DNA of 60,826 nt, filler included. It is 6 parts of 6 records of this genome, joined end to end, with 100 filler letters (N's around TTAATTAATTAA, not from the genome) between each part and the next. Parts side by side here need not be neighbours in the genome. Positions count along the whole stretch, not along the records: positions 15,278 to 28,603 come from SRR2962707_2531; 5 more parts are not named here. One strand, 5' to 3'. Numbering within the stretch: position 1 is the first letter of the stretch; every line of letters begins with the position of its first letter. The notes beneath the pieces are model-generated. The model had not been told where the DNA came from and made no database searches. It saw only the letters and a list, made by a program, of their open reading frames with translations. Positions 1 through 60,826 of this stretch are shown here, piece after piece. Both the position numbers and the translations under genes were made by a program.

Positions 1-1
1 A

Positions 2-103
2 TGGTTCGAAGGCAACTTCGAGGATTACGAAGAAGACAAAAAGCGCCGTCTGGGTGAAGATGCCGCCGAGCCGAAGCGGAAGCATAAGAAGTTTACGAGG
101 TGA
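2..103 (+). CDS. ettA: 3' end of energy-dependent translational throttle protein EttA (ABC-F), partial
   Basis: Frame 2 reads WFEGNFEDYEEDKKRRLGEDAAEPKRKHKKFTR*, the characteristic EttA C-terminus; not in the ORF track. Confidence 0.88.
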   Translation, partial: WFEGNFEDYEEDKKRRLGEDAAEPKRKHKKFTR

Positions 104-105
104 CT

Positions 106-711
106 CTAAACGGCCTCCATCATGCTCTTCAAAAGCGACAGCATGGAGGCCGGGACTTTATCTTCCAATCTCACGCTTACGTGGAAATGATTTGGCGCGA
201 CAAGTTCAGTCTGCCAATTTTGGACGAAAGGCGCATTAGAAAGAAGAGATTCTAGTGTATCCGGCAATGCATTCACGCCACGAAGACAAAAGGTGATCTC
301 GCCGTCTTCTTCGCTCAGCACTCTGACTTTTGGGTCACCATCATTTATCATTTGACCTTTGTATCGCTGCATTCTAGCCTTCGATCCACCAGACATTTGC
401 CTTCTACCTTCTAAGGCAGACGTGCGGCCGCTATATAAGTCAAGCCTTCGAATGTAACCCTTTAGAGATTCCAGCTCTTCCAAAATTAACTTTTCGGCTG
501 GCACAGTTTCGACATCCAACTCAGCAACCTTAAAAGTACCAAAGCTAGCAAGAAAGCTATGATCCGAGGCTCCTGAGGAAGCACTGACAACTTTTGCCGC
601 CAACTTCTTCTTAAACTCCACAATCGAATTGAAGCGGAGATCGCGGGGATAAGTTAAATGCTCAACAGGTGACGTATCAAAGGAATAGCTCGTTTTATCA
701 TCTTTTATTAT
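106..711 (-). pseudogene. 5'-truncated gene of a nucleoside 2-deoxyribosyltransferase/TIR-like family hypothetical protein
   Basis: The 106..621 frame stays open upstream to ~711, reading IIKDDKTSYSFDTSPVEHLTYPRDLRFNSIVEFKKKL, which I recognise as the second half of an NDT-like domain. It abuts the IS21 fragment and the N-terminal half is missing. Confidence 0.55.
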
Positions 712-950
712 TCCGTAATCTCCGCCCGAAGATATTTCTTAATGGTGTTGCGAGACAGGCCAGTTCGCCGTGCAATCTCGCGGATGGGCATATGGTCCCG
801 AAGAGCCCACCGTCGAATAACGCTCAAAAATCCCATGTCGATCACTCCAATAACCCCCGACAAATCCCGTCAGGGGCAAGGTCTCACCATGGGTCAGTTC
901 TCAGTGACAATTTCTGCGGCTGCTGGGTCAGTTCTCAGTGACAATCAACA
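708..950 (-). mobile_element. istA: IS21-family remnant: left end plus first ~45 codons of istA
   Basis: Terminal 5'-TGTTGA at 950; two 22-bp subterminal direct repeats TGGGTCAGTTCTCAGTGACAAT (890-911, 924-945); minus frame 845/836..708 reads MGFLSVIRRWALRDHMPIREIARRTGLSRNTIKKYLRAEITE*, an IstA N-terminal HTH. Confidence 0.85.
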
Positions 951-1075
951 CCCCAGAGTTTCTGCAAGGGGCTGACAATATCAAGCCTATTAGGGAAACA
1001 TGGGCGTTGGATGCGAAATGATGGTACGGGCTGCGCTTGGAGGGATTGTGAGATGATCCTGTTTGGAAACAAACC

Positions 1076-1261
1076 GTGAAAGATTTTCTCGGCCCCTTTG
1101 AATTTTTGTGGGACCTGCCGAGTGTAGTTTTCCCCGAAAGAATGCCAAGAGTCAGGTGGCTGGCCAATCTTGCGTGGCGGCTAATGCTCGTGCTTGCAAC
1201 TGTCTATGTCGGAATGGCTGCAATTTACTATGAATATTTCTTGTGGAGTGCGGAACGATAA
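1076..1261 (+). CDS. small membrane protein (61 aa), hypothetical
   Basis: GTG-start ORF with one C-terminal hydrophobic helix; packed 10 nt before the next ORF. Confidence 0.5.
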   Translation: MKDFLGPFEFLWDLPSVVFPERMPRVRWLANLAWRLMLVLATVYVGMAAIYYEYFLWSAER

Positions 1262-1271
1262 GGACCAGGGA

Positions 1272-1448
1272 ATGACGGCATTGTCTCGTTTGGTTGAACG
1301 GTGGCTAGGTCACCTTCTAGATTGGGGCCGAAATGGCACGGTGTTGCAGCGACTTGCGCGTATCTTGCTCGCAGCCGCCTTGGTCATTTTTGCGGCTGCG
1401 ATCGTTTTTTTGCGCATAAATTATAATCTAAGTCTAGGTTCAAAGTAG
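1272..1448 (+). CDS. small membrane protein (58 aa), hypothetical
   Basis: ATG at 1272 preceded by AAGGACCAGGGA; one TM helix (ILLAAALVIFAAAIVFL). Confidence 0.55.
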   Translation: MTALSRLVERWLGHLLDWGRNGTVLQRLARILLAAALVIFAAAIVFLRINYNLSLGSK

Positions 1449-1462
1449 GGGGAGGTCGGCGA

Positions 1463-1717
1463 ATGAATGAAAAAAGCAGACTTGGACGTGCTACCGCGAA
1501 AGCTTGGAGACAGCACCGGGAGGAGTTGATACCTTGGGCAGTCGGCTTGCTCGTATACATCGTTTTCATGCGCCATGCTGAACCGTCTAAGTTTACCGTT
1601 GGAATGTTGGCCTTTATATTAGTTTGGCCGATTATCTTTGTGATACGAATGGCGATGATTATATATCGTACGACCAAAATAGCAGATGAAGAAGGAGAGA
1701 ATGATGGCAGATCCTGA
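1463..1717 (+). CDS. small two-TM membrane protein (84 aa), hypothetical
   Basis: Strong SD GGAGGT before ATG; two hydrophobic helices; overlaps the next start. Confidence 0.65.
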   Translation: MNEKSRLGRATAKAWRQHREELIPWAVGLLVYIVFMRHAEPSKFTVGMLAFILVWPIIFVIRMAMIIYRTTKIADEEGENDGRS

Positions 1718-2222
1718 AGAAACATCATCTTCGTCTTATCGAGACGTGGTTGATAGTGTTGCGGGTTTAACGGGCACCGCTATTTCCACCACAGGGGACA
1801 TCATCGACATCGAAACGGGTGGACGACTTGGTGGGAAGATTCTTGGACCGACAGGAATTGTTGTTGATGCTTATTTCAAATCGACCGACGAGGACGGCTT
1901 TACTGTTCAAGATGGCATTTCTCTTGGTGGTGGATTCCTTGGTGGCGTCTGGTCTGGGATGGTCGCTTCGGCATCGACTGCAAATCCTTGGACAATAGTC
2001 GGTGCTGGCGTCGTCGGCGGTTTTACTGCAGGATTCGTAATTGACAGTATGAAATTTGGCGGCACCGGTCCATTATCCCGGGATCCCCGCGCCCTGTGCC
2101 TGTACCGATCCCGGCCAGCACAACACTGCCAAAAGAAGCGTAGTAGACAAAGCTGCGCCCATAGGGGGTGCGCAGGCCGCAATTCGGAACTGAAAATCAT
2201 ACATTTAAAAAATCCTGGATAA
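1704..2222 (+). pseudogene. glycine-zipper-rich protein, probably 3'-truncated near 2062
   Basis: SD AAGGAG at 1692-1697; GISLGGGFLGGVWSG...GAGVVGGFTAG GxxxG tracts; composition and peptide character change abruptly after ...MKFGG. Confidence 0.5.
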
Positions 2223-2377
2223 TGCAGGGCGAAACCTACCAGAAAACGGCTCGTCTACATACCCGCCTCTGCGGCGTCGCACGGCTCCGCGCTCGCCCAT
2301 GGCAATGCCTGTCATCACCCACCGGCCCGCGTGGCGACCATGGCGTCGCCCCCCCCCGCCCCGCAGGGCAAAACCAC

Positions 2378-2417
2378 CCATACGCGAGCCATATGAAATC
2401 CATACGCTTTCCATACG
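2378..2417 (+). repeat. four CCATA(C/T)G direct repeats with exact 11-bp period
   Basis: Copies start at 2378, 2389, 2400 and 2411. Confidence 0.8.
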
Positions 2418-2472
2418 TTGTCCAGCCCGCCGTTTGCGACCGCCCAAAAGGATGCAATTTGCAGAAAATCTG

Positions 2473-2629
2473 TTGCCACACGCCTTGGGACATGTCATAT
2501 GGGCGGTGCTGACGATCTTCTCTTCGACCATCTTGTCTTCCCTAACCGGCTTGCAGGCTATCGATCCGAACGTGACCTCGCCGAGCTGTCGCATACTGTG
2601 GACAGCAGACTATACTAAGGAATATTCAC
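2473..2629 (+). promoter_or_regulatory. candidate cspA promoter and ~120-nt 5' leader
   Basis: TTGCCA (2473-2478), 17 nt, CATATG (2496-2501); long leaders are typical of csp mRNAs; SD TAAGGA before ATG 2630. Confidence 0.5.
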
Positions 2630-2836
2630 ATGGCTACTGGCACAGTGAAATGGTTCAACGCAACTAAAGGCTTCGGCTTCATTCAGCCCGATGGCGGCTC
2701 CAAGGACGTCTTCGTGCACATCTCCGCAGTTGAGCGCTCGGGCCTGTCCGGTCTGAAAGACGACCAAAAAGTTACCTTCGACATCGAAGCTGGCCGTGAC
2801 GGCCGCGAGAGCGCGATCAACCTCGCACTCGCCTAA
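2630..2836 (+). CDS. cspA: cold-shock protein
   Basis: [18 protein letters not shown] (RNP1) and DVFVH (RNP2), 68 aa. Confidence 0.97.
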
Positions 2837-2860
2837 GCTTTTGTCTTAGCGATAGAATTT

Positions 2861-2893
2861 CGACCGCCCTCAGGGGCGGTCGTTTTCGTTTTG
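2861..2893 (+). terminator. intrinsic terminator after cspA
   Basis: CGACCGCCC-TCAG-GGGCGGTCG hairpin followed by TTTTCGTTTT. Confidence 0.85.
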
Positions 2894-3073
2894 GGGGTCT
2901 GACATCCTGTAATCCGGGCTCTTCGGATGCTGCTCTCTGAAAAATTACACACATTTTCGTGATTTAAAGACACGCGATCATGACACACATTTTAACCCGT
3001 ATGCGTCACTTGGCATTGAAAACTTTTGTGCCTTGATCAAGATAAACCAATTCCAAACGAAAAGAGCACCGCC

Positions 3074-3643
3074 ATGATTTCTCGCCGAACATTTGTCGCC
3101 ACCGCCGCAGCTTCTGTCGCCTCCGCCGCCCTGCCCCTGCAGGCCAGCGCCCAGGCATTCCAAGTCGCGCCCAGATTCGCGCCGCAACAGGTCACCTTTA
3201 CAACCGACTATGCGCCGGGCCAGATCCTGATCGTACCCAAGGCCCATTTTCTGTATTACGTGACCGAACCCGGTGTGGCCCTGCGCTATGGCGTCGGCGT
3301 CGGCAAGGCAGGCCTGGAATTCACCGGCACCGCGACGATCAGTGTCAAAAAGGAATGGCCCACCTGGCGCCCGACCAACGACATGATAAAACGGGACCCC
3401 AGCCATTACGGCGAATTCATCGACAACGATTACGTCCAACCTGGCGGTCCCGGCAATCCACTCGGCGCGCGCGCGCTTTATCTGTTCCAGAATGGCCGCG
3501 ACACCTATTTCCGCATTCACGGCACAACTGCACCTAGGTCCATCGGCCGGTCGGTATCCAATGGTTGTATCCGGATGCTGAACGAACACGTGACGGATCT
3601 CTATGAACGCGTTCCTCTGGGTACTGTCGTCAACGTCCTGTGA
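3074..3643 (+). CDS. L,D-transpeptidase (YkuD/ErfK family), Tat-exported
   Basis: SRRTFV Tat signal; NPLGARALYL and RIHGT...SNGCIRM catalytic motif. Confidence 0.93.
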   Translation: MISRRTFVATAAASVASAALPLQASAQAFQVAPRFAPQQVTFTTDYAPGQILIVPKAHFLYYVTEPGVALRYGVGVGKAGLEFTGTATISVKKEWPTWRPTNDMIKRDPSHYGEFIDNDYVQPGGPGNPLGARALYLFQNGRDTYFRIHGTTAPRSIGRSVSNGCIRMLNEHVTDLYERVPLGTVVNVL

Positions 3644-3673
3644 CCCGGTGCGGCCCGACAAACCGGGGTTATC

Positions 3674-4819
3674 ATGGATGACTTCGATCTGCTGGTGCTG
3701 GGCGCGGGTCCGGCTGGATGTGCGGCGGCCATAACGGCCGCCCGCTCAAGCTTACGCGTTGCACTGATCGACAAACACCGTTTCCCGCGTGACAAACTCT
3801 GTGGAGGCGGCTTTACCGGCCGTTCCATGCGGCATTTCCAGGAAATATTCGGCACCGATACGCCCTACGACGGCATCCCACAGCGCGATGCCATCAGCTT
3901 TTGCGCCTTTGGTCAGGAGGTCGGGCATTTCACTGGGATTCAGCCGATCCACATGACCATGCGCCGCGATCTGGATCATGCGATGCTGCGGGCCGCGATT
4001 TCTGCGGGTGCCACTGATTTGACCGGCCTAGGCGCACCTATCATCGACGTCAGCACTCCTTCGGTCACCCTTCAGGGCAGGCGCGTCACCGCGCCCCTCA
4101 TGGTGGCGGCTGACGGCGTCAACAGCGCAACCGCCCGGGCCCTGTTCGGTCGTGCCTTCGACCCTAAAACCATCGGCTTTGCGCTTGAGGTCGAAGTTCC
4201 GACCGATACGCCCCCGGACACGCCTGTACGGATCGATTTTGGCGCGGCAAACTGGGGGTATGGTTGGGATTTCCCCAAGATGTCGGGGCGTACCATCGGC
4301 GTAGGTGGGGTGATGCGGCGCAACACGGACCTCAAGGCCGCGCTGGCCACCTATCTGTCCCAACTGGGCGTTAAAACCGCCAGCCCGGTCAAAGGACAGT
4401 TCCTGCCGTTCGGATCTTATCGGCGGGTTCCGGGCCGGGGTCCTGTGTTGCTGGCGGGGGACGCGGCGGGACTGGTCGACCCGATCACCGGCGAAGGCAT
4501 CGCCTACGCCCTGAAAAGCGGCCAGATCGCAGCCCAATCTGCCATTGCGGCGCTGCGCAGCGGAAAACCCGGCACCGCCCTGCCCCGCTATCGCAAGGCA
4601 CTGCGCCCCATTCACCTTGCCATTACCCAGGCACGAATGATCCGGCCGATGATTTTTCTGCCGACGATGCGCAATAGTTTCGTTTCGGGATTTCGCAATT
4701 CCTCGACCTTGCGGGCGGAATATATGCGGCTTCTTGCGGGCGAGACGGAATATGGCCAAATCACTGGCCGCACAATCGCCCGCCTGCCCCGTTTCCTTCT
4801 ACGCAGTTTAAAAAGTTAA
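3674..4819 (+). CDS. geranylgeranyl reductase-family FAD oxidoreductase
   Basis: GAGPAG, FPRDKLCGGG, AADG, GYGWDFP and LAGDAAGLVDPITGEGI motifs. Confidence 0.9.
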   Translation: MDDFDLLVLGAGPAGCAAAITAARSSLRVALIDKHRFPRDKLCGGGFTGRSMRHFQEIFGTDTPYDGIPQRDAISFCAFGQEVGHFTGIQPIHMTMRRDLDHAMLRAAISAGATDLTGLGAPIIDVSTPSVTLQGRRVTAPLMVAADGVNSATARALFGRAFDPKTIGFALEVEVPTDTPPDTPVRIDFGAANWGYGWDFPKMSGRTIGVGGVMRRNTDLKAALATYLSQLGVKTASPVKGQFLPFGSYRRVPGRGPVLLAGDAAGLVDPITGEGIAYALKSGQIAAQSAIAALRSGKPGTALPRYRKALRPIHLAITQARMIRPMIFLPTMRNSFVSGFRNSSTLRAEYMRLLAGETEYGQITGRTIARLPRFLLRSLKS

Positions 4820-4925
4820 GATTTTATTTACCTCGCCACTCAACTCCCTTTCGTCTGCCGTAAATCTTTACGAATTGATAAAGGATTAACGACAGATTGA
4901 TCCCATTCTGGGATTAGGGACGACC

Positions 4926-5138
4926 ATGGCGATCGTCGGTTTTTTGGTGGGGAGTGTTATGGGTGCCGTCAGCGGCTTCATTGGATGGGCCGCGTTTGGA
5001 ACCTCGGCCTTTACAGCGCTTTTCCTGTATATCGTCACTAGCCTGGCAATTGGAACGCTGATCGTCGTCTTGGGGTATCTGCGCCAGGTTCAGGGCAGGC
5101 GGGCAGAAAACACTGCCCGCAGAACCAAACGCACGTGA
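4926..5138 (+). CDS. small two-TM membrane protein, hypothetical
   Basis: SD AGGGA before ATG; two hydrophobic helices and a basic tail. Confidence 0.65.
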   Translation: MAIVGFLVGSVMGAVSGFIGWAAFGTSAFTALFLYIVTSLAIGTLIVVLGYLRQVQGRRAENTARRTKRT

Positions 5139-5401
5139 TCGAATTGAATTATGCAATTCCCGCGATGACGTCCCGATGTCCGCACCGGGCGTTATTGCCC
5201 TTTCCGCCCTGCCTAGTGCGAACCCGCGATCGACATCGCAATGGCCTGACATGTCACTGACCCAAAAACCGGAAACTCGATATTCACAAAGGCGCCGCAA
5301 GACACCCCTTCGCGTATTCTACCCACACCGGGACAGCCCCTTCATGCCAGCGATTGGGTCGCAACTTCGTCTAGACCCAGACCCAGACAGCACATGACGA
5401 T

Positions 5402-6070
5402 TTACTGACTGGCCTGCGCAACTAATGCCTCGACCGATGGCCCCAACGCCTCGACGATACGTTTGACCCCTTCGGCATTGGGATGGATACCATCTGCCTG
5501 CATATAGGCACGCACATCCGCCGGGCGACGATCATCCTCGGCCAAACCCTGAAAGAATTCCGGGAAATACAACGTGTCATATTGCTTGGCCAGATCGGGA
5601 TACATCGCGTCAAAGGCGGTCTTGAACTCTGGTCCATAGTTGCCAGGCGCACGCAGCCCGACCACAAGAACCGGCAGATCGTCACCGGTCGCGATCTTCA
5701 GAATCTCATCAAGGTTGGCGCGTGAATTCGCCGGATCGATGCCCCGCAGCAGGTCGTTGCCCCCCAGCGTCACGATCAATCCGTCCGTGGTATCCGATAG
5801 CGACCACTCTACCCGGCTCAGTCCGCCTGCCGTCGTGTCTCCGGACACACCCGCATTGACCAGCGTCACGTCATGCCCCCGCACCTGCAACCAGGCCTGC
5901 ATCTGTGGCACAAACCCGTCGTCGCGCGGCAGTCCGTAACCTGCCGTCAGACTATCCCCAAGCGCCACAATCTCGACCGGTTCGGCCTGCGCAACGCCGA
6001 CCCAGCCAATCAAGATTGCGACAGCCAGCTTGCTCTGCAGCGCAGCAACCCCATATGTTCTAAAACTCAT
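5402..6070 (-). CDS. tesA: arylesterase/acyl-CoA thioesterase I (SGNH/GDSL hydrolase)
   Basis: GDSLTAG, NAGVSGDTT, GGND and DGIHPN blocks; divergent from ybbA-ybbP as in E. coli. Confidence 0.92.
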   Translation of the reverse strand: MSFRTYGVAALQSKLAVAILIGWVGVAQAEPVEIVALGDSLTAGYGLPRDDGFVPQMQAWLQVRGHDVTLVNAGVSGDTTAGGLSRVEWSLSDTTDGLIVTLGGNDLLRGIDPANSRANLDEILKIATGDDLPVLVVGLRAPGNYGPEFKTAFDAMYPDLAKQYDTLYFPEFFQGLAEDDRRPADVRAYMQADGIHPNAEGVKRIVEALGPSVEALVAQASQ

Positions 6071-6090
6071 AATGTCTGGACCCTTCCCAT

Positions 6091-6780
6091 ATGACCGATC
6101 CCGTACTTGCCCTTAAAGATGTCACGTTGCGCCTAAACGGCAATGCCGGAATGGTACAGATTCTTCACGGGATCACACTGAACGTTCACAAGGGCGAGAC
6201 TTTGGGCCTGATCGGCCCATCCGGTTCCGGTAAATCGTCCCTGCTGATGATCATGGGCGGGTTGGAACGTGCAACAGGCGGCAGCGTGACAGCGCTGGGG
6301 CAGGACCTGACCAAATTGAACGAAGACGGCCTTGCCCGGTTCCGCCGCGACCATATGGGCGTGGTGTTCCAGTCCTTTCATCTGATCCCCACAATGACCG
6401 CGCTGGAAAATGTTGCAACGCCGCTCGAACTTGCTGGCAAGGCAGATGCCTTTGAGCGCGCCCGGGCCGAGCTTGAGGCCGTAGGCCTTGGCCACCGCGC
6501 GGATCATTACCCGGCGCAGATGTCGGGGGGCGAACAGCAGCGCGTTGCCCTGGCCCGCGCTTCTGCCCCGCGCCCCAAGATCCTTTTGGCGGATGAACCA
6601 ACCGGCAACCTCGACGGTGTGAACGGCGATGCAATCATCCGGATGCTGTTCGATCTGCGTGACCGGCACGGGGCGACGCTTGTCCTTGTCACCCACGCCA
6701 ATGCCCTTGCAGAACGCTGTGACCGCGTCATTCGCCTGACTGACGGTCGCGTCGCAACCCAGCAGCAGGCCGCAGAATGA
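6091..6780 (+). CDS. ybbA: ABC transporter ATP-binding protein (YbbA/LolD-like)
   Basis: [33 protein letters not shown]. Confidence 0.88.
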   Translation: MTDPVLALKDVTLRLNGNAGMVQILHGITLNVHKGETLGLIGPSGSGKSSLLMIMGGLERATGGSVTALGQDLTKLNEDGLARFRRDHMGVVFQSFHLIPTMTALENVATPLELAGKADAFERARAELEAVGLGHRADHYPAQMSGGEQQRVALARASAPRPKILLADEPTGNLDGVNGDAIIRMLFDLRDRHGATLVLVTHANALAERCDRVIRLTDGRVATQQQAAE

Positions 6781-9302
6781 GCCTGCGTATCGCCGCACGT
6801 ATTGCCCGCCGCGAATTGCGCGGTGGACTGTCTGGGTTCCGCATATTTATCGCCTGTCTGGCCCTTGGCGTCGCGGCCATCGCAGGCGTCGGTTCGGTCC
6901 GCTCCGCGATTGAGGCGGGCCTGTCCGATCAGGGTGCCGTTCTGCTGGGCGGCGACGCCGAGGTGCAGTTCACCTATCGCTTTGCCACACCCGAGGAACG
7001 CAGCTGGCTCGACTCTGTTGCCACAAAAGTGTCCGAGGTCACCGATTTCCGCTCCATGGTCGTGGTCAACCCGGACGGGGACGCTGAACGTGGCCTGACG
7101 CAGGTGAAATCGGTCGATGCCGCCTACCCGCTCGTGGGCGAAATCCTGCTCGACCCGCCAATGTCGCTGGCGCAGGCGCTCGCCACCGGGGAATTTCCCG
7201 GCGCGGTCATGGCTCCGGTTCTGGCCGACAGGCTCGGCCTGCAAACCGGCGATACCTTCCGCCTTGGCACACAGGATTTCACTCTGAATGCGGTCATTGC
7301 GCGTGAACCGGACAACTCCGGCGCCGGCTTCTCGCTTGGGCCCCGTACCATTGTGCGCACACAGGATCTGGGCAATTCCGGCCTCCTGACGCCCGGCACG
7401 CTGTATGATTCCGAATACCGTCTTGATCTGCCACCCGGCACCGACCTTGATGCGCTTCAGGCCCAGGCTGAGGATCGCTTTCGCGACACAGGCCTGCGCT
7501 GGCGTGATGCACGCAACGGTGCGCCGGGTGTGGCGCGCTTTGTCGAACGACTGGGGGCCTTCCTCGTTCTGGTCGGTCTCTCTGGGCTTGCCGTGGGCGG
7601 CGTGGGCGTATCGGCGGCCGTGCGTTCCTACCTCGCGCGCAAGACATCGGTGATCGCCACCCTGCGTACCTTGGGTGCCAGCCGCGCCACGATTTTTCAG
7701 ACGTATTTTCTGCAAATCGGCGTTCTCAGCCTTGTCGGCATCGCTCTAGGCGTCCTGCTTGGCGCGATCATCCCGCTGATCTTTGCGCCACTCATCACCG
7801 CCTCTCTCCCGGTTCCGGCGCTCTTTACCCTGCATCCCGAACCTCTGATCGAGGCGGCGATATACGGCGCCCTGACCGCACTTGTCTTCACCCTATGGCC
7901 GCTTGCCCGGGCCGAGGAGGTGCGCGCCGCCACCCTGTTCCGCGACGCATTGGAAAGCGCCAGCATCCTTCCCGCTCCGCGCTATGTGGTTGCTACCGGG
8001 GTGCTAACCCTGCTGCTGGTTGGCACGGCAATGGCGTTTTCGGGAAATGCTTGGCTGACCCTCTGGACCGCTGGTGGCATCTTTGGTGCGCTGATCCTGC
8101 TGACGCTTGCGGCCATCGCTATCCGCTGGCTCGCCCGTTGGGCCGCTCCCTCTGCACGAGGAAAACCTGTGCTTCGCTGGGCGCTTGGTGCCATTGGCGG
8201 CCCGCGCGAAGGGGCCGCATCGGTCGTGCTGTCGCTGGGCCTTGGCCTGTCGGTGCTGGCCGCTGTGGGCCAGATCGACGGCAACCTGCGCAATTCGATC
8301 AGTCGCGACCTACCTGAAATCGCCCCGTCCTACTTCTTTGTGGATATTCAAAAGGACCAGATGCCCGGCGTTATGGACCGTCTGCAAAACGACCCCGCTG
8401 TAAGCAAGATTGAAAGCGCGCCAATGCTGCGCGGCGTGGTCACGATGATCAACGGTGTGCCCGCCGAAGACGTGGCCGGCGATCACTGGGTCGTGCGCGG
8501 TGACCGTGGCATAACCTATGCCGACAAACCGGGCGACGGCACAACCATCACCGCCGGCCAGTGGTGGCCCGAAGGGTATGACGGCCCACCCCAGATCAGC
8601 TTTGCCGCCGAAGAGGCCGAAGAGATCGGCCTGGAACTGGGTGACACAATCACCGTCAACGTTCTGGGGCGCGACATCACCGCCACTATCACCAGCTTCC
8701 GCGAGGTGAATTTCGCCACCGGCGGCATTGGCTTTGTCATGGCACTGAACGCAGCTGCATTGGAAAACGCGCCACACACCTTTATCTCAACGGTTTACGC
8801 CACGCCGGAGTCTGAGGCGCAGATCCTGCGCGACCTGTCCCAGGCATACCCCAACATCACAGCAATCCGCGTGGCCGACGCCATCGACAGGGTGTCCCAG
8901 CTGCTCGAAGGCATCACTTCGGCCACCCGCTGGGGCGCGGCGGCGACGCTGCTGACCGGATTTCTGGTGCTGATCGGTGCGGCGGCGGCCGGGGAACAGT
9001 CGCGCACTTACGAGGCGGCAGTGCTGAAGACCCTTGGCGCCAGCCGTGCCCTCATTCTGCGTTCCTTTGCCCTACGCTCGGCGTTACTCGGGGCCGGGGC
9101 CGGTATTGTGGCCCTGGCAGCCGGGATATTGGGGGGATGGGCCGTCAGCACCTTTATCATGGAAACGGACTTTGGCGTGATCTGGTCCTCGGCGTTCGGC
9201 ATCATCGCGGGTGGCGTGCTGGCGACGCTGATTGCAGGGCTGGGTTTTGCCTGGCGCCCGCTGGCTGCACGCCCTGCTTCGGTGTTGCGCGCGCGGGAAT
9301 AG
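6777..9302 (+). CDS. ybbP: ABC transporter permease, YbbP/FtsX-like, 841 aa
   Basis: ARRELRGG N-terminus, two FtsX-type repeats (IATLRTLGAS / AAVLKTLGAS), PSYFFVDIQ; ATGA overlap with ATPase gene. Confidence 0.88.
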   Translation: MSLRIAARIARRELRGGLSGFRIFIACLALGVAAIAGVGSVRSAIEAGLSDQGAVLLGGDAEVQFTYRFATPEERSWLDSVATKVSEVTDFRSMVVVNPDGDAERGLTQVKSVDAAYPLVGEILLDPPMSLAQALATGEFPGAVMAPVLADRLGLQTGDTFRLGTQDFTLNAVIAREPDNSGAGFSLGPRTIVRTQDLGNSGLLTPGTLYDSEYRLDLPPGTDLDALQAQAEDRFRDTGLRWRDARNGAPGVARFVERLGAFLVLVGLSGLAVGGVGVSAAVRSYLARKTSVIATLRTLGASRATIFQTYFLQIGVLSLVGIALGVLLGAIIPLIFAPLITASLPVPALFTLHPEPLIEAAIYGALTALVFTLWPLARAEEVRAATLFRDALESASILPAPRYVVATGVLTLLLVGTAMAFSGNAWLTLWTAGGIFGALILLTLAAIAIRWLARWAAPSARGKPVLRWALGAIGGPREGAASVVLSLGLGLSVLAAVGQIDGNLRNSISRDLPEIAPSYFFVDIQKDQMPGVMDRLQNDPAVSKIESAPMLRGVVTMINGVPAEDVAGDHWVVRGDRGITYADKPGDGTTITAGQWWPEGYDGPPQISFAAEEAEEIGLELGDTITVNVLGRDITATITSFREVNFATGGIGFVMALNAAALENAPHTFISTVYATPESEAQILRDLSQAYPNITAIRVADAIDRVSQLLEGITSATRWGAAATLLTGFLVLIGAAAAGEQSRTYEAAVLKTLGASRALILRSFALRSALLGAGAGIVALAAGILGGWAVSTFIMETDFGVIWSSAFGIIAGGVLATLIAGLGFAWRPLAARPASVLRARE

Positions 9303-9368
9303 AACCTTGCGTCATGCGGCGCAGGCTGGCATGGGTTTGGCCATCTCTGCATGGCCAAAGGACCCCCG

Positions 9369-10238
9369 ATGACCGATCAACTTCCCATGACTGTCCCCGC
9401 CGCGATCACCCCGGCACAGCGCACCAGCCTGATCAATCTGGTCCGCCGTGCTGCCCGGACAGAAATCCTGCCGCGCTTTCGTGACCTGTCGTCGCTACAA
9501 ATAGACCAGAAAACCGGTCCACAGGATGTTGTAACCGAGGCTGACCGCGCCTCGGAAAAGATGATCGCGCGTGGGCTGATCCGGATGTTCCCCACGGCCC
9601 TGATCATCGGAGAAGAGGATGTCGCCGAAAACCCCGGGATCCTGGACAAGATCGCCGATGCACCGCTGGCTTTTACCATCGATCCGGTTGATGGCACCTG
9701 GAATTTTGCCCACGGCCTGACGACCTTTGGCGTGATCCTGTCCGCCACCCGTTTTGGAACACCGGTCTTTGGTCTGCTTTATGACCCGATCACCGACGAC
9801 TTGATCATCGCAGATGACATTGGCCCTGCAGAGCAGATCAAACCCTGCCGAGCCACCCGCAAGCTCAGCGTATCAAATGGCGGCGCGGTTGGTGATCTGA
9901 CAGGCTATATGGGGCTCACCCATGTGCCGGTGGATCAGAAAGCCGCCGTTGCGGCAACATTCCCACAATTCCGACGCCTGACATCGTTGGGTTGTTCCTG
10001 CCACGAATTCCGGATGATGGCGCAGGGCCATGTAGATTTTGTCTTTTCCGCCGGTCTGACCCCCTGGGATCACGCGGCGGGCGCGCTGATCACCCGACGT
10101 GCGGGCGGCCATGTGGCGCTGCTGGATGGGTCAGACTATCGCGCTGACGCGCCACGTTCGGCCTACCTTCTCGCCGCGTCGAACGAAAAGACTTGGAACA
10201 AAATCCGCGACACATTTGCCTTCCTGCTGGAAGGCTGA
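9369..10238 (+). CDS. inositol monophosphatase family protein
   Basis: DVVTEAD, IIGEE, IDPVDGTWNFAHG, PWDHAAG; SD AAAGGA before ATG 9369. Confidence 0.92.
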   Translation: MTDQLPMTVPAAITPAQRTSLINLVRRAARTEILPRFRDLSSLQIDQKTGPQDVVTEADRASEKMIARGLIRMFPTALIIGEEDVAENPGILDKIADAPLAFTIDPVDGTWNFAHGLTTFGVILSATRFGTPVFGLLYDPITDDLIIADDIGPAEQIKPCRATRKLSVSNGGAVGDLTGYMGLTHVPVDQKAAVAATFPQFRRLTSLGCSCHEFRMMAQGHVDFVFSAGLTPWDHAAGALITRRAGGHVALLDGSDYRADAPRSAYLLAASNEKTWNKIRDTFAFLLEG

Positions 10239-10282
10239 CCCAATCGATTGCGGGCAGAAGGGCCCCTCTGCCCGCAACAAAA

Positions 10283-13129
10283 TCACTCGGCCGCTTCTGC
10301 GTAATCCGACATTGGCGGGCAGGTGCAGATCAGATGCCGATCGCCATAGACATTGTCGACGCGATTGACCGGTGGCCAGTATTTGTCGACCCGGAAGGCA
10401 CCCGGCGGGAAACAACCCTGTTCGCGGCCATAGGGCCGGTCCCAATCGCCGACCAGATCCTCGACCGTATGTGGAGCGTTCTTCAGCGGGTTGTTGGTGG
10501 CGTCGATTTCTCCGTCCTCGATGGCGCGGATTTCTTCGCGGATCGCCAGCATCGCATCGCAGAACCGGTCCAGCTCGGCCTTGGTTTCGGACTCCGTCGG
10601 TTCAACCATCAGCGTCCCCGCCACTGGCCAGCTCATCGTCGGCGCATGGAATCCGGCGTCGATCAGCCGCTTGGCAATGTCCTCGACCGTGACACCGGCG
10701 CTGTCGTCAAAGGGCCGCACGTCCAGGATACACTCATGCGCCACCCGGCCCGCCTTGCCCTTGTACAGGATTTTGTAGGCCCCGCTCAGCCGTGTCGCGA
10801 TGTAGTTGGCATTCAGGATCGCCACCCGCGTCGCCTGAGTCAGCCCCTCACCACCCATCATCAGGACATAAGCCCAGCTGATCGGCAACAACGAGGGCGA
10901 TCCAAAGGGGGCTGCCGACACCGATCCGACGCCGTGTTGCAATGGATGTGACGGTAGATGCGGCACCAGATGCGCCTTGACGCCAATTGGCCCCATGCCA
11001 GGTCCACCCCCGCCATGCGGGATGCAGAATGTCTTGTGCAGGTTCAGGTGGCTCACATCGCCGCCCAGATCACCGGGACGCGACAGGCCGACCATGGCGT
11101 TCATGTTGGCCCCGTCGATATAGACCTGCCCGCCGTGTTTATGGGTGATCCGGCAGACATCCTGCACGGTTTCTTCGAACACACCGTGGGTCGACGGATA
11201 GGTGATCATGCAGGCCGCAAGATCGGCGGAATATTTCTCAGCCTTGGCTGTGAAATCCTCCAGATCAATGGATCCGTTCACGTCACAATTCACCGGCACA
11301 ACCTTCCAACCAACCATCTGCGCGGACGCGGGATTGGTGCCATGGGCGTTGACGGGAATAAGACAGACATTCCGGTGCCCCTGCCCCTGCGCGCGGTGCC
11401 AGTCGGCAATGGTCAACAGACCGGCATATTCCCCCTGCGCGCCCGAATTGGGCTGCATCGATAACCCATCATAGCCGGTGATTTCGCACAGCTTGGCGCT
11501 CAGATCGCCGATCAGCTCGGCGTATCCCTCTGCCTGATCGGCGGGCACAAAGGGATGCATGTCCGAAAAGGCACGCCAGGTGACCGGCATCATCTCGGCG
11601 GCTGAATTCAGTTTCATCGTGCAGGACCCCAGCGGGATCATCGCCCGGTCAAGCGCCAGATCACGGTCCGCCAGACGCCGCATGTACCGCATCATTTCGG
11701 TCTCGGCCCGGTTCATGTGGAACACGTCGTGCTGCAAATAGGCGCTGGTGCGCAACATTGGCTCGGGCAGGCGATACTGTGCGCTGCGGTCGTCATCCTT
11801 GCTGGAAATACCAAACGCCCGCCAGACCGCTTCGATTGTCGCAGGCCGTGTGGTTTCGTCGATGGTGATGCCGATTTTGGTCGTACCGACCGCGCGCAGG
11901 TTTACACCCTGCTGCACCGCCGCCTGCATCACACCCGTCTGGAACAGGCCGACATCTACCGTGATCGTGTCAAAGAACACTTCTGGCTCCACGACAAAGC
12001 CCGCCGTTTCCAACCCGCGCGCCAGCCGCGCCGTCTTGCGGTGAACACGCTGCGCAATGGCACGCAATCCCTTGGGCCCGTGAAAGACCGCGTAGAACCC
12101 GGCCATCACGGCCAGCAGTGCCTGCGCCGTGCAAACATTCGACGTCGCCTTTTCGCGACGGATATGCTGTTCACGCGTCTGTAGCGCCAGCCGATAGGCG
12201 CGGTTGCCATGGCTGTCGATGGACATGCCAACGATGCGACCCGGCATCGACCGTTTGTAGGCGCCTTTTGTGGCCATATAGGCCGCATGCGGCCCGCCAT
12301 ATCCCAGGGGGATACCGAACCGCTGAGTTGATCCCACAGCGATATCCGCACCCATCGCGCCCGGTTCTTTCAGTAAACACAGCGCCATGGGATCGGCGCT
12401 CACTATTCCGATCGCTTTGACCGCGTGCAGTGCCGCCATTTCGGGGGTGAAGTCGCGCACATGACCGTAGGTGCCGGGATACTGGAAAATCGCACCGAAC
12501 ACCGCCTCGGGGTCCAGATCATCCGCCGCGCCGACGATCACTTCGATCCCCAGCGGGGCGGCACGGGTTTTCATCACGGCAATATTCTGCGGATGGCAAT
12601 TTTCATCGACAAAGAATGCCTTGGCTTTGGACTTCGCCACGCGCTGCGCCATGGTCATCGCCTCGGCGCAGGCCGTTGCTTCGTCCAGCAGCGACGCATT
12701 AGCGATCTCAAGCCCCGTGAGGTCCGACACCATCGTCTGATAATTCAGCAACGCCTCTAGCCGACCCTGTGATATCTCGGGCTGATAAGGGGTATAGGCC
12801 GTATACCAAGCCGGGTTTTCAAAGATATTGCGCTGGATCGCCGGCGGCGTCACCGTGCCGTGATAACCCATTCCGATCAACGATGTCAGAACCTTGTTCT
12901 TTTCGGACACTTCGCGCATGTGAAACAGCAACTCACGCTCTGACAGCGCCTTGCCGAAATCCAGCGGGGTTGCTTGGCGGATGGCCTTCGGCACTGTCTG
13001 ATCGATCAGCGCTTCCAGATCACTCACCCCCAGCGTCTCGAACATCTGCGCCATCTCGTCCGGGGACGGCCCGATATGTCGGCGGTTGGCAAAATCATAG
13101 GGCTTATAGTCGATCGGCTCAAAAGGCAT
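10283..13129 (-). CDS. gcvP: glycine dehydrogenase (glycine cleavage P protein)
   Basis: [51 protein letters not shown] (PLP lysine). Confidence 0.98.
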
Positions 13130-13217
13130 GTCTTTCTCCCGTCCGGCCAGAAATGGGCCGTTTCCAGAAATCGGGTTCTGATCGCATCAAAGCGGGACCG
13201 CGGTGCGCGCACCTGGC

Positions 13218-13264
13218 TTCTCTGGGTCAGAAATATCCCGGGGGGCTCCGGGGGGCTGCCCCCC
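13218..13264 (+). repeat. Rhodobacteraceae REP-like intergenic element, copy 1
   Basis: TTCTCTGGGTCAGAAATATCCCGGGGGGCTCCGGGGGGCTGCCCCCC; related copies at 28707-28729 (inverted) and 28865-28925. Confidence 0.7.
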
Positions 13265-13308
13265 GGTTGTCGGCCCGGTGCGACAGGCACCGGGCCGAAA
13301 CGATCAAC

Positions 13309-13671
13309 TCAGCCGATAAATTTCTTGTATGCGGCTTCGTCCATGTAGTCGTCCATCTGGTCCAGATCCTCGACCTTGACCTTAAAGAACCACGCGTCCC
13401 CTTCGGGATCGTCGTTCACCTTTCCCGGCTCTTCCACCAGCACGTCGTTGACTTCGACGATCTCTCCATCCAGCGGCGCAAGGATGTCGGACGCGGCTTT
13501 GACGCTCTCGATCACAACAACCTCGTCATCCTTGCTGATGACCGTGCCGACATCTGGCAGTTCGACGAACACCACGTCGCCCAACTGCTCGGCCGCATGC
13601 TCGGTGATCCCAACCACGACCGTGCCATCATCCTCGACGCGCAGCCATTCATGTTCTTCGGTGAACTTCAT
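13309..13671 (-). CDS. gcvH: glycine cleavage H protein
   Basis: [28 protein letters not shown] (lipoyl Lys). Confidence 0.97.
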
Positions 13672-13690
13672 CTATGTCTCCCGTGATCGT

Positions 13691-14965
13691 TCAGCGTTTG
13701 AAATTTGCAGGGGCAAAGGGCATCTTCACCACCTCGACGGCCAGCCGCTTGCCGCGGACCGCACCGTATAAAACCGTGCCAGGCACCGCCATTGCGCCAG
13801 GCACGTATCCCATGGCCACCGGGGCACCGACAGTCGGGCCAAAGCCGCCAGACGTCACCACGCCAACAGGCGCTTCCGCATCCGCAGTGGCAAACAGTTC
13901 CACCCCCTCGCGCATCGGGGCGCGCCCTTCCGGCAGCAGGCCAACACGTCGGCGCGATGATCCTTCGGCCAGTTCGCGCAGGATGCGGTCCGCGCCGGGA
14001 AAACCACCCGCCCGGGCACCATCGGTGCGGCGCGCCTTCTGGATCGCCCAGCTCAGCGCGCCCTCGACCGGCGATGTCGTGGCATCAATGTCATGACCAT
14101 AAAGACACAGGCCCGCCTCGAGCCGCAGAGAATCCCGTGCGCCCAGGCCAATGGGCGCCACATCGTCATGCGCCAGCAGGGCACGGGCCAGGTCCACTGC
14201 TGCCGCCTCTGGCACCGAAATCTCGAACCCATCCTCACCGGTATAGCCCGACCGCGACACCCAGCATTCCGCCCCGACCAGTTCGACCGTCGCCACATCC
14301 ATGAACTTCATCTCACGCACCGCCGGGTTCAACCCCGCCAGCACGTCCTCGGCCGCGGGGCCCTGCAACGCCAGCAGAGCGCGCGATTCAAGCAGCCGCA
14401 CAATCACATCCGGCTCAAGCGCGGCGCGCATCCGTGCCACATCGGCATCTTTGCACGCGGCATTGACCACCACGAACAAGTGATCGCCACGGTTGGCGAC
14501 CATCAGATCATCTTCGATCCCGCCGTCGTCGTTGGTGAACATGGCATATCGCTGCCGACCGTCCTTCAGGCCGATCACATCAACCGGTACCAGCCGCTCA
14601 AACACCTGTGCCGCATCCGTCAGGCGCGATTGCAGGATGACCTGCCCCATGTGGCTCACGTCGAACAGTCCGGCCTTGGCGCGGGTATGCTGATGTTCCT
14701 TGAGAACCCCCATAGGGTACTGCACCGGCATGTCATATCCGGCGAATTCCACGATCTTGCCACCAAGCTCCAGATGCAGATCGTACAGTGGGGTGCGCTT
14801 TGGTCCCGGATCTTGGGACGGGCCAGAGGGATGGTGATCATGCTCGCCAGGCCCGTGGTCAGCACCACAGCCGCAGACGTCTTTCACCTGATACTGTTCG
14901 AAATCGGCCTTGCCGGTTTCATCGATCTTGTCAGTATTGTTGGCCTTGCCAGTGTCGTCGGTCAT
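13691..14965 (-). CDS. gcvT: aminomethyltransferase (glycine cleavage T protein) with N-terminal extension
   Basis: KRTPLYDLH, GLFDVSHMG, SRSGYTGEDGFEI, GLGARDSLRLEAGL; ATG at 14965 has GGGGA 5 nt upstream. The ORF-track start (15136) lies inside the riboswitch. Confidence 0.95.
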   Translation of the reverse strand: MTDDTGKANNTDKIDETGKADFEQYQVKDVCGCGADHGPGEHDHHPSGPSQDPGPKRTPLYDLHLELGGKIVEFAGYDMPVQYPMGVLKEHQHTRAKAGLFDVSHMGQVILQSRLTDAAQVFERLVPVDVIGLKDGRQRYAMFTNDDGGIEDDLMVANRGDHLFVVVNAACKDADVARMRAALEPDVIVRLLESRALLALQGPAAEDVLAGLNPAVREMKFMDVATVELVGAECWVSRSGYTGEDGFEISVPEAAAVDLARALLAHDDVAPIGLGARDSLRLEAGLCLYGHDIDATTSPVEGALSWAIQKARRTDGARAGGFPGADRILRELAEGSSRRRVGLLPEGRAPMREGVELFATADAEAPVGVVTSGGFGPTVGAPVAMGYVPGAMAVPGTVLYGAVRGKRLAVEVVKMPFAPANFKR

Positions 14966-15051
14966 AAAAATCCCCGTCTTGTCTGGCCCGGGGTCGGCAT
15001 CGACCGCACCTAGGGCATTCACCATACGGGGGTCCTGCCCCGCAATCCGAA

Positions 15052-15177
15052 CGCCCCCTCTGTCCTGTCGCCTGAGATCGTTATCCCGTCGGCGGACGCG
15101 AACTGGCGCGCCTCTCTCCAGAGTCTTCGATGTCACGGCGGTCCTTCGGCCTGAGAGTTTCCGGGGCGGTTGCTCCT
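15052..15177 (-). ncRNA. tandem glycine riboswitch (aptamer 1 cut by contig end)
   Basis: Minus strand AGGAGCAACCGCCCCGGAAACTCTCAGGCCGAAGGACCG...CTCTGGAGAGAG...CCGCCGACGGGATAACGATCTCAGGCGACAGGACAGAGGGGG directly upstream of gcvT. Confidence 0.95.
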
Positions 15178-15277
15178 NNNNNNNNNNNNNNNNNNNNNNN
15201 NNNNNNNNNNNNNNNNNNNNNTTAATTAATTAANNNNNNNNNNNNNNNNNNNNNNNNNNNNNNNNNNNNNNNNNNNN
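15178..15277. other. artificial contig linker
   Basis: N44-TTAATTAATTAA-N44, with stops in all six frames. Confidence 0.99.
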
Positions 15278-15453
15278 CGCGCAAAAGCGGCTATAGATCG
15301 GCGGCGCGGCCGCGGGTCGATAGGCGGCGGCAAATGTAAGCGGCTGTAGCGCAATGCCGAGATCGAGCCGCATCCTTGCGCGCCCGTAGAATCCCACCTC
15401 CATGGTCCATAGGTGAATTTCGCGAAGCGCACCGCCATTGGACGAGCCGACTA

Positions 15454-16119
15454 TCACAGCACCTGCATCTCCACGGATTGCTTCCGCCAGTTCGTTACAT
15501 GACGCCGGATGATCGCCTGAAGGTTTTCGGCGTTTCGCGCTTCGAGGGCTTCGACCATTTCGAGATGATCGCGGCTGCTTTGCCGCACACCGGATGGGCT
15601 GGTCCAACTCGACCAGTCGCCGGGTAGATCCCGCTCGCGCAGCTCGTTTATGAGATTGGCAAGCGTCTCGTTGGCAATAGGCTCGAGCAATGCGCGGTGG
15701 AACTCATGATTGATCTGACGCAGGCGCTGAAACGAGGCATCTTCGATAGCAGCGTCGAACGCATGGGCGGCGTCCCGGACCACAGCGATATGTCTTGCCG
15801 TGGCGACCGCCACGATTTCAGTTGCGGCCGGCAACTCGAGCATCAAGCGGACGTCCGTGATCTCGGACCGTATTGTCGTACTGGGCGCAGCAACCCTGAA
15901 ACCCCGGTTTGGCACGTGCTCAACCACCTGCGCCAGTGCGAGCTCGGAGAGCGCCTGACGCACTGCGAAACGACTGCATCCCAATCGGTCCTGAAGGTCG
16001 ACCTGACGGAGCCACTCGCCGGGACGAAACACGCCGAGAATAATATCGCTCCGGAGGCGACCGACTGCCTTGAGCGGCTGGTCTGCGCGCTCCTTCTTGT
16101 CGCTTGCGCTATCACTCAT
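15454..16119 (-). CDS. GntR family regulator (FCD domain)
   Basis: LRSDIILGVFRPGEWLRQVDLQDRLGCSRFAVRQAL wHTH; RLMLE and NHEFH FCD motifs. Confidence 0.9.
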   Translation of the reverse strand: MSDSASDKKERADQPLKAVGRLRSDIILGVFRPGEWLRQVDLQDRLGCSRFAVRQALSELALAQVVEHVPNRGFRVAAPSTTIRSEITDVRLMLELPAATEIVAVATARHIAVVRDAAHAFDAAIEDASFQRLRQINHEFHRALLEPIANETLANLINELRERDLPGDWSSWTSPSGVRQSSRDHLEMVEALEARNAENLQAIIRRHVTNWRKQSVEMQVL

Positions 16120-17182
16120 TGCTGAAAACCGCCGCGTCCTCAGGCTTGATCCAGATACTGCCCGGACCGTGCGCTACGGGGGTTTCGAGCGTCAACCGCA
16201 ATGTACTCCCCGCGACCGTCACCTGCTGCTCGAAGTGATCACCAAGATAGCTTTCTGTGCCGAATTCGACCTTGATTTCCGAAGCACCGGCGAGCGGCGC
16301 GCTGCTGATCTTGTGTGGACGAATCGAAAGGAGTTGTTGTCCTGACGAAAGCCTGTCGCCCGGCGCATGCCCGCGAAGTATCTGCCCGTCCGCGAGCTTG
16401 ACGATGCAGCCGTCCCCTTGCACGCCCTGTTCTCCTTCAACTTCGACAAGGTTCGCATTGCCGATGAAACTAGCCGAGAAGGGATGCAACGGTGCGCCGT
16501 AAACCTGTTCGGGCGTACCCAACTGAACGATCTTACCGCCTCGCATCACGACGATCCGGTCCGACATTGCAAGTGCCTCGTCCTGATCGTGGGTCACATA
16601 GATGGTGGTGATGCCCAGCTCGCGCTGAATGTCCTTGAGCCAGACCCGCGCCTGCTGACGAAGCTGTGCGTCGAGATTGGACAAAGGTTCGTCCAGAAGC
16701 AAAATCGGGGGGCGGAAGACAATGGCACGCGCCAAAGCTACGCGCTGCTGCTGGCCGCCCGAAAGCTCACCCGGATAGCGGGACGCAAACGCGCTGAGCC
16801 CGACAAGTTCGAGGGCTTCGGCTATACGCTTTTTGCGCTGGTCCGCCGGCATCCGGCGCAATTTCAGGGGCATAGCGACGTTGTTATGTACGGTAAGGTG
16901 AGGCCAGAGTGCATAGGACTGGAAAACCACGCCGAAACCTCGCGCCTCGGGCGGCAGGAAGATGGCCTCGTCAGCGTTGAAGAGTTCCCTGTCGCCCAAC
17001 GCGATCCGGCCGGTCGTCGGCCTGTCGAGACCGGCGATTGCAGCGAGCGTCGTGGACTTGCCGCAACCGGACGGGCCCAAGAGGGTGAGGAACTCACCCT
17101 CGGCGACACCGAGGTTGATGTTATCGATGGCGGCAACGTCACCATAGCGGCGCGTGACCTGGGAAAGCGAGAGTTCAGTCAT
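16112..17182 (-). CDS. ABC transporter ATP-binding subunit (PotA/FbpC-like)
   Basis: [35 protein letters not shown]-terminal TOBE-like region. Confidence 0.93.
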
Positions 17183-18908
17183 AGATCTTGACCCCCAAAA
17201 GGATACGGCTGAAGACGAGGAGAACCGCGATCATCACCATCTGGATCGTGGCAAATGCGGCCAACTCCCCTACGTCGCCATTCGTCCACAGAGAGAGCAT
17301 CGAAACGCCCATAACCTCAAGCCCTGGTGCCATCAGGAAAATGGCAATGACGTAGGATTTGAGATGGAACACAAAGAGCAGAACGAAGGCGCCCAACAAT
17401 GCAGGTTTGAGAAGAGGCAACATGATCAACCGCATGGCATTCACCCAGTCGGCACCGACAGTCCGGGCAGCGTTGTCGAGATCACGGCTGATTTGAACGA
17501 TGGCCGGCTGGATCACCCCAAGAGCGAGCGGCAGAGTGGCCATGACATATGCCACAACGAGAATGCCGATATTGCCTCGCAGCCATCCCATGGGCGGAAA
17601 GACCACGGCCGCGTAGAACACGCCGAGCCCGGTGATCATGCCTGGCACGATGCGGGGCGAATAGGCCAATGCCTCGAGAATACCACTCCAGCGGAAACCT
17701 GATCTCTGAACGACCAGCGCGACGCAAACCGCCAGAAGCGTACCGAGCCCGGCTGAGATGAACGAAATCTCGAGCGTATTGACGATTGCGCGGATGTTGG
17801 CAGAATTGGTGAGGAGCTTTTCAAAATTACCCACCGTGAGCACCCGCTCAATCGGCACAAGCGGCGAGAGAAAGCTCGTAAATGCACGCAAGACAATGCC
17901 GAATATTGGAATAAGGACAAAGGCAAACAGCAACGCCGCGCATAGAGCCGCCAGCGGCCAACGGAACTTCCCCAGGCTGAGGGTCATCGGGCGGCTACCC
18001 TTGCCCTTGACGGTCTCGAAACGATGGCTCTGGCTGAGTAGAATGCGCTGGACCGCCAGCGCCGAACCCACGAGCACCATTAGCAGGATCGAGGATCCGG
18101 CGACAATCCCGTGGTTGGGGTTGCTCGCGGCTATACCCTCCTCGTAAAGGAAGGTGGACAGCGTTTCGATACGCGCCGGAGTGGCGAGAAACAATGGAAT
18201 GGACAGCGTCTCCACGGCAATCACCAGATTGAGCGCGGTCGAGGTGATGATCGATGGGACCATGAGTGGCAGCGTCACCTTCATGAGCACCTGCATGGGG
18301 CCAGCACCGACCGTGCGCGCGGCTGCCTCAAGCGTAGGATCGACCGAGCGCACCGCACCGTAGAGGCAATAGAGATAAGCCAATGGCGCCTGCGAAATTC
18401 CGGCAACCAACGACATGCCGGCAAGCGAATAGAGATTGAGCGGTTCGCTGCCGGTGCTCTGGGCGATGAACTGGGTGATAAAACCCGAGGGTCCATACAT
18501 AACGACCCACCCCAGCGCGAATATCAAGTGCGACAGGTAGAGTGGCCACATAAGAATATCGCCCATAACCTTACGGCCCGGCAGATCGGTGCGCCCGATC
18601 AGAAGCGCCGCACCGATCCCCACCACCTCGGCAATAGCCACGCTGAAGAGTGCGAACAGGCCGGTGGTGATCGCAATGCTGCCGATCTTGCTGGAGCTGA
18701 GAATTTCACCGAGATTGTCGAGTGTGAGCGCCCAGCCGTTTTCGTAGAGCGGGCGATCTACAAAGACCTGCAGAAGGATCGGCAACGCCGGTGCCAGCAT
18801 CAGGGCCGCCGTTAGCGCAAAGATCAACCATTGGACCATCCGCGAACGGTCCAGGCGGAGCGGGCGCAACAGGCTCCCGATCGGCATTGGGGTGGAGACT
18901 TGAGCCAT
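17175..18908 (-). CDS. ABC transporter fused double permease (FbpB-like)
   Basis: About 12 TM helices with two EAA loops (LEAAARTVGA, LDNAARTVGA). Confidence 0.92.
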   Translation of the reverse strand: MAQVSTPMPIGSLLRPLRLDRSRMVQWLIFALTAALMLAPALPILLQVFVDRPLYENGWALTLDNLGEILSSSKIGSIAITTGLFALFSVAIAEVVGIGAALLIGRTDLPGRKVMGDILMWPLYLSHLIFALGWVVMYGPSGFITQFIAQSTGSEPLNLYSLAGMSLVAGISQAPLAYLYCLYGAVRSVDPTLEAAARTVGAGPMQVLMKVTLPLMVPSIITSTALNLVIAVETLSIPLFLATPARIETLSTFLYEEGIAASNPNHGIVAGSSILLMVLVGSALAVQRILLSQSHRFETVKGKGSRPMTLSLGKFRWPLAALCAALLFAFVLIPIFGIVLRAFTSFLSPLVPIERVLTVGNFEKLLTNSANIRAIVNTLEISFISAGLGTLLAVCVALVVQRSGFRWSGILEALAYSPRIVPGMITGLGVFYAAVVFPPMGWLRGNIGILVVAYVMATLPLALGVIQPAIVQISRDLDNAARTVGADWVNAMRLIMLPLLKPALLGAFVLLFVFHLKSYVIAIFLMAPGLEVMGVSMLSLWTNGDVGELAAFATIQMVMIAVLLVFSRILLGVKIYD

Positions 18909-18955
18909 GGGAATGTCCTTTCGAGGGGAGCCGGGTCGCCCGGCTCCCCAAAGCG

Positions 18956-20050
18956 CTACATGTTGAACGCTTCGCCCCAGCGAGCAGTGAATGCATCGAA
19001 GGTTTCCACCATCTCCGGATCGTAGTCGATGAGGATCATCTTGTCCTCGCCGCCGATCGCCTCGATGACTTCGTCAAGCGAGTAGGACAGTTCGTCACTG
19101 GTGATAACGCCCGGCCGATAGGGCGTGAGATTGCCCGCCGCCACCGCGTACTGGCCATCTTCGGACAGCACGAAGTCGAGGAAGACCTTGGCGGCGGCCG
19201 GATGCGGTGCGCCGGCGGTAATGCCCATACCGCGCAGGAAAACGGGTGTTCCATCGGACGGGAAGGTCCAGCCGAGCACCTCTCCAAGCCCCTCCTGCTT
19301 AAGTCGGTTGAAGACGACCGGGCCGGAAACGACGAACGATGAGCTCAACTCCCCGCTCAGCGTGCGTTCGATCATCCCCCCGGCGCCACCACCGGGCCGC
19401 GTCAGCGGACCTGCGTTTTCGAACCAGTCCCAGGCCGGGTCTCCGTGGTAGCGGGCGAAAGCATAGCCGATAGCCCCGCCGAACGCATAGCGCCCGTCAT
19501 AAGTCCCCACCTTGCCTTCAAAGACATCGCGGCTCTCGGCAATGGCCGCAAAATAGTCCTCCATGGACGATAGCTGAAGACCTTCAGGGACCGTGATCTT
19601 GTTATAGATCGTCACCATAGGATCGGTTGAAATCGTATAAAGGCCCGGTTCGGGATAGCTCCATTCAGGAACGTTTGCCGTCTCAGGCGAGACATAGGCG
19701 TCCAGCATCCCTTTGTTTACTGCCGATATCCAGTCGGTTATCGAGTTCGCGATGACGAGGTCGGCGCTTGCGACGCCGGTGCCGGTCTCGGCCTGATAGC
19801 GCGTGAACGCCTCGGCCGGTCCCATCTCGATCGATTCCACCGCGATGTCGGGATAGGCTGCGTTGAAGGCCTCGATGATGGGATTGAGGTTGTCGCCGCT
19901 GAGATTGGTGTAAATGAGAAGCGATCCCTCGGCGTTGGCCTCGGTCACGAGGTCGGGGTAGTCCGCCGGATAGTTCTCCGGTAGCGTTTGAGCCTGTGCC
20001 AGGCTCGTAGCAAACAGTGCTGCTGCACCAATCGTCCAAATCAGTTTCAT
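18956..20050 (-). CDS. ABC transporter substrate-binding protein (AfuA/FbpA-like fold)
   Basis: Signal peptide (AQA), ANAEGSLLIYT, APHPAAAKVFLDFVLSEDGQ. Confidence 0.9.
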   Translation of the reverse strand: MKLIWTIGAAALFATSLAQAQTLPENYPADYPDLVTEANAEGSLLIYTNLSGDNLNPIIEAFNAAYPDIAVESIEMGPAEAFTRYQAETGTGVASADLVIANSITDWISAVNKGMLDAYVSPETANVPEWSYPEPGLYTISTDPMVTIYNKITVPEGLQLSSMEDYFAAIAESRDVFEGKVGTYDGRYAFGGAIGYAFARYHGDPAWDWFENAGPLTRPGGGAGGMIERTLSGELSSSFVVSGPVVFNRLKQEGLGEVLGWTFPSDGTPVFLRGMGITAGAPHPAAAKVFLDFVLSEDGQYAVAAGNLTPYRPGVITSDELSYSLDEVIEAIGGEDKMILIDYDPEMVETFDAFTARWGEAFNM

Positions 20051-20889
20051 GTTCCACTCCAGTTTTCTGTTGAGATAGCGCTTGCGTTATTATTGTCGAG
20101 CCATCGGCACAAAATGTCCGCGGCAGCTCCGGTGCAGGGGGCAAGCTCATGGCCCGCACCGGGAATTAGTTCGAACTCGCAAGACAGCCCTGCGTCGCTG
20201 AAGCTTTCGGCAAGCGCCCGGGTTCGCTCGATCCGGTTGGCGCCGGCGAGATCGGCAAAAGCCGACCCGAAAGACGATCCAGCGGGCCGACTGACGAGCC
20301 CTGCATTGCGGTCCTGGTCCCCAACGAGAAAGGCGATACTGAGCCGGGCGGTCGCTTCGATATCGAGCATTTCGCCCATGGCGTCGGCGCCCTTCAGGCC
20401 CGGCCACCATTCGACATCTTTGCGCAAGAGTGTCACGCTTCCTGGCGAAGCGGCGATAAACCCTTCGATGCCCTGCCCGCGAAATAACGCGTAGCGGTGC
20501 ACAAACTGGGCTCCGCCCGAGAAACCAAAGAGATAGGTCGCCCTTGGCGTCGCGTTTAGCTGCGCGGCTGCATCGCGCCGCATGGCATCGAGAAGATCGA
20601 GATAGTTCACCCCATTGCCTATGAGGAATTTGTAATCGTCCCCTATGTCCTGGCCGGCCAAGACTTGAGGAAATTCCGGCACGAGGAGGCTCACCCTGTC
20701 ACCAAGCGCATCAAACCCGCCAAGCAGGCCAGTTGTATCGCGATCGCTGCCGTGAACGGCGATCACCATCGGAGCGTCAGCCTCGCGCGCCGGCCGCAAG
20801 GCAAAGCGCCATTGGCCCGCGAAGGTCGTGGACAACCAGACGCTCTCGCTTGTCGTTTCGGTCTGCGCTGAGGGTGGCAACAGGGTCAT
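20047..20889 (-). CDS. alpha/beta serine hydrolase resembling poly(aspartate) hydrolase PahZ1-type enzymes
   Basis: VHG oxyanion motif, GFSGGAQFVHRY nucleophile elbow, VGDQD, NRIER, PGAGH. The PahZ1 resemblance is from memory. Confidence 0.7.
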   Translation of the reverse strand: MTLLPPSAQTETTSESVWLSTTFAGQWRFALRPAREADAPMVIAVHGSDRDTTGLLGGFDALGDRVSLLVPEFPQVLAGQDIGDDYKFLIGNGVNYLDLLDAMRRDAAAQLNATPRATYLFGFSGGAQFVHRYALFRGQGIEGFIAASPGSVTLLRKDVEWWPGLKGADAMGEMLDIEATARLSIAFLVGDQDRNAGLVSRPAGSSFGSAFADLAGANRIERTRALAESFSDAGLSCEFELIPGAGHELAPCTGAAADILCRWLDNNNASAISTENWSGT

Positions 20890-20943
20890 TGAATACCTTC
20901 GGGCTGCTGATCGGTCGGCGCCGCGAGGATCGCGATCGGGATC

Positions 20944-21005
20944 ATTGGCGTAATATTTGGCGCTAAAATTGGCGCCAATTTTAAACCGATGATTGTCTTT
21001 GTAAA
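20944..21005 (-). promoter_or_regulatory. sigma70-like promoter overlapped by a palindromic operator
   Basis: Minus strand TTTACA-16 nt-TAAAAT; perfect 20-bp palindrome TAAAATTGGCGCCAATTTTA (20964-20983); TTGGCG at 20945, 20957, 20969. Confidence 0.7.
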
Positions 21006-21021
21006 TCCCCTTCGGCTCATG

Positions 21022-21894
21022 TCAGGCCTCGGCCTTGTGCATCAAGTCGCTCGGACGAAGTGTAACATATTGAATATTTTCGATATTTCGAGCCTGGCTC
21101 AAGACGGGCAGCTTCCTGCGGACGTCATCAACCGTCTCGGTATCGATATCGGCCATGAGCACATCCGGATCATCCCCAGCCGCTGCGATCACCTCACCCA
21201 TCGGCGAAATGATCCGCGATTGGCCAAAGGTTCGCACGCCGTCCCTGACCCCACATTGCCCCGGCGCGATCACATAACACCCGGTTTCAATCGCCCGCGC
21301 TTTGAGCAGTGTCTCCCAATGCAATGGACCGGTTACCGGTGAAAACGATGCAGGGACCATAAGAACCTGCGCCCCAGCCAACGCCAGCGCCTGGAAGAGA
21401 TACGGAAAACGGATATCGTAGCAGATGGAAAGTCCGAACCCGACTCCCTCGACTTCCACGACAATGCCACCTCTCCTGCCCGGCGCGACAGCCAGGGACT
21501 CGGTGAAATCGTTCTTTCCGCCCAGCGCGACATCGAAGGTATGGAGCTTGTCGTACCGCGCAACGATATCACCCGATGGCGCGATCACATGGCTGCGGTT
21601 CCACACCCGCGCGCCGTCTTCGGTGCGCACGAGAAGCGAGCCGGTATGAAGCCAAACGCCGCATTCCTGCGCAAGACTGCGACAGAGGAACAGCGTTTCG
21701 TCGTTCTCCTCAGGCCGACAGATGCGCGGATAATCCAGATTATTTGACAGAAGAATGTTCGCTGCCTCTGGAAGGCAGACAAGCTGCACTCCCTTGCCGG
21801 CCGCATCATGAACGGCCTCGGCAATGGTCAGGTTGTTTCGATCCACATCGGCGGTCGAACACATCTGAATGGCGGCAATTTTCATCCTGGTCAT
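21022..21894 (-). CDS. carbon-nitrogen hydrolase (Nit1/deaminated glutathione amidase-like)
   Basis: E-K-C triad: LPEA, YDKLHTFDV, SICYDIRFP; TGPLHWETLLKARAIETGCYV. Confidence 0.9.
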   Translation of the reverse strand: MTRMKIAAIQMCSTADVDRNNLTIAEAVHDAAGKGVQLVCLPEAANILLSNNLDYPRICRPEENDETLFLCRSLAQECGVWLHTGSLLVRTEDGARVWNRSHVIAPSGDIVARYDKLHTFDVALGGKNDFTESLAVAPGRRGGIVVEVEGVGFGLSICYDIRFPYLFQALALAGAQVLMVPASFSPVTGPLHWETLLKARAIETGCYVIAPGQCGVRDGVRTFGQSRIISPMGEVIAAAGDDPDVLMADIDTETVDDVRRKLPVLSQARNIENIQYVTLRPSDLMHKAEA

Positions 21895-21903
21895 CGGTTC
21901 ACC

Positions 21904-22806
21904 TCAGTCGTTGCGCGCCAGGAAATCCGAGACCACCGCCATACAGAGTTCGTGCTCCTCGACGTGGGGCATGTGGCTCGACTTGCCCAGGATGATCCAT
22001 TCGGCACCCGGTATGTTATTGGCATAGGCCTGGACGGTGAGCGGTGTCGCCTCATCATAAAGACCGGAAAGAACCAGCGCAGGCACGGCGACGGCATGCA
22101 GCCGGTCTTCTATGGTCCAGCCTTTGAGCGCGCCGATCACATGGAATTCAGTCGGGCCATTCATGGTGCGATAAACTGTGGTGTCCTCGTCCATGGCGGT
22201 AAAGGTGCGCTTGACCTCGTCTGGCCATTCCGCCATCCGGCACACGTGCGCGCGGTAAAAAATGTCCGTAGCTTTACGATAGGCTGGATCATCGTATGCG
22301 CCGGTCTCTTCGTATTTCAGAAGCGTTTCATGAACCCCATCCGGGAGCGCCATGCGCAGCCGGTTCGCCTCTTGAACCCAGAGTTTCAGCGAGGCCGGCG
22401 AATTGGCGATCACAACGGCGTTGAGACCAACGGGCTGCCTCACGGCGTGCTCGGCGGCCAGCATTCCACCCCACGATTGTCCCAACAGATTGTAGCGCGC
22501 GGCGATGCCCAGATGCCGAGTCAGGTTTTCCAGTTCCGACAAGAACAGATCGACCGTCCAGAAATCAGCGGGCGCGTCCCGCAGGTGCGAGGAACGCCCG
22601 TTGCCGATCTGGTCATAATGCACGACAGCCCGACCGGACGAGGCAAGGGCCTTGTAGGCATCGACATAGTCGTGCGTGCATCCGGGCCCCCCATGCGCAA
22701 TCACGACCGGCGCAAGATCGGACGAAAGGTCTCCGGTTACCCGATACCAGGTCTGGTGGTCTCCGAAAACGCAAAAGCCTTCTTGAATATCGATCGCATT
22801 CGTCAC
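21904..22806 (-). CDS. pip: proline iminopeptidase / L-amino acid amidase (S33), 300 aa
   Basis: [54 protein letters not shown] start at 22806 inferred from upstream GGAG and family length. Confidence 0.88.
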
Positions 22807-22869
22807 TGTCGAAACGTCTCCAGCCAACTCGTATGAAACCAGCATGCTCCGGAGATGGCCAGGTCCGTA

Positions 22870-22889
22870 AGCTGCAAGATGTTGCACGG
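22870..22889. promoter_or_regulatory. lux-box-like 20-bp inverted repeat upstream of pip
   Basis: AGCTGCAAGATGTTGCACGG, core TGCAA-N4-TTGCA, one mismatch to CT-N12-AG; centred ~73 nt before the pip start. Confidence 0.5.
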
Positions 22890-22941
22890 TGCGCAGCCTG
22901 GCGCTGCGACCTAGGATGCTTCCGGCAATAAAGGAACCAGT

Positions 22942-23709
22942 ATGACAGCCCGCTCCTCGAACCTGCGCGAAACGCTGCTCAGCGGCGCGCAAACCCTCGG
23001 CGTTTTTCTTTTTCTCGGCTCGCCGGACGTGGCGGAAGTGATGGCTGTGGCAGGTTTTCGGGTATTGCTCGTCGATCGCGAACACGCTGCCGCCGATTAC
23101 GCGACGGCATTGGCCGAATTGCGCGCGATCCGGAGCGTCAGCGATGCCTTCGTCATGGTCCGCACGCGCGATAACTCCCCCGGCGCCATCAAACCGATGC
23201 TTGACGCAGGCTTCGACGGCATCATGGTGGCCGACATACGCACGCCGAAGGAAGCCCACGCGATTACCGATGCTGCTCGCTATGCACCGATGGGGCGCCG
23301 AGGTGCACATTTCACCGTATCCCGCGCTGCACACTACGGATTGGACGTAGCGCGACATTCCGAAACCGCAAACCAAAGCATTCTCGTATGCGCCATGATC
23401 GAGTCTCGCCAAGGGCTCGAAAACATCGATGCGATTGCCGCCGTTGAAGGTATCGACATGCTGTTTCTCGGCCCGCTTGACCTGACCGCCGACTACGGGA
23501 CCTTCGGCAACCTCGCCTCGCCCGAGCTCGCCGCTGCCCTTCACAAGGCGGAAGCCCGGATCACGCAAAGTGGGAAACTGCTCGGTGGCGCCGCGCTGCC
23601 CGGCGATACCCTTGTTGACCTTTTTTCGCGCGGCTACAGCCTGGTCACCAGCGCCAGCGACGTCGGCATTCTGCGCGAGGGCGCGCTCAAATACACTCAA
23701 TGTAAATAG
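22942..23709 (+). CDS. HpcH/HpaI aldolase family protein
   Basis: [29 protein letters not shown]...[22 protein letters not shown]. Confidence 0.92.
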
Positions 23710-24404
23710 CCATAGCGAGCGGCCAGCGCCACGCTGTGCGACCGATTGCGCGCTCCGAGCTTTCGCGCTGCCGACTGTAAATGCTTGACGACCATCGATT
23801 CCGAGCGGCCGAGTTCGAACGCGATCTGCTTGGCTGAAAGCCCCTTCCCTGTCATTTGCACGCATTCTCGCTCGCGCGGAGACAGACGGGGCACCGCTGG
23901 TTCGAGCATCGGTGCAATCCGGTCCTGCAGCTCGTGAGCCACATAGGCGAATTGGGCGAGTATCGAACGCGAGGGTGCGCTCCCACCCAGAAAACCGGTC
24001 GCCGTCGCGAACCCGCCTCCCGGCAGATGGATGGGAACGGTGATGCCGCGCGCGAGGCCCCACGCCATGAGCTTTTCCGACACCTGATCGGCCCCATCCG
24101 CGACAAGCTCAGGTGTGATCATCGATGGTTCGCCGGGATGGTAGGTCCAGTAGAACGGCCGGGTGATCCGGCTCGCGCAGCGTTGCACCGGGTCGAGCCG
24201 ATAAAGCCCATGTTCGCACCAGTCGGTCAGCATCTCATCTGGAATGCCGCGCGCCTCGATGTGCGTGGGGAGGCAAAACACACCTTCTTCCGCGCTGAAC
24301 GGGACCGGGGAAAAATCGTAGAACAGCGCCTCGATGCCCCCCCTACGCAAATCGGCGTAAATTTCGTCTACGAGCCCAGCGATGGCGTCATGTTGCCTTA
24401 TCAT
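23697..24404 (-). CDS. LuxR solo of the plant-associated PipR/OryR/XccR type
   Basis: Autoinducer-binding domain [27 protein letters not shown] plus [27 protein letters not shown] before ATG 24404; no luxI on the contig. Confidence 0.85.
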
Positions 24405-24428
24405 GCTCCCTCCGTGCCAACCGCGCAC

Positions 24429-25094
24429 TCAACCGAGCTTGGCGGCGACAATCGCGCTGGCGCCTGAAAGCGCACCGATCCGTTCGCCTGCCTCCACCCC
24501 CGCAATCGTTCGGTCGGTGATTTCCTTGAGCGCCTCGGCCCGCGCGAGAGCAGCCCCAAGTTCACCGCGCGGGATCACCACCACCCCGTGCTCGTCGGCC
24601 AACACAGCGTCGCCGGCAATGACCGGTACTCCGCCGCAACTCACCGGCGCGTTCATCGCGCCGCCAATGCCCTGAATGCGCGTGGTGAGCGCAGAGGCGC
24701 CGCGCGACCAGACGGGCATACCGATCTCGACGAGTTCGCGTGTATCGGTGTGGCGCCCGTCGATCACCACGCCAGCAGCCTTGCTGTTGACCAGCGCAAG
24801 CGCCACACCCCCGCCGAGGCAGGCATAGATATCGTCGCCGCGCCGGTCGATGACCAGAACGTCGCCCGGCCGCAACAGCCCGGCCGCATGATGCAACATC
24901 GTGGAGTCCTGTGCCGGAAGTGATAGCGTGACCGCCGTTCCGCAAGCGCGCAGTTCAGCGGACACTGGCCCGATCCCGGGCGACAATATTCCCCGCTGCA
25001 GGAAGTGCCCCAAAAGTACGGTCTCGAGCCGAGCCAGCCGCGCCAAGAGGTTGGCAGCTACAGGTTCGGGCATGACATCGATAAGAAAATCCAA
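24429..25094 (-). CDS. RraA family / HMG aldolase-like protein
   Basis: GTAVTL, RPGDVLVID, LGG, GVVIDGRHTD, PVSCGGVPVIAGDAVLADEHGVVVIP; TTG start after AAGGGGA inferred. Confidence 0.88.
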   Translation of the reverse strand: MDFLIDVMPEPVAANLLARLARLETVLLGHFLQRGILSPGIGPVSAELRACGTAVTLSLPAQDSTMLHHAAGLLRPGDVLVIDRRGDDIYACLGGGVALALVNSKAAGVVIDGRHTDTRELVEIGMPVWSRGASALTTRIQGIGGAMNAPVSCGGVPVIAGDAVLADEHGVVVIPRGELGAALARAEALKEITDRTIAGVEAGERIGALSGASAIVAAKLG

Positions 25095-25169
25095 ATCTTT
25101 CCCCTTATTTCCCAAGGGAATTAATCGCCGGCTCTGGCCCTATGTCCACATTATCGTTTTAATAAGCCC

Positions 25170-25184
25170 ATAAAGAACCCTTAT
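25170..25184. promoter_or_regulatory. LysR recognition site
   Basis: ATAA-N7-TTAT (ATAAAGAACCCTTAT) between divergent rraA-like and lysR genes. Confidence 0.7.
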
Positions 25185-25271
25185 AGGGCACTACTGAGAT
25201 TGGTCGTCCGCATTGTTCTATCTCTTATAAAACCTACACATGGCGACCCCACGTAATCCGGAAGACGGCAA

Positions 25272-26165
25272 ATGAACCTCAAGGGCATTGAGACCTTTTA
25301 TTGGGTAACACAGTTGCTCAGCTTCCAGCGCGCCGCGACACAGCTCAATATTTCACAGCCAGCGGTGAGCAGCCGCATCCGCGCGCTCGAAGAGGAACTT
25401 GGTGTACGCCTGTTCGTCCGCGAAAAGGGTGTTGCGCTCACCGAGCAGGGCCGGGAACTTTTCGATTATGCCCAGCGGGTTCTTCAGTTGACACGAGACC
25501 TATCGTTCAGCGCGATGGCCGATGCCGAGCCCGATCGTCTCCGCATAGGCGCTTGTGGTCCGGTTGCGATGTCCTGGCTCACGGAACTATGCGACGGCCT
25601 CCATGATCATTACCCCACGCTGCGGCTGGAAATCGACATCGAGAAGTCGGCAAACCTTCTCCAACGGCTACTCTCGGGCCAACTCGACATCGCCTTTGTC
25701 GCCGACAGCTCCCATGAACCGCGGCTCCGCATCGAAAAGATCGCCGAGCTTCCCATGCAATGGATTTGTCATCCCGACGTCGCAGGCGGGCGCACGCAGA
25801 TTGGCGCTCAAGAGCTCGATAGCCTGCCGGTTATCGGGTATGGCTGGGATTCACCGTTGCATGAAGTCACCCATGCGCCAGTTTTCGGCCCCGGACGACG
25901 TAATCGGTTCACGACGAGCGACAGCCTTTACATGATGGTGCGAATGGCTATCCAGGGCATGGGATTGATTTGCATCCCCCGCTCGGCGGTCGCACCCGAA
26001 CTCGCTTCGGGCATGCTTGTGGCCATCGAGGTGGATGAGCCGCAGCCGTCGTTACCAGTCTTTATGGCAACAACCCGCGAACGCGGGCCAAGAGTCCTTC
26101 ACGCTGCCAGGGATCTTGCGACGGAACTGGCATCCCGCGACGAAGGGGCCAGCGGGAATGTCTAA
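25272..26165 (+). CDS. LysR family transcriptional regulator
   Basis: SFQRAATQLNISQPAVSSRIRALEEELGVRLFVR; 297 aa. Confidence 0.95.
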   Translation: MNLKGIETFYWVTQLLSFQRAATQLNISQPAVSSRIRALEEELGVRLFVREKGVALTEQGRELFDYAQRVLQLTRDLSFSAMADAEPDRLRIGACGPVAMSWLTELCDGLHDHYPTLRLEIDIEKSANLLQRLLSGQLDIAFVADSSHEPRLRIEKIAELPMQWICHPDVAGGRTQIGAQELDSLPVIGYGWDSPLHEVTHAPVFGPGRRNRFTTSDSLYMMVRMAIQGMGLICIPRSAVAPELASGMLVAIEVDEPQPSLPVFMATTRERGPRVLHAARDLATELASRDEGASGNV

Positions 26166-26712
26166 AACTCGCGGAAGACTGCCCACCGAAGCGCTCTCCT
26201 CCACGCCCAAGACGTTGGGGAAATCTACGGAACTGAACGTGGTCTCTGGGCATGGGGAAGCGAAATTGGTCCACAGGTTTAAGAGGTGTTAGCTAGTGGC
26301 TGCTTCTGAGAAATCGAGGTGGGGGCTTCAACGGCTGGACTGGGGGCGCAAAGCAGTCGTTCATCAGATGTGCACACAGAAACCGAAATGGCGGTTCGGA
26401 ACGCTGGCAGACGCCCTTGGCGTAATAGACCTTGCGGGCAATAAGCCACAAGAACGGGGAAACGCCCTGCCAGCCCTTTCCCGGCCGGGCGATCTCGCTT
26501 GCCAGGATACTTTCGCTCGCACAATGAGAATGGGAAGGGGGATTTCCCCAGACTAATCCGTAGTCCGCGGTGCGGCTTCGAACACACAACTCCCATTCGA
26601 ATTATCGCTTCCCAGGCGTTTGCGTCAATCTGGTCCATCCGTTGTGCACGCTATGTCGCGCCATGCTTCGCACGCAGGCCAATAGATATTTCATAATTCG
26701 CCGGATCGCCTC

Positions 26713-27039
26713 ATGGTCTTCTTCATGGCTGATTGCAGTGAGAAACTTAAGGATACGTCGTCACATTCTGCCTCCACCGGGCACCATCCACGGTGGACCC
26801 CCGAAATTGTACGGCTGTCCGCCCCGCCATCTCGTGCCAATGAACAGACCGGTCAGGAATATCTTCCAGTAACGGGAAACGGCTTGCCCACCGAGATTGA
26901 CGATGCGATTCTGAAGTTCGCGCGGGTTCTCGCACGCCAAGCGGCCAGAGAAGACCATGCGCACCAACAAGCAGGGAGTGCATGTCATGACGAAACAAGC
27001 GGCGATTTACGCGCGGTTCTCCACCGATCTGCAAAGTGA
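26713..27039 (+). CDS. small LARQAARE-motif protein overlapping the recombinase start (start uncertain)
   Basis: ILKFARVLARQAAREDH; I recall this motif from small ORFs preceding alphaproteobacterial serine recombinases. Confidence 0.45.
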   Translation: MVFFMADCSEKLKDTSSHSASTGHHPRWTPEIVRLSAPPSRANEQTGQEYLPVTGNGLPTEIDDAILKFARVLARQAAREDHAHQQAGSACHDETSGDLRAVLHRSAK

Positions 27040-28603
27040 GCGGTCGATCGAGGATCAGATCACTCTCTGCAGGAAGCACGCCGCAGAGCACAACCTCACG
27101 GTCGTCGCGACTTACGAAGACAGGGCCAGATCAGGTGCCTCGGTCTTCGGACGAGAAGGTCTCGTTCAACTCATGGATGCTGCTCGCGATAGTGCGTTCG
27201 ACGTAGTGGTCATTGAGGCGCTCGACAGATTGTCGCGCGACATGGAGGACTTGGCTGGCATTCATAAGCGCCTTTCCTTTCTCAACATCGAAATCCGCGC
27301 CGTGCACGATGGCGTCGCCAACACGGTCCTCGTCGGCCTTCGAGGACTGGTTGGCCAACTCTATCGCGAAGACAATGCGCACAAGATTCGACGCGGCCAG
27401 GCTGGGCGTGTCGGACAGGGGCTCAATGCCGGCGGGCTAACCTACGGCTATGCCGCTGTTCCTGGTGAGCCGGGAAAAAGGCAGGTTGTCGAGGACGAAG
27501 CCGAAATCATCCGCTGGATCTTCAACGAGTATGTCGATGGTCGCACCCCGCGCGACATCGCGCGCGACCTCAATCGCGACAACGTTCCTTCCCCGCGTGG
27601 AACGAAATGGAACGCCTCGACGATCAACGGAAACATGCAACGCGGCACGGGCATCCTGCAAAACGAACTCTATGATGGCCGGCTCGTCTGGAACAAAGTG
27701 CGCATGGTGAAGAATCCTGACACTGGCCACCGCGTCTCTCGCCCGAATCCGAAAGAAGAGTGGCAGTCGGTCGAGGTGCCCGAACAGGCGATCGTCAATC
27801 GCGTACTGTTCGAGCAGGCACAGGCACGCAAACGGAATCGCAGCCTTGACCATCCACATCACCATCGCCGACCACGTCACATGCTTTCGGGGCTACTTCG
27901 GTGCGGTGTATGCGGATCGGGCATGTCAACGAATGGCAAGGACAAGTCGGGCCGTATCCGGATCAGGTGCTCGGCCGCAACGGAAAGCGGGTCGTGTCCC
28001 GACCCGAAGACCTTCTATCTGGAGACCGTAGAGACGGCCGTTCTATCCGGCCTGCGTACCGAAATGAAGAGCCCCAAAGTGCTCGCCGAATACGTGAAGA
28101 CCTATCACAAGGAACGCAAGCGGTTGTCCGCAGAGGCCGATGCTAATCAAACTCGGCTTGAGCGTCGTGCCGATCAACTCAAGCGCGAGATCGACCGATT
28201 GGTCGATCATCTTGCCAAGGGAATCGGCGATCCATATGTGATCGGTCCCCGCTCAACAGAACTCTACCATGAGCGTGAGGCGATTCTTGCAGAACTCAAA
28301 AAAGCTCCACTCGCACTCGAGGTTTTATCGTTACACCCGACCATCCTGAAGCGCTATGAAGAGCAACTTGAAAACCTACAAAAAACCTTGGCGGAAGGCA
28401 TTCGTTCGGGTGATCAGGAATGCGCGGAAGCAATACGGGAACTCGTCGAAACGGTGACCGTCTACCGCGATCCCTCTGAACCCGGCGCAATCGAAATCGA
28501 GATCGCGGGACGGCTCAACGCGATCCTTGGCGAGCGCGCCTATCCCAATGGCGTCAAGCGGGTGTGGGGACCGTTGGTAGCGGAGGAGGGACTTGAACCC
28601 CCG
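26987..28603 (+). CDS. large serine recombinase (integrase), runs off the contig end
   Basis: AIYARFST catalytic Ser, LDRLSR, recombinase domain, LSGLLRCGVCGS zinc ribbon, coiled coil; C-terminus LVAEEGLEPP. Confidence 0.95.
28575..28603 (-). tRNA. 3' end of a tRNA (probably CAT-anticodon Met/Ile2), the island attachment site
   Basis: Minus strand CGGGGGTTCAAGTCCCTCCTCCGCTACCA gives T arm, acceptor strand and CCA; the anticodon lies beyond the contig end. Confidence 0.8.
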
Positions 28604-28703
28604 NNNNNNNNNNNNNNNNNNNNNNNNNNNNNNNNNNNNNNNNNNNNTTAATTAATTAANNNNNNNNNNNNNNNNNNNNNNNNNNNNNNNNNNNNNNNNN
28701 NNN
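28604..28703. other. artificial contig linker
   Basis: N44-TTAATTAATTAA-N44. Confidence 0.99.
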
Positions 28704-28925
28704 GCGAGGATATTTAAAAGCCAGAGAATACGGGTCCGCCCCCCATCCGTTATGGCAGATAGGGGGCTTCTCCGGCTACGGCCATCGGCGTCCCCGCCTG
28801 TACCGCCCAGAAAAACTATCCCCCTTATGCTGAACAAAGGCTTAAACGCCGCAGCCACTTCCGCATTCTCTGGCTTAAAAATATCCCGGGGGGATGGGCG
28901 CAAGCCCAGGGGGGCTGGCCCCCCT
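28704..28925. repeat. inverted pair of Rhodobacteraceae REP-like elements
   Basis: AGGATATTTAAAAGCCAGAGAAT (28707-28729) is the reverse complement (20/23) of ATTCTCTGGCTTAAAAATATCCC (28865-28887), which is followed by G-rich hairpins. Confidence 0.7.
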
Positions 28926-28955
28926 TCCCGACCGATGCCGACAGGCAGCGGAACA

Positions 28956-30116
28956 TTAGGCTCCCAGCGCACGCAACATCTCGCGACTAATAATGTGGCG
29001 CTGGATTTCGCTGGTACCGTCCCAAATCCGCTCCACTCTTGCATCACGCCAGAAGCGTTCAATCGGGTAATCGTCCATCAAGCCCATACCGCCGTGCAAT
29101 TGCAGCGTAGCATCTGTCACACGGGCCAGCATCTCCGACGCATAAAGCTTGGCGCTTGCGATCTCTCGGTTTGCGGGCAGACCTTTGTCCAAGCGGTCCG
29201 CAGCGGCAAGCGTCAGCAGATCAGCCGCGTCAATTTCGGTAATCATATCGGCAAGCTGGAAACTCACCCCCTGGAACTTGCCGATCTTCTGGCCGAACTG
29301 TTCGCGTGTCGCTGCATAATCCATTGCATAGTCGAACACCCTGCGTGCCCGCCCCACGGACATGGTCGCAACGGTGATGCGGGTGGCATAAAGCCACGTG
29401 TTCATCACGTCGAACCCGCTATCGACTTCGCCCAACACCTGCGCATCCGGCAGGCGGCAATCGTCGAATTCCAGAATCATGTTCTTGTAGCCCCGGTGGC
29501 TGACCGACTTGTACCCGTCGCGGATCGTAAAGCCCGGCGTGCCGCGGTCCACCAGAAAGGCGGTGATCCGCTTTTTCGGACCTTTGGGGGTCATATCTTC
29601 GCCTGTCGCGATGAAGACGATGATGAAATCGGCATGGTCCGCGCCCGAGATAAAATGCTTGGTCCCGTTCACCACCCAATCGCCACCATCGCGCCGTGCG
29701 ATGCATTTCATACCGCGCACATCCGATCCGGCACCCGGTTCAGTCATCGCGAGCGCATCCATGCGTTCGCCGCGCACGGCAGGCATCAGATAGCGGTCGA
29801 TCTGTTCGCCCTCACAGGCCATCAGGATGTTCTGCGGACGTCCGAAAAAGTGGTTCAGCGCCATCGACCCGCGCCCCAACTCGCGCTCGACCAATGCGAA
29901 CTCAAGATGGTTCAGCCCAGCGCAACCGACACTTTCGGGAAAGTTGCAGGCATAAAACCCCAGCTCGATCGTCTTGCGCTTGATCTCATCTGCGATTTCC
30001 TGGGGGACTTCACCGGTTTGTTCGACCAGTGTCTCGTGGGGGTAAATCTCTTTTTCAACAAAGCTACGCACGGTGTCGGCGATCATCAGGTTTTCTTCGG
30101 ACAGACCGTAATTCAT
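28956..30116 (-). CDS. acyl-CoA dehydrogenase
   Basis: ALAMTEPGAGSD, NGTKHFIS, REQFGQKIGKFQ, QLHGGMG, RIWDGTSEIQR. Confidence 0.96.
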   Translation of the reverse strand: MNYGLSEENLMIADTVRSFVEKEIYPHETLVEQTGEVPQEIADEIKRKTIELGFYACNFPESVGCAGLNHLEFALVERELGRGSMALNHFFGRPQNILMACEGEQIDRYLMPAVRGERMDALAMTEPGAGSDVRGMKCIARRDGGDWVVNGTKHFISGADHADFIIVFIATGEDMTPKGPKKRITAFLVDRGTPGFTIRDGYKSVSHRGYKNMILEFDDCRLPDAQVLGEVDSGFDVMNTWLYATRITVATMSVGRARRVFDYAMDYAATREQFGQKIGKFQGVSFQLADMITEIDAADLLTLAAADRLDKGLPANREIASAKLYASEMLARVTDATLQLHGGMGLMDDYPIERFWRDARVERIWDGTSEIQRHIISREMLRALGA

Positions 30117-30140
30117 TGCTGGTCTCCCGAGATACCAAGT

Positions 30141-30896
30141 TTAATGCGCATAGTTGGATCCTTCTTCGTTCAAAATTGCCTTGAGCTCTACCAGATGGCG
30201 CGCGTCTTGCTCTGGATAGCTTTCCAGCTCTTGCGCGGTTTTTTCTGCGATGTCGTCAGGGATGCGGCGCAAGGGCATGCCGGTTTGCAGGGCCCGAATA
30301 TATGTCTCGGCGGCGCGTTCGAAATAGAACAGCCGGTTGAAAGTATCGGCCACGGTATCACCAATCACCAGCACACCGTGACTGCCCATGACCATCACTT
30401 TTTGCTTGGGATCGGTCAGCAATGCGGCACAGCGCGCGCCTTCATCCTCAAACGCCAATCCGCCGTAATCTTCGTCAATCACGACGCGGTTGAAAAACGT
30501 GCAGCAGTTTTGATCGATCGGCGGCAGGCGGCTATCTTGCAAGCTGGCCAGCACGGTCGCGTGGATCGAATGCACATGCATTACACATCGTGCGTGGGCA
30601 CAGGCGCGATGCACACCACCGTGCAAGCCCCACGCGGTGGGATCGGGCGCATCGGGGCCATTCAATGTGTCGGGGTTGTTGGCATCCACCTCGATCAGAT
30701 CGCTGGCTTTGACCCTGCTAAAATGCACCTGGTTCGGGTTCATCAGAAACTTGGTGCCATCGTCATTCACTGCAAGACTAAAGTGGTTCGCGACCCCTTC
30801 GTGCATGTTCAAGCGCGCTGTCCAGCGAAACGCTGCGGCCATGTCCACGCGTTCTTGCCAGTGGTCCATATTCTGACGGATTTGCGTCACGGTCAT
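30141..30896 (-). CDS. class II aldolase/adducin family protein
   Basis: HEGVANHFS, WGLHGGVH, CVMHVHSIHAT, MGSHG; SD GGGAG before ATG 30896. Confidence 0.92.
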   Translation of the reverse strand: MTVTQIRQNMDHWQERVDMAAAFRWTARLNMHEGVANHFSLAVNDDGTKFLMNPNQVHFSRVKASDLIEVDANNPDTLNGPDAPDPTAWGLHGGVHRACAHARCVMHVHSIHATVLASLQDSRLPPIDQNCCTFFNRVVIDEDYGGLAFEDEGARCAALLTDPKQKVMVMGSHGVLVIGDTVADTFNRLFYFERAAETYIRALQTGMPLRRIPDDIAEKTAQELESYPEQDARHLVELKAILNEEGSNYAH

Positions 30897-30983
30897 CTGT
30901 GTCTCCCTGTTTTGCCCGAGCGATCGGTGTTCCTTGCGTCGCATCACCTTGAACCTCGTGCAATCTTCGTGTCAACGTCAGGC

Positions 30984-32786
30984 ATGACACATTTTCCCTT
31001 CCCCTCGTGGCCCGATGTGGCGGCTCAATTGGTATCCGTCGCTGCGGGGCGCGCGTCGGCGGATATGATTATCAGCGGCGGGGTTTGGGTCAATGTCCAC
31101 ACCCGCGAGGTTCTGCCCGATCATGACATTGCCATCGTGGCGGGACGCATTGCATTTGTTGGCCCCGATGCCAGCCATTGCAAAGGCGAGGATACGCAGG
31201 TGATCGACGCCAAGGGCCGCTATATGATCCCGGGCCTGTGTGACGGGCATATGCACATTGAAAGCGGCATGTTGACGCCAGCAGAATTCGCCCGCGCTGT
31301 GATCCCGCATGGCACCACGTCAATGTTCACCGACCCGCATGAGATCGCCAATGTTTTGGGCCTTGAAGGTGTGCGAATGATGCATGACGAGGCGCTTTTA
31401 CAACCGATCAACATATTCACCCAGATGCCATCTTGTGCGCCTTCCGCGCCGGGGATGGAAACAACAGGATTCGAGATCACCGCCGAAGACGTCGCCGAGG
31501 CGATGGAATGGCCCGGTATCATTGGTCTGGGCGAGATGATGAATTTCCCCGGCGTGACCAATGGCGACCCCAAGATGCTGGCCGAGATCGCCGCGACACA
31601 GCGGGCGGGCAAAACTGTCGGCGGACATTATGCATCGCCTGATCTGGGGCCAGCCTTTGCCGCCTATGTGGCCGGTGGGCCAGCGGATGATCACGAGGGC
31701 ACCTGCGAGGCCGACGCAATTGCGCGGATGCGTCAGGGGATGCGGTCGATGATCCGGTTGGGGTCGGCGTGGTATGACGTTGAAACGCAAATCACCGCCA
31801 TCACGGAAAAGGGGCTGGATTCGCGCAACATGATCCTGTGCACCGATGACTGCCATTCGGGCACCTTGGTCAATGACGGGCATATGAACCGGGTCGTGCG
31901 CCACGCGATTGACTGCGGCTGTGATCCGCTGGTTGCTTTGCAAATGGCGACGATCAACACGGCCACCCATTTCGGGCTGGAACGCGAGATCGGGTCGCTA
32001 ACGCCGGGACGACGGGCCGATGTGATCCTGACCTCTGATCTGAAAACACTGCCGATCGAGACCGTGATCGCACGCGGGCAAATCGTGGCGCAGGCGGGCG
32101 AATGTGTGGTGGATTGCCCGCATTACGACTGGCCCACATCCGCACGGCAAACCGTGCATATGGGCAAGACGCTTGATGCGTCCGACTTTGAGATTGCCGC
32201 CCCCAAGGGCGCAAATGCGGTCACCGCAAATGTGATCGGCGTGGTCGAAAATCAGGCCCCCACCCGCGCGCTGAAGTTCGAACTGCCGGTGACTGACGGG
32301 CGTGTGCAAGCCACCGGCGAAGTTTGCCAGATTGCACTGGTCGAACGGCACCGTGCGACCGGTACTGTGGTAAATGCCTTTGTCTCGGGGTTCGGATATG
32401 AGGGGCCGATGGCGATGGCATCGACCGTGGCCCATGACAGCCACCACATGATTGTCGTTGGCACCGATGCCGATCACATGGCGATGGCCGCCAACCGGCT
32501 GGGCGCGGTCGGCGGCGGCATCACAATCTTTAAGGACGGCAAAGAACTGGCATTGGTCGAACTGCCCATTGCAGGCCTGATGTCCGACAGCCCGGCATCC
32601 GAGGTCGCACAAAAGACCGAAGCCATGATGCAAGCCATGCGCGACTGCGGCTGCACCCTGAACAACGCCTATATGCAGCATTCCCTGCTTGCCCTTGTTG
32701 TGATCCCAGAATTGCGCATCTCGGACCTTGGGCTTGTTGATGTCCGCAGCTTTGAATTTATCCCCTTGTTAGAGCCTCATTCATGA
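30984..32786 (+). CDS. ade: adenine deaminase
   Basis: PGLCDGHMHIESGM, DPHEIANV, LGEMMNFPGV, CTDD, STVAHDSHH; true start is 30984, inside the 1344-aa ORF. Confidence 0.95.
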   Translation: MTHFPFPSWPDVAAQLVSVAAGRASADMIISGGVWVNVHTREVLPDHDIAIVAGRIAFVGPDASHCKGEDTQVIDAKGRYMIPGLCDGHMHIESGMLTPAEFARAVIPHGTTSMFTDPHEIANVLGLEGVRMMHDEALLQPINIFTQMPSCAPSAPGMETTGFEITAEDVAEAMEWPGIIGLGEMMNFPGVTNGDPKMLAEIAATQRAGKTVGGHYASPDLGPAFAAYVAGGPADDHEGTCEADAIARMRQGMRSMIRLGSAWYDVETQITAITEKGLDSRNMILCTDDCHSGTLVNDGHMNRVVRHAIDCGCDPLVALQMATINTATHFGLEREIGSLTPGRRADVILTSDLKTLPIETVIARGQIVAQAGECVVDCPHYDWPTSARQTVHMGKTLDASDFEIAAPKGANAVTANVIGVVENQAPTRALKFELPVTDGRVQATGEVCQIALVERHRATGTVVNAFVSGFGYEGPMAMASTVAHDSHHMIVVGTDADHMAMAANRLGAVGGGITIFKDGKELALVELPIAGLMSDSPASEVAQKTEAMMQAMRDCGCTLNNAYMQHSLLALVVIPELRISDLGLVDVRSFEFIPLLEPHS

Positions 32787-34246
32787 CCCGTATCCTAAGC
32801 CCCGACAGCCCCCCAGCCGAGCAATTCACCGATGCGAAGAAAGCTGTCGAGCGGCTGATTTCGCTTTATCAGCAAGCGACGGGTTTTCTGACTGAACATT
32901 TTCAGAAAGCCATGGATGAGGCCGCAACGGATACCCGGATCAGGGCATTCTATCCTGAAATCCGCTTTACCACGTCAACCTATGCGCAGGTCGATTCGCG
33001 GCTTTCTTTTGGTCATGTGTCGAACCCCGGCACCTATGCTGCGACCATCACCCGCCCCGAATTGTTCAAACACTACCTGACACAGCAAATCGGCCTACTG
33101 ATTGAAAACCACGGGCAACCTGTCGTCATAGATGTCTCGGACACTCCGATCCCGGTGCATTTTGCGGTTTCTGGCGATGCCGCGATTACGATCCCGCATG
33201 ACGGGGCGGCAGAATTCACCCTGCGGGATGTGTTTGATGTGCCCGATTTAAGCACCACCAACGATGACATCGTAAACGGCACATATACGCCCTCGAATGG
33301 TGTGGGCGCTTTGGCACCTTTCACGGCACAGCGTGTTGATTATTCGCTGGCGCGGCTGGCCCATTACACGGCGACCGATCCCGATCATTTTCAGTGCCAC
33401 GTGCTGTTCACCAACTATCAGTTCTATGTGACCGAATTCGAAGAATATGCCCGCGCCATGCTGCGCGACCCCGACAGCGGTTATACGTCGTTTGTCTCCA
33501 CCGGGGATGTTGAAATCACAGACGGCGACGCGCCTTTGCCCGGGACCGGCAAAACACCGCAAATGCCAACCTACCACCTGAAACGGGCAAACGGGTCTGG
33601 CATTACGCTGGTCAACATCGGTGTCGGCCCATCAAACGCGAAAACAGCCACCGACCACATCGCCGTGCTGCGCCCGCATGCATGGCTGATGGTGGGCCAC
33701 TGCGCCGGACTGCGCAACACGCAACAGCTTGGCGATTTTGTGCTGGCCCACGCCTATCTGCGCGAAGATCACGTGTTGGATGATGACCTGCCCGTCTGGG
33801 TACCGATCCCCGCGCTGGCCGAAATCCAGATCGCATTGGAAGATGCCGTCGAACAGGTGACCCAGCTTGAGGGGTACGAGTTGAAACGCATCATGCGCAC
33901 AGGCACCGTGGCAACCATCGACAACCGCAATTGGGAATTGCGCGATCAATCTGGCCCCGTTCAACGTTTGTCGCAATCGCGTGCCGTCGCGTTGGACATG
34001 GAAAGCGCCACAATCGCAGCAAACGGATACCGCTTTAGAGTGCCCTATGGCACGCTTCTATGTGTGTCAGACAAGCCCCTTCATGGTGAGCTAAAGCTGC
34101 CTGGCATGGCCTCAGGGTTCTACAAAACACAGGTCGCACGGCATCTGATGATCGGAATTCGCGCCATGGAACTGCTGCGTGATATGCCGCTGGAAAGGCT
34201 TCACAGCCGAAAACTGCGATCATTTGAAGAAACCGCCTTCCTTTAA
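32783..34246 (+). CDS. amn: AMP nucleosidase
   Basis: FTAQRVDYSLARL, LFTNYQFYV, VNIGVGPSNAKT, DMESATIA, VSDKPLHGELK, LHSRKLRSF. Confidence 0.96.
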   Translation: MTRILSPDSPPAEQFTDAKKAVERLISLYQQATGFLTEHFQKAMDEAATDTRIRAFYPEIRFTTSTYAQVDSRLSFGHVSNPGTYAATITRPELFKHYLTQQIGLLIENHGQPVVIDVSDTPIPVHFAVSGDAAITIPHDGAAEFTLRDVFDVPDLSTTNDDIVNGTYTPSNGVGALAPFTAQRVDYSLARLAHYTATDPDHFQCHVLFTNYQFYVTEFEEYARAMLRDPDSGYTSFVSTGDVEITDGDAPLPGTGKTPQMPTYHLKRANGSGITLVNIGVGPSNAKTATDHIAVLRPHAWLMVGHCAGLRNTQQLGDFVLAHAYLREDHVLDDDLPVWVPIPALAEIQIALEDAVEQVTQLEGYELKRIMRTGTVATIDNRNWELRDQSGPVQRLSQSRAVALDMESATIAANGYRFRVPYGTLLCVSDKPLHGELKLPGMASGFYKTQVARHLMIGIRAMELLRDMPLERLHSRKLRSFEETAFL

Positions 34247-34374
34247 ACGGGTAAAAATGCAGAAAAGCGCACGTTTTCGCTCATTTTCAGCACCTATTCG
34301 TTGTGTTCTCACACTACATACCGTTACATTCTGCCCGTGAGGCCCTAATTCGGGCGGACGAAGGAGAAAAAAAG

Positions 34375-34665
34375 ATGGCTACAAAACCAATGACAAAAAC
34401 CCAGCTCGTCGCAGCTCTGGCCGACGAAATGGGCACAGACAAAAAAGCGGCTGGCTCTGCACTTGATGCAGTATGTGCTTTGATCACAAAAGAAGTCTCC
34501 GGCGGCGGCGCTGTGACACTTCCTGGCATCGGCAAAATCTATTGCCGTGAACGTCCAGAGCGCATGGTACGCAACCCTGCGACCGGCGAACAGTTCAAGA
34601 AAGAAGCGGACAAGGTCGTTAAGATGACCATCGCGAAAGCGTTGAAAGACAGCGTTAACGGCTAA
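34375..34665 (+). CDS. hup: HU family DNA-binding protein
   Basis: MTKTQLVAALA...VTLPGIGKI...RMVRNPATGE...AKALKDSVN; SD AAGGAG. Confidence 0.92.
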   Translation: MATKPMTKTQLVAALADEMGTDKKAAGSALDAVCALITKEVSGGGAVTLPGIGKIYCRERPERMVRNPATGEQFKKEADKVVKMTIAKALKDSVNG

Positions 34666-34685
34666 GTCTGGCAACAGGTTTATCC

Positions 34686-34715
34686 AAAAGGGTCGCCCTA
34701 GGGCGGCCCTTTTTT
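34686..34715 (+). terminator. intrinsic terminator after hup
   Basis: AAAAGGGTCGCCCTAGGGCGGCCCTTTTTT. Confidence 0.88.
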
Positions 34716-34797
34716 ATTGCCATCAAGGCACCGGCTCTTGCGCATCAAACGCATCTAAGAAAAGGTCAGCCGATCAAGGTTTCAGAAAGGCCCCCTC

Positions 34798-35667
34798 ATG
34801 GATATTCGCGCTATTCTTGCGGGGCTTGCCTTTGCTTTTATGTGGTCGTCGGCCTTTACCTCCGCCCGTATCATCGTGGCTGACGCCTCCCCCCTGATGG
34901 CGCTTTCCGCGCGTTTTCTGATCTCGGGGCTGCTGGGGGTCGGCATTGCGCTGGCCATGGGCCAAACATGGCGGCTGACCAAGGCCCAATGGCGCGCGAC
35001 CATCATCTTTGGCATCTTGCAAAACGCTGTGTATCTGGGCCTGAACTTTGTTGCGATGCAGACGGTGCAAGCATCACTGGCCGCGATTATTGCGTCGACC
35101 ATGCCGCTTTTGGCCGGGTTGGCAACATGGCTGTTCCTTGGCGAAAAACTGAAACCGCTCGGCATTGCGGGTCTGGTCGCGGGTGTTGTCGGGGTGTCGA
35201 TCATCATGGGCGCGCGGATCAGCGGCGGTGTTGATATGATGGGCCTGATGTTGTGCGGGATTAGCGTGCTGGCCTTGACTGCGGCCACGTTGCTGGTGCG
35301 CGGGGCGACGTCCGGTGGTAACTTTATGATGGTTGTGGGCCTGCAAATGCTGGTGGGCTGTGTGACGCTCACGCTTGCTACGCTGTTGTTCGAGACCCCG
35401 CATATCACCCCAAGCTGGCCGCTTTTTGCGGCGTTCGCCTATACGTGTTTGGTGCCGGGCCTTCTGGCAACTGTTGTCTGGTTCTGGCTGGTGAACCGTA
35501 TTGGCGCAACGCGCGCTGCAACATTCCACTTCTTGAACCCGTTTTTCGGGGTGGCGATCGCAGGTATATTGCTCGGCGAACCTTTGGGTGGGCAAGATAT
35601 CCTAGGCGTCATCATCATCACCTTTGGCATTCTGGCCGTTCAAACTTCACGGCAACGCACCGTTTAA
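34798..35667 (+). CDS. DMT/EamA family transporter
   Basis: About 10 TM helices; MWSSAF, LFLGEKL, FHFLNPFFGVAIAGILLGE. Confidence 0.93.
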   Translation: MDIRAILAGLAFAFMWSSAFTSARIIVADASPLMALSARFLISGLLGVGIALAMGQTWRLTKAQWRATIIFGILQNAVYLGLNFVAMQTVQASLAAIIASTMPLLAGLATWLFLGEKLKPLGIAGLVAGVVGVSIIMGARISGGVDMMGLMLCGISVLALTAATLLVRGATSGGNFMMVVGLQMLVGCVTLTLATLLFETPHITPSWPLFAAFAYTCLVPGLLATVVWFWLVNRIGATRAATFHFLNPFFGVAIAGILLGEPLGGQDILGVIIITFGILAVQTSRQRTV

Positions 35668-35675
35668 GGGATGTT

Positions 35676-35719
35676 CGTTTTCTTTCAAAGAAAACGGCCC
35701 GGAATTTTCAAAAATTCCG
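35676..35719. repeat. twin AT-rich palindromes (second REP-like type)
   Basis: CGTTTTCTTT-C-AAAGAAAACG and CGGAATTTT-CA-AAAATTCCG. Confidence 0.65.
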
Positions 35720-35782
35720 CCACCGCCCAATTGCACTCGTGCGCATAAACAGCCTCACGAAAAGGTGCGTTACTTCAACAAA

Positions 35783-35813
35783 CCCTTTGAAAATTTCGCG
35801 CCAGCCCCATCTA
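35783..35813 (+). promoter_or_regulatory. RpoH (sigma32)-type promoter of msrB-msrA
   Basis: CCCTTTGAA-13 nt-CCCCATCTA matches the CTTGAA-N13-17-CCCCATNTA consensus. Confidence 0.75.
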
Positions 35814-35841
35814 ATATATCAAGACCGCAAAGGAGACATCC

Positions 35842-36291
35842 ATGCCCAAGTATCAAAAGACCCCCGACGCCGTCGCGGCCCTGTCACCCGAGGAATACCA
35901 CGTCACCCAGCAAAGCGGGACAGAGCGCCCCGGCACCGGCAAGCTGCTTAGCAACAAAGAGCCGGGCATTTACGTAGACATCGTATCAGGCGAGCCCTTG
36001 TTCGCGTCAGCCGATAAATACGAATCCGGCTGCGGGTGGCCCAGCTTTACCAAAGCGATTGAACCCGCATATGTGAACGAATTGCGGGACGACACCCTTG
36101 GTATGATCCGCACCGAAGTGCGCAGCACACATGGCGACAGCCATTTGGGTCATGTCTTTCCCGATGGCCCACCGGACCGTGGCGGGCTACGATATTGCAT
36201 CAATTCTGCCTCGCTTCGCTTTGTTCATCGCGACGATATGGAAGCCGAAGGATATGGAGACTACATCAATCAGGTGGAGAACGTAGCATGA
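35842..36291 (+). CDS. msrB: peptide-methionine (R)-S-oxide reductase
   Basis: [38 protein letters not shown]. Confidence 0.97.
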
Positions 36292-36797
36292 CACAACAAC
36301 GCGCAGTATTGGCCGGTGGATGCTTTTGGGGCATGCAAGATTTGATCCGGAAACGCGACGGGGTCATTGCGACCCGTGTCGGGTATTCTGGTGGCGACGT
36401 GCCCAATGCGACCTATCGCGATCACGGCACCCATGCCGAAGTGATCGAAGTGATCTTTAACGACGAGGTTCTAAGTTATCGTGATTTGCTAGAGCTGTTT
36501 TTCCAGATCCACGATCCATCGACTCTGAACCGCCAAGGCAATGACCGCGGTCTAAGTTACCGTTCCGCAATCTACTATGAGAACGATGATCAAAAGGCCG
36601 TAGCTCTGGATACAATCGCCGACGTCGACGCGTCAGGCATCTGGCCTGCAAAGGTCGTAACCGAAGTCGAACCCGTTGGCGATTTTTGGGAGGCCGAAAC
36701 CGAGCACCAAGACTACCTTGAGCGGATTCCAAATGGCTATACCTGCCACTTCCCCCGTCCTAATTGGGTTTTGCCCAAGCGCGCAGCCGCTGAGTAA
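36288..36797 (+). CDS. msrA: peptide-methionine (S)-S-oxide reductase
   Basis: [31 protein letters not shown] overlap with msrB. Confidence 0.97.
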
Positions 36798-36851
36798 TCA
36801 GCTATAGCAACCGGCTGACAACGCAAGGTTTTCCAAGGTTATCGTTATTGT

Positions 36852-36888
36852 ACCGCCAGCGAATAAATTCGCTGGCGGTTTACTTTTT
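36852..36888 (+). terminator. intrinsic terminator after msrA
   Basis: ACCGCCAGCGAAT-AA-ATTCGCTGGCGGT followed by TTACTTTTT. Confidence 0.75.
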
Positions 36889-37046
36889 AACCTATAACTA
36901 CGCGTTTCCCCACTTTCGAATGAGAAATACGAGCCGAACTGGTTACCCGGTATCGGACGTGTCGACAATTATAGTCGCCACGCACCAATACCGCGCGCCG
37001 CGACTATATTTCAAATATGGCCATATGATGGTCCTGATGCAAACTA

Positions 37047-37062
37047 TTAACAAAAGGTTAAC
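37047..37062. promoter_or_regulatory. full CtrA-binding consensus
   Basis: TTAA-CAAAAGG-TTAAC (TTAA-N7-TTAAC). Confidence 0.65.
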
Positions 37063-37084
37063 AAAATAAAGATTCTGTTAATTT

Positions 37085-39091
37085 TTATCCGTTTGCGATT
37101 CTGGGGCGTCCCGTGGCCTCGACCGTGATCACCGCTTCGATAAAAACTTCGCGGTTTTCGACCTTGGAGGTGCGAATATCATGCGCGCATTTCACTTGAA
37201 TATCTGCAACGCCAGCGGTCTGCGCGCCTGACACAGCCTTCTGCCGCAGCGCATCCTCAAGCTGCGCGATGGCGCTGGCCTGATCGGTGAAATCCTGCGG
37301 TCCACTGATCAGGTGAACACGGTATCGCCCTTCGCTGGGCGATGTGACCGTGCCGCTTTCGCGCATCGTCACACGACCAACCACAGCCCCAATGGCGTTT
37401 GCCACATCCGCATGTTCCGGCAAAATCATCTGCGCGCCAAGCATTCGCCCAACCGCAGGATAATAAGCCGCCGCCGAGGCACCCAGCCCGATCACCGGAA
37501 CATTCAGCGCAGCATCTATCCGCAAAAGTCCCCGATGCCCCATCAACCCCCTTTGCAGCAAAACGTGGCGCGCCAGCACGTCGGGGGGGGCATCAAATGC
37601 CGGATCTTCTTCTGCAAAAGCGGTTTCCAGCAATGCCAGTGCGGTTTGATGCGTCAGCTGATCAACAATCATCTGCGCCATCACATCAGGGTCGGGGGCC
37701 AACATATTGCCCGCCCCCGTCCGCCGACGCCCGAATAGACCCAAGGCCTTGCGCGCAGCATCTGTATCCCACGCGTCAACGCGGCCCAGTACATGGCTTG
37801 CGTCCGACGGCGTCACACCGGCAATCTGAACCAGCCCGCGTTCAACCAACCGTTGCAGCGCGCCTGTCTCGATCCGCGAGCGCAGGATATTGCCCAGCGG
37901 ATGCACGCCATCGCCGATGCGTTCCAGCAGGGCGCTCTCGCGGGGGCCGATACCTTCATGGGTTTGGCCCGCAACGGCCCGCACGAACCTTGCGTCAAAT
38001 TCACCCGGCGTGGCGGTGCGCAACTGCGTATCCAATGCATCGTGGACAATGTCCGGCGCATCGACGGCCACCAACGATACCGGCAACAAACGTCTAGGCC
38101 CCAGCGTGATACCACCCTGCAGCCCCTCGGTCAGGAAATGTACCTCGCTATCACCGCCCAGACCCGTCGTGCGCATCGCCACTGCTTCGACCATGGTACG
38201 GTATGGCCCGACTTGGGCACCTGCTGGATCAATTGCCGGCCGCCCTTCACGCAGCAAGGCCACATCGGTTGTGGTCCCGCCAATGTCACTGACCAATGCA
38301 TGATCCGCGCCCGTCATCCAACGCGCCCCGACGATCGACGCCGCCGGCCCGCTTAGGATCGTCTCGATCGGGCACTCGCGGGCTTGGCTCGCTGAAATCA
38401 GCGCCCCGTCGCCGCGCACCACCATCAAAGGGGCCGTCACACCAATCTCGGTCAGCACATCCTCGGCGCGGCCAATCAAGCGGTCAATCATCCCGATCAA
38501 ACGTGCGTTCAAAACAGCCGTCAGCGCGCGTTTTGGGCCATTCAACTTGGCCGACAATTGATGCGACGATGAAACCGGTTTGCCCGTCAACTGCGTCACA
38601 AGATCGGCCACCCGCAACTCATGCGCAGGGTTGCGGGTGGCGAACTGGCTGGCAACAGCAAAGCCGCTCACATCCCCTTTGTGCTGCTCAAGGAAAGCAA
38701 TCAATGCGTTCTCATCCAGCGGGGTCGCTTCGCTGCCGGCATGGTCATGACCGCCCGCCAGGATCAGATACGGATCACCCTTTAACGCGTCGGCCAATCC
38801 ATGGGCCTGCAAATCCCGCTCCTTGAAGCCGACATAGATCAGCGCAACTCGACCGCCCTGCCCTTCGACCAGCGCATTCGTCGCCAGCGTTGTCGACAAG
38901 GACGCAAGCGACACATCAGCCGCGCTTACATCCGCCTTGGCCAGTACTGCGCGCACCGCATTTCCGACGCCAATCGCAAGATCATTCCGGGTTGTCAGCG
39001 CCTTGGCCGACGCAATCACAGTCTTTTCGTCACGGATCACCACCGCATCCGTATAGGTTCCGCCGGTATCAACACCCAGAAGCAACGCCAT
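37085..39091 (-). CDS. hydantoinase/oxoprolinase family protein
   Basis: GVDTGGTYTD, STTLATNALVEG, ETILSGPAAS, SDIGGTTTD, VANAIGA. Confidence 0.92.
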   Translation of the reverse strand: MALLLGVDTGGTYTDAVVIRDEKTVIASAKALTTRNDLAIGVGNAVRAVLAKADVSAADVSLASLSTTLATNALVEGQGGRVALIYVGFKERDLQAHGLADALKGDPYLILAGGHDHAGSEATPLDENALIAFLEQHKGDVSGFAVASQFATRNPAHELRVADLVTQLTGKPVSSSHQLSAKLNGPKRALTAVLNARLIGMIDRLIGRAEDVLTEIGVTAPLMVVRGDGALISASQARECPIETILSGPAASIVGARWMTGADHALVSDIGGTTTDVALLREGRPAIDPAGAQVGPYRTMVEAVAMRTTGLGGDSEVHFLTEGLQGGITLGPRRLLPVSLVAVDAPDIVHDALDTQLRTATPGEFDARFVRAVAGQTHEGIGPRESALLERIGDGVHPLGNILRSRIETGALQRLVERGLVQIAGVTPSDASHVLGRVDAWDTDAARKALGLFGRRRTGAGNMLAPDPDVMAQMIVDQLTHQTALALLETAFAEEDPAFDAPPDVLARHVLLQRGLMGHRGLLRIDAALNVPVIGLGASAAAYYPAVGRMLGAQMILPEHADVANAIGAVVGRVTMRESGTVTSPSEGRYRVHLISGPQDFTDQASAIAQLEDALRQKAVSGAQTAGVADIQVKCAHDIRTSKVENREVFIEAVITVEATGRPRIANG

Positions 39092-39156
39092 CGTCTTCTC
39101 CTTGAACTATTCGCACGGGTTTAGAGATAACCCCGTTCAGGTCCAGCCTGTTTGCG

Positions 39157-39423
39157 TCATTTTGCGGTCAAGCGGGCCACCGCCCAACGTGCCGCATCCG
39201 CCACGGCGGCATCAGGGTCCTGGACTAAAGGTTGCGCCGCTGCCGAAAGCCGCGGCTTGCCCGAATTTCCGATGGCATAAAGGACATTGCGAATGAACCG
39301 ATCCCGCCCGATCCTCTTGATCGGAGACCCCGAGAACCGCGCGCGAAATGCCGTATCATCAAGCGTTACGAGGTCGGCCAGATCAGGTGCGCCCACCCCG
39401 CCGTGATAGCGCATATCGCTGGC
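39157..39423 (-). CDS. queG: 3' end of epoxyqueuosine reductase (partial)
   Basis: [30 protein letters not shown]...AARWA. Confidence 0.9.
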
Positions 39424-39523
39424 NNNNNNNNNNNNNNNNNNNNNNNNNNNNNNNNNNNNNNNNNNNNTTAATTAATTAANNNNNNNNNNNNNNNNNNNNN
39501 NNNNNNNNNNNNNNNNNNNNNNN
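39424..39523. other. artificial contig linker
   Basis: N44-TTAATTAATTAA-N44. Confidence 0.99.
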
Positions 39524-39862
39524 AATTTGACTTCATTCATCCTACAAGCTTAGATTGGGAACCGTGGGAAACAGCCCACGCCGTGCGATATTTGTACAGG
39601 CTATGTAAAAACATGCAATGTTACATAGCCTGTACAACTTCCCGATAGTAAAAATTATTTCAAACATCAAGTCTCACAATTCAAAACACTTAGAAATTAC
39701 GTACTTTAACAAAACGCAAGTCCGAGTAAGTTGTGCGTTACTTTCGACTTTCGCTCTTTTGTTTTTCTGGTCAGAAGAAGCTGCTGCAAGGGTTGATGGA
39801 GGGTGCTTCGCATCATTGCCGGCAAACGCAGACGTTGGCGTCCCTTAGCAGCAAAGCACGCG

Positions 39863-39884
39863 ACACACACACACACACACACAC
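39863..39884. repeat. (AC)n microsatellite
   Basis: ACACACACACACACACACAC tract; GT/GA tracts also near 40265-40317. Confidence 0.9.
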
Positions 39885-40318
39885 TTTACCCTGAACGCCA
39901 TGCCACAATTACCAGCGAGGAAGAGAGACAACAATAGCAATAGCAGAGAGAGAGTCTGGAGCGGGAATCTGGAGAGAGAGAGCGGGGTGGATACGTTTCC
40001 GTTTCTCACTACATCTGAAACAAACGGAAACAGAAGCGACGGAAATCTCCGGAGCCCCGTTGTTCGAGAGGACAAGAGCGCTTCATCAAAATTGATTGCA
40101 CAGTGACTTTTGGGTGTCGTTTGCTGTAGTTGGTCGCAGTGATGTTGCCTGTTGGTGCAGACTAAGCGAGAAAAAAACACCATGAGGAAGAAGAACTGTA
40201 TTAATAAGTAGCCAGCTCCACCGGTTTATCGCGAACGAGCGACTCCCCCCCATTCGTTGCAGTGAGGGTGAGTGAGTCGATGAGTGTGTGTGTGTGAGTG
40301 TGTGAGAGTCAGTGAGAC

Positions 40319-43300
40319 ATGGGTGCCGGAGCTTCCATCCCTCTTCCCGACTTTCTGAACCGGCAGGAGACGATGGTGCTGGCAGGCCGGGGCAGGTTCA
40401 GCGAGTTGAGGTGGGTCAAAGTTGCCCGAGAAAATTTACCGCTGGGTGAAGAGCCCACGGAGAGCACTTTGATCTCTCGGCGGCAGTTCCAGGTCGGTTT
40501 TCTGGACGAGATCTCCACCGACGAAGAGAGCGAGGGAGACGAGGAGCCAGAAGTCATGACGGGGGTGGGACTCCCTCGCGACGGCCAAACAACTTTGTCG
40601 AAAAGTCTCGTGCGCGGCTTGCTGGAAGAGGAGGACTGGTCGCAACGTGTCGCAGAGCAATTTGATGCACTCGCTGACGAGTACGGGTGCATTTCCTCGG
40701 CGCACTACGTTCAGCGAATTCTCTCCGTGGTTCGGAAGCAGCGGGTCGCGAATCGTGAGCGCCGCAAGGCCGAGCGGCAGCGGCTATTCGAGCTCGAGAA
40801 CAAAATGGCTTCGAAGTTGCAGGCCGTGGCGCGTGGATTCCTCAATCGAAAGCGTGATCGAGTCGTGCAAGCGGAAGGATTCGATTTCGAGCGTATCTGG
40901 TTTCGGTTATCGAAGGAGGAGCGAGTGATCTTGTCATTGCTGCGGGTACGCTATGACACTGATCCCATTCGATTCCTGGCGCAGCTGCGCAGGATCTTAC
41001 AGATTTGGGGGGACGCGTTAGTTGAGCATGACGCTGAAGATCTCCGTCGCCGAGCCCGCGAGGGGCCGAGTGCTGCCGAAACAGAAGCTTTCGCGAAAGC
41101 GAAGGCTGCAGCGGATGCGGCCGCCCTCCAGCCTGTGCGCAGATCACAGCTGGCAAAGTTTAAACCAAAGTCAACACAGGAAAGAGAACAAGAGCGAGAA
41201 GCGGCAAGGGCGGCGAAGCGAAGGGAACAACAACGGCTGGATGCTGCAAAGGAGTATCGCCGAGCGAGAGAGAAAGTAGAGCTGTTGCGGGAAGACCGGG
41301 AGAAGTACAACATCCCTCATTACGATGACAGCGAAGCAGAAGTTCGAGCGGCGTCTAAGCTCGCAGCCATTCGACGAGGAATGGCAGCACGCAAGATGTA
41401 TCCTCGTCTCGTTCACACAGCTCGCATATGGGTTGAACGAATGCCAATTGCACAGTTCAGAAAGTTGTTTGTCAAAGAGCTTGAAGGCGTCGCACTGGTT
41501 CTGGACGTTGAGGGTTTCCAGGCTCTCGAAGCGCAGGGGCTTGTAAAGGTGGTTCGGGGCAGTGTTTGGCACATGGATATCCTGGAATCCGTGGCAGGAA
41601 CCGTATTCAGCAATCGAGACATGGACCCATTGAAATTACTCGATCAATGTTTCGAGGAACTGGATTTTCCCGTTCATATTACAACGGCGATGCGCGCCGA
41701 GGACCGCACCGTCTTTTTGCGCCTGTCAGCCCGCTTTCGCCAGGCACCTCACAGGGTCTATGGTCAAATGCAACAACTTTGGAAAGAGCTGCATCCACTT
41801 GCGTTTGCTGTGCGGCATTCATGGTGCAGTGACGATGACGCTATTGTGGCGCAACATTTTCATGACCTTCAGCGAGACTCGCTAGGAAGAGCACCATTCA
41901 AAAGCAGTTATTCCGCGCTTCAAAATTGGCTCTGCGGAGCCATTGATATTGCGGCTCGTCAGGCAGTTACTCCCGATGGGGCACCAGCCACACGGACTGA
42001 AGGTGCGTTTGAAAGCATGACACCTGGTGCAGCAGCTGGACTTTCACCATCAAGCAGCACATCAGGGCAAACTAGGTGGCCAAAGCCAATTGAACGCATA
42101 GAGCCTTGGGTACGCAAAATCCTGTCTCGTTGGGCAACGTTCCGCGACCTTCGTGATGCACGAGAGGAAACCTTTCGTGCTATCCAACGAGCTTCTGAGA
42201 CTGTCATTCGCACTGAAGGGTACAAAATTGAGCGTCGTACTTTTGCAGGCCTAGGCCGTCCAAGTCTCGCAGACCAACTTGGAAACATTGGGCTTTCAGC
42301 AGGAGCCACAGGCGCTATGGGTGCCGCTCGAATTGACCCGCTTCGCTACGGCGATGGCCATCCTGCACAACTCCCAACTATTAATCTCAACTGGCCATCA
42401 GCGCGACAATGGCAGCGACGAAAATTTTTCCGTCACTCCAAAAGCTACGTTTTTATGCAGGTATGCTTTTGCGTTGACATGTAGCCAAATCACATTTTGT
42501 TTGAGTGACTGCATGCGTCGAGCTTTAAACGTTGTGCGTTGGTGTGTGCCTGTGGTTGCCGATACCTTTGCTGGTTGTTTTTTCTATCTCCTGGACTGAT
42601 GATGGCACAGATATTACTCGCGCGGGCGATGGAGCCACTTTTCTCGTTGTTTTGCCGATTGCTTTGCACGACCGCGGAGACAACTTCAGTGTCAGCACCA
42701 ACAGCAAACCCTGCTCACGGCATGCGCGTTCATGCAACGTTTAGGACACGCGTTAAAACGTACGAGGCAATGCACCGGTGCATGGAGCGCGATGCTGCTG
42801 CACACGCTGCCAGTCTGCGCGTACACAAAGCACGACAAAGGCGCAACGAAGAGTTGGAAGCAGAAGCAAAGGTGGACTTAGAACTTGCTGAACTGGCGAT
42901 TCGGCGTGACATGACTGCACAAGCGCTGCAAGATCAACTTGAGAGCAGTGCTGCTGCAAGAACAGCTGGTGGCTTGGGTGACGAGGCAAAGGAAACCTCG
43001 TCGGGCTTTGGCGTCCAGAGCACCAATGAGTCCAAGGAAGGTGGCACAAGTGGAATCGACAAGTCATCGACAGCAGCGTCAATCGCCCTTGACAGTGTCG
43101 ATCCTAGCTTGGCGGTCTTGGCGACACTCCAGGAAGCTACTCCTTTTTCGGACATGTATGGTTCTTCGATTCCAGCTGTTCAAGTCGAGGTTTTCGACCG
43201 CGAAAGCTTTGAAGCAAAAATTGAGAAGCGACAGCAGGCAGAATTTGCAGCGCGCCGAGACGAATACACCCATGCACGTCCCAGTCCAACAGCAGCACAT

Positions 43301-45184
43301 CGTGAATCGTTAAAAAGCCTGCGTGCATTGCTCACCGACCATAACAACGGCGCAGATGCTTGCACTAATGAGAAGACATCAAATCGACATGATCCTGGGG
43401 CAAGCAATAGAGTTTGTGATGTGGATGCGGTCATGCAATTCCTTGCAATGTGTCCAGAGTCCGAGGATCACAAGCGGGAGCTCAAGTTAACGCGACGATC
43501 CCGTCAACTGCACTTGCAACAACAAGCAGTCATAGAGGACCCTGCTGGTGACAACTTTGGGGAAGATGTAGACAGAACAGGGATTGCTGCAACAAAAGCC
43601 GGGGAGACAAGTCGCGCGCAAGTGCAAAGAAGCTATCATGCAAGGTTGCTCCTAGACAACTTTCCGGAAGCGCCAGGTTTGCCGCTTCAGACTCAGTCAC
43701 GGGATAGACTTTACGCTGCGCTACTTGACGCAGTATATGGCCCGCCCTCAAATGTCAGCAACAGTCATGACAGCAGTAACAATGATGCCAAGAAAAGGAC
43801 ACTAACTCTTGCGTACGATGCTGACGGCAGTGACTACTTCGACGATCGTGATCTTGAGCGAGGAGGACCTGGTGCTGGTGTACGGCGTCTGGAACGCGAG
43901 CCAGCAAGTTTTACAGATACTGTTCGTTGTACCGTCACAGCCGAGACCCCGGAGGTTCTTGCTGACTTCACCGAACGGTTGCTTGCCTGGAACACTTCTG
44001 ACAAGAATCAACGCGGAAAGGTGGCGGGGCCTGATGCTGAAAGAGACAAGTCGAGCAGTTGTGTGGGTGAGGGTGAACCTTTTAACGAGGTCGCCGATGC
44101 TTCTGTTGTCAGTCAATCGACGGTGCAATTCCGGGACGACGTCGATGATGCATACGCCTCCAGTGAACGTGACTCACCTGATACGCAACAACGAGACTCC
44201 AAACACAGTCGGATGGAACTGTTGCTAGCAGCGGGGGCTCCTCAAGTTCTCGCTATTCGCAATGGGTTCTCGAAGCGGTACTCCGCGCTTACTAAAGTGC
44301 AGTGCGGCTACCGAGATATCCGCTTGGCATTGCTCTTTAACCCCACACCACTTTTAGTGAAGGCGCTTGTGCCACTCGCTCGTGCGGAAGCCATCTGCCG
44401 TGCTGCAAGACCTGGTTCCTTGGAGGCATTATCAGCAGCTAGAGAAGTTTCTCGACAAGAAGCCGCTTTCTGGCATGCGTTGCAAAACCCACCCGCTGCT
44501 GCACCGGAAGTCGATGCCAGTGTGGCGGCTGACGAAGAAAGACGACAACGTTTGCGACGTTCGCTATCGCAAAGCATGTCTCCGCGAGGATTAAGCCCTA
44601 CTACTGCATCAGGTGCAGGGCACCGTCCTCTCATGAGTCGTGAAGAAGAGCTGGAACGAGCAAAGAAGAGAATTGAGGAGCAACGCCGTCGCGCAGCAAC
44701 CGTCACATGGGGCGACGTTTTTGACCTCCGTCAGCCAGATGTAAAAGTTGCTGACATGATCAACACTGTCTCCTTAAATGGCGCAGGACCAGACACAAAA
44801 AAGCACGGTCGTGTTGCCAAAGAGGAGGAGGGCAAACAACGGGATTCCGGCCTCAACAGTAGCGATGTCCAAAGCGACCCAAATGTGCTAGAGCCAGGCT
44901 CATGGGCCTTGTGGGAGGCATCTTTCTTTCAGGGAATGCCTGCGGCTCAAGCATTGGACCTACGTTCGGAGCTTCAGAAAGCGCGCGATTTCTTACTGTC
45001 TCGAGAGTTTCGCTCCAAGCCTGCTGCATTGGTGGGCGAACTCCAACTTCAGTTACCTGAGTACCGATCCCTGCAGCAGCAGCAGCGCCTTCATTTGGAG
45101 GTTGTTGCACCATCTGAGCCGAGCGAATTGCAGCGTCATTTTGCATTTCACCCTGTTGCACATGAAGAAGTGGTCCTGTTGTGA
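40319..45184 (+). CDS. eukaryotic two-exon gene (40319-42460 + 42611-45184, ~1571 aa): MGAGAS start, IQ motifs, RelA/SpoT-like motifs
   Basis: CAG|GTATGC donor at 42461 and pyrimidine tract...CTGAT...ACAG| acceptor at 42610 join the 721-aa and 881-aa ORFs in phase 0 (YVFMQ|ILLARAM). Confidence 0.75.
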
Positions 45185-45367
45185 TGGGTGGCCTGTTGTG
45201 ATGGGTAGCGTTTTGCTAATATGGGATGTGTTAGCGTGGGTTTGTGAAAGTAGATCTGCGCGGTGGAGCTATGGGGAACTCTCTCTCTCATGCATACAAG
45301 GTATTCGTTGCCCTTGCCAAGACCGGTGAAAGTAAGCAAATAAATTATTGAAGGAAAGAAACTACAA

Positions 45368-47164
45368 TCAACTGGGTGACATTTGATCCACACTCACAGG
45401 CACAGGGGAAAGTTTGTTTTGCACTTCACGCGCGAGTTCTAGAACCTCCGCCACATAGTCGTGGTCCGCACTGTCCTGCTCAGCGATCGCTGTCAGTCGT
45501 TGCTCTGCCTGGTCGACCACCATCAACGCCGCTGAAAAAGTATCCGATCTAGCCTTTGCGGCTTCAAGTGCTTGATTGGCCGCAACATCGCCAATTTCAA
45601 CAAATTTTGCATCCATGGTAGCCTTGGCCAAGAGCGCAGCAAGAGAATCCACTGTCACGATGGCTTTCTCAATGGCATCTGCAGTTTGTGCGCATTGAAG
45701 AGTGTGCAAACCCACTGTGAGCCACGACACTGCTTCGTTTTGCAGCTCTGCAATCAGGGCTGAGTGAGTTGGACGCGTCTCTTCAGCAGAATTATCAACT
45801 AAATCAACCACAAGGGCCACAGCTTTTGCGATAAACCGGCACTGGCCTGCAGACAGTTGCGAGCTGCAGCTGCTATCCACACTATCGAGAGTGGAAGAAA
45901 CGATGGTCTCCATCGCCACAGCTTCCAACAGCAGTGTTTGCAGCTGCTCTACACCCCCAAGGCGCAAAAACTGTTCTTGTGCAGGTGGATTGTGCCTTAG
46001 CAAAGAACCGAGACAGTAAATGCCCTTCGAAGCGGCAGCGGTGTCGCCGCGCGGGTAAGCCTCGAGGATCAAATCCAGAACATCTGGCAGTACAAATGAA
46101 TCAGCGACCGCCGACTGCAGCTTCCACTGATTCTTTACTGCGGTGCCAAGAACCCACGCTGCTCGCGCACGCACCGTTAGAATATCAGTTTCGTGGATTT
46201 CATCATCACCATCGTCAGGAAGCTCTCGGCCAAAGCGAAGTGCGTCTCCGATGACATTCAGACCGCCAAGAAAAAAAAAGTCACCAGCATGGTCGATGTC
46301 ACTCACAATGTACTCTAAGTCCAGCAGAGCCTCAAGTTGTTCGTCAACAGTACTAACGTTGAGCCCTGCAGCTAAAGTTGCCTCTCGTTGATCGGGACGG
46401 CCACGAACAAGTACACCAAGTAGCCTCTTGATAAGTTTGACGTCGTCGCGGGTGTGCTTGAAGGCTTCTCGGATTTCAGCTTGACGTTTTTGCCAAACGC
46501 GACGGTATATTTCTTCCATTTGCTCGTCGGTGAGCCTAGCTTCAAGGCCCTCCAATAACTCGGGCTCAGGTTCTGGAAGGTCCAGCAACAACTGCTTCAG
46601 TGTGTCTGTGAGATCACCGACAAGCTCTGGAATAGGCGTTTCGTCCGCAGCCTCGACATCTAGGTCTGTGCCCCACACAACGCTGGGTTCTGCACCGCCA
46701 ACTGGAAGCGGTGCTTCGCTGTCCACATCTGCAATCGCAGGTGCATTAAATACTGGGCCGGAGGACACTGGATCTTCAGCAGCGAGGGAATCACCGTCTG
46801 CAAGCTTGGCAAATTTTTTGCCAGCTTCCAAATCGAAGCGAACATCCAAGCCTGGCGGGATTGGCTGCCCGTCAAGCACTTCTTGCCACTCCTTCGTCGG
46901 AGTGAAGTCAGGATGCAGTGGCCGAAAATCAGCTGGCGGATCATGGCCAGCGTTGTTGTAACTCTCACTAGAAGTGGTAACAATCGCTGGCTCGAGCGCA
47001 ACGGCGACGGCTGAAGAAGCACAGGACCCGTCACGGCACTCGTGGTTTTCGGCAATTTCCGGCGCGGTGGGAATCGTGCACAGTCCTGAAGCAAGGACAC
47101 AGGCGAGAAGCACGGCACACATTGCTGCCCTGCGCTTCTTGCGATGGCCAGCCGGGCGCGCCAT
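45368..47164 (-). CDS. SIL1: ER Hsp70 (BiP) nucleotide exchange factor SIL1
   Basis: Signal peptide; FTPTKEWQEVLDGQPIPPGLDVRFDLEAGKKFAKL SIL1 signature; LLDLEYIVSDIDHAGDFFFLGGL and AAWVLGTAVKN Fes1/ARM motifs. Confidence 0.88.
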   Translation of the reverse strand: MARPAGHRKKRRAAMCAVLLACVLASGLCTIPTAPEIAENHECRDGSCASSAVAVALEPAIVTTSSESYNNAGHDPPADFRPLHPDFTPTKEWQEVLDGQPIPPGLDVRFDLEAGKKFAKLADGDSLAAEDPVSSGPVFNAPAIADVDSEAPLPVGGAEPSVVWGTDLDVEAADETPIPELVGDLTDTLKQLLLDLPEPEPELLEGLEARLTDEQMEEIYRRVWQKRQAEIREAFKHTRDDVKLIKRLLGVLVRGRPDQREATLAAGLNVSTVDEQLEALLDLEYIVSDIDHAGDFFFLGGLNVIGDALRFGRELPDDGDDEIHETDILTVRARAAWVLGTAVKNQWKLQSAVADSFVLPDVLDLILEAYPRGDTAAASKGIYCLGSLLRHNPPAQEQFLRLGGVEQLQTLLLEAVAMETIVSSTLDSVDSSCSSQLSAGQCRFIAKAVALVVDLVDNSAEETRPTHSALIAELQNEAVSWLTVGLHTLQCAQTADAIEKAIVTVDSLAALLAKATMDAKFVEIGDVAANQALEAAKARSDTFSAALMVVDQAEQRLTAIAEQDSADHDYVAEVLELAREVQNKLSPVPVSVDQMSPS

Positions 47165-47744
47165 GCTTAAGCAGTCGAAGATGGGAGCGAGACACCTGCC
47201 TCAGCTGCGGAAATCCGAGTAGTTTCACAGCAACGGTTTGGTTTGAGTTCCAGGCGGCAAGCTGCAGGTGGAGGATTGCTGAAAACTACATCAATTTCAA
47301 ATGATATCTTCACTTGAAACGCCTCGCAAAGAACGGAGGAGGGCAGTGTTGCTCGGCAATTGACTTGCAGAGAGACGCGGGTGGAGAGCAAGGAGACCTA
47401 GGAGAAGAGGGAGAAGGCGGAGGAGGAGGAGAATGCATGCCCGAGCGTGAAATAGACTGATGCCTTAGAGCGTGCGTGTGAGTGTGTAGGAGTATGACCC
47501 AGAGACGATGGTTGGCTGGATGGCTCGCCAACACTTGCCAACAACGCGGCTTCCTGTACCTCACCTAAATCCAACACGACGGACAACACCCGCTAGCTCT
47601 CAGCTGCTGCCCCGTCATCGTTGCATTGCCCGGCCAACAGGCGCTCGTTCTTCGAGAGTTGCAGTTTGTCGCGGGACTGAGCGCGCTCACTCCTGATCGT
47701 GTGCGAATGATGCTTCGTGTTATTGATGAGGAATGTATGTCATG

Positions 47745-47857
47745 TATGTGTTGTGTTGCAGTGTGTTCCAGTGTGTGAGTGTGTTGCTGTGTGTGAGTTC
47801 GTGCGTAAGTGGAGTGCGAGAGAGTGAGTGTGCGTGCGTGCGTGCGTGTGTGCGTGC
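47745..47857. repeat. GT/GCGT simple-repeat tract at contig end
   Basis: GTGTGAGTGTGT...TGCGTGCGTGCGTGCGTG. Confidence 0.85.
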
Positions 47858-47957
47858 NNNNNNNNNNNNNNNNNNNNNNNNNNNNNNNNNNNNNNNNNNN
47901 NTTAATTAATTAANNNNNNNNNNNNNNNNNNNNNNNNNNNNNNNNNNNNNNNNNNNN
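47858..47957. other. artificial contig linker
   Basis: N44-TTAATTAATTAA-N44. Confidence 0.99.
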
Positions 47958-48146
47958 CAGCACGGTCTTGGGGCTGATCAGCAAGTCACCCAGTTTGGTC
48001 AGCACGTTGCTGCCGAGGATCAGGAAGAAGTTGCGTGGCACCTCACGGCAGGCTTCATCGGGGATGTCCGTGCAGACCCGGGCGTCTTCTTCGTTGGCAA
48101 TCAGGCTGTAAACCTGGTCGAGGGTGTCCTTGTTTCTGGCGGGCAA
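47958..48146 (-). CDS. 5' end of MFS permease (partial)
   Basis: SD AGGAGG + TTG; NEEDARVCTDIPDEACREVPRNF...LTKLGDLLISPKTVL. Confidence 0.75.
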
Positions 48147-48231
48147 GTTGCCGTCCTCCTGAACAAATGGCTTATAAGGATACCAGCTAAGGCGAGTTGC
48201 CTTAAGGCAGGAGGGCCGCGTTGCGGGTGAT

Positions 48232-49353
48232 TCAGACCAGGTGGTGGTCCCACTGGACCGGCAGATCGGCGATTTGCCGTGACTGATTGTCCTGCCCCAG
48301 GCGCACCAGTTTTCCGCGTCCGGAGGAGATCAGGAAATCGCCTCCTGCCAAGGCCTGGACGCCAGCGCAGTCGGGTATGGACGCCCTGGCCAGCAGTTCG
48401 CCAGTGATGCCATTGAACACCACGGCGGTGCCGCCCACTGGCGACGCGGCAGCGACAAGGTCGTTCTCGGGATGGGCAACAACGCTGGCGATGTAGTTGG
48501 CCAGTGCTGCCTGGGTACCCTCATCGAATCGGATTTCCTGAAGCTCACCGCCTTCCAGCCGCGCGATGAGGGCGGGGGACTCGTGAAGGGGCCCCTGGTA
48601 CTGGTAGGCAACGTACACCCGGCCGTTCGAACCGGTACTGACATGACGGGCGCTTTGCTGGTGATGGGCAGGGTTGAACCGCCCAATAATCCGACCGCTG
48701 CGGCGGTTCATCAGGATCAGCGCGGGTTCCATGGTGTCGAGGTTCAGCTTGAGGCGATCGTAGTCCGGGTGGGTCAGTATGCCGCCGAGGCCGATCACCA
48801 GTGTTTCCCCGTCCGTGTGCAGTGTCAGCTCATGGGGGCCAATGCCCTGAAGCTCAAAGGTATCGACCCGCTGATAATTCTGCTCCGCGTCATAGACGGC
48901 AATAATGCCTTGCCCCGGCTCGTAGCGGCTGGCGGTGACATAGAGCCAGCGGCCGTCGGGGGAGAACACTCCGTGACCGACAAAGTGTTCCCCGGAAGCG
49001 GCTTTGACGCGATGTGTCCTGTTACCGCTGAGGGCGTCGAACCCGTAAAACGCCCAGCCGGGCCGGCGTTCGAAGAAGATGACCTGAGAGCCATCCGGGC
49101 GTGCACAGCCGCTGTGGCAACGGGTGTCGACCGGTGACTCCCATATGAGGTGACCTTTGCGGTTGATGGCACTAATGCCGAACTTACCCCCGGGCAGTCC
49201 CACGGCGCCGACGTACTGATCTGGCGGGTAATCCGATTTTCGAGGCAGCAGACTGCAGCCGGACAGGGTGGCTGCCAGTCCTCCGGCCATCCCCGCTTTC
49301 AGTAATTGTCTGCGGTTGATAAGTGCACCTCCGGGTTGCCTGTTGCTGCTCAT
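48232..49353 (-). CDS. DUF1513 family beta-propeller protein, Tat signal
   Basis: NRRQLLK, RCHS, RRPG, HFVGHGVFSPDG, GIGPHE, GGILTHPD, WDHH. Confidence 0.88.
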   Translation of the reverse strand: MSSNRQPGGALINRRQLLKAGMAGGLAATLSGCSLLPRKSDYPPDQYVGAVGLPGGKFGISAINRKGHLIWESPVDTRCHSGCARPDGSQVIFFERRPGWAFYGFDALSGNRTHRVKAASGEHFVGHGVFSPDGRWLYVTASRYEPGQGIIAVYDAEQNYQRVDTFELQGIGPHELTLHTDGETLVIGLGGILTHPDYDRLKLNLDTMEPALILMNRRSGRIIGRFNPAHHQQSARHVSTGSNGRVYVAYQYQGPLHESPALIARLEGGELQEIRFDEGTQAALANYIASVVAHPENDLVAAASPVGGTAVVFNGITGELLARASIPDCAGVQALAGGDFLISSGRGKLVRLGQDNQSRQIADLPVQWDHHLV

Positions 49354-50396
49354 CAGTCGCCGTCGCTGGAATTGAAGCCGCGAATGACGCCGAGTTCAAC
49401 CGCTGCCTGGTCATTGATCAGAGTGGTTAACTGGGAAACGTCAACGTAGAAGCCCTGGAGCAGGGAAAAGGCATCGTCATTGGAAAGCAGCTCAGTCATG
49501 GGGCGATGGAGTTCCGGGAAGTGCTCCAGAACGTCCTTGAACTGGTTTTCAATTCGTGGACCCAGTTGCGGTTGTTCGCTTTCCTTTAGCAGCTGTGTCA
49601 GGCCCGGCAGGAAAGACTGCTCCAGGCCATGGATGGTTGCTTCGATGGTCTTCAGACTACGGCCGCTACGCCAGGCATCGGCGGCGTAGACAGAACGTTT
49701 GCCATTCCCACGGAGCCCCATTGGCTGGGCAAGCCGGCGATCCTCCAGAATCTCCAGGGCCGCCATGCCGGCCCGGATGGTGGTGTCGCGGTATTGTTCC
49801 GTGGCCAGGTAATCCTCGCGGAACGCCTGCCATTGATCACTGAGTTGCTGGCTATTGGTTTCGATGTGGCCGGCAACCGCTCTCAGCAGGCCGCAGGTCT
49901 TTTCCGCGGGTAGGGCATTGTCGCTGGCGTTCAATGGTTCGTCGTACAACAGGTACTCCAGCATGGGAAAACCCTGTACGGCCACGCCGGACTCGGCGAT
50001 GAACTCACCCGATATCGGGTCTTCCGAGTTCAGCAGGTAGCTGGCTTTGCGGGCAATGAGGTTTTTCGGGTCGGGCCAGAACTGGAACTGCCAGGCAAGG
50101 TTGTCGTTCTCCACCGGGCCAAAATCCACATAACGGACACGCTGCCACGCCAGGAAGGCGTCCAGCCAGGCTTGCTCAAGGGGCTCGCGTGACGCCTGTT
50201 CCGGCGCGCTGCAGTAGTCGGCAGCCGCAACGGACAAGTCACCCGCTTCGGCCGCCAGAGACTGGTAACCTGCGAGAATTCCCTGGTGCCATTGTTGTGT
50301 CGCGTTGCTGTTCGTTTCAGTCTGGCTGGCAGCCATCCCAGCAGTTGGAACCAGTATCAGCGCGGCAATACCCACGGCTTTCGTTAATGGTCGCAT
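49353..50396 (-). CDS. imelysin family protein
   Basis: QFWPDPKN, AVQGFPMLEYLLYD, C-terminal GFNSSDGD. Confidence 0.9.
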   Translation of the reverse strand: MRPLTKAVGIAALILVPTAGMAASQTETNSNATQQWHQGILAGYQSLAAEAGDLSVAAADYCSAPEQASREPLEQAWLDAFLAWQRVRYVDFGPVENDNLAWQFQFWPDPKNLIARKASYLLNSEDPISGEFIAESGVAVQGFPMLEYLLYDEPLNASDNALPAEKTCGLLRAVAGHIETNSQQLSDQWQAFREDYLATEQYRDTTIRAGMAALEILEDRRLAQPMGLRGNGKRSVYAADAWRSGRSLKTIEATIHGLEQSFLPGLTQLLKESEQPQLGPRIENQFKDVLEHFPELHRPMTELLSNDDAFSLLQGFYVDVSQLTTLINDQAAVELGVIRGFNSSDGD

Positions 50397-50405
50397 GGCG
50401 TGTCC

Positions 50406-51824
50406 TCAGAGAGAGTTCAGGAAATCCAGGAGTGCCTCCCGGTCTTCGACGGGCATCTGACGGTAACGTTCAGCAGCTGGCCCGGCCTCGCCTCCGTGCC
50501 AGAGCACGGCTTCTTCGAGTGTTCGCGCCCGCCCGTCGTGGAGGAACCCGGACTGCGGATTGACCCGTTGAGCCAGGCCGATTCCCCAGAGCGGGGGTGT
50601 CCGCCATTCGTTGCCGTTGGCCAGGAATTCATCCCGACCATCGGCAAGCGCCGGACCCATGTCATGCAGGAGCAGATCGGTATAGGGCCAGATGGTCTGG
50701 TTGCTGAGGTCGGGGCGGTCCGGGGCGATGCCGGTCGTGTGCCTTGGTGTATGGCAGCCGGCGCAGCCGGTTTCATTGAACAGTTCCGCACCTTGTTGAA
50801 CGGACTCATTGTCCAGGTCACGGCGTGCCGGTACTGCCAGGCTTTTGGCATAGAAGGTCACGAAGTTGCTCACCTTGTCGCTCACTTCGGGGCTGCCGCC
50901 GTTGGCGAAGCGCCCACAGTCCTGCTCGGGCGTACAATCGGTTGCCGGTTTGAGGGTGGACGTCAGCCCCATGTCTCCGGCAAACGCCCCCATACTTTGC
51001 TGATGAACGTTTGGTTCGGCGGCTTTCCAGCCAAATCGACCTGGCACGGTTTGCTGGCTGTCCAGGTCCCAGACTTGATTGAGTTTGCCGGAGAGGCCGT
51101 CGTTGTCCGTATCCTCCGGATCCGCCAGTGCCTGCAGGTCTTCAAGCGGTATGGCTTCCAGCAGACCCATGCCGATCATCTGCGGAGCCACCCGCGGAGA
51201 CACCAACAGGTCTTCCGGGAGTGGGCCATAGTTAGGGTTCTCGATCCGGTAGACCGGTTTTCGTAGTTCTATTTCGGTGCCGTCCGACAGCGTCTCTGTC
51301 ACCGATTCCCAGTCGATCACCAGATCGGCTTCAGGTTTGGCGGCCGGCAGGGCGGCGGTTTGCAACTGGCTGCCGTACACGGGGGCCGGTTTGAATCCGT
51401 GGGTCTTCAGGATATCCGCATCCTGCTCGGGATCGGCTGGCACGGCGAGGCGGAGGAACAGCGATATAGGTTTGTCGTCAGCGCCGGGAGGATGTCCACG
51501 GCCATCCTTTATGTGACAGCCCTGGCAGGAGTTGGTGTTGAACAGTGGCCCCAGTCCGTCGCGGGCATCCGTGCTGGCAGGGGCTTCGACCCAGGGGTTG
51601 CGGAAGAAACTGTTGCCGACACTGAAATCCAGGCGCCTGGTCATGGACAGGTTAGCCTGGGGCAGGGAATAGGCATTGTGATCGAACTGATCCACTGTGC
51701 CTTCGCCCCCCGTCTTGACCGTCGCCTGGATCGGATAAGGTTCCTGGGCGGCAGCCATGGCGAAGGCCGCTGCTACGGCCACTCCCGAAAACAAGGTCAG
51801 CAGTAGCAGGGGGCGTTGGCGCAT
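50406..51824 (-). CDS. di-haem oxidoreductase family protein (DUF1111)
   Basis: GLGPLFNTNSCQGCH and GCAGCH CxxCH motifs, GRFGWKA, TDLLLHDMG, WRTPPLWG, LHDGRAR. Confidence 0.92.
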   Translation of the reverse strand: MRQRPLLLLTLFSGVAVAAAFAMAAAQEPYPIQATVKTGGEGTVDQFDHNAYSLPQANLSMTRRLDFSVGNSFFRNPWVEAPASTDARDGLGPLFNTNSCQGCHIKDGRGHPPGADDKPISLFLRLAVPADPEQDADILKTHGFKPAPVYGSQLQTAALPAAKPEADLVIDWESVTETLSDGTEIELRKPVYRIENPNYGPLPEDLLVSPRVAPQMIGMGLLEAIPLEDLQALADPEDTDNDGLSGKLNQVWDLDSQQTVPGRFGWKAAEPNVHQQSMGAFAGDMGLTSTLKPATDCTPEQDCGRFANGGSPEVSDKVSNFVTFYAKSLAVPARRDLDNESVQQGAELFNETGCAGCHTPRHTTGIAPDRPDLSNQTIWPYTDLLLHDMGPALADGRDEFLANGNEWRTPPLWGIGLAQRVNPQSGFLHDGRARTLEEAVLWHGGEAGPAAERYRQMPVEDREALLDFLNSL

Positions 51825-51879
51825 GGTTTCTCTACAACATGTCGTTACTTTTTAGTGGGTCAGCCAGTTAGTGGGTAAG

Positions 51880-53208
51880 CTAGAAGGTATGGCCGGCGTC
51901 ATCAGGCTTGAGCGAGTCGATGCCCAGTTCGCGGGCGGCCTGTTCAATGGAACCGGTTTGTGCCACCAGCGCCATAATCGCGCCGTTTACGATCTCCGCG
52001 CCTTTCTCATTGCCTGGCGCGATCATCATATCGAATTTCATCGGCTCTGACTCGGCTTCGGCACTGGATTTCATGGTTTGCAGCGCCCTCATCGACTCTT
52101 CGAACTGCTGGCTCAGTGTCTCGTTCAGTTCCGGGTTGAGCTCGGCAACCAGATCGGACAGGGAAGGACCGGTCAGTTCAGAACCGTCAATCCGGGTGTA
52201 GCTGCCGGAGTAGATGTTGGCCACGCCCTGGCCGTTGTAGTAATGGGAGTTGTGGGTGTTGTCGCTGAAGCAGTCGTGCTCATCCTCGTAGGAATTGGCT
52301 TCCAGGGCGACTTTCATGCGCTCACCGGCAAGCTCACCCAGAGACAGGGAGCCCATGCCGAAGAACATTTTCTGGATGGCGGCGTCCGGTGCTTCGGCGA
52401 GCAGCTGGGAGCGGTAGTTGTCTTCCTGGCCGGGTGCCCATTGTGCAACCATCCATTCGAGATCGGTGATCAACAGATCGGTCGCGGCATCCAGGTAGGC
52501 GGCGCGGCGGTCGCAATTGCCATGGGTGCACTCCTCGCCCTGGGCGTAGTCCGTCGCAGGACGCTGTCCGGCGCCGCGATCGAAGCCGTGCAGGTCCTGG
52601 CCCCACAGCAGGAATTCAATGGCATGGTATCCGGTGGCCACGTTGGCCTCCGAGCCTCCGATTTCGTTCAGCTCCGCCAGCAGGTCTGGTGTCAGGCTGG
52701 AAGCGTCGACCGTCGTGCCACCAATATTGATTTCCGTGCTGGCAACAATGTTTGCCGTAGCGCCCTCGTTGCCCAATTCGTACTGGTAGCCGTCTTCCTT
52801 TACGTAATCGATCAGGCCTTCGTCCAGCGGCCAGGCATTCAGTTGCCCTTCCCAGTCATCAACCACGGCGTTACCAAAGCGGAACACCTCAGTCTGCTGA
52901 TAGGGCACCCGGGAAGCCAGCCAGGCCTGTTTTGCCTTTTGCAGATTTTCTTCGGTCGGGCTTTCCAGGAAGGTGTCTATTGTGCTGTCGAGGGACTGTG
53001 CGGCGGTCAGTGCGTCTTCAAAGTTTGCATGGGCCAGGTCGGCGTAGTGTTCCACGACATCGGATTTGCTGATGGCTTCTGCTGCCGCCGGCTCTTCGGC
53101 TGCCGAGGATGTGGATGCGGTTTCGTCGCCGCTACTGCAGGCCGTCAGTAGCGTCGCGGAGATAGCGAACGCCAGGGGAATGCGTGATGCGTTTGAGAGC
53201 AGGGCCAT
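51880..53208 (-). CDS. imelysin/IrpA-IcmP-like iron-regulated lipoprotein
   Basis: Lipobox LTAC, LNAWPLDEGLIDY, ATGYHAIEFLLWGQD, ELAGERM, EDEHDCFSDNT. Confidence 0.92.
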   Translation of the reverse strand: MALLSNASRIPLAFAISATLLTACSSGDETASTSSAAEEPAAAEAISKSDVVEHYADLAHANFEDALTAAQSLDSTIDTFLESPTEENLQKAKQAWLASRVPYQQTEVFRFGNAVVDDWEGQLNAWPLDEGLIDYVKEDGYQYELGNEGATANIVASTEINIGGTTVDASSLTPDLLAELNEIGGSEANVATGYHAIEFLLWGQDLHGFDRGAGQRPATDYAQGEECTHGNCDRRAAYLDAATDLLITDLEWMVAQWAPGQEDNYRSQLLAEAPDAAIQKMFFGMGSLSLGELAGERMKVALEANSYEDEHDCFSDNTHNSHYYNGQGVANIYSGSYTRIDGSELTGPSLSDLVAELNPELNETLSQQFEESMRALQTMKSSAEAESEPMKFDMMIAPGNEKGAEIVNGAIMALVAQTGSIEQAARELGIDSLKPDDAGHTF

Positions 53209-53240
53209 TTCGATGTCCTTTCGCTGTTAATTAAATAAAA

Positions 53241-53309
53241 CGTATTGTTATTCGCATTATAGAGAGCGGGTGGGCGGTTGCAACGAATGTGAGAATGATT
53301 TTCAATTTT
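53241..53309 (-). promoter_or_regulatory. Fur-box-like sites upstream of the imelysin cluster
   Basis: GAGAATGATTTTCAATTTT (53291-53309, 13/19 to GATAATGATAATCATTATC) and a weaker ATAATGCGAATAACAAT on the minus strand (53244-53260). Confidence 0.7.
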
Positions 53310-53395
53310 GTTGACTTGGCTGGGGATAGTTAGAAATGTTTGCCAACTCTGCTCCTGCTGTAGCCTAATGGTGCCCCTTTCGTCAGGAGTCCGTA

Positions 53396-54238
53396 ATGCT
53401 GAGTTACCTCCACGCGTTTCATGCCGGTAATTTTGCCGATGTTCACAAGCACGCTGCCTTAACGCTTGCGGTCAGGATGATGCAGGCCAAATCGTCTGCT
53501 ATCGCCTGCTTCGATACTCATGCCGGTAGTGCCAGCTACGATCTTGCGGGAGATAGGGCGCTTAAAACCGGTGAAGCCGCTGCAGGGATCCAGAAGGTTT
53601 GGCCACTTCGAGCCGAGCTGCATTCCGACGACTGGCAGGCCGTCCTGGCTGGGTTGGCCTCGGGGGAGGGGAAGGACGGGCAATTGGCGAGCTATCCGGG
53701 GTCGCCGCGCTGGTTCCTCCGTTACCTGCGGGAGCAGGACACCCTGACCGCCTTCGAGTTGCACCCCGCCGAAGGCGAAACCCTGGGGCAGTGGGCTGCC
53801 GGGCATTCCCGGGTCAAGGTCTTTCAGGAGGATGGATTAAAGGGGTTGCTTCGCCATCTGCCGCCCAGGCAACCAAGGTTGCTGGTGCTGACGGACCCTT
53901 CATACGAGATCAAAAGCGACTATGAAGAAGTGGCGAACACCTTGGCGCGAGCGTGGCAGAAATGCCGTCATGGCGTGTATCTGATCTGGTATCCGATTCT
54001 GGCGGGTTTCCCCCACAAGCGATTAAAGGATGCGGTGTCTGATGGGCCCGTGCGCAAGGTGTTGTGCAGCGAAGTTGCACTCAACCGGGCCCCGCAACGT
54101 GGAATGTCCGGGTCCGGAGTGCTGGTGGTGAACCCGCCCTGGGGATTCGACACCCGGCTTGCGGAGATGATGGATACGGTTTCCGGTGATCGCTGTCTGG
54201 GCCTGTCATCGAACAGCAGCTGGCTGGTGCCTGAATAG
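53396..54238 (+). CDS. rlmJ: 23S rRNA m6A2030 methyltransferase
   Basis: MLSYLHAFHAGNFADVHKH, DTHAG, YPGSP, ELHP, DPSYE, IWYPI, VNPPW. Confidence 0.95.
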   Translation: MLSYLHAFHAGNFADVHKHAALTLAVRMMQAKSSAIACFDTHAGSASYDLAGDRALKTGEAAAGIQKVWPLRAELHSDDWQAVLAGLASGEGKDGQLASYPGSPRWFLRYLREQDTLTAFELHPAEGETLGQWAAGHSRVKVFQEDGLKGLLRHLPPRQPRLLVLTDPSYEIKSDYEEVANTLARAWQKCRHGVYLIWYPILAGFPHKRLKDAVSDGPVRKVLCSEVALNRAPQRGMSGSGVLVVNPPWGFDTRLAEMMDTVSGDRCLGLSSNSSWLVPE

Positions 54239-54240
54239 CG

Positions 54241-55332
54241 CTATTGGGCGGTCGTATCCGTTGCTGGTATTGCGGACTCTGTTGTGCTGACCATTGTCAG
54301 GAGTTGGTCCAGGATGGCTGCTCCACGCTCACCAGCCATACGTATATAGGCCTTGCGGGCCGGCCGGCTGGCCTCACGGAAGCGGTCCCGCTCCTCCTCG
54401 GTCAATTCAACCACACGGATGCTGCTGTTTTCCTTGATGGTATCGAGACGGCTTGCATTGAGTTCAGCCTGTACCTCGTAAGCCAGCGGTGCGATCTCAT
54501 CCATAGCATCTTCCAGCCAGAGTTTCTGGTCTTCGGGAAGGGCGTCAAACCACGACGTATTGGAAACCACGGAGGTGACAAATTGGGCAGGTCTGGCAAA
54601 CGTCATCACACCCTGGACTTCATAGAATCCCATCTCTTCAATGGCGAAAACAGGGTTGGCCTGCCCGTCAATGCGGCGTAACTGAAGGTCGCTGTAGACC
54701 TGCGAAAAAGGAACCTGGCTGGTTGTCGCGCCATAGGTTTTATAGGTCTCTTCAGCGATGTCCGACGTCATGGTGCGGATAGTGAGTCCGTCGAAGTCCG
54801 CGGGGCTCCGCAAGGGCTTGTTGGCGGTCCAGACCATCCAACCCTCAGGTACGAAACCATGAAGCTTGAGGCCCTGCTCCTCGTAAGGCTCGTGGAACAG
54901 TTGCTTCAAATCATCGCTGGCAAGGACGCCACGATTCACCTCTTCGTCATCAGACAACAGATAATGGAGGGTGAACACGCCCACCTCGGGAATAACGTTG
55001 GCCAGGTGGCCGGGGGAGGCGAAAGCGAGATGGACGGAGCCTTCCCGGGCCAGATCCGTCAGTTGGAGTGACGTGCCAATAGAGCCATAGGGAAAAACAT
55101 CAACGAGGATGTTGCCATCAGAGATACGCTCGATACGGTCCTTGAATTCAAGGGCATAACGGTGTTGGACGCTGCCTTCAATTTCCTCAAGGGCAAAGCG
55201 CCAGGTAACGGGGTAGGATGGCTTCTCATCATTGTCACCGCTGGACACCGGTGCGGGGCTGTCTGAACATCCTGCCAGGACAAGCATAACCGTCAAGAGC
55301 AATGGGGTTAGCCCGCGGCAGAATCTTCGCAT
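54241..55332 (-). CDS. dctP: TRAP transporter substrate-binding protein (DctP, TeaA-like), lipoprotein
   Basis: LVLAGC lipobox; WRFALEEIEGSVQ, EGWMVWTAN, IRTM, VYSDLQ, GQANP, GFYEVQ. Confidence 0.88.
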   Translation of the reverse strand: MRRFCRGLTPLLLTVMLVLAGCSDSPAPVSSGDNDEKPSYPVTWRFALEEIEGSVQHRYALEFKDRIERISDGNILVDVFPYGSIGTSLQLTDLAREGSVHLAFASPGHLANVIPEVGVFTLHYLLSDDEEVNRGVLASDDLKQLFHEPYEEQGLKLHGFVPEGWMVWTANKPLRSPADFDGLTIRTMTSDIAEETYKTYGATTSQVPFSQVYSDLQLRRIDGQANPVFAIEEMGFYEVQGVMTFARPAQFVTSVVSNTSWFDALPEDQKLWLEDAMDEIAPLAYEVQAELNASRLDTIKENSSIRVVELTEEERDRFREASRPARKAYIRMAGERGAAILDQLLTMVSTTESAIPATDTTAQ

Positions 55333-55422
55333 GGTTTGTCTCCATTGGTCTCTACAAAATCATGCCGACAAGATACCACAATCAACGTTGATTATGGCCA
55401 TCGCGACCTCGTTTGCAGAATC

Positions 55423-55448
55423 AAAAAGGCCCTGCAATAGCAGGGCCT
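55423..55448 (-). terminator. intrinsic terminator
   Basis: Minus strand AGGCCCTGC-TATT-GCAGGGCCT-TTTT. Confidence 0.85.
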
Positions 55449-55473
55449 GAAGCAACCAATGTGGGGAAGCCGC

Positions 55474-55618
55474 TTACATCAGTGCATCAACGCGATTCCG
55501 AACCTGAGGTTCACTGTTGTAAGCGGTGGCGATGGAATTGTAGGTGGGGATATCCATGCCGGAATCCTCAATCACTGTGACCATTTCATCGTTGGCTTCC
55601 ATCTGCAGTTCCTGGGCC
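55474..55618 (-). CDS. 3' end of DUF4168-like protein (partial)
   Basis: AQELQMEANDEMVTVIEDSGMDIPTYNSIATAYNSEPQVRNRVDALM*; not in the ORF track. Confidence 0.65.
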
Positions 55619-55718
55619 NNNNNNNNNNNNNNNNNNNNNNNNNNNNNNNNNNNNNNNNNNNNTTAATTAATTAANNNNNNNNNNNNNNNNNNNNNNNNNN
55701 NNNNNNNNNNNNNNNNNN
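55619..55718. other. artificial contig linker
   Basis: N44-TTAATTAATTAA-N44. Confidence 0.99.
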
Positions 55719-56117
55719 AGCGTGCCGGTGAACATGCTGGTGAAGGTGGCAGGAACGCCGATGGAAAATGTGGAAGATCTGGACCCGTTCGACTTTATCC
55801 GCACCATCGCTGTTGCTCGGATCATGATGCCTGCCTCGCACGTGCGATTGTCTGCGGGCCGTGAAAATATGAATGAGCAGATGCAGTCCCTGTGCTTCCT
55901 GGCTGGTGCGAACTCGATTTTCTATGGCGAGAAGCTGCTGACGACCGCCAACCCCGAGGCGGATGCGGACCGCGAGTTGTTCAAGCGTCTGGGCATTCGG
56001 CCTGAAGAGCGCGAGCAGTCCTGCACCGAACAGGAAGCGGAAGAAGCTATCGTTGAAGCGGTCGAATACGAACAGACCCGTCACATGTTCTACGATGCCA
56101 CCCGTGAGTCTGCATAG
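55719..56117 (+). CDS. bioB: biotin synthase, 3' part
   Basis: [45 protein letters not shown]. Confidence 0.96.
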
Positions 56118-56145
56118 GCAGACAGCATGTCTGTGAGGGCTGGCC

Positions 56146-57324
56146 ATGCGTGACTTTGCAGCAGAGCTGGAAGAGCGAAAACAGGCGGGGCTTTACCGCA
56201 CCCGCCGCCAGATCAGCGGCCCCCAGCAGCCCGCGTTGGTTTCCGATGGCGTGCCGCTACTGTCGTTCTGCAGCAACGATTACCTGGGGCTGGCGAATCA
56301 CCCCGGGATTATCAAGGCTGCCACTGAGGCCATGCCAAACACCGGTTTTGGCGGCGCCGCTTCGCATCTGATTTGCGGTCACCACGATGCCCACCACCAA
56401 CTGGAACTGCGGCTAGCGGAATTTACCCGCCGCAGTGCTGCGCTGTTTTTTTCGACCGGCTACATGGCCAATATGGGCGTTATCTCTGCGCTGGCTGGCC
56501 GTGGCGATACCATCTTCTCTGATCGCCTGAACCATGCCTCCATCATCGATGGTTGTGTTCTCAGCCGCGCCAGGGTGCGTCGTTATCGCCACGGTGATAT
56601 GAGTGCCCTGGCTGACATGCTTGCCGCTACCGGTGGCCACAAGTTGGTGGTGACAGACGGCGTATTCAGCATGGATGGGGATATCGCGCCATTGAGGGAG
56701 TTGGCGGCACTGTGCCGGGCGCACGAGGCCCTTCTGGTGGTGGATGACGCCCATGGTTTGGGCGTCCTGGGGCCTCAGGGGCGGGGCAGCCTGATGGAGC
56801 AGGGATTGTCCGAGGAGGACGTGCCCATATTGATCGGCACCCTGGGCAAGGCTGTGGGCACCAGTGGCGCCTTTGTGGCTGGCCCCCAGCTGTTGATGGA
56901 TTACCTGGTACAGAAGGCCCGCACCTATATCTACACCACCGCCATGCCTCCGGCCATCGCTCTGGCCACCTGTGCCAGCTTTGACCTGATCGAACGGGAA
57001 GATAGCCGTCGCAGTCACCTGCAGATGCTGATCTCAGAGTTTCGCCAGGAGGCATCGGCACTGGGCTATGAGTTGATGCCATCGCGCACACCAATTCAGC
57101 CAATCTTGGTGGGCGACAACTGGGCAGCCCTGGCATTGAGTCAGGCCCTGGAGGAGAGGGGGCTAATGGTTACGGCGATCAGGCCGCCGACTGTGCCGGA
57201 AGGCCAAGCTCGTTTGCGGGTCACCTTCAGCGCTGCGCACTCTTCGGAAGACCTGGCAACGTTGCTGTCCGCATTGGCGGACTGCCGTTCACTACTGAAC
57301 AGGCCCTCTGCAGAGGTGGTATGA
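56146..57324 (+). CDS. bioF: 8-amino-7-oxononanoate synthase
   Basis: FCSNDYLGL, DRLNHASIIDG, FSMDGD, DDAHG, GTLGKA, AIRPPTVP. Confidence 0.97.
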   Translation: MRDFAAELEERKQAGLYRTRRQISGPQQPALVSDGVPLLSFCSNDYLGLANHPGIIKAATEAMPNTGFGGAASHLICGHHDAHHQLELRLAEFTRRSAALFFSTGYMANMGVISALAGRGDTIFSDRLNHASIIDGCVLSRARVRRYRHGDMSALADMLAATGGHKLVVTDGVFSMDGDIAPLRELAALCRAHEALLVVDDAHGLGVLGPQGRGSLMEQGLSEEDVPILIGTLGKAVGTSGAFVAGPQLLMDYLVQKARTYIYTTAMPPAIALATCASFDLIEREDSRRSHLQMLISEFRQEASALGYELMPSRTPIQPILVGDNWAALALSQALEERGLMVTAIRPPTVPEGQARLRVTFSAAHSSEDLATLLSALADCRSLLNRPSAEVV

Positions 57325-58073
57325 ACGCTGTGGAATCACGAATCCCGCTGGTGGTTGTGGGTGGTTGGGGTGTCGATGCCGCCATGTTGCTTCCGTTGTT
57401 TGATCGTTGGCCAGGGGAGATTCATCTGATATCGCTGAACGACGCCCTGATGTCCCGATGCGACTCGATCACGGGGGTGGCGGATTATCTGCTGGAGCGT
57501 TATCCGTGCCCGTCAGTTTGGGCGGGTTGGTCCCAGGGGGCGCAGGTGGTAATGGCGGCTGCCTCACGCAGTTGTCCCCAGGTCCGCAAGGCAATCACTC
57601 TGGCGGGGTTTCCCCGCTTTGTGGCTGGGGAGCAGTGGTCCACAGGGATGGAAGTGGATACTTTTGAGACATTCCGGGAACAGGTGTCGCAAAACGCCGG
57701 CCTTGCCTGGCGGCGCTTTCAGCGACTTTTGATTCACGGCAGCTATGATGAGTCGCAAGCCCGGCAGGAACTGCGCCCCTGGCTTGCGCGAGGGCCTTCT
57801 GTCAGCGACGTGAACCTGGTTCGGGGCCTGGACTGGTTGGGCAGCGAAGATCAGCGGTCTCTGTGGGGTGCTTTACCAGTGCCGACGCTGCATCTTCAGG
57901 CGAGCAACGATGTGGTCGTTGAATGTTGGGAGCACTCGTTTCATCCGTCTCCAGCCGCCAAGGTCGTTAGGGTAACCGGTATGACCCATTGGCCTCGAGG
58001 GCAGGCGCTTTCGCGTTGCCATGACGAAATCCTTCAGTTTGTTTTCGGCAAGGAGGTTGAATGGACCCTGTAA
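57321..58073 (+). CDS. bioH: pimeloyl-ACP methyl ester esterase (BioH-like)
   Basis: GWG, GWSQG, NDVVV and THWP triad; lies between bioF and bioC. Confidence 0.8.
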   Translation: MNAVESRIPLVVVGGWGVDAAMLLPLFDRWPGEIHLISLNDALMSRCDSITGVADYLLERYPCPSVWAGWSQGAQVVMAAASRSCPQVRKAITLAGFPRFVAGEQWSTGMEVDTFETFREQVSQNAGLAWRRFQRLLIHGSYDESQARQELRPWLARGPSVSDVNLVRGLDWLGSEDQRSLWGALPVPTLHLQASNDVVVECWEHSFHPSPAAKVVRVTGMTHWPRGQALSRCHDEILQFVFGKEVEWTL

Positions 58074-58885
58074 CATCCAATATCCACGACTGGGTGCCCC
58101 CGAAATCCACAATTGCCCGCGATTTCGGCTCAGCTTCCCATACCTACAATCCCGCTGCCCGGCTGCAGCGCTATATGGGCCAGGTCTTGCTGGACCAGTT
58201 GAAGGAAGGGCTGCATCAGGCCCAAAGCGCAGATGGACTCCAGATACTCGATCTGGGTAGCGGCACTGGGTGGTTTACAGGGCAGTTGGCGTCGATTCCG
58301 GGGAGCCAGGTGACTGGCGTTGATATTGCTGCGGGAATGCTTCGTTACGCCCGATCTGCCAACCCGAGCGGCATTCGGTGGATCGAGGCGGATGCCGAGG
58401 CGTTGCCGTTGCCGGATAACAGTGTGGACGTGGTCTTCAGCAATTTGATGATTCAGTGGTGCCGTGACCCGGCCGGTGTGCTTGCTGAATGCCGCCGGGT
58501 TCTGCGCCCAGGCGGTCGGCTACTGGTGTCGACATTGCTGGAGGGTACCCTTGACGAACTTCGGGAAGCATGGCACCGGGCAGACCCCGGGCACCAGCAT
58601 GTGAATCGTTTTGAATCGGAAGCGCGTTTTCGGGAGCAGGCATTTGAAACGCTCCCGGATCCGCAACTTGCGATCGAGACCATTTCACTGGATTATCCCT
58701 CGCCGCTGGCTCTGTTGGCGGAGCTCAAGGCTATCGGCGCCGGGTACAAAGGCGCCTCGCGGCGGCAAAGCGCGACCGCGCCTGGCCGTTTGCGGGCCAT
58801 GTGCCGTTATTATCCGCGAGACGGGGAACGCCGGATACAGGCCACTTACACATCGGCATGGCTGGGTTGCCGTCTGCCGGACTGA
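58061..58885 (+). CDS. bioC: malonyl-ACP O-methyltransferase
   Basis: ARLQR, LDLGSGTG, DAEALP, SNLMIQW, TLDELREAW, HVNRF. Confidence 0.95.
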   Translation: MDPVTSNIHDWVPPKSTIARDFGSASHTYNPAARLQRYMGQVLLDQLKEGLHQAQSADGLQILDLGSGTGWFTGQLASIPGSQVTGVDIAAGMLRYARSANPSGIRWIEADAEALPLPDNSVDVVFSNLMIQWCRDPAGVLAECRRVLRPGGRLLVSTLLEGTLDELREAWHRADPGHQHVNRFESEARFREQAFETLPDPQLAIETISLDYPSPLALLAELKAIGAGYKGASRRQSATAPGRLRAMCRYYPRDGERRIQATYTSAWLGCRLPD

Positions 58886-58904
58886 CATGGGGATTCATTG
58901 ATCT

Positions 58905-59597
58905 ATGGCCAGAAAGAGTTACTTTGTGACGGGTACCGACACCGGCGTGGGGAAAACGCTGGTGTCTGCTGCGATTCTTGAGGCGGCCGCTACCCTGGGG
59001 AAGAAAACGCTTGCGATGAAACCAGTGGCGTCTGGTTGCGACGAAACACCGGAGGGGCTGCGCAATGAAGATGCGCTGATACTGATGGAGTCCATGTCGG
59101 AACCGTTTCCTTACGATCAGGTGAACCCGGTAGCCTTACAGCCCGCCATCGCGCCCCATGTGGCAGCTGCCCAGGCGGGTCGGCACCTCACGGCGGAACG
59201 GCTGGTCGGATTTTGCCGCGGGTTGCAGATGCGTCCCGCGGATTTACTGTTGGTGGAGGGTGCCGGCGGCTGGCGGGTACCACTCAATGATCGTGAAACC
59301 TACGCCGCCATGCCTGTCGCTCTGGGTATGCCTGTCATTATGGTGGTACCCCTGAAACTGGGCTGTATCAACCATGCACTGTTAACCGCTGAAGCTATCC
59401 GCCGTGATGGCTTGCCTGTCGCAGGCTGGGTGGCCAATCGGCCGGACCCCGCGGCCATGAACTGTGAGCAGGAAACCCTCGATTATCTGATTCAGAACCT
59501 GCCCGCGCCATGCCTGGGGGTGTTGCCATGGCAGAAGCGTGCCGACCCGAAGGAGCTGGCCGAAGCCCTGGATGTTGCCGTTTTGTTTGAAAATTGA
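58905..59597 (+). CDS. bioD: dethiobiotin synthase
   Basis: FVTGTDTGVGKT, KPVASG, VEGAGG, LGCINHALLT. Confidence 0.97.
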   Translation: MARKSYFVTGTDTGVGKTLVSAAILEAAATLGKKTLAMKPVASGCDETPEGLRNEDALILMESMSEPFPYDQVNPVALQPAIAPHVAAAQAGRHLTAERLVGFCRGLQMRPADLLLVEGAGGWRVPLNDRETYAAMPVALGMPVIMVVPLKLGCINHALLTAEAIRRDGLPVAGWVANRPDPAAMNCEQETLDYLIQNLPAPCLGVLPWQKRADPKELAEALDVAVLFEN

Positions 59598-59648
59598 CCA
59601 AATTTGTGGCTTACTGGTGTCAATATATGGTCATTGGGCTGCGCGGTT

Positions 59649-59894
59649 ATGATCAGCAATACATTAGGCATTGGTATTCAGGGTATCCAGGACGGCATGC
59701 AAGGCATGGAAAATGCCGCCCGCAGGATTGCCCGTGGCGGTGTTGATGGCCCCCAGGGCACGGCAGAAGGTGTCGGTGGCCTCGTGGAACCGATCATTGA
59801 TCTGAAACTGTACGAGCGCAGCGTTGAAGCCTCGGCCCAGGTAGTGAAAACCGCCGACGAAACCCTGGGAACGCTTCTGGATATTACTGCCTGA
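59649..59894 (+). CDS. small protein with flagellar basal-body rod C-terminal-like motif
   Basis: GIQGIQ...AARRIAR...SVEASAQVVKTADETLGTLLDITA. Confidence 0.75.
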   Translation: MISNTLGIGIQGIQDGMQGMENAARRIARGGVDGPQGTAEGVGGLVEPIIDLKLYERSVEASAQVVKTADETLGTLLDITA

Positions 59895-59955
59895 ACCCTC
59901 TCAGGGCGTCCGAGCCCTGTTCAGGTCCTTTGGATTCGACGGCCAGTCTGCTGAC

Positions 59956-60684
59956 ATGATGATTTCGGGCTCCCTTCCGTCAATGGCTTCTGCCTTTCCT
60001 ACGCCTTCCGTTGGCTCGGGAGACGCAGCTGCGCGTGCCCCTCTCCGGCCATCTTCGGATGAATCACCTTCATCTCGAACATCTCCTGAAACCTCCGGGT
60101 CCGACCGCGTAGCTGACGATAATGCTGCGGAGGATCGTACCCGCTCGCAGGGTTCCAGCGTAGAGGATGCTCAGGGCCTGGATGAGGCAGAGCTGAAACA
60201 GCTTACGGAACTGAAAGCCAGGGACCGTGAGGTTCGTGCCCATGAGGCAGCCCATCAGGCGGTTGGCGGCCAGTACGCCGGTTCCATTTCCTACGTCTAT
60301 GAACGGGGCCCCGACGGTGCCCAGTACGCTGTTGGTGGCGAGGTCTCGATTAGCACCTCGCCCGTGCGGGGAGATCCCCAGGCGACAATCGATAAAATGC
60401 GTGTGGTCAGGGCCGCAGCGTTGGCGCCGGCAGAGCCTTCCCCACAAGACCGGGCGGTGGCGGCAGAGGCCATGCAGTTGATGCTGCAGGCACAAGCTGA
60501 ACTCTCCTCAGAGTTGGGTCGCACTGACGAGTCCGGGCAATCTGAAGTGTCCGAGGACCAGGCGGGTGACGAAAGCAGTGCAAAGCAGTCGCAGGAAGCG
60601 ACGAATGCCTATCAGGTCATCTCCGGCGTCGGGAGCAATGATGTAAGCGCCAATCCCCCTTCATCCTTCCGGGCAACAGCCTGA
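59956..60684 (+). CDS. SprA-related / CJM1_0395-family putative metalloprotease
   Basis: LKARDREVRAHEAAH, GPDGAQYAVGGEVSI, AALAPAEPSPQDRAVAA. Confidence 0.85.
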   Translation: MMISGSLPSMASAFPTPSVGSGDAAARAPLRPSSDESPSSRTSPETSGSDRVADDNAAEDRTRSQGSSVEDAQGLDEAELKQLTELKARDREVRAHEAAHQAVGGQYAGSISYVYERGPDGAQYAVGGEVSISTSPVRGDPQATIDKMRVVRAAALAPAEPSPQDRAVAAEAMQLMLQAQAELSSELGRTDESGQSEVSEDQAGDESSAKQSQEATNAYQVISGVGSNDVSANPPSSFRATA

Positions 60685-60778
60685 AAACAAGCTGCTTTTT
60701 AGTCTAAAACCTCCCCGTGTGCTTAAGCCATCGGTACACATTCGCGACAAAACACAACACAAATTTTGATTGCGCCTA

Positions 60779-60823
60779 TTGACAATTCTGTGCCTCTAAA
60801 CGTATGTTTCAAACAAGTGTTTT
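60779..60823 (+). promoter_or_regulatory. sigma70 promoter overlapped by tandem PsrA-like operator
   Basis: TTGACA at 60779; TAAAC-GTAT-GTTTC and CAAAC-AAGT-GTTTT sites over the -10 region. Confidence 0.65.
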
Positions 60824-60826
60824 ATT

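Follow-up and report, generated by a model that had tools for sequence, protein, structure and literature searches.

The locus and its genes

The window, that is the whole stretch of 60,826 nt analysed here, consists of six contigs joined by N44-TTAATTAATTAA-N44 spacers. A gene for a LuxR-family receptor and a pip gene for a proline iminopeptidase-family hydrolase lie in one gene cluster (Table 1) on the 13.3-kb contig at 15278–28603, whose right-hand limit is marked by the N spacer beginning at 28604; the neighbouring contigs are therefore unlinked to the cluster. Related loci carry designations such as L001, and those with the gene set of the window are termed Type A.

Table 1. Features of the LuxR-pip contig (positions along the window).
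Feature	Position	Strand	Basis
GntR/FCD-family regulator, last gene of pip-side string	15454-16119	-	Pfam GntR, FCD
ABC importer ATPase (PotA/PhnT2-like)	16112-17182	-	Pfam ABC_tran
Fused two-domain ABC permease	17175-18908	-	two BPD_transp_1 stretches
Periplasmic substrate-binding protein	18956-20050	-	Pfam SBP_bac_8, SBP_bac_1, SBP_bac_11
Alpha/beta hydrolase related to poly(aspartic acid) hydrolase-1 (PahZ1-like)	20047-20889	-	weak Abhydrolase_3 match
Nit1/Nit2-type carbon-nitrogen hydrolase (amidase)	21022-21894	-	CN_hydrolase, 181 bits
pip, proline iminopeptidase-family hydrolase	21904-22806 (alternative 21904-22845)	-	TIGR01250
Lux-box-like 16-bp palindrome CTGCAAGATGTTGCAC	22872-22887		between pip and hpcH
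HpcH/HpaI-family aldolase, divergent from pip	22942-23709	+	Pfam HpcH_HpaI, 111 bits
LuxR-family receptor, plant-type clade	23697-24428	-	Autoind_bind and GerE domains, phmmer vs TraR, tree
M/W ligand-domain motif of LuxR	24189-24236	-	translation
RraA-like aldolase/decarboxylase, directly upstream of luxR	24429-25115	-	Pfam RraA-like, 108 bits
LysR-family regulator, divergent from rraA-luxR	25272-26165	+	Pfam HTH_1, LysR_substrate
Polymorphic junction: right limit of cluster DNA, left limit of recombinase-bearing insertion	26330-26354
Large serine recombinase, cut by contig end, neighbour outside circuit	26957-28603	+	Pfam Resolvase, Recombinase, Zn_ribbon_recom

Among solved structures, the Nit protein has NitFhit (E 2.5e-41) and Nit2 (E 1.8e-40) as relatives and reaches 175–178 bits, below cut-off, with the deaminated-glutathione amidase models. 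The next gene of the string codes for a protein best matched by 9o7u, poly(aspartic acid) hydrolase-1 (E 4e-12), with orthologues annotated "alpha/beta hydrolase" in L086 and L088. The closest solved relative of the substrate-binding protein is 7f6e, an iron ABC transporter periplasmic iron-binding protein (E 7e-28); "iron ABC transporter permease" is also the annotation that the permease orthologues of L086 and L088 carry. Identities to the Type A loci are 65–80% for the permease and 61–72% for the ATPase, which scores 345 bits, below cut-off, with TIGR03265. The gntR gene overlaps the ATPase gene by 8 bp and has orthologues (49–62% identical) at the same place in L001, L003, L005, L007, L040 and L086.

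The HpcH protein has the solved relatives 1dxe and 2v5j (E ~1e-35), and its gene was found in seven of the eight Type A loci and in L086. It lies between luxR and pip, contrary to the classical adjacency of these two genes, which counts against the reading as a plant-type solo circuit proposed below. The best solved relative of the RraA-like protein is 3noj, a 4-carboxy-4-hydroxy-2-oxoadipate aldolase/oxaloacetate decarboxylase (E 3e-20); in L005–L007 rraA is placed within the pip-side gene string. Orthologues of lysR, 46–51% identical, occupy the same place in L001–L004 and L086. RNA libraries containing the locus give flat cover, which does not establish transcription.

As the preliminary description had stated, the contig is free of luxI: all ORFs of coding size belong to other families, and the seven ORFs in the only gap (26017–27091) gave no Pfam match. 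The scanned ORFs of the window likewise contain no luxI, and a search of five genomes carrying the same cluster yielded no luxI match near the locus.

The receptor

Within the receptor ORF of 243 aa, ATG 24404 is the likely true start; the protein would then have 235 aa, as does a recorded protein with 99% identity. The autoinducer-binding domain (PF03472, 48 bits) and the LuxR/GerE helix-turn-helix (PF00196, 44 bits) both exceed cut-off. The phmmer alignment pairs TraR residue 67 with receptor residue 76, and from this offset of 9 it follows that M66, W70, D79, P80 and W94 correspond to TraR W57, Y61, D70, P71 and W85; G128 is the equivalent of G113. Thus M and W indeed occupy the TraR W57 and Y61 positions, as had been read from the translation earlier. 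The plant-type subfamily is defined by W57M/Y61W together with a regulated adjacent pip (PMC10134790). This motif is not a strict rule, since the closest Rhodobacterales relatives have L instead of M at the W57 position and PipR deviates at just one of the positions 57 and 61 (PMC4981722).

A tree of 70 rows was calculated with IQ-TREE and rooted with two luxI-paired LuxRs, leaving out OryR, XccR, PipR and PsoR. It places the receptor in an M/L-W clade (support 97/97, 45 rows), which includes Klebsiella, Rahnella, Ensifer, Sinorhizobium and Rhizobium and excludes both the luxI-paired receptors and the representatives with W-Y. Here the 17 rows of the window's group come together in a single clade (100/99) that is nested within the alphaproteobacterial part. 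The M/L-W clade also contains the canonical luxR-pip pairs of Rhizobium, Ensifer, Klebsiella and Rahnella; a survey counts Klebsiella and Rahnella in the XccR/OryR/PsoR/NesR group and has Citreicella and Rhodobacter in its list as well (PMC4338825). As to the ligand pocket, the window's group and the classical solos agree in 21 conserved ligand-domain positions, 15 of which are not common to AHL-type receptors; the sole conserved ligand-domain position differing between the two is residue 75.

The pip gene and a palindrome in front of it

For pip, alignment starts and the annotated start in L086 indicate GTG 22806 as the likely start codon and ATG 22845 as the alternative. The product scores 257 bits with TIGR01250 (cut-off 168), its best solved structure being 7a6g (E 3e-129), so that the proline iminopeptidase described previously at 0.9 kb from luxR is substantiated: about 0.9 kb separates the pip start from the LuxR stop, with hpcH in between. 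In L001 and L088 pip directly adjoins luxR. In related loci, the pip gene that follows LuxR shares 57–70% identity with the window's pip and the upstream paralogue 33–40% (Klebsiella: 61.5% and 37%, respectively), which on sequence grounds makes the window's pip an orthologue of the downstream copy at plant-type solos.

The palindrome at 22872–22887 is the sole match in the window within three mismatches of CTGCAAGATCTTGCAG. Its centre lies 73.5 bp before GTG 22806, compared to 72.5 bp before the start codon in L086 and a published position of -71.5 for the pipA inverted repeat (PMC4981722). Equivalent 16-mers precede pip in the eight Type A loci and in L086, and the window's group shows CTG/GTG-N10-CAG palindromes at this same place. 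The box differs by two mismatches from a perfect palindrome, and finding one such match in a window is not unusual by chance (mean 0.27; one in 27 of 100 shuffles); the weight of this candidate therefore comes from its position and conservation and not from the rarity of the match. In 71 of 72 classical loci, CTAT-N8-ATAG is restricted to two places, one ahead of pip and one at the luxR 5' end (138 matches at these sites, none elsewhere in 1.65 Mb), a placement to which the two predicted PipR sites correspond (PMC4981722). A second box precedes the neighbouring TRAP transporter in L001 and L086, hence the regulon is not confined to the pip gene string. From the position-conserved palindrome we infer that the window's receptor probably regulates pip. 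The change of the box from CTAT..ATAG to CTGC..GCAG is paired with a change in the region of the recognition helix and offers a compact case for drift of LuxR DNA specificity.

Taken together, the motif, the phylogeny, the pip orthology and the conserved box before pip assign the receptor, by sequence comparison, to the plant-type (OryR/XccR/PipR/NesR) LuxR solo clade, in agreement with what the preliminary description had proposed.

Conservation of the gene set

Of the 80 loci compared, 72 are classical and eight are Type A. In 67 of the 72 classical loci pip is found just downstream of luxR (57–63% identical to the window's pip), and in 71 a pip-family gene with 33–40% identity is located upstream, beside two-ATPase ABC genes which annotated records identify as a Dpp-type operon. 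The same layout, with the Dpp-type genes and both an upstream and a downstream pip, is tabulated for NesR, OryR and XccR (PMC10134790). A flanking transporter is not universal in the family, as Xanthomonas is without the ABC transporter (PMC4981722).

In clusters of the window's type, the classical peptide transporter and second peptidase are replaced by gntR, the Fe/PotD-type ABC importer and the genes for the PahZ1-like hydrolase, Nit, HpcH, RraA and LysR; the Dpp-type transporter and the second pip-family peptidase are absent from the contig. Together with pip, these genes recur in at least nine other genomes from three alphaproteobacterial orders, mostly marine. The set is also present on Roseicitreum pRA01 and, in part, on Nitratireductor pOM-1. 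The earlier suggestion that the luxR-pip pair is extended by Nit, HpcH, RraA and an ABC importer thus describes a real conserved module. The linkage of luxR with pip-nit and with hydrolase-SBP-permease-ATPase-gntR is kept through three gene orders in three bacterial orders. Among 401 sampled Rhodobacterales genomes, seven have a receptor of this clade, each with pip within 1.5 kb, and hpcH stands beside the receptor in only three of these seven.

Proposed mechanism and alternatives

We consider it likely that a plant-type LuxR solo, without luxI pairing, is embedded here in a variant regulon. This variant of the known plant-type solo circuit is new, and its ligand, regulation and expression would be as follows. 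The Fe/PotD-type importer would take up a small non-AHL compound; the receptor would bind this compound or its product and then the candidate palindrome, activating the string pip-nit-hydrolase-SBP-permease-ATPase-gntR and perhaps also the divergent hpcH. Three amide-bond hydrolases (pip, the Nit amidase and the PahZ1-like enzyme) and two enzymes of the aldolase/decarboxylase type (HpcH, RraA-like) would degrade the imported compound, so that the proposed signal would be a substrate as well and the response self-limiting; peptidase mutants of the PipR system over-respond (PMC4981722). GntR and LysR may give local control, LysR probably of rraA-luxR. Because the pocket is nearly identical to that of the classical plant-type solos, our best guess is a ligand chemically akin to theirs: a small polar amide, for example an ethanolamine derivative.

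The catabolic genes could also be governed mainly by the two further regulators. Catabolic and transport genes would then be run by GntR and LysR alone, the control exerted by LuxR would be limited to pip (and hpcH) or to unlinked targets, and common ancestry or hitch-hiking, rather than a common function, would account for its position among these genes. The box at the TRAP transporter would fit such a division, as would the 132-bp gap that parts nit from the hydrolase-ABC genes and holds a promoter-like site (21005–20978, 10/12 matches). However, the number of promoter-like sites in the region does not exceed chance (6 against 3.8 expected), the linkage with luxR has outlasted three gene orders and three bacterial orders, and in Pseudomonas sp. 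GM79 the response needs the linked transporter (PMC4981722), which together make this explanation unlikely.

The preliminary description had placed the module on a tRNA-integrated mobile island, and a large serine recombinase does lie 0.8 kb beyond lysR. Yet ARAGORN found no tRNA gene in the window, and Rfam gave none at gathering threshold and none at E<=1 in 26100–27000. At 26330–26354, the contigs of runs X4, X6 and X7 that come from either side cease to fit and continue into unlike sequence; in run X3 one contig spans this junction. A 99% similar strain has both cluster and recombinase, but unjoined, the pieces parting at the same positions. Since the junction is open in another strain, the recombinase belongs to an adjacent insertion of its own, which would fit an element on the right-hand side of the cluster. 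Moreover, none of 43 flanking ORFs in seven related loci (L001–L005, L007, L040) matches a recombinase or transposase family. What speaks for an island is the patchy spread (7 of 401 Rhodobacterales, only three with adjoining hpcH), the occurrence on plasmids in two genera and the flanks, which are unlike in every locus. The patchy distribution and the large plasmids in two genera make horizontal spread of the cluster likely; that the whole module is the cargo of an island integrated by the neighbouring recombinase appears improbable.

Improbable, too, is an AHL-sensing solo that eavesdrops on the acyl-homoserine lactones of its neighbours: the equivalents of D70, P71, W85 and G113 are retained and luxI-family genes exist elsewhere in three of the five carrier genomes, but the other two have no luxI family match, the receptor falls in the M/L-W clade, W57M/Y61W is tied to a lost AHL response (PMC10134790, PMC4981722), and the linked importer would be superfluous for AHLs (PMC4981722).

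Marine setting and implications

The bacterium occurs in samples from the sea and from algae. The nearest relatives are marine Rhodobacterales and not bacteria associated with plants, and a marine-metagenome run from another study contains the stretch with no differences in the pieces listed. The relatives and the metagenome run support a marine setting independently of the unlinked contigs. That the neighbouring contigs are unlinked had been noted correctly before, but the marine context does not come solely from them.

The literature presents the circuit of plant-type LuxR solos as one of bacteria associated with plants, and to our knowledge HEHEAA, for PipR, is the single ligand known for them. 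A conserved variant in marine, alga-associated alphaproteobacteria broadens the ecological range of the system. Tentatively, it might be a phycosphere counterpart of OryR/PipR, in which an alga-associated small amide is imported via the Fe/citrate-type ABC transporter, sensed by the plant-type solo and destroyed by the induced pathway. If so, the linked enzymes would disclose the chemical class of the ligands of a receptor family whose natural ligands are still poorly known, namely amides of 2-oxo or hydroxy di-/tricarboxylic acids, and amino-acid ethanolamides. Vibrioferrin is made of citrate, 2-oxoglutarate, alanine and ethanolamine, and going by this general chemistry a breakdown product of a vibrioferrin-type carboxylate siderophore would be a candidate ligand. 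The receptor is tied to defined amide hydrolases, aldolases and an importer, which can be assayed to narrow down the ligand, and cultured strains that carry the variant exist (Tritonibacter mobilis, Roseicitreum antarcticum, Celeribacter baekdonensis).

Comparison with known systems

AHL receptors such as TraR, LasR and RhlR belong to the same two-domain fold family. Their matches to the window's receptor are weak and mostly in the DNA-binding domain (RhlR E 5e-07, TraR E 0.12); they have other residues at 57 and 61 and form a separate clade, and no luxI accompanies the window's receptor on its contig. Among marine Roseobacter LuxR solos, VarR of Nautella italica R11 has been linked to algal disease (PMC3230580, PMC4602140). 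It is likewise an unpaired LuxR-type regulator from an alga-associated roseobacter; in the passages compared, its description mentions no linked pip, the word appearing only in the reference list.

With the NesR/OryR/XccR/PsoR group (PMC10134790, PMC4338825) the receptor shares W57M/Y61W, the other key residues and the linked pip, and it is 35–40% identical to the Ensifer, Rhizobium, Klebsiella and Rahnella members of the same clade. The published context of this group is pip/peptide transporter-luxR-pip, from which that of the window differs. In the parts of this literature compared, the variant context is absent: "aldolase" and "nitrilase" occur zero times in the survey (PMC4338825) and "hpch" zero times in the review (PMC10134790). 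The box reads CTGCAA..TTGCAG in the window, in contrast to CTAT..ATAG in alphaproteobacterial classical loci.

The PipR/aapA-F/pipA system of Pseudomonas sp. GM79 (PMC4981722), compared here by description and not by sequence, resembles the locus in its LuxR homologue without luxI, which in the window holds for the contig, in the pip just downstream and in the inverted repeat about 72 bp before its start. In both cases an ABC importer and hydrolases are linked, and for PipR the importer is required for the response and the hydrolases damp it. A PipR-type arrangement is also found on Klebsiella and Rahnella plasmids, in Rahnella without the upstream pip-family gene. Unlike that of PipR, the host here is marine, and where that system has a Dpp-type peptide transporter of five genes and a second peptidase (aapA), the window has a three-gene Fe/PotD-type importer, Nit, GntR, LysR, a PahZ1-like hydrolase and two enzymes of the aldolase type.

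Receptor and gene content of the LuxR contig

The window consists of six contigs separated by five artificial joiners of the form N44-TTAATTAATTAA-N44 (see table below). It was described beforehand that the neighbouring contigs are unlinked to the one carrying luxR, and this follows from these spacers; open reading frames running across them, such as the tail of the recombinase, are artefacts. The LuxR contig is the second of the six and covers positions 15278–28603 (13.3 kb).

Genes of the LuxR contig and artificial joiners of the window
Feature	Position	Strand	Remark
gntR	15454-16119	-	
ABC ATPase	16112-17182	-	
Fused permease	17175-18908	-	
Binding protein (ABC)	18956-20050	-	
Alpha/beta hydrolase	20047-20889	-	
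Nit-type CN hydrolase	21022-21894	-	
pip	21904-22806 or 22845	-	
hpcH	22942-23709	+	
luxR	23697-24428	-	
rraA-like gene	24429-25115	-	
lysR	25272-26165	+	
Large serine recombinase	26957-28603	+	truncated by contig end
Joiner 1	15178-15277		artificial
Joiner 2	28604-28703		artificial
Joiner 3	39424-39523		artificial
Joiner 4	47858-47957		artificial
Joiner 5	55619-55718		artificial

In the phmmer alignment, residue 76 of the translated luxR gene is matched to residue 67 of TraR. From this offset of 9 it follows that M66, W70, D79, P80 and W94 correspond to W57, Y61, D70, P71 and W85 of TraR. Thus, the preliminary description had read the motif correctly as M and W at the TraR W57 and Y61 positions, and it was equally right about the distance of 0.9 kb between luxR and pip and about the accompanying enzymes, all of which are present in the gene string. 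A recorded protein of 99% identity comprises 235 amino acids, which suggests that the true start of luxR may be the ATG at 24404. The coding space of the contig is fully assigned to other families and the seven open reading frames in its only gap, the 0.8 kb between lysR and the recombinase gene, gave no Pfam match. Therefore, as had been stated, there is no luxI on this contig. The finding is real and its core interpretation as a plant-type LuxR solo with pip is right; what we infer concerns the regulation, the ligand and the expression of the circuit. In three RNA-library runs containing the locus the depth over the contig was flat, and equal for coding and non-coding DNA.

A strain of 99% similarity lacks 12 bases at 20945 in the spacer between the nit and hydrolase genes, near a promoter-like site (21005–20978). 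It also lacks one base within the stop codon of lysR (26164) and another one beyond that gene (26254).

Phylogeny of the receptor and habitat of its host

Close relatives of this LuxR are few. They are 51–57% identical and come from the marine Rhodobacterales Celeribacter, Oceanicola, Monaibacterium and Roseicitreum, with a further one in Mesorhizobium sp. Z1-4; among 1.84 billion cluster representatives only 13 matched at E ≤ 1e-30. The nearest Rhodobacterales relatives have L, not M, at the W57 position.

Two trees, a quick one of 145 proteins and a careful one of 70 proteins, rooted with two receptors taken from beside luxI genes, were consistent with each other. In the latter, a single clade apart from the W-Y receptors (97/97, 45 rows) unites all proteins from luxR-pip loci that carry W at position 61 and either M or L at position 57. 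The 17 rows of the window's group make up a monophyletic part of this clade (100/99), nested among its alphaproteobacterial members; they stand nearer to the Ensifer/Rhizobium type (95/92) than the latter does to the Klebsiella/Rahnella type. Hence the window's receptor does not show the clustering with AHL-binding receptors that had been named beforehand as refuting, in a tree in which the group of OryR, XccR, PipR and PsoR is represented by genera assigned to it in the literature and by gene contexts. Two profile searches for Xanthomonas and Pseudomonas members of that group gave only alphaproteobacterial or unnamed proteins.

Apart from two runs that may be its source, the stretch occurs in one marine-metagenome run of another study, there without differences, in one study's libraries of a coded organism and in synthetic-community runs (seven studies). 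This occurrence and the taxonomy of the nearest relatives, the marine Rhodobacterales, support a marine, alga-associated host, in line with the marine setting proposed before. In the excerpts retrieved in a literature search no marine LuxR solo is connected with pip, the papers listed in one such search do not contain the term proline iminopeptidase, and the excerpted text of a 2025 review of marine quorum sensing mentions neither LuxR solos nor PipR or OryR. The genera given in the excerpt of the 2015 survey include Citreicella and Rhodobacter, there only with the classical context (PMC4338825).

Classical and extended luxR-pip loci

Scanning a single genome for each species yielded 80 loci, each of which was compared with twelve proteins of the window. 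The classical arrangement, in which two-ATPase ABC genes and a pip-family gene lie on one side of luxR and pip on the other, is found in 72 of them; according to the annotated Klebsiella and Rahnella records its ABC genes form a Dpp-type operon. The downstream pip (67 of 72 loci) is 57–63% identical to that of the window, the upstream paralogue (71 of 72) 33–40%. This context is the one tabulated for NesR, OryR, XccR and PsoR in the excerpts of two overviews (PMC10134790, PMC4338825), and PipR is described likewise in the available part of its report (PMC4981722). A plasmid record of Klebsiella variicola shows the complete classical context; in that of Rahnella aquatilis, Dpp-type operon and downstream pip are present and the upstream pip-family gene is missing. 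Both genera belong to the XccR/OryR group as listed in the excerpted survey (PMC4338825). Genes for HpcH, RraA, Nit, the hydrolase or a binding protein of the window's type occur within 10 kb in none of the 72 classical loci.

The window's gene set is common to the remaining eight loci (Type A), in Tritonibacter mobilis, a Paracoccaceae MAG, Mesorhizobium sp. Z1-4 (where hpcH is absent and luxR directly adjoins pip), two Thalassospira, Rhizobium rhizogenes ST15.13.057, Xinfangfangia pollutisoli and Pseudooceanicola. The Pseudooceanicola locus (L004) is a decayed copy: it keeps lysR-rraA-luxR-hpcH and the box discussed below, its truncated pip (11479–12174) is a 231-aa reading frame matching the first half of the hydrolase profile only, and the remaining cluster genes are gone. 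In addition, the 425-kb plasmid pRA01 of Roseicitreum antarcticum shows the same gene order as the window, and on an 858-kb plasmid of Nitratireductor sp. OM-1 pip-nit-luxR adjoins both transporter types. The proposed extension of the luxR-pip module by Nit, HpcH, an RraA-like protein and an ABC importer is real. Gene order varies by lineage, for instance with rraA between nit and the hydrolase gene in Thalassospira and R. rhizogenes. That the set was kept together despite this argues for a shared function of its genes.

In a sample of 401 Rhodobacterales genomes, including two known carriers, a receptor of the M/L-W clade is present in seven; pip lies within 1.5 kb in all seven and hpcH between the two genes in three. 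Receptors of this clade are thus rare in the order, and the variant with hpcH is rarer still. The window's circuit is a new, conserved and mainly marine variant of the plant-type LuxR-pip circuit.

Likely substrate and ligand

The Nit protein is nearest to NitFhit and Nit2 and to deaminated-glutathione amidase models, the latter below their cut-off. Enzymes of the Nit2/NitFhit branch hydrolyse amides of 2-oxo-dicarboxylates. The alpha/beta hydrolase has poly(aspartic acid) hydrolase-1 as a relative, and Pip is an enzyme of the prolyl-aminopeptidase family. HpcH and the RraA-like protein resemble 4-hydroxy-2-oxo acid aldolases and an oxaloacetate decarboxylase. The importer, by its binding protein and its permease, falls into the ferric/PotD-type group; the best solved relative of the binding protein is PDB 7f6e, which may bind a metal-citrate. 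Such a set of three hydrolases for amide bonds, two C-C lyases and an importer points to a small oxo- or hydroxy-acid amide that is imported and degraded.

A comparison of 17 sequences of the window's group with 21 classical ones shows 21 ligand-domain positions that are conserved and identical in both, 15 of which are not common to 16 AHL-type receptors. The only conserved position differing between both groups is residue 75, L in the window's group and Y in the classical one. This agreement argues for a putative ligand of the same general class as that of the classical plant-type solos.

Relation to the recombinase and mobility

The cluster had been placed on a tRNA-integrated mobile island. 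This does not hold: there is no tRNA gene in the window, and in the strain of 99% similarity the recombinase side parts from the cluster side. Contigs from three libraries of one study (X4, X6, X7) cover the whole LuxR contig at about 99% identity and part at 26330–26354, where the cluster-side piece (25847–26354) continues into unlike DNA and 2.3 kb of likewise unlike DNA stand before the recombinase piece (26330–28603). In the marine-metagenome run, from another study, 25897–27034 is bridged with no differences. The simplest reading is that the recombinase is part of an element that entered the window's strain next to lysR and that does not include the LuxR cluster; the junction may also stem from a rearrangement of another kind. 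The 25 bp common to both broken junctions, 26330–26354, are a candidate recombination core of the large serine recombinase, for which PADLOC gave no match.

Direct or inverted repeats on the contig did not exceed chance-like short pairs, and megablast against plasmids returned short ABC-ATPase matches only. Each of the related loci has different flanks, and none of 43 flanking reading frames at seven of them matched a recombinase or transposase family. Since the cluster is scattered patchily over three orders and two copies lie on plasmids, its horizontal spread is likely, though not by this recombinase element.

Features of the other contigs

At the end of contig 1 a glycine riboswitch aptamer (15050–15131, minus strand; 40.9 bits, cut-off 32) lies inside the 5' part of a long gcvT reading frame; the real gcvT start must therefore be downstream of its first start codon. 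The 1344-aa reading frame at 28752–32786 (plus strand) is mostly spurious: adenine deaminase makes up its last third only, and it overlaps genes for an acyl-CoA dehydrogenase (28956–30116) and a class II aldolase (30141–30947) on the opposite strand. Contig 4 has a lower GC content (about 0.52–0.55) than the others and at 40319–47164 carries three large reading frames (721, 881 and 598 aa) without Pfam or PADLOC match.

A conserved box upstream of pip

In 71 of the 72 classical loci the palindrome CTAT-N8-ATAG has two sites and no more, one just before pip and the other at the luxR 5' end, towards the upstream operon (in L008–L080 at about 9870–9950 and 10709–10801 of the 20-kb stretches, in locus coordinates). 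With 138 hits there and none elsewhere in the 1.65 Mb scanned, this sequence makes a very clean candidate for the site bound by rhizobial NesR-type solos. The loci L087 and L089, both gammaproteobacterial, do not have it.

In the window's group the box has a different sequence at the same position before pip: CTGCAAGATCTTGCAG in L001, L002 and L004, GTGCAAGATCTTGCAG in Roseicitreum (L086), CTGT(A/C)ATTTCTTACAG in Thalassospira and related forms in L003, L007 and L040. A degenerate pattern for this box type is unspecific, with 36 hits in 25 sources including unrelated places. In the window the box reads CTGCAAGATGTTGCAC (22872–22887) and is the only site within three mismatches of the perfect palindrome. 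Since about a quarter of shuffles are expected to give one such site, its weight lies in position and conservation.

A second perfect or near-perfect box is located between gntR and the TRAP operon dctPQM in L001 (18313–18328) and L086 (21121–21136), which suggests that a second importer may belong to the regulon. The window's contig ends at about the place expected for this box. The DctP gene of contig 5 (54241–55332) was considered as the TRAP gene following gntR in these loci and rejected at 22–25% identity; it thus provides no link between the contigs.

Orthologue alignments begin at residues 16–22 of the ATG-started pip reading frame and the annotated start in Roseicitreum is the equivalent of GTG 22806. 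Relative to this codon, the box centre lies 73.5 bp upstream in the window and 72.5 bp in Roseicitreum. For the PipR system of strain GM79, the available part of the report gives two predicted sites, mirrored by the two CTAT-N8-ATAG places of the classical loci, and a distance of -71.5 bp for pipA, compared with the 73.5 bp of the window (PMC4981722).
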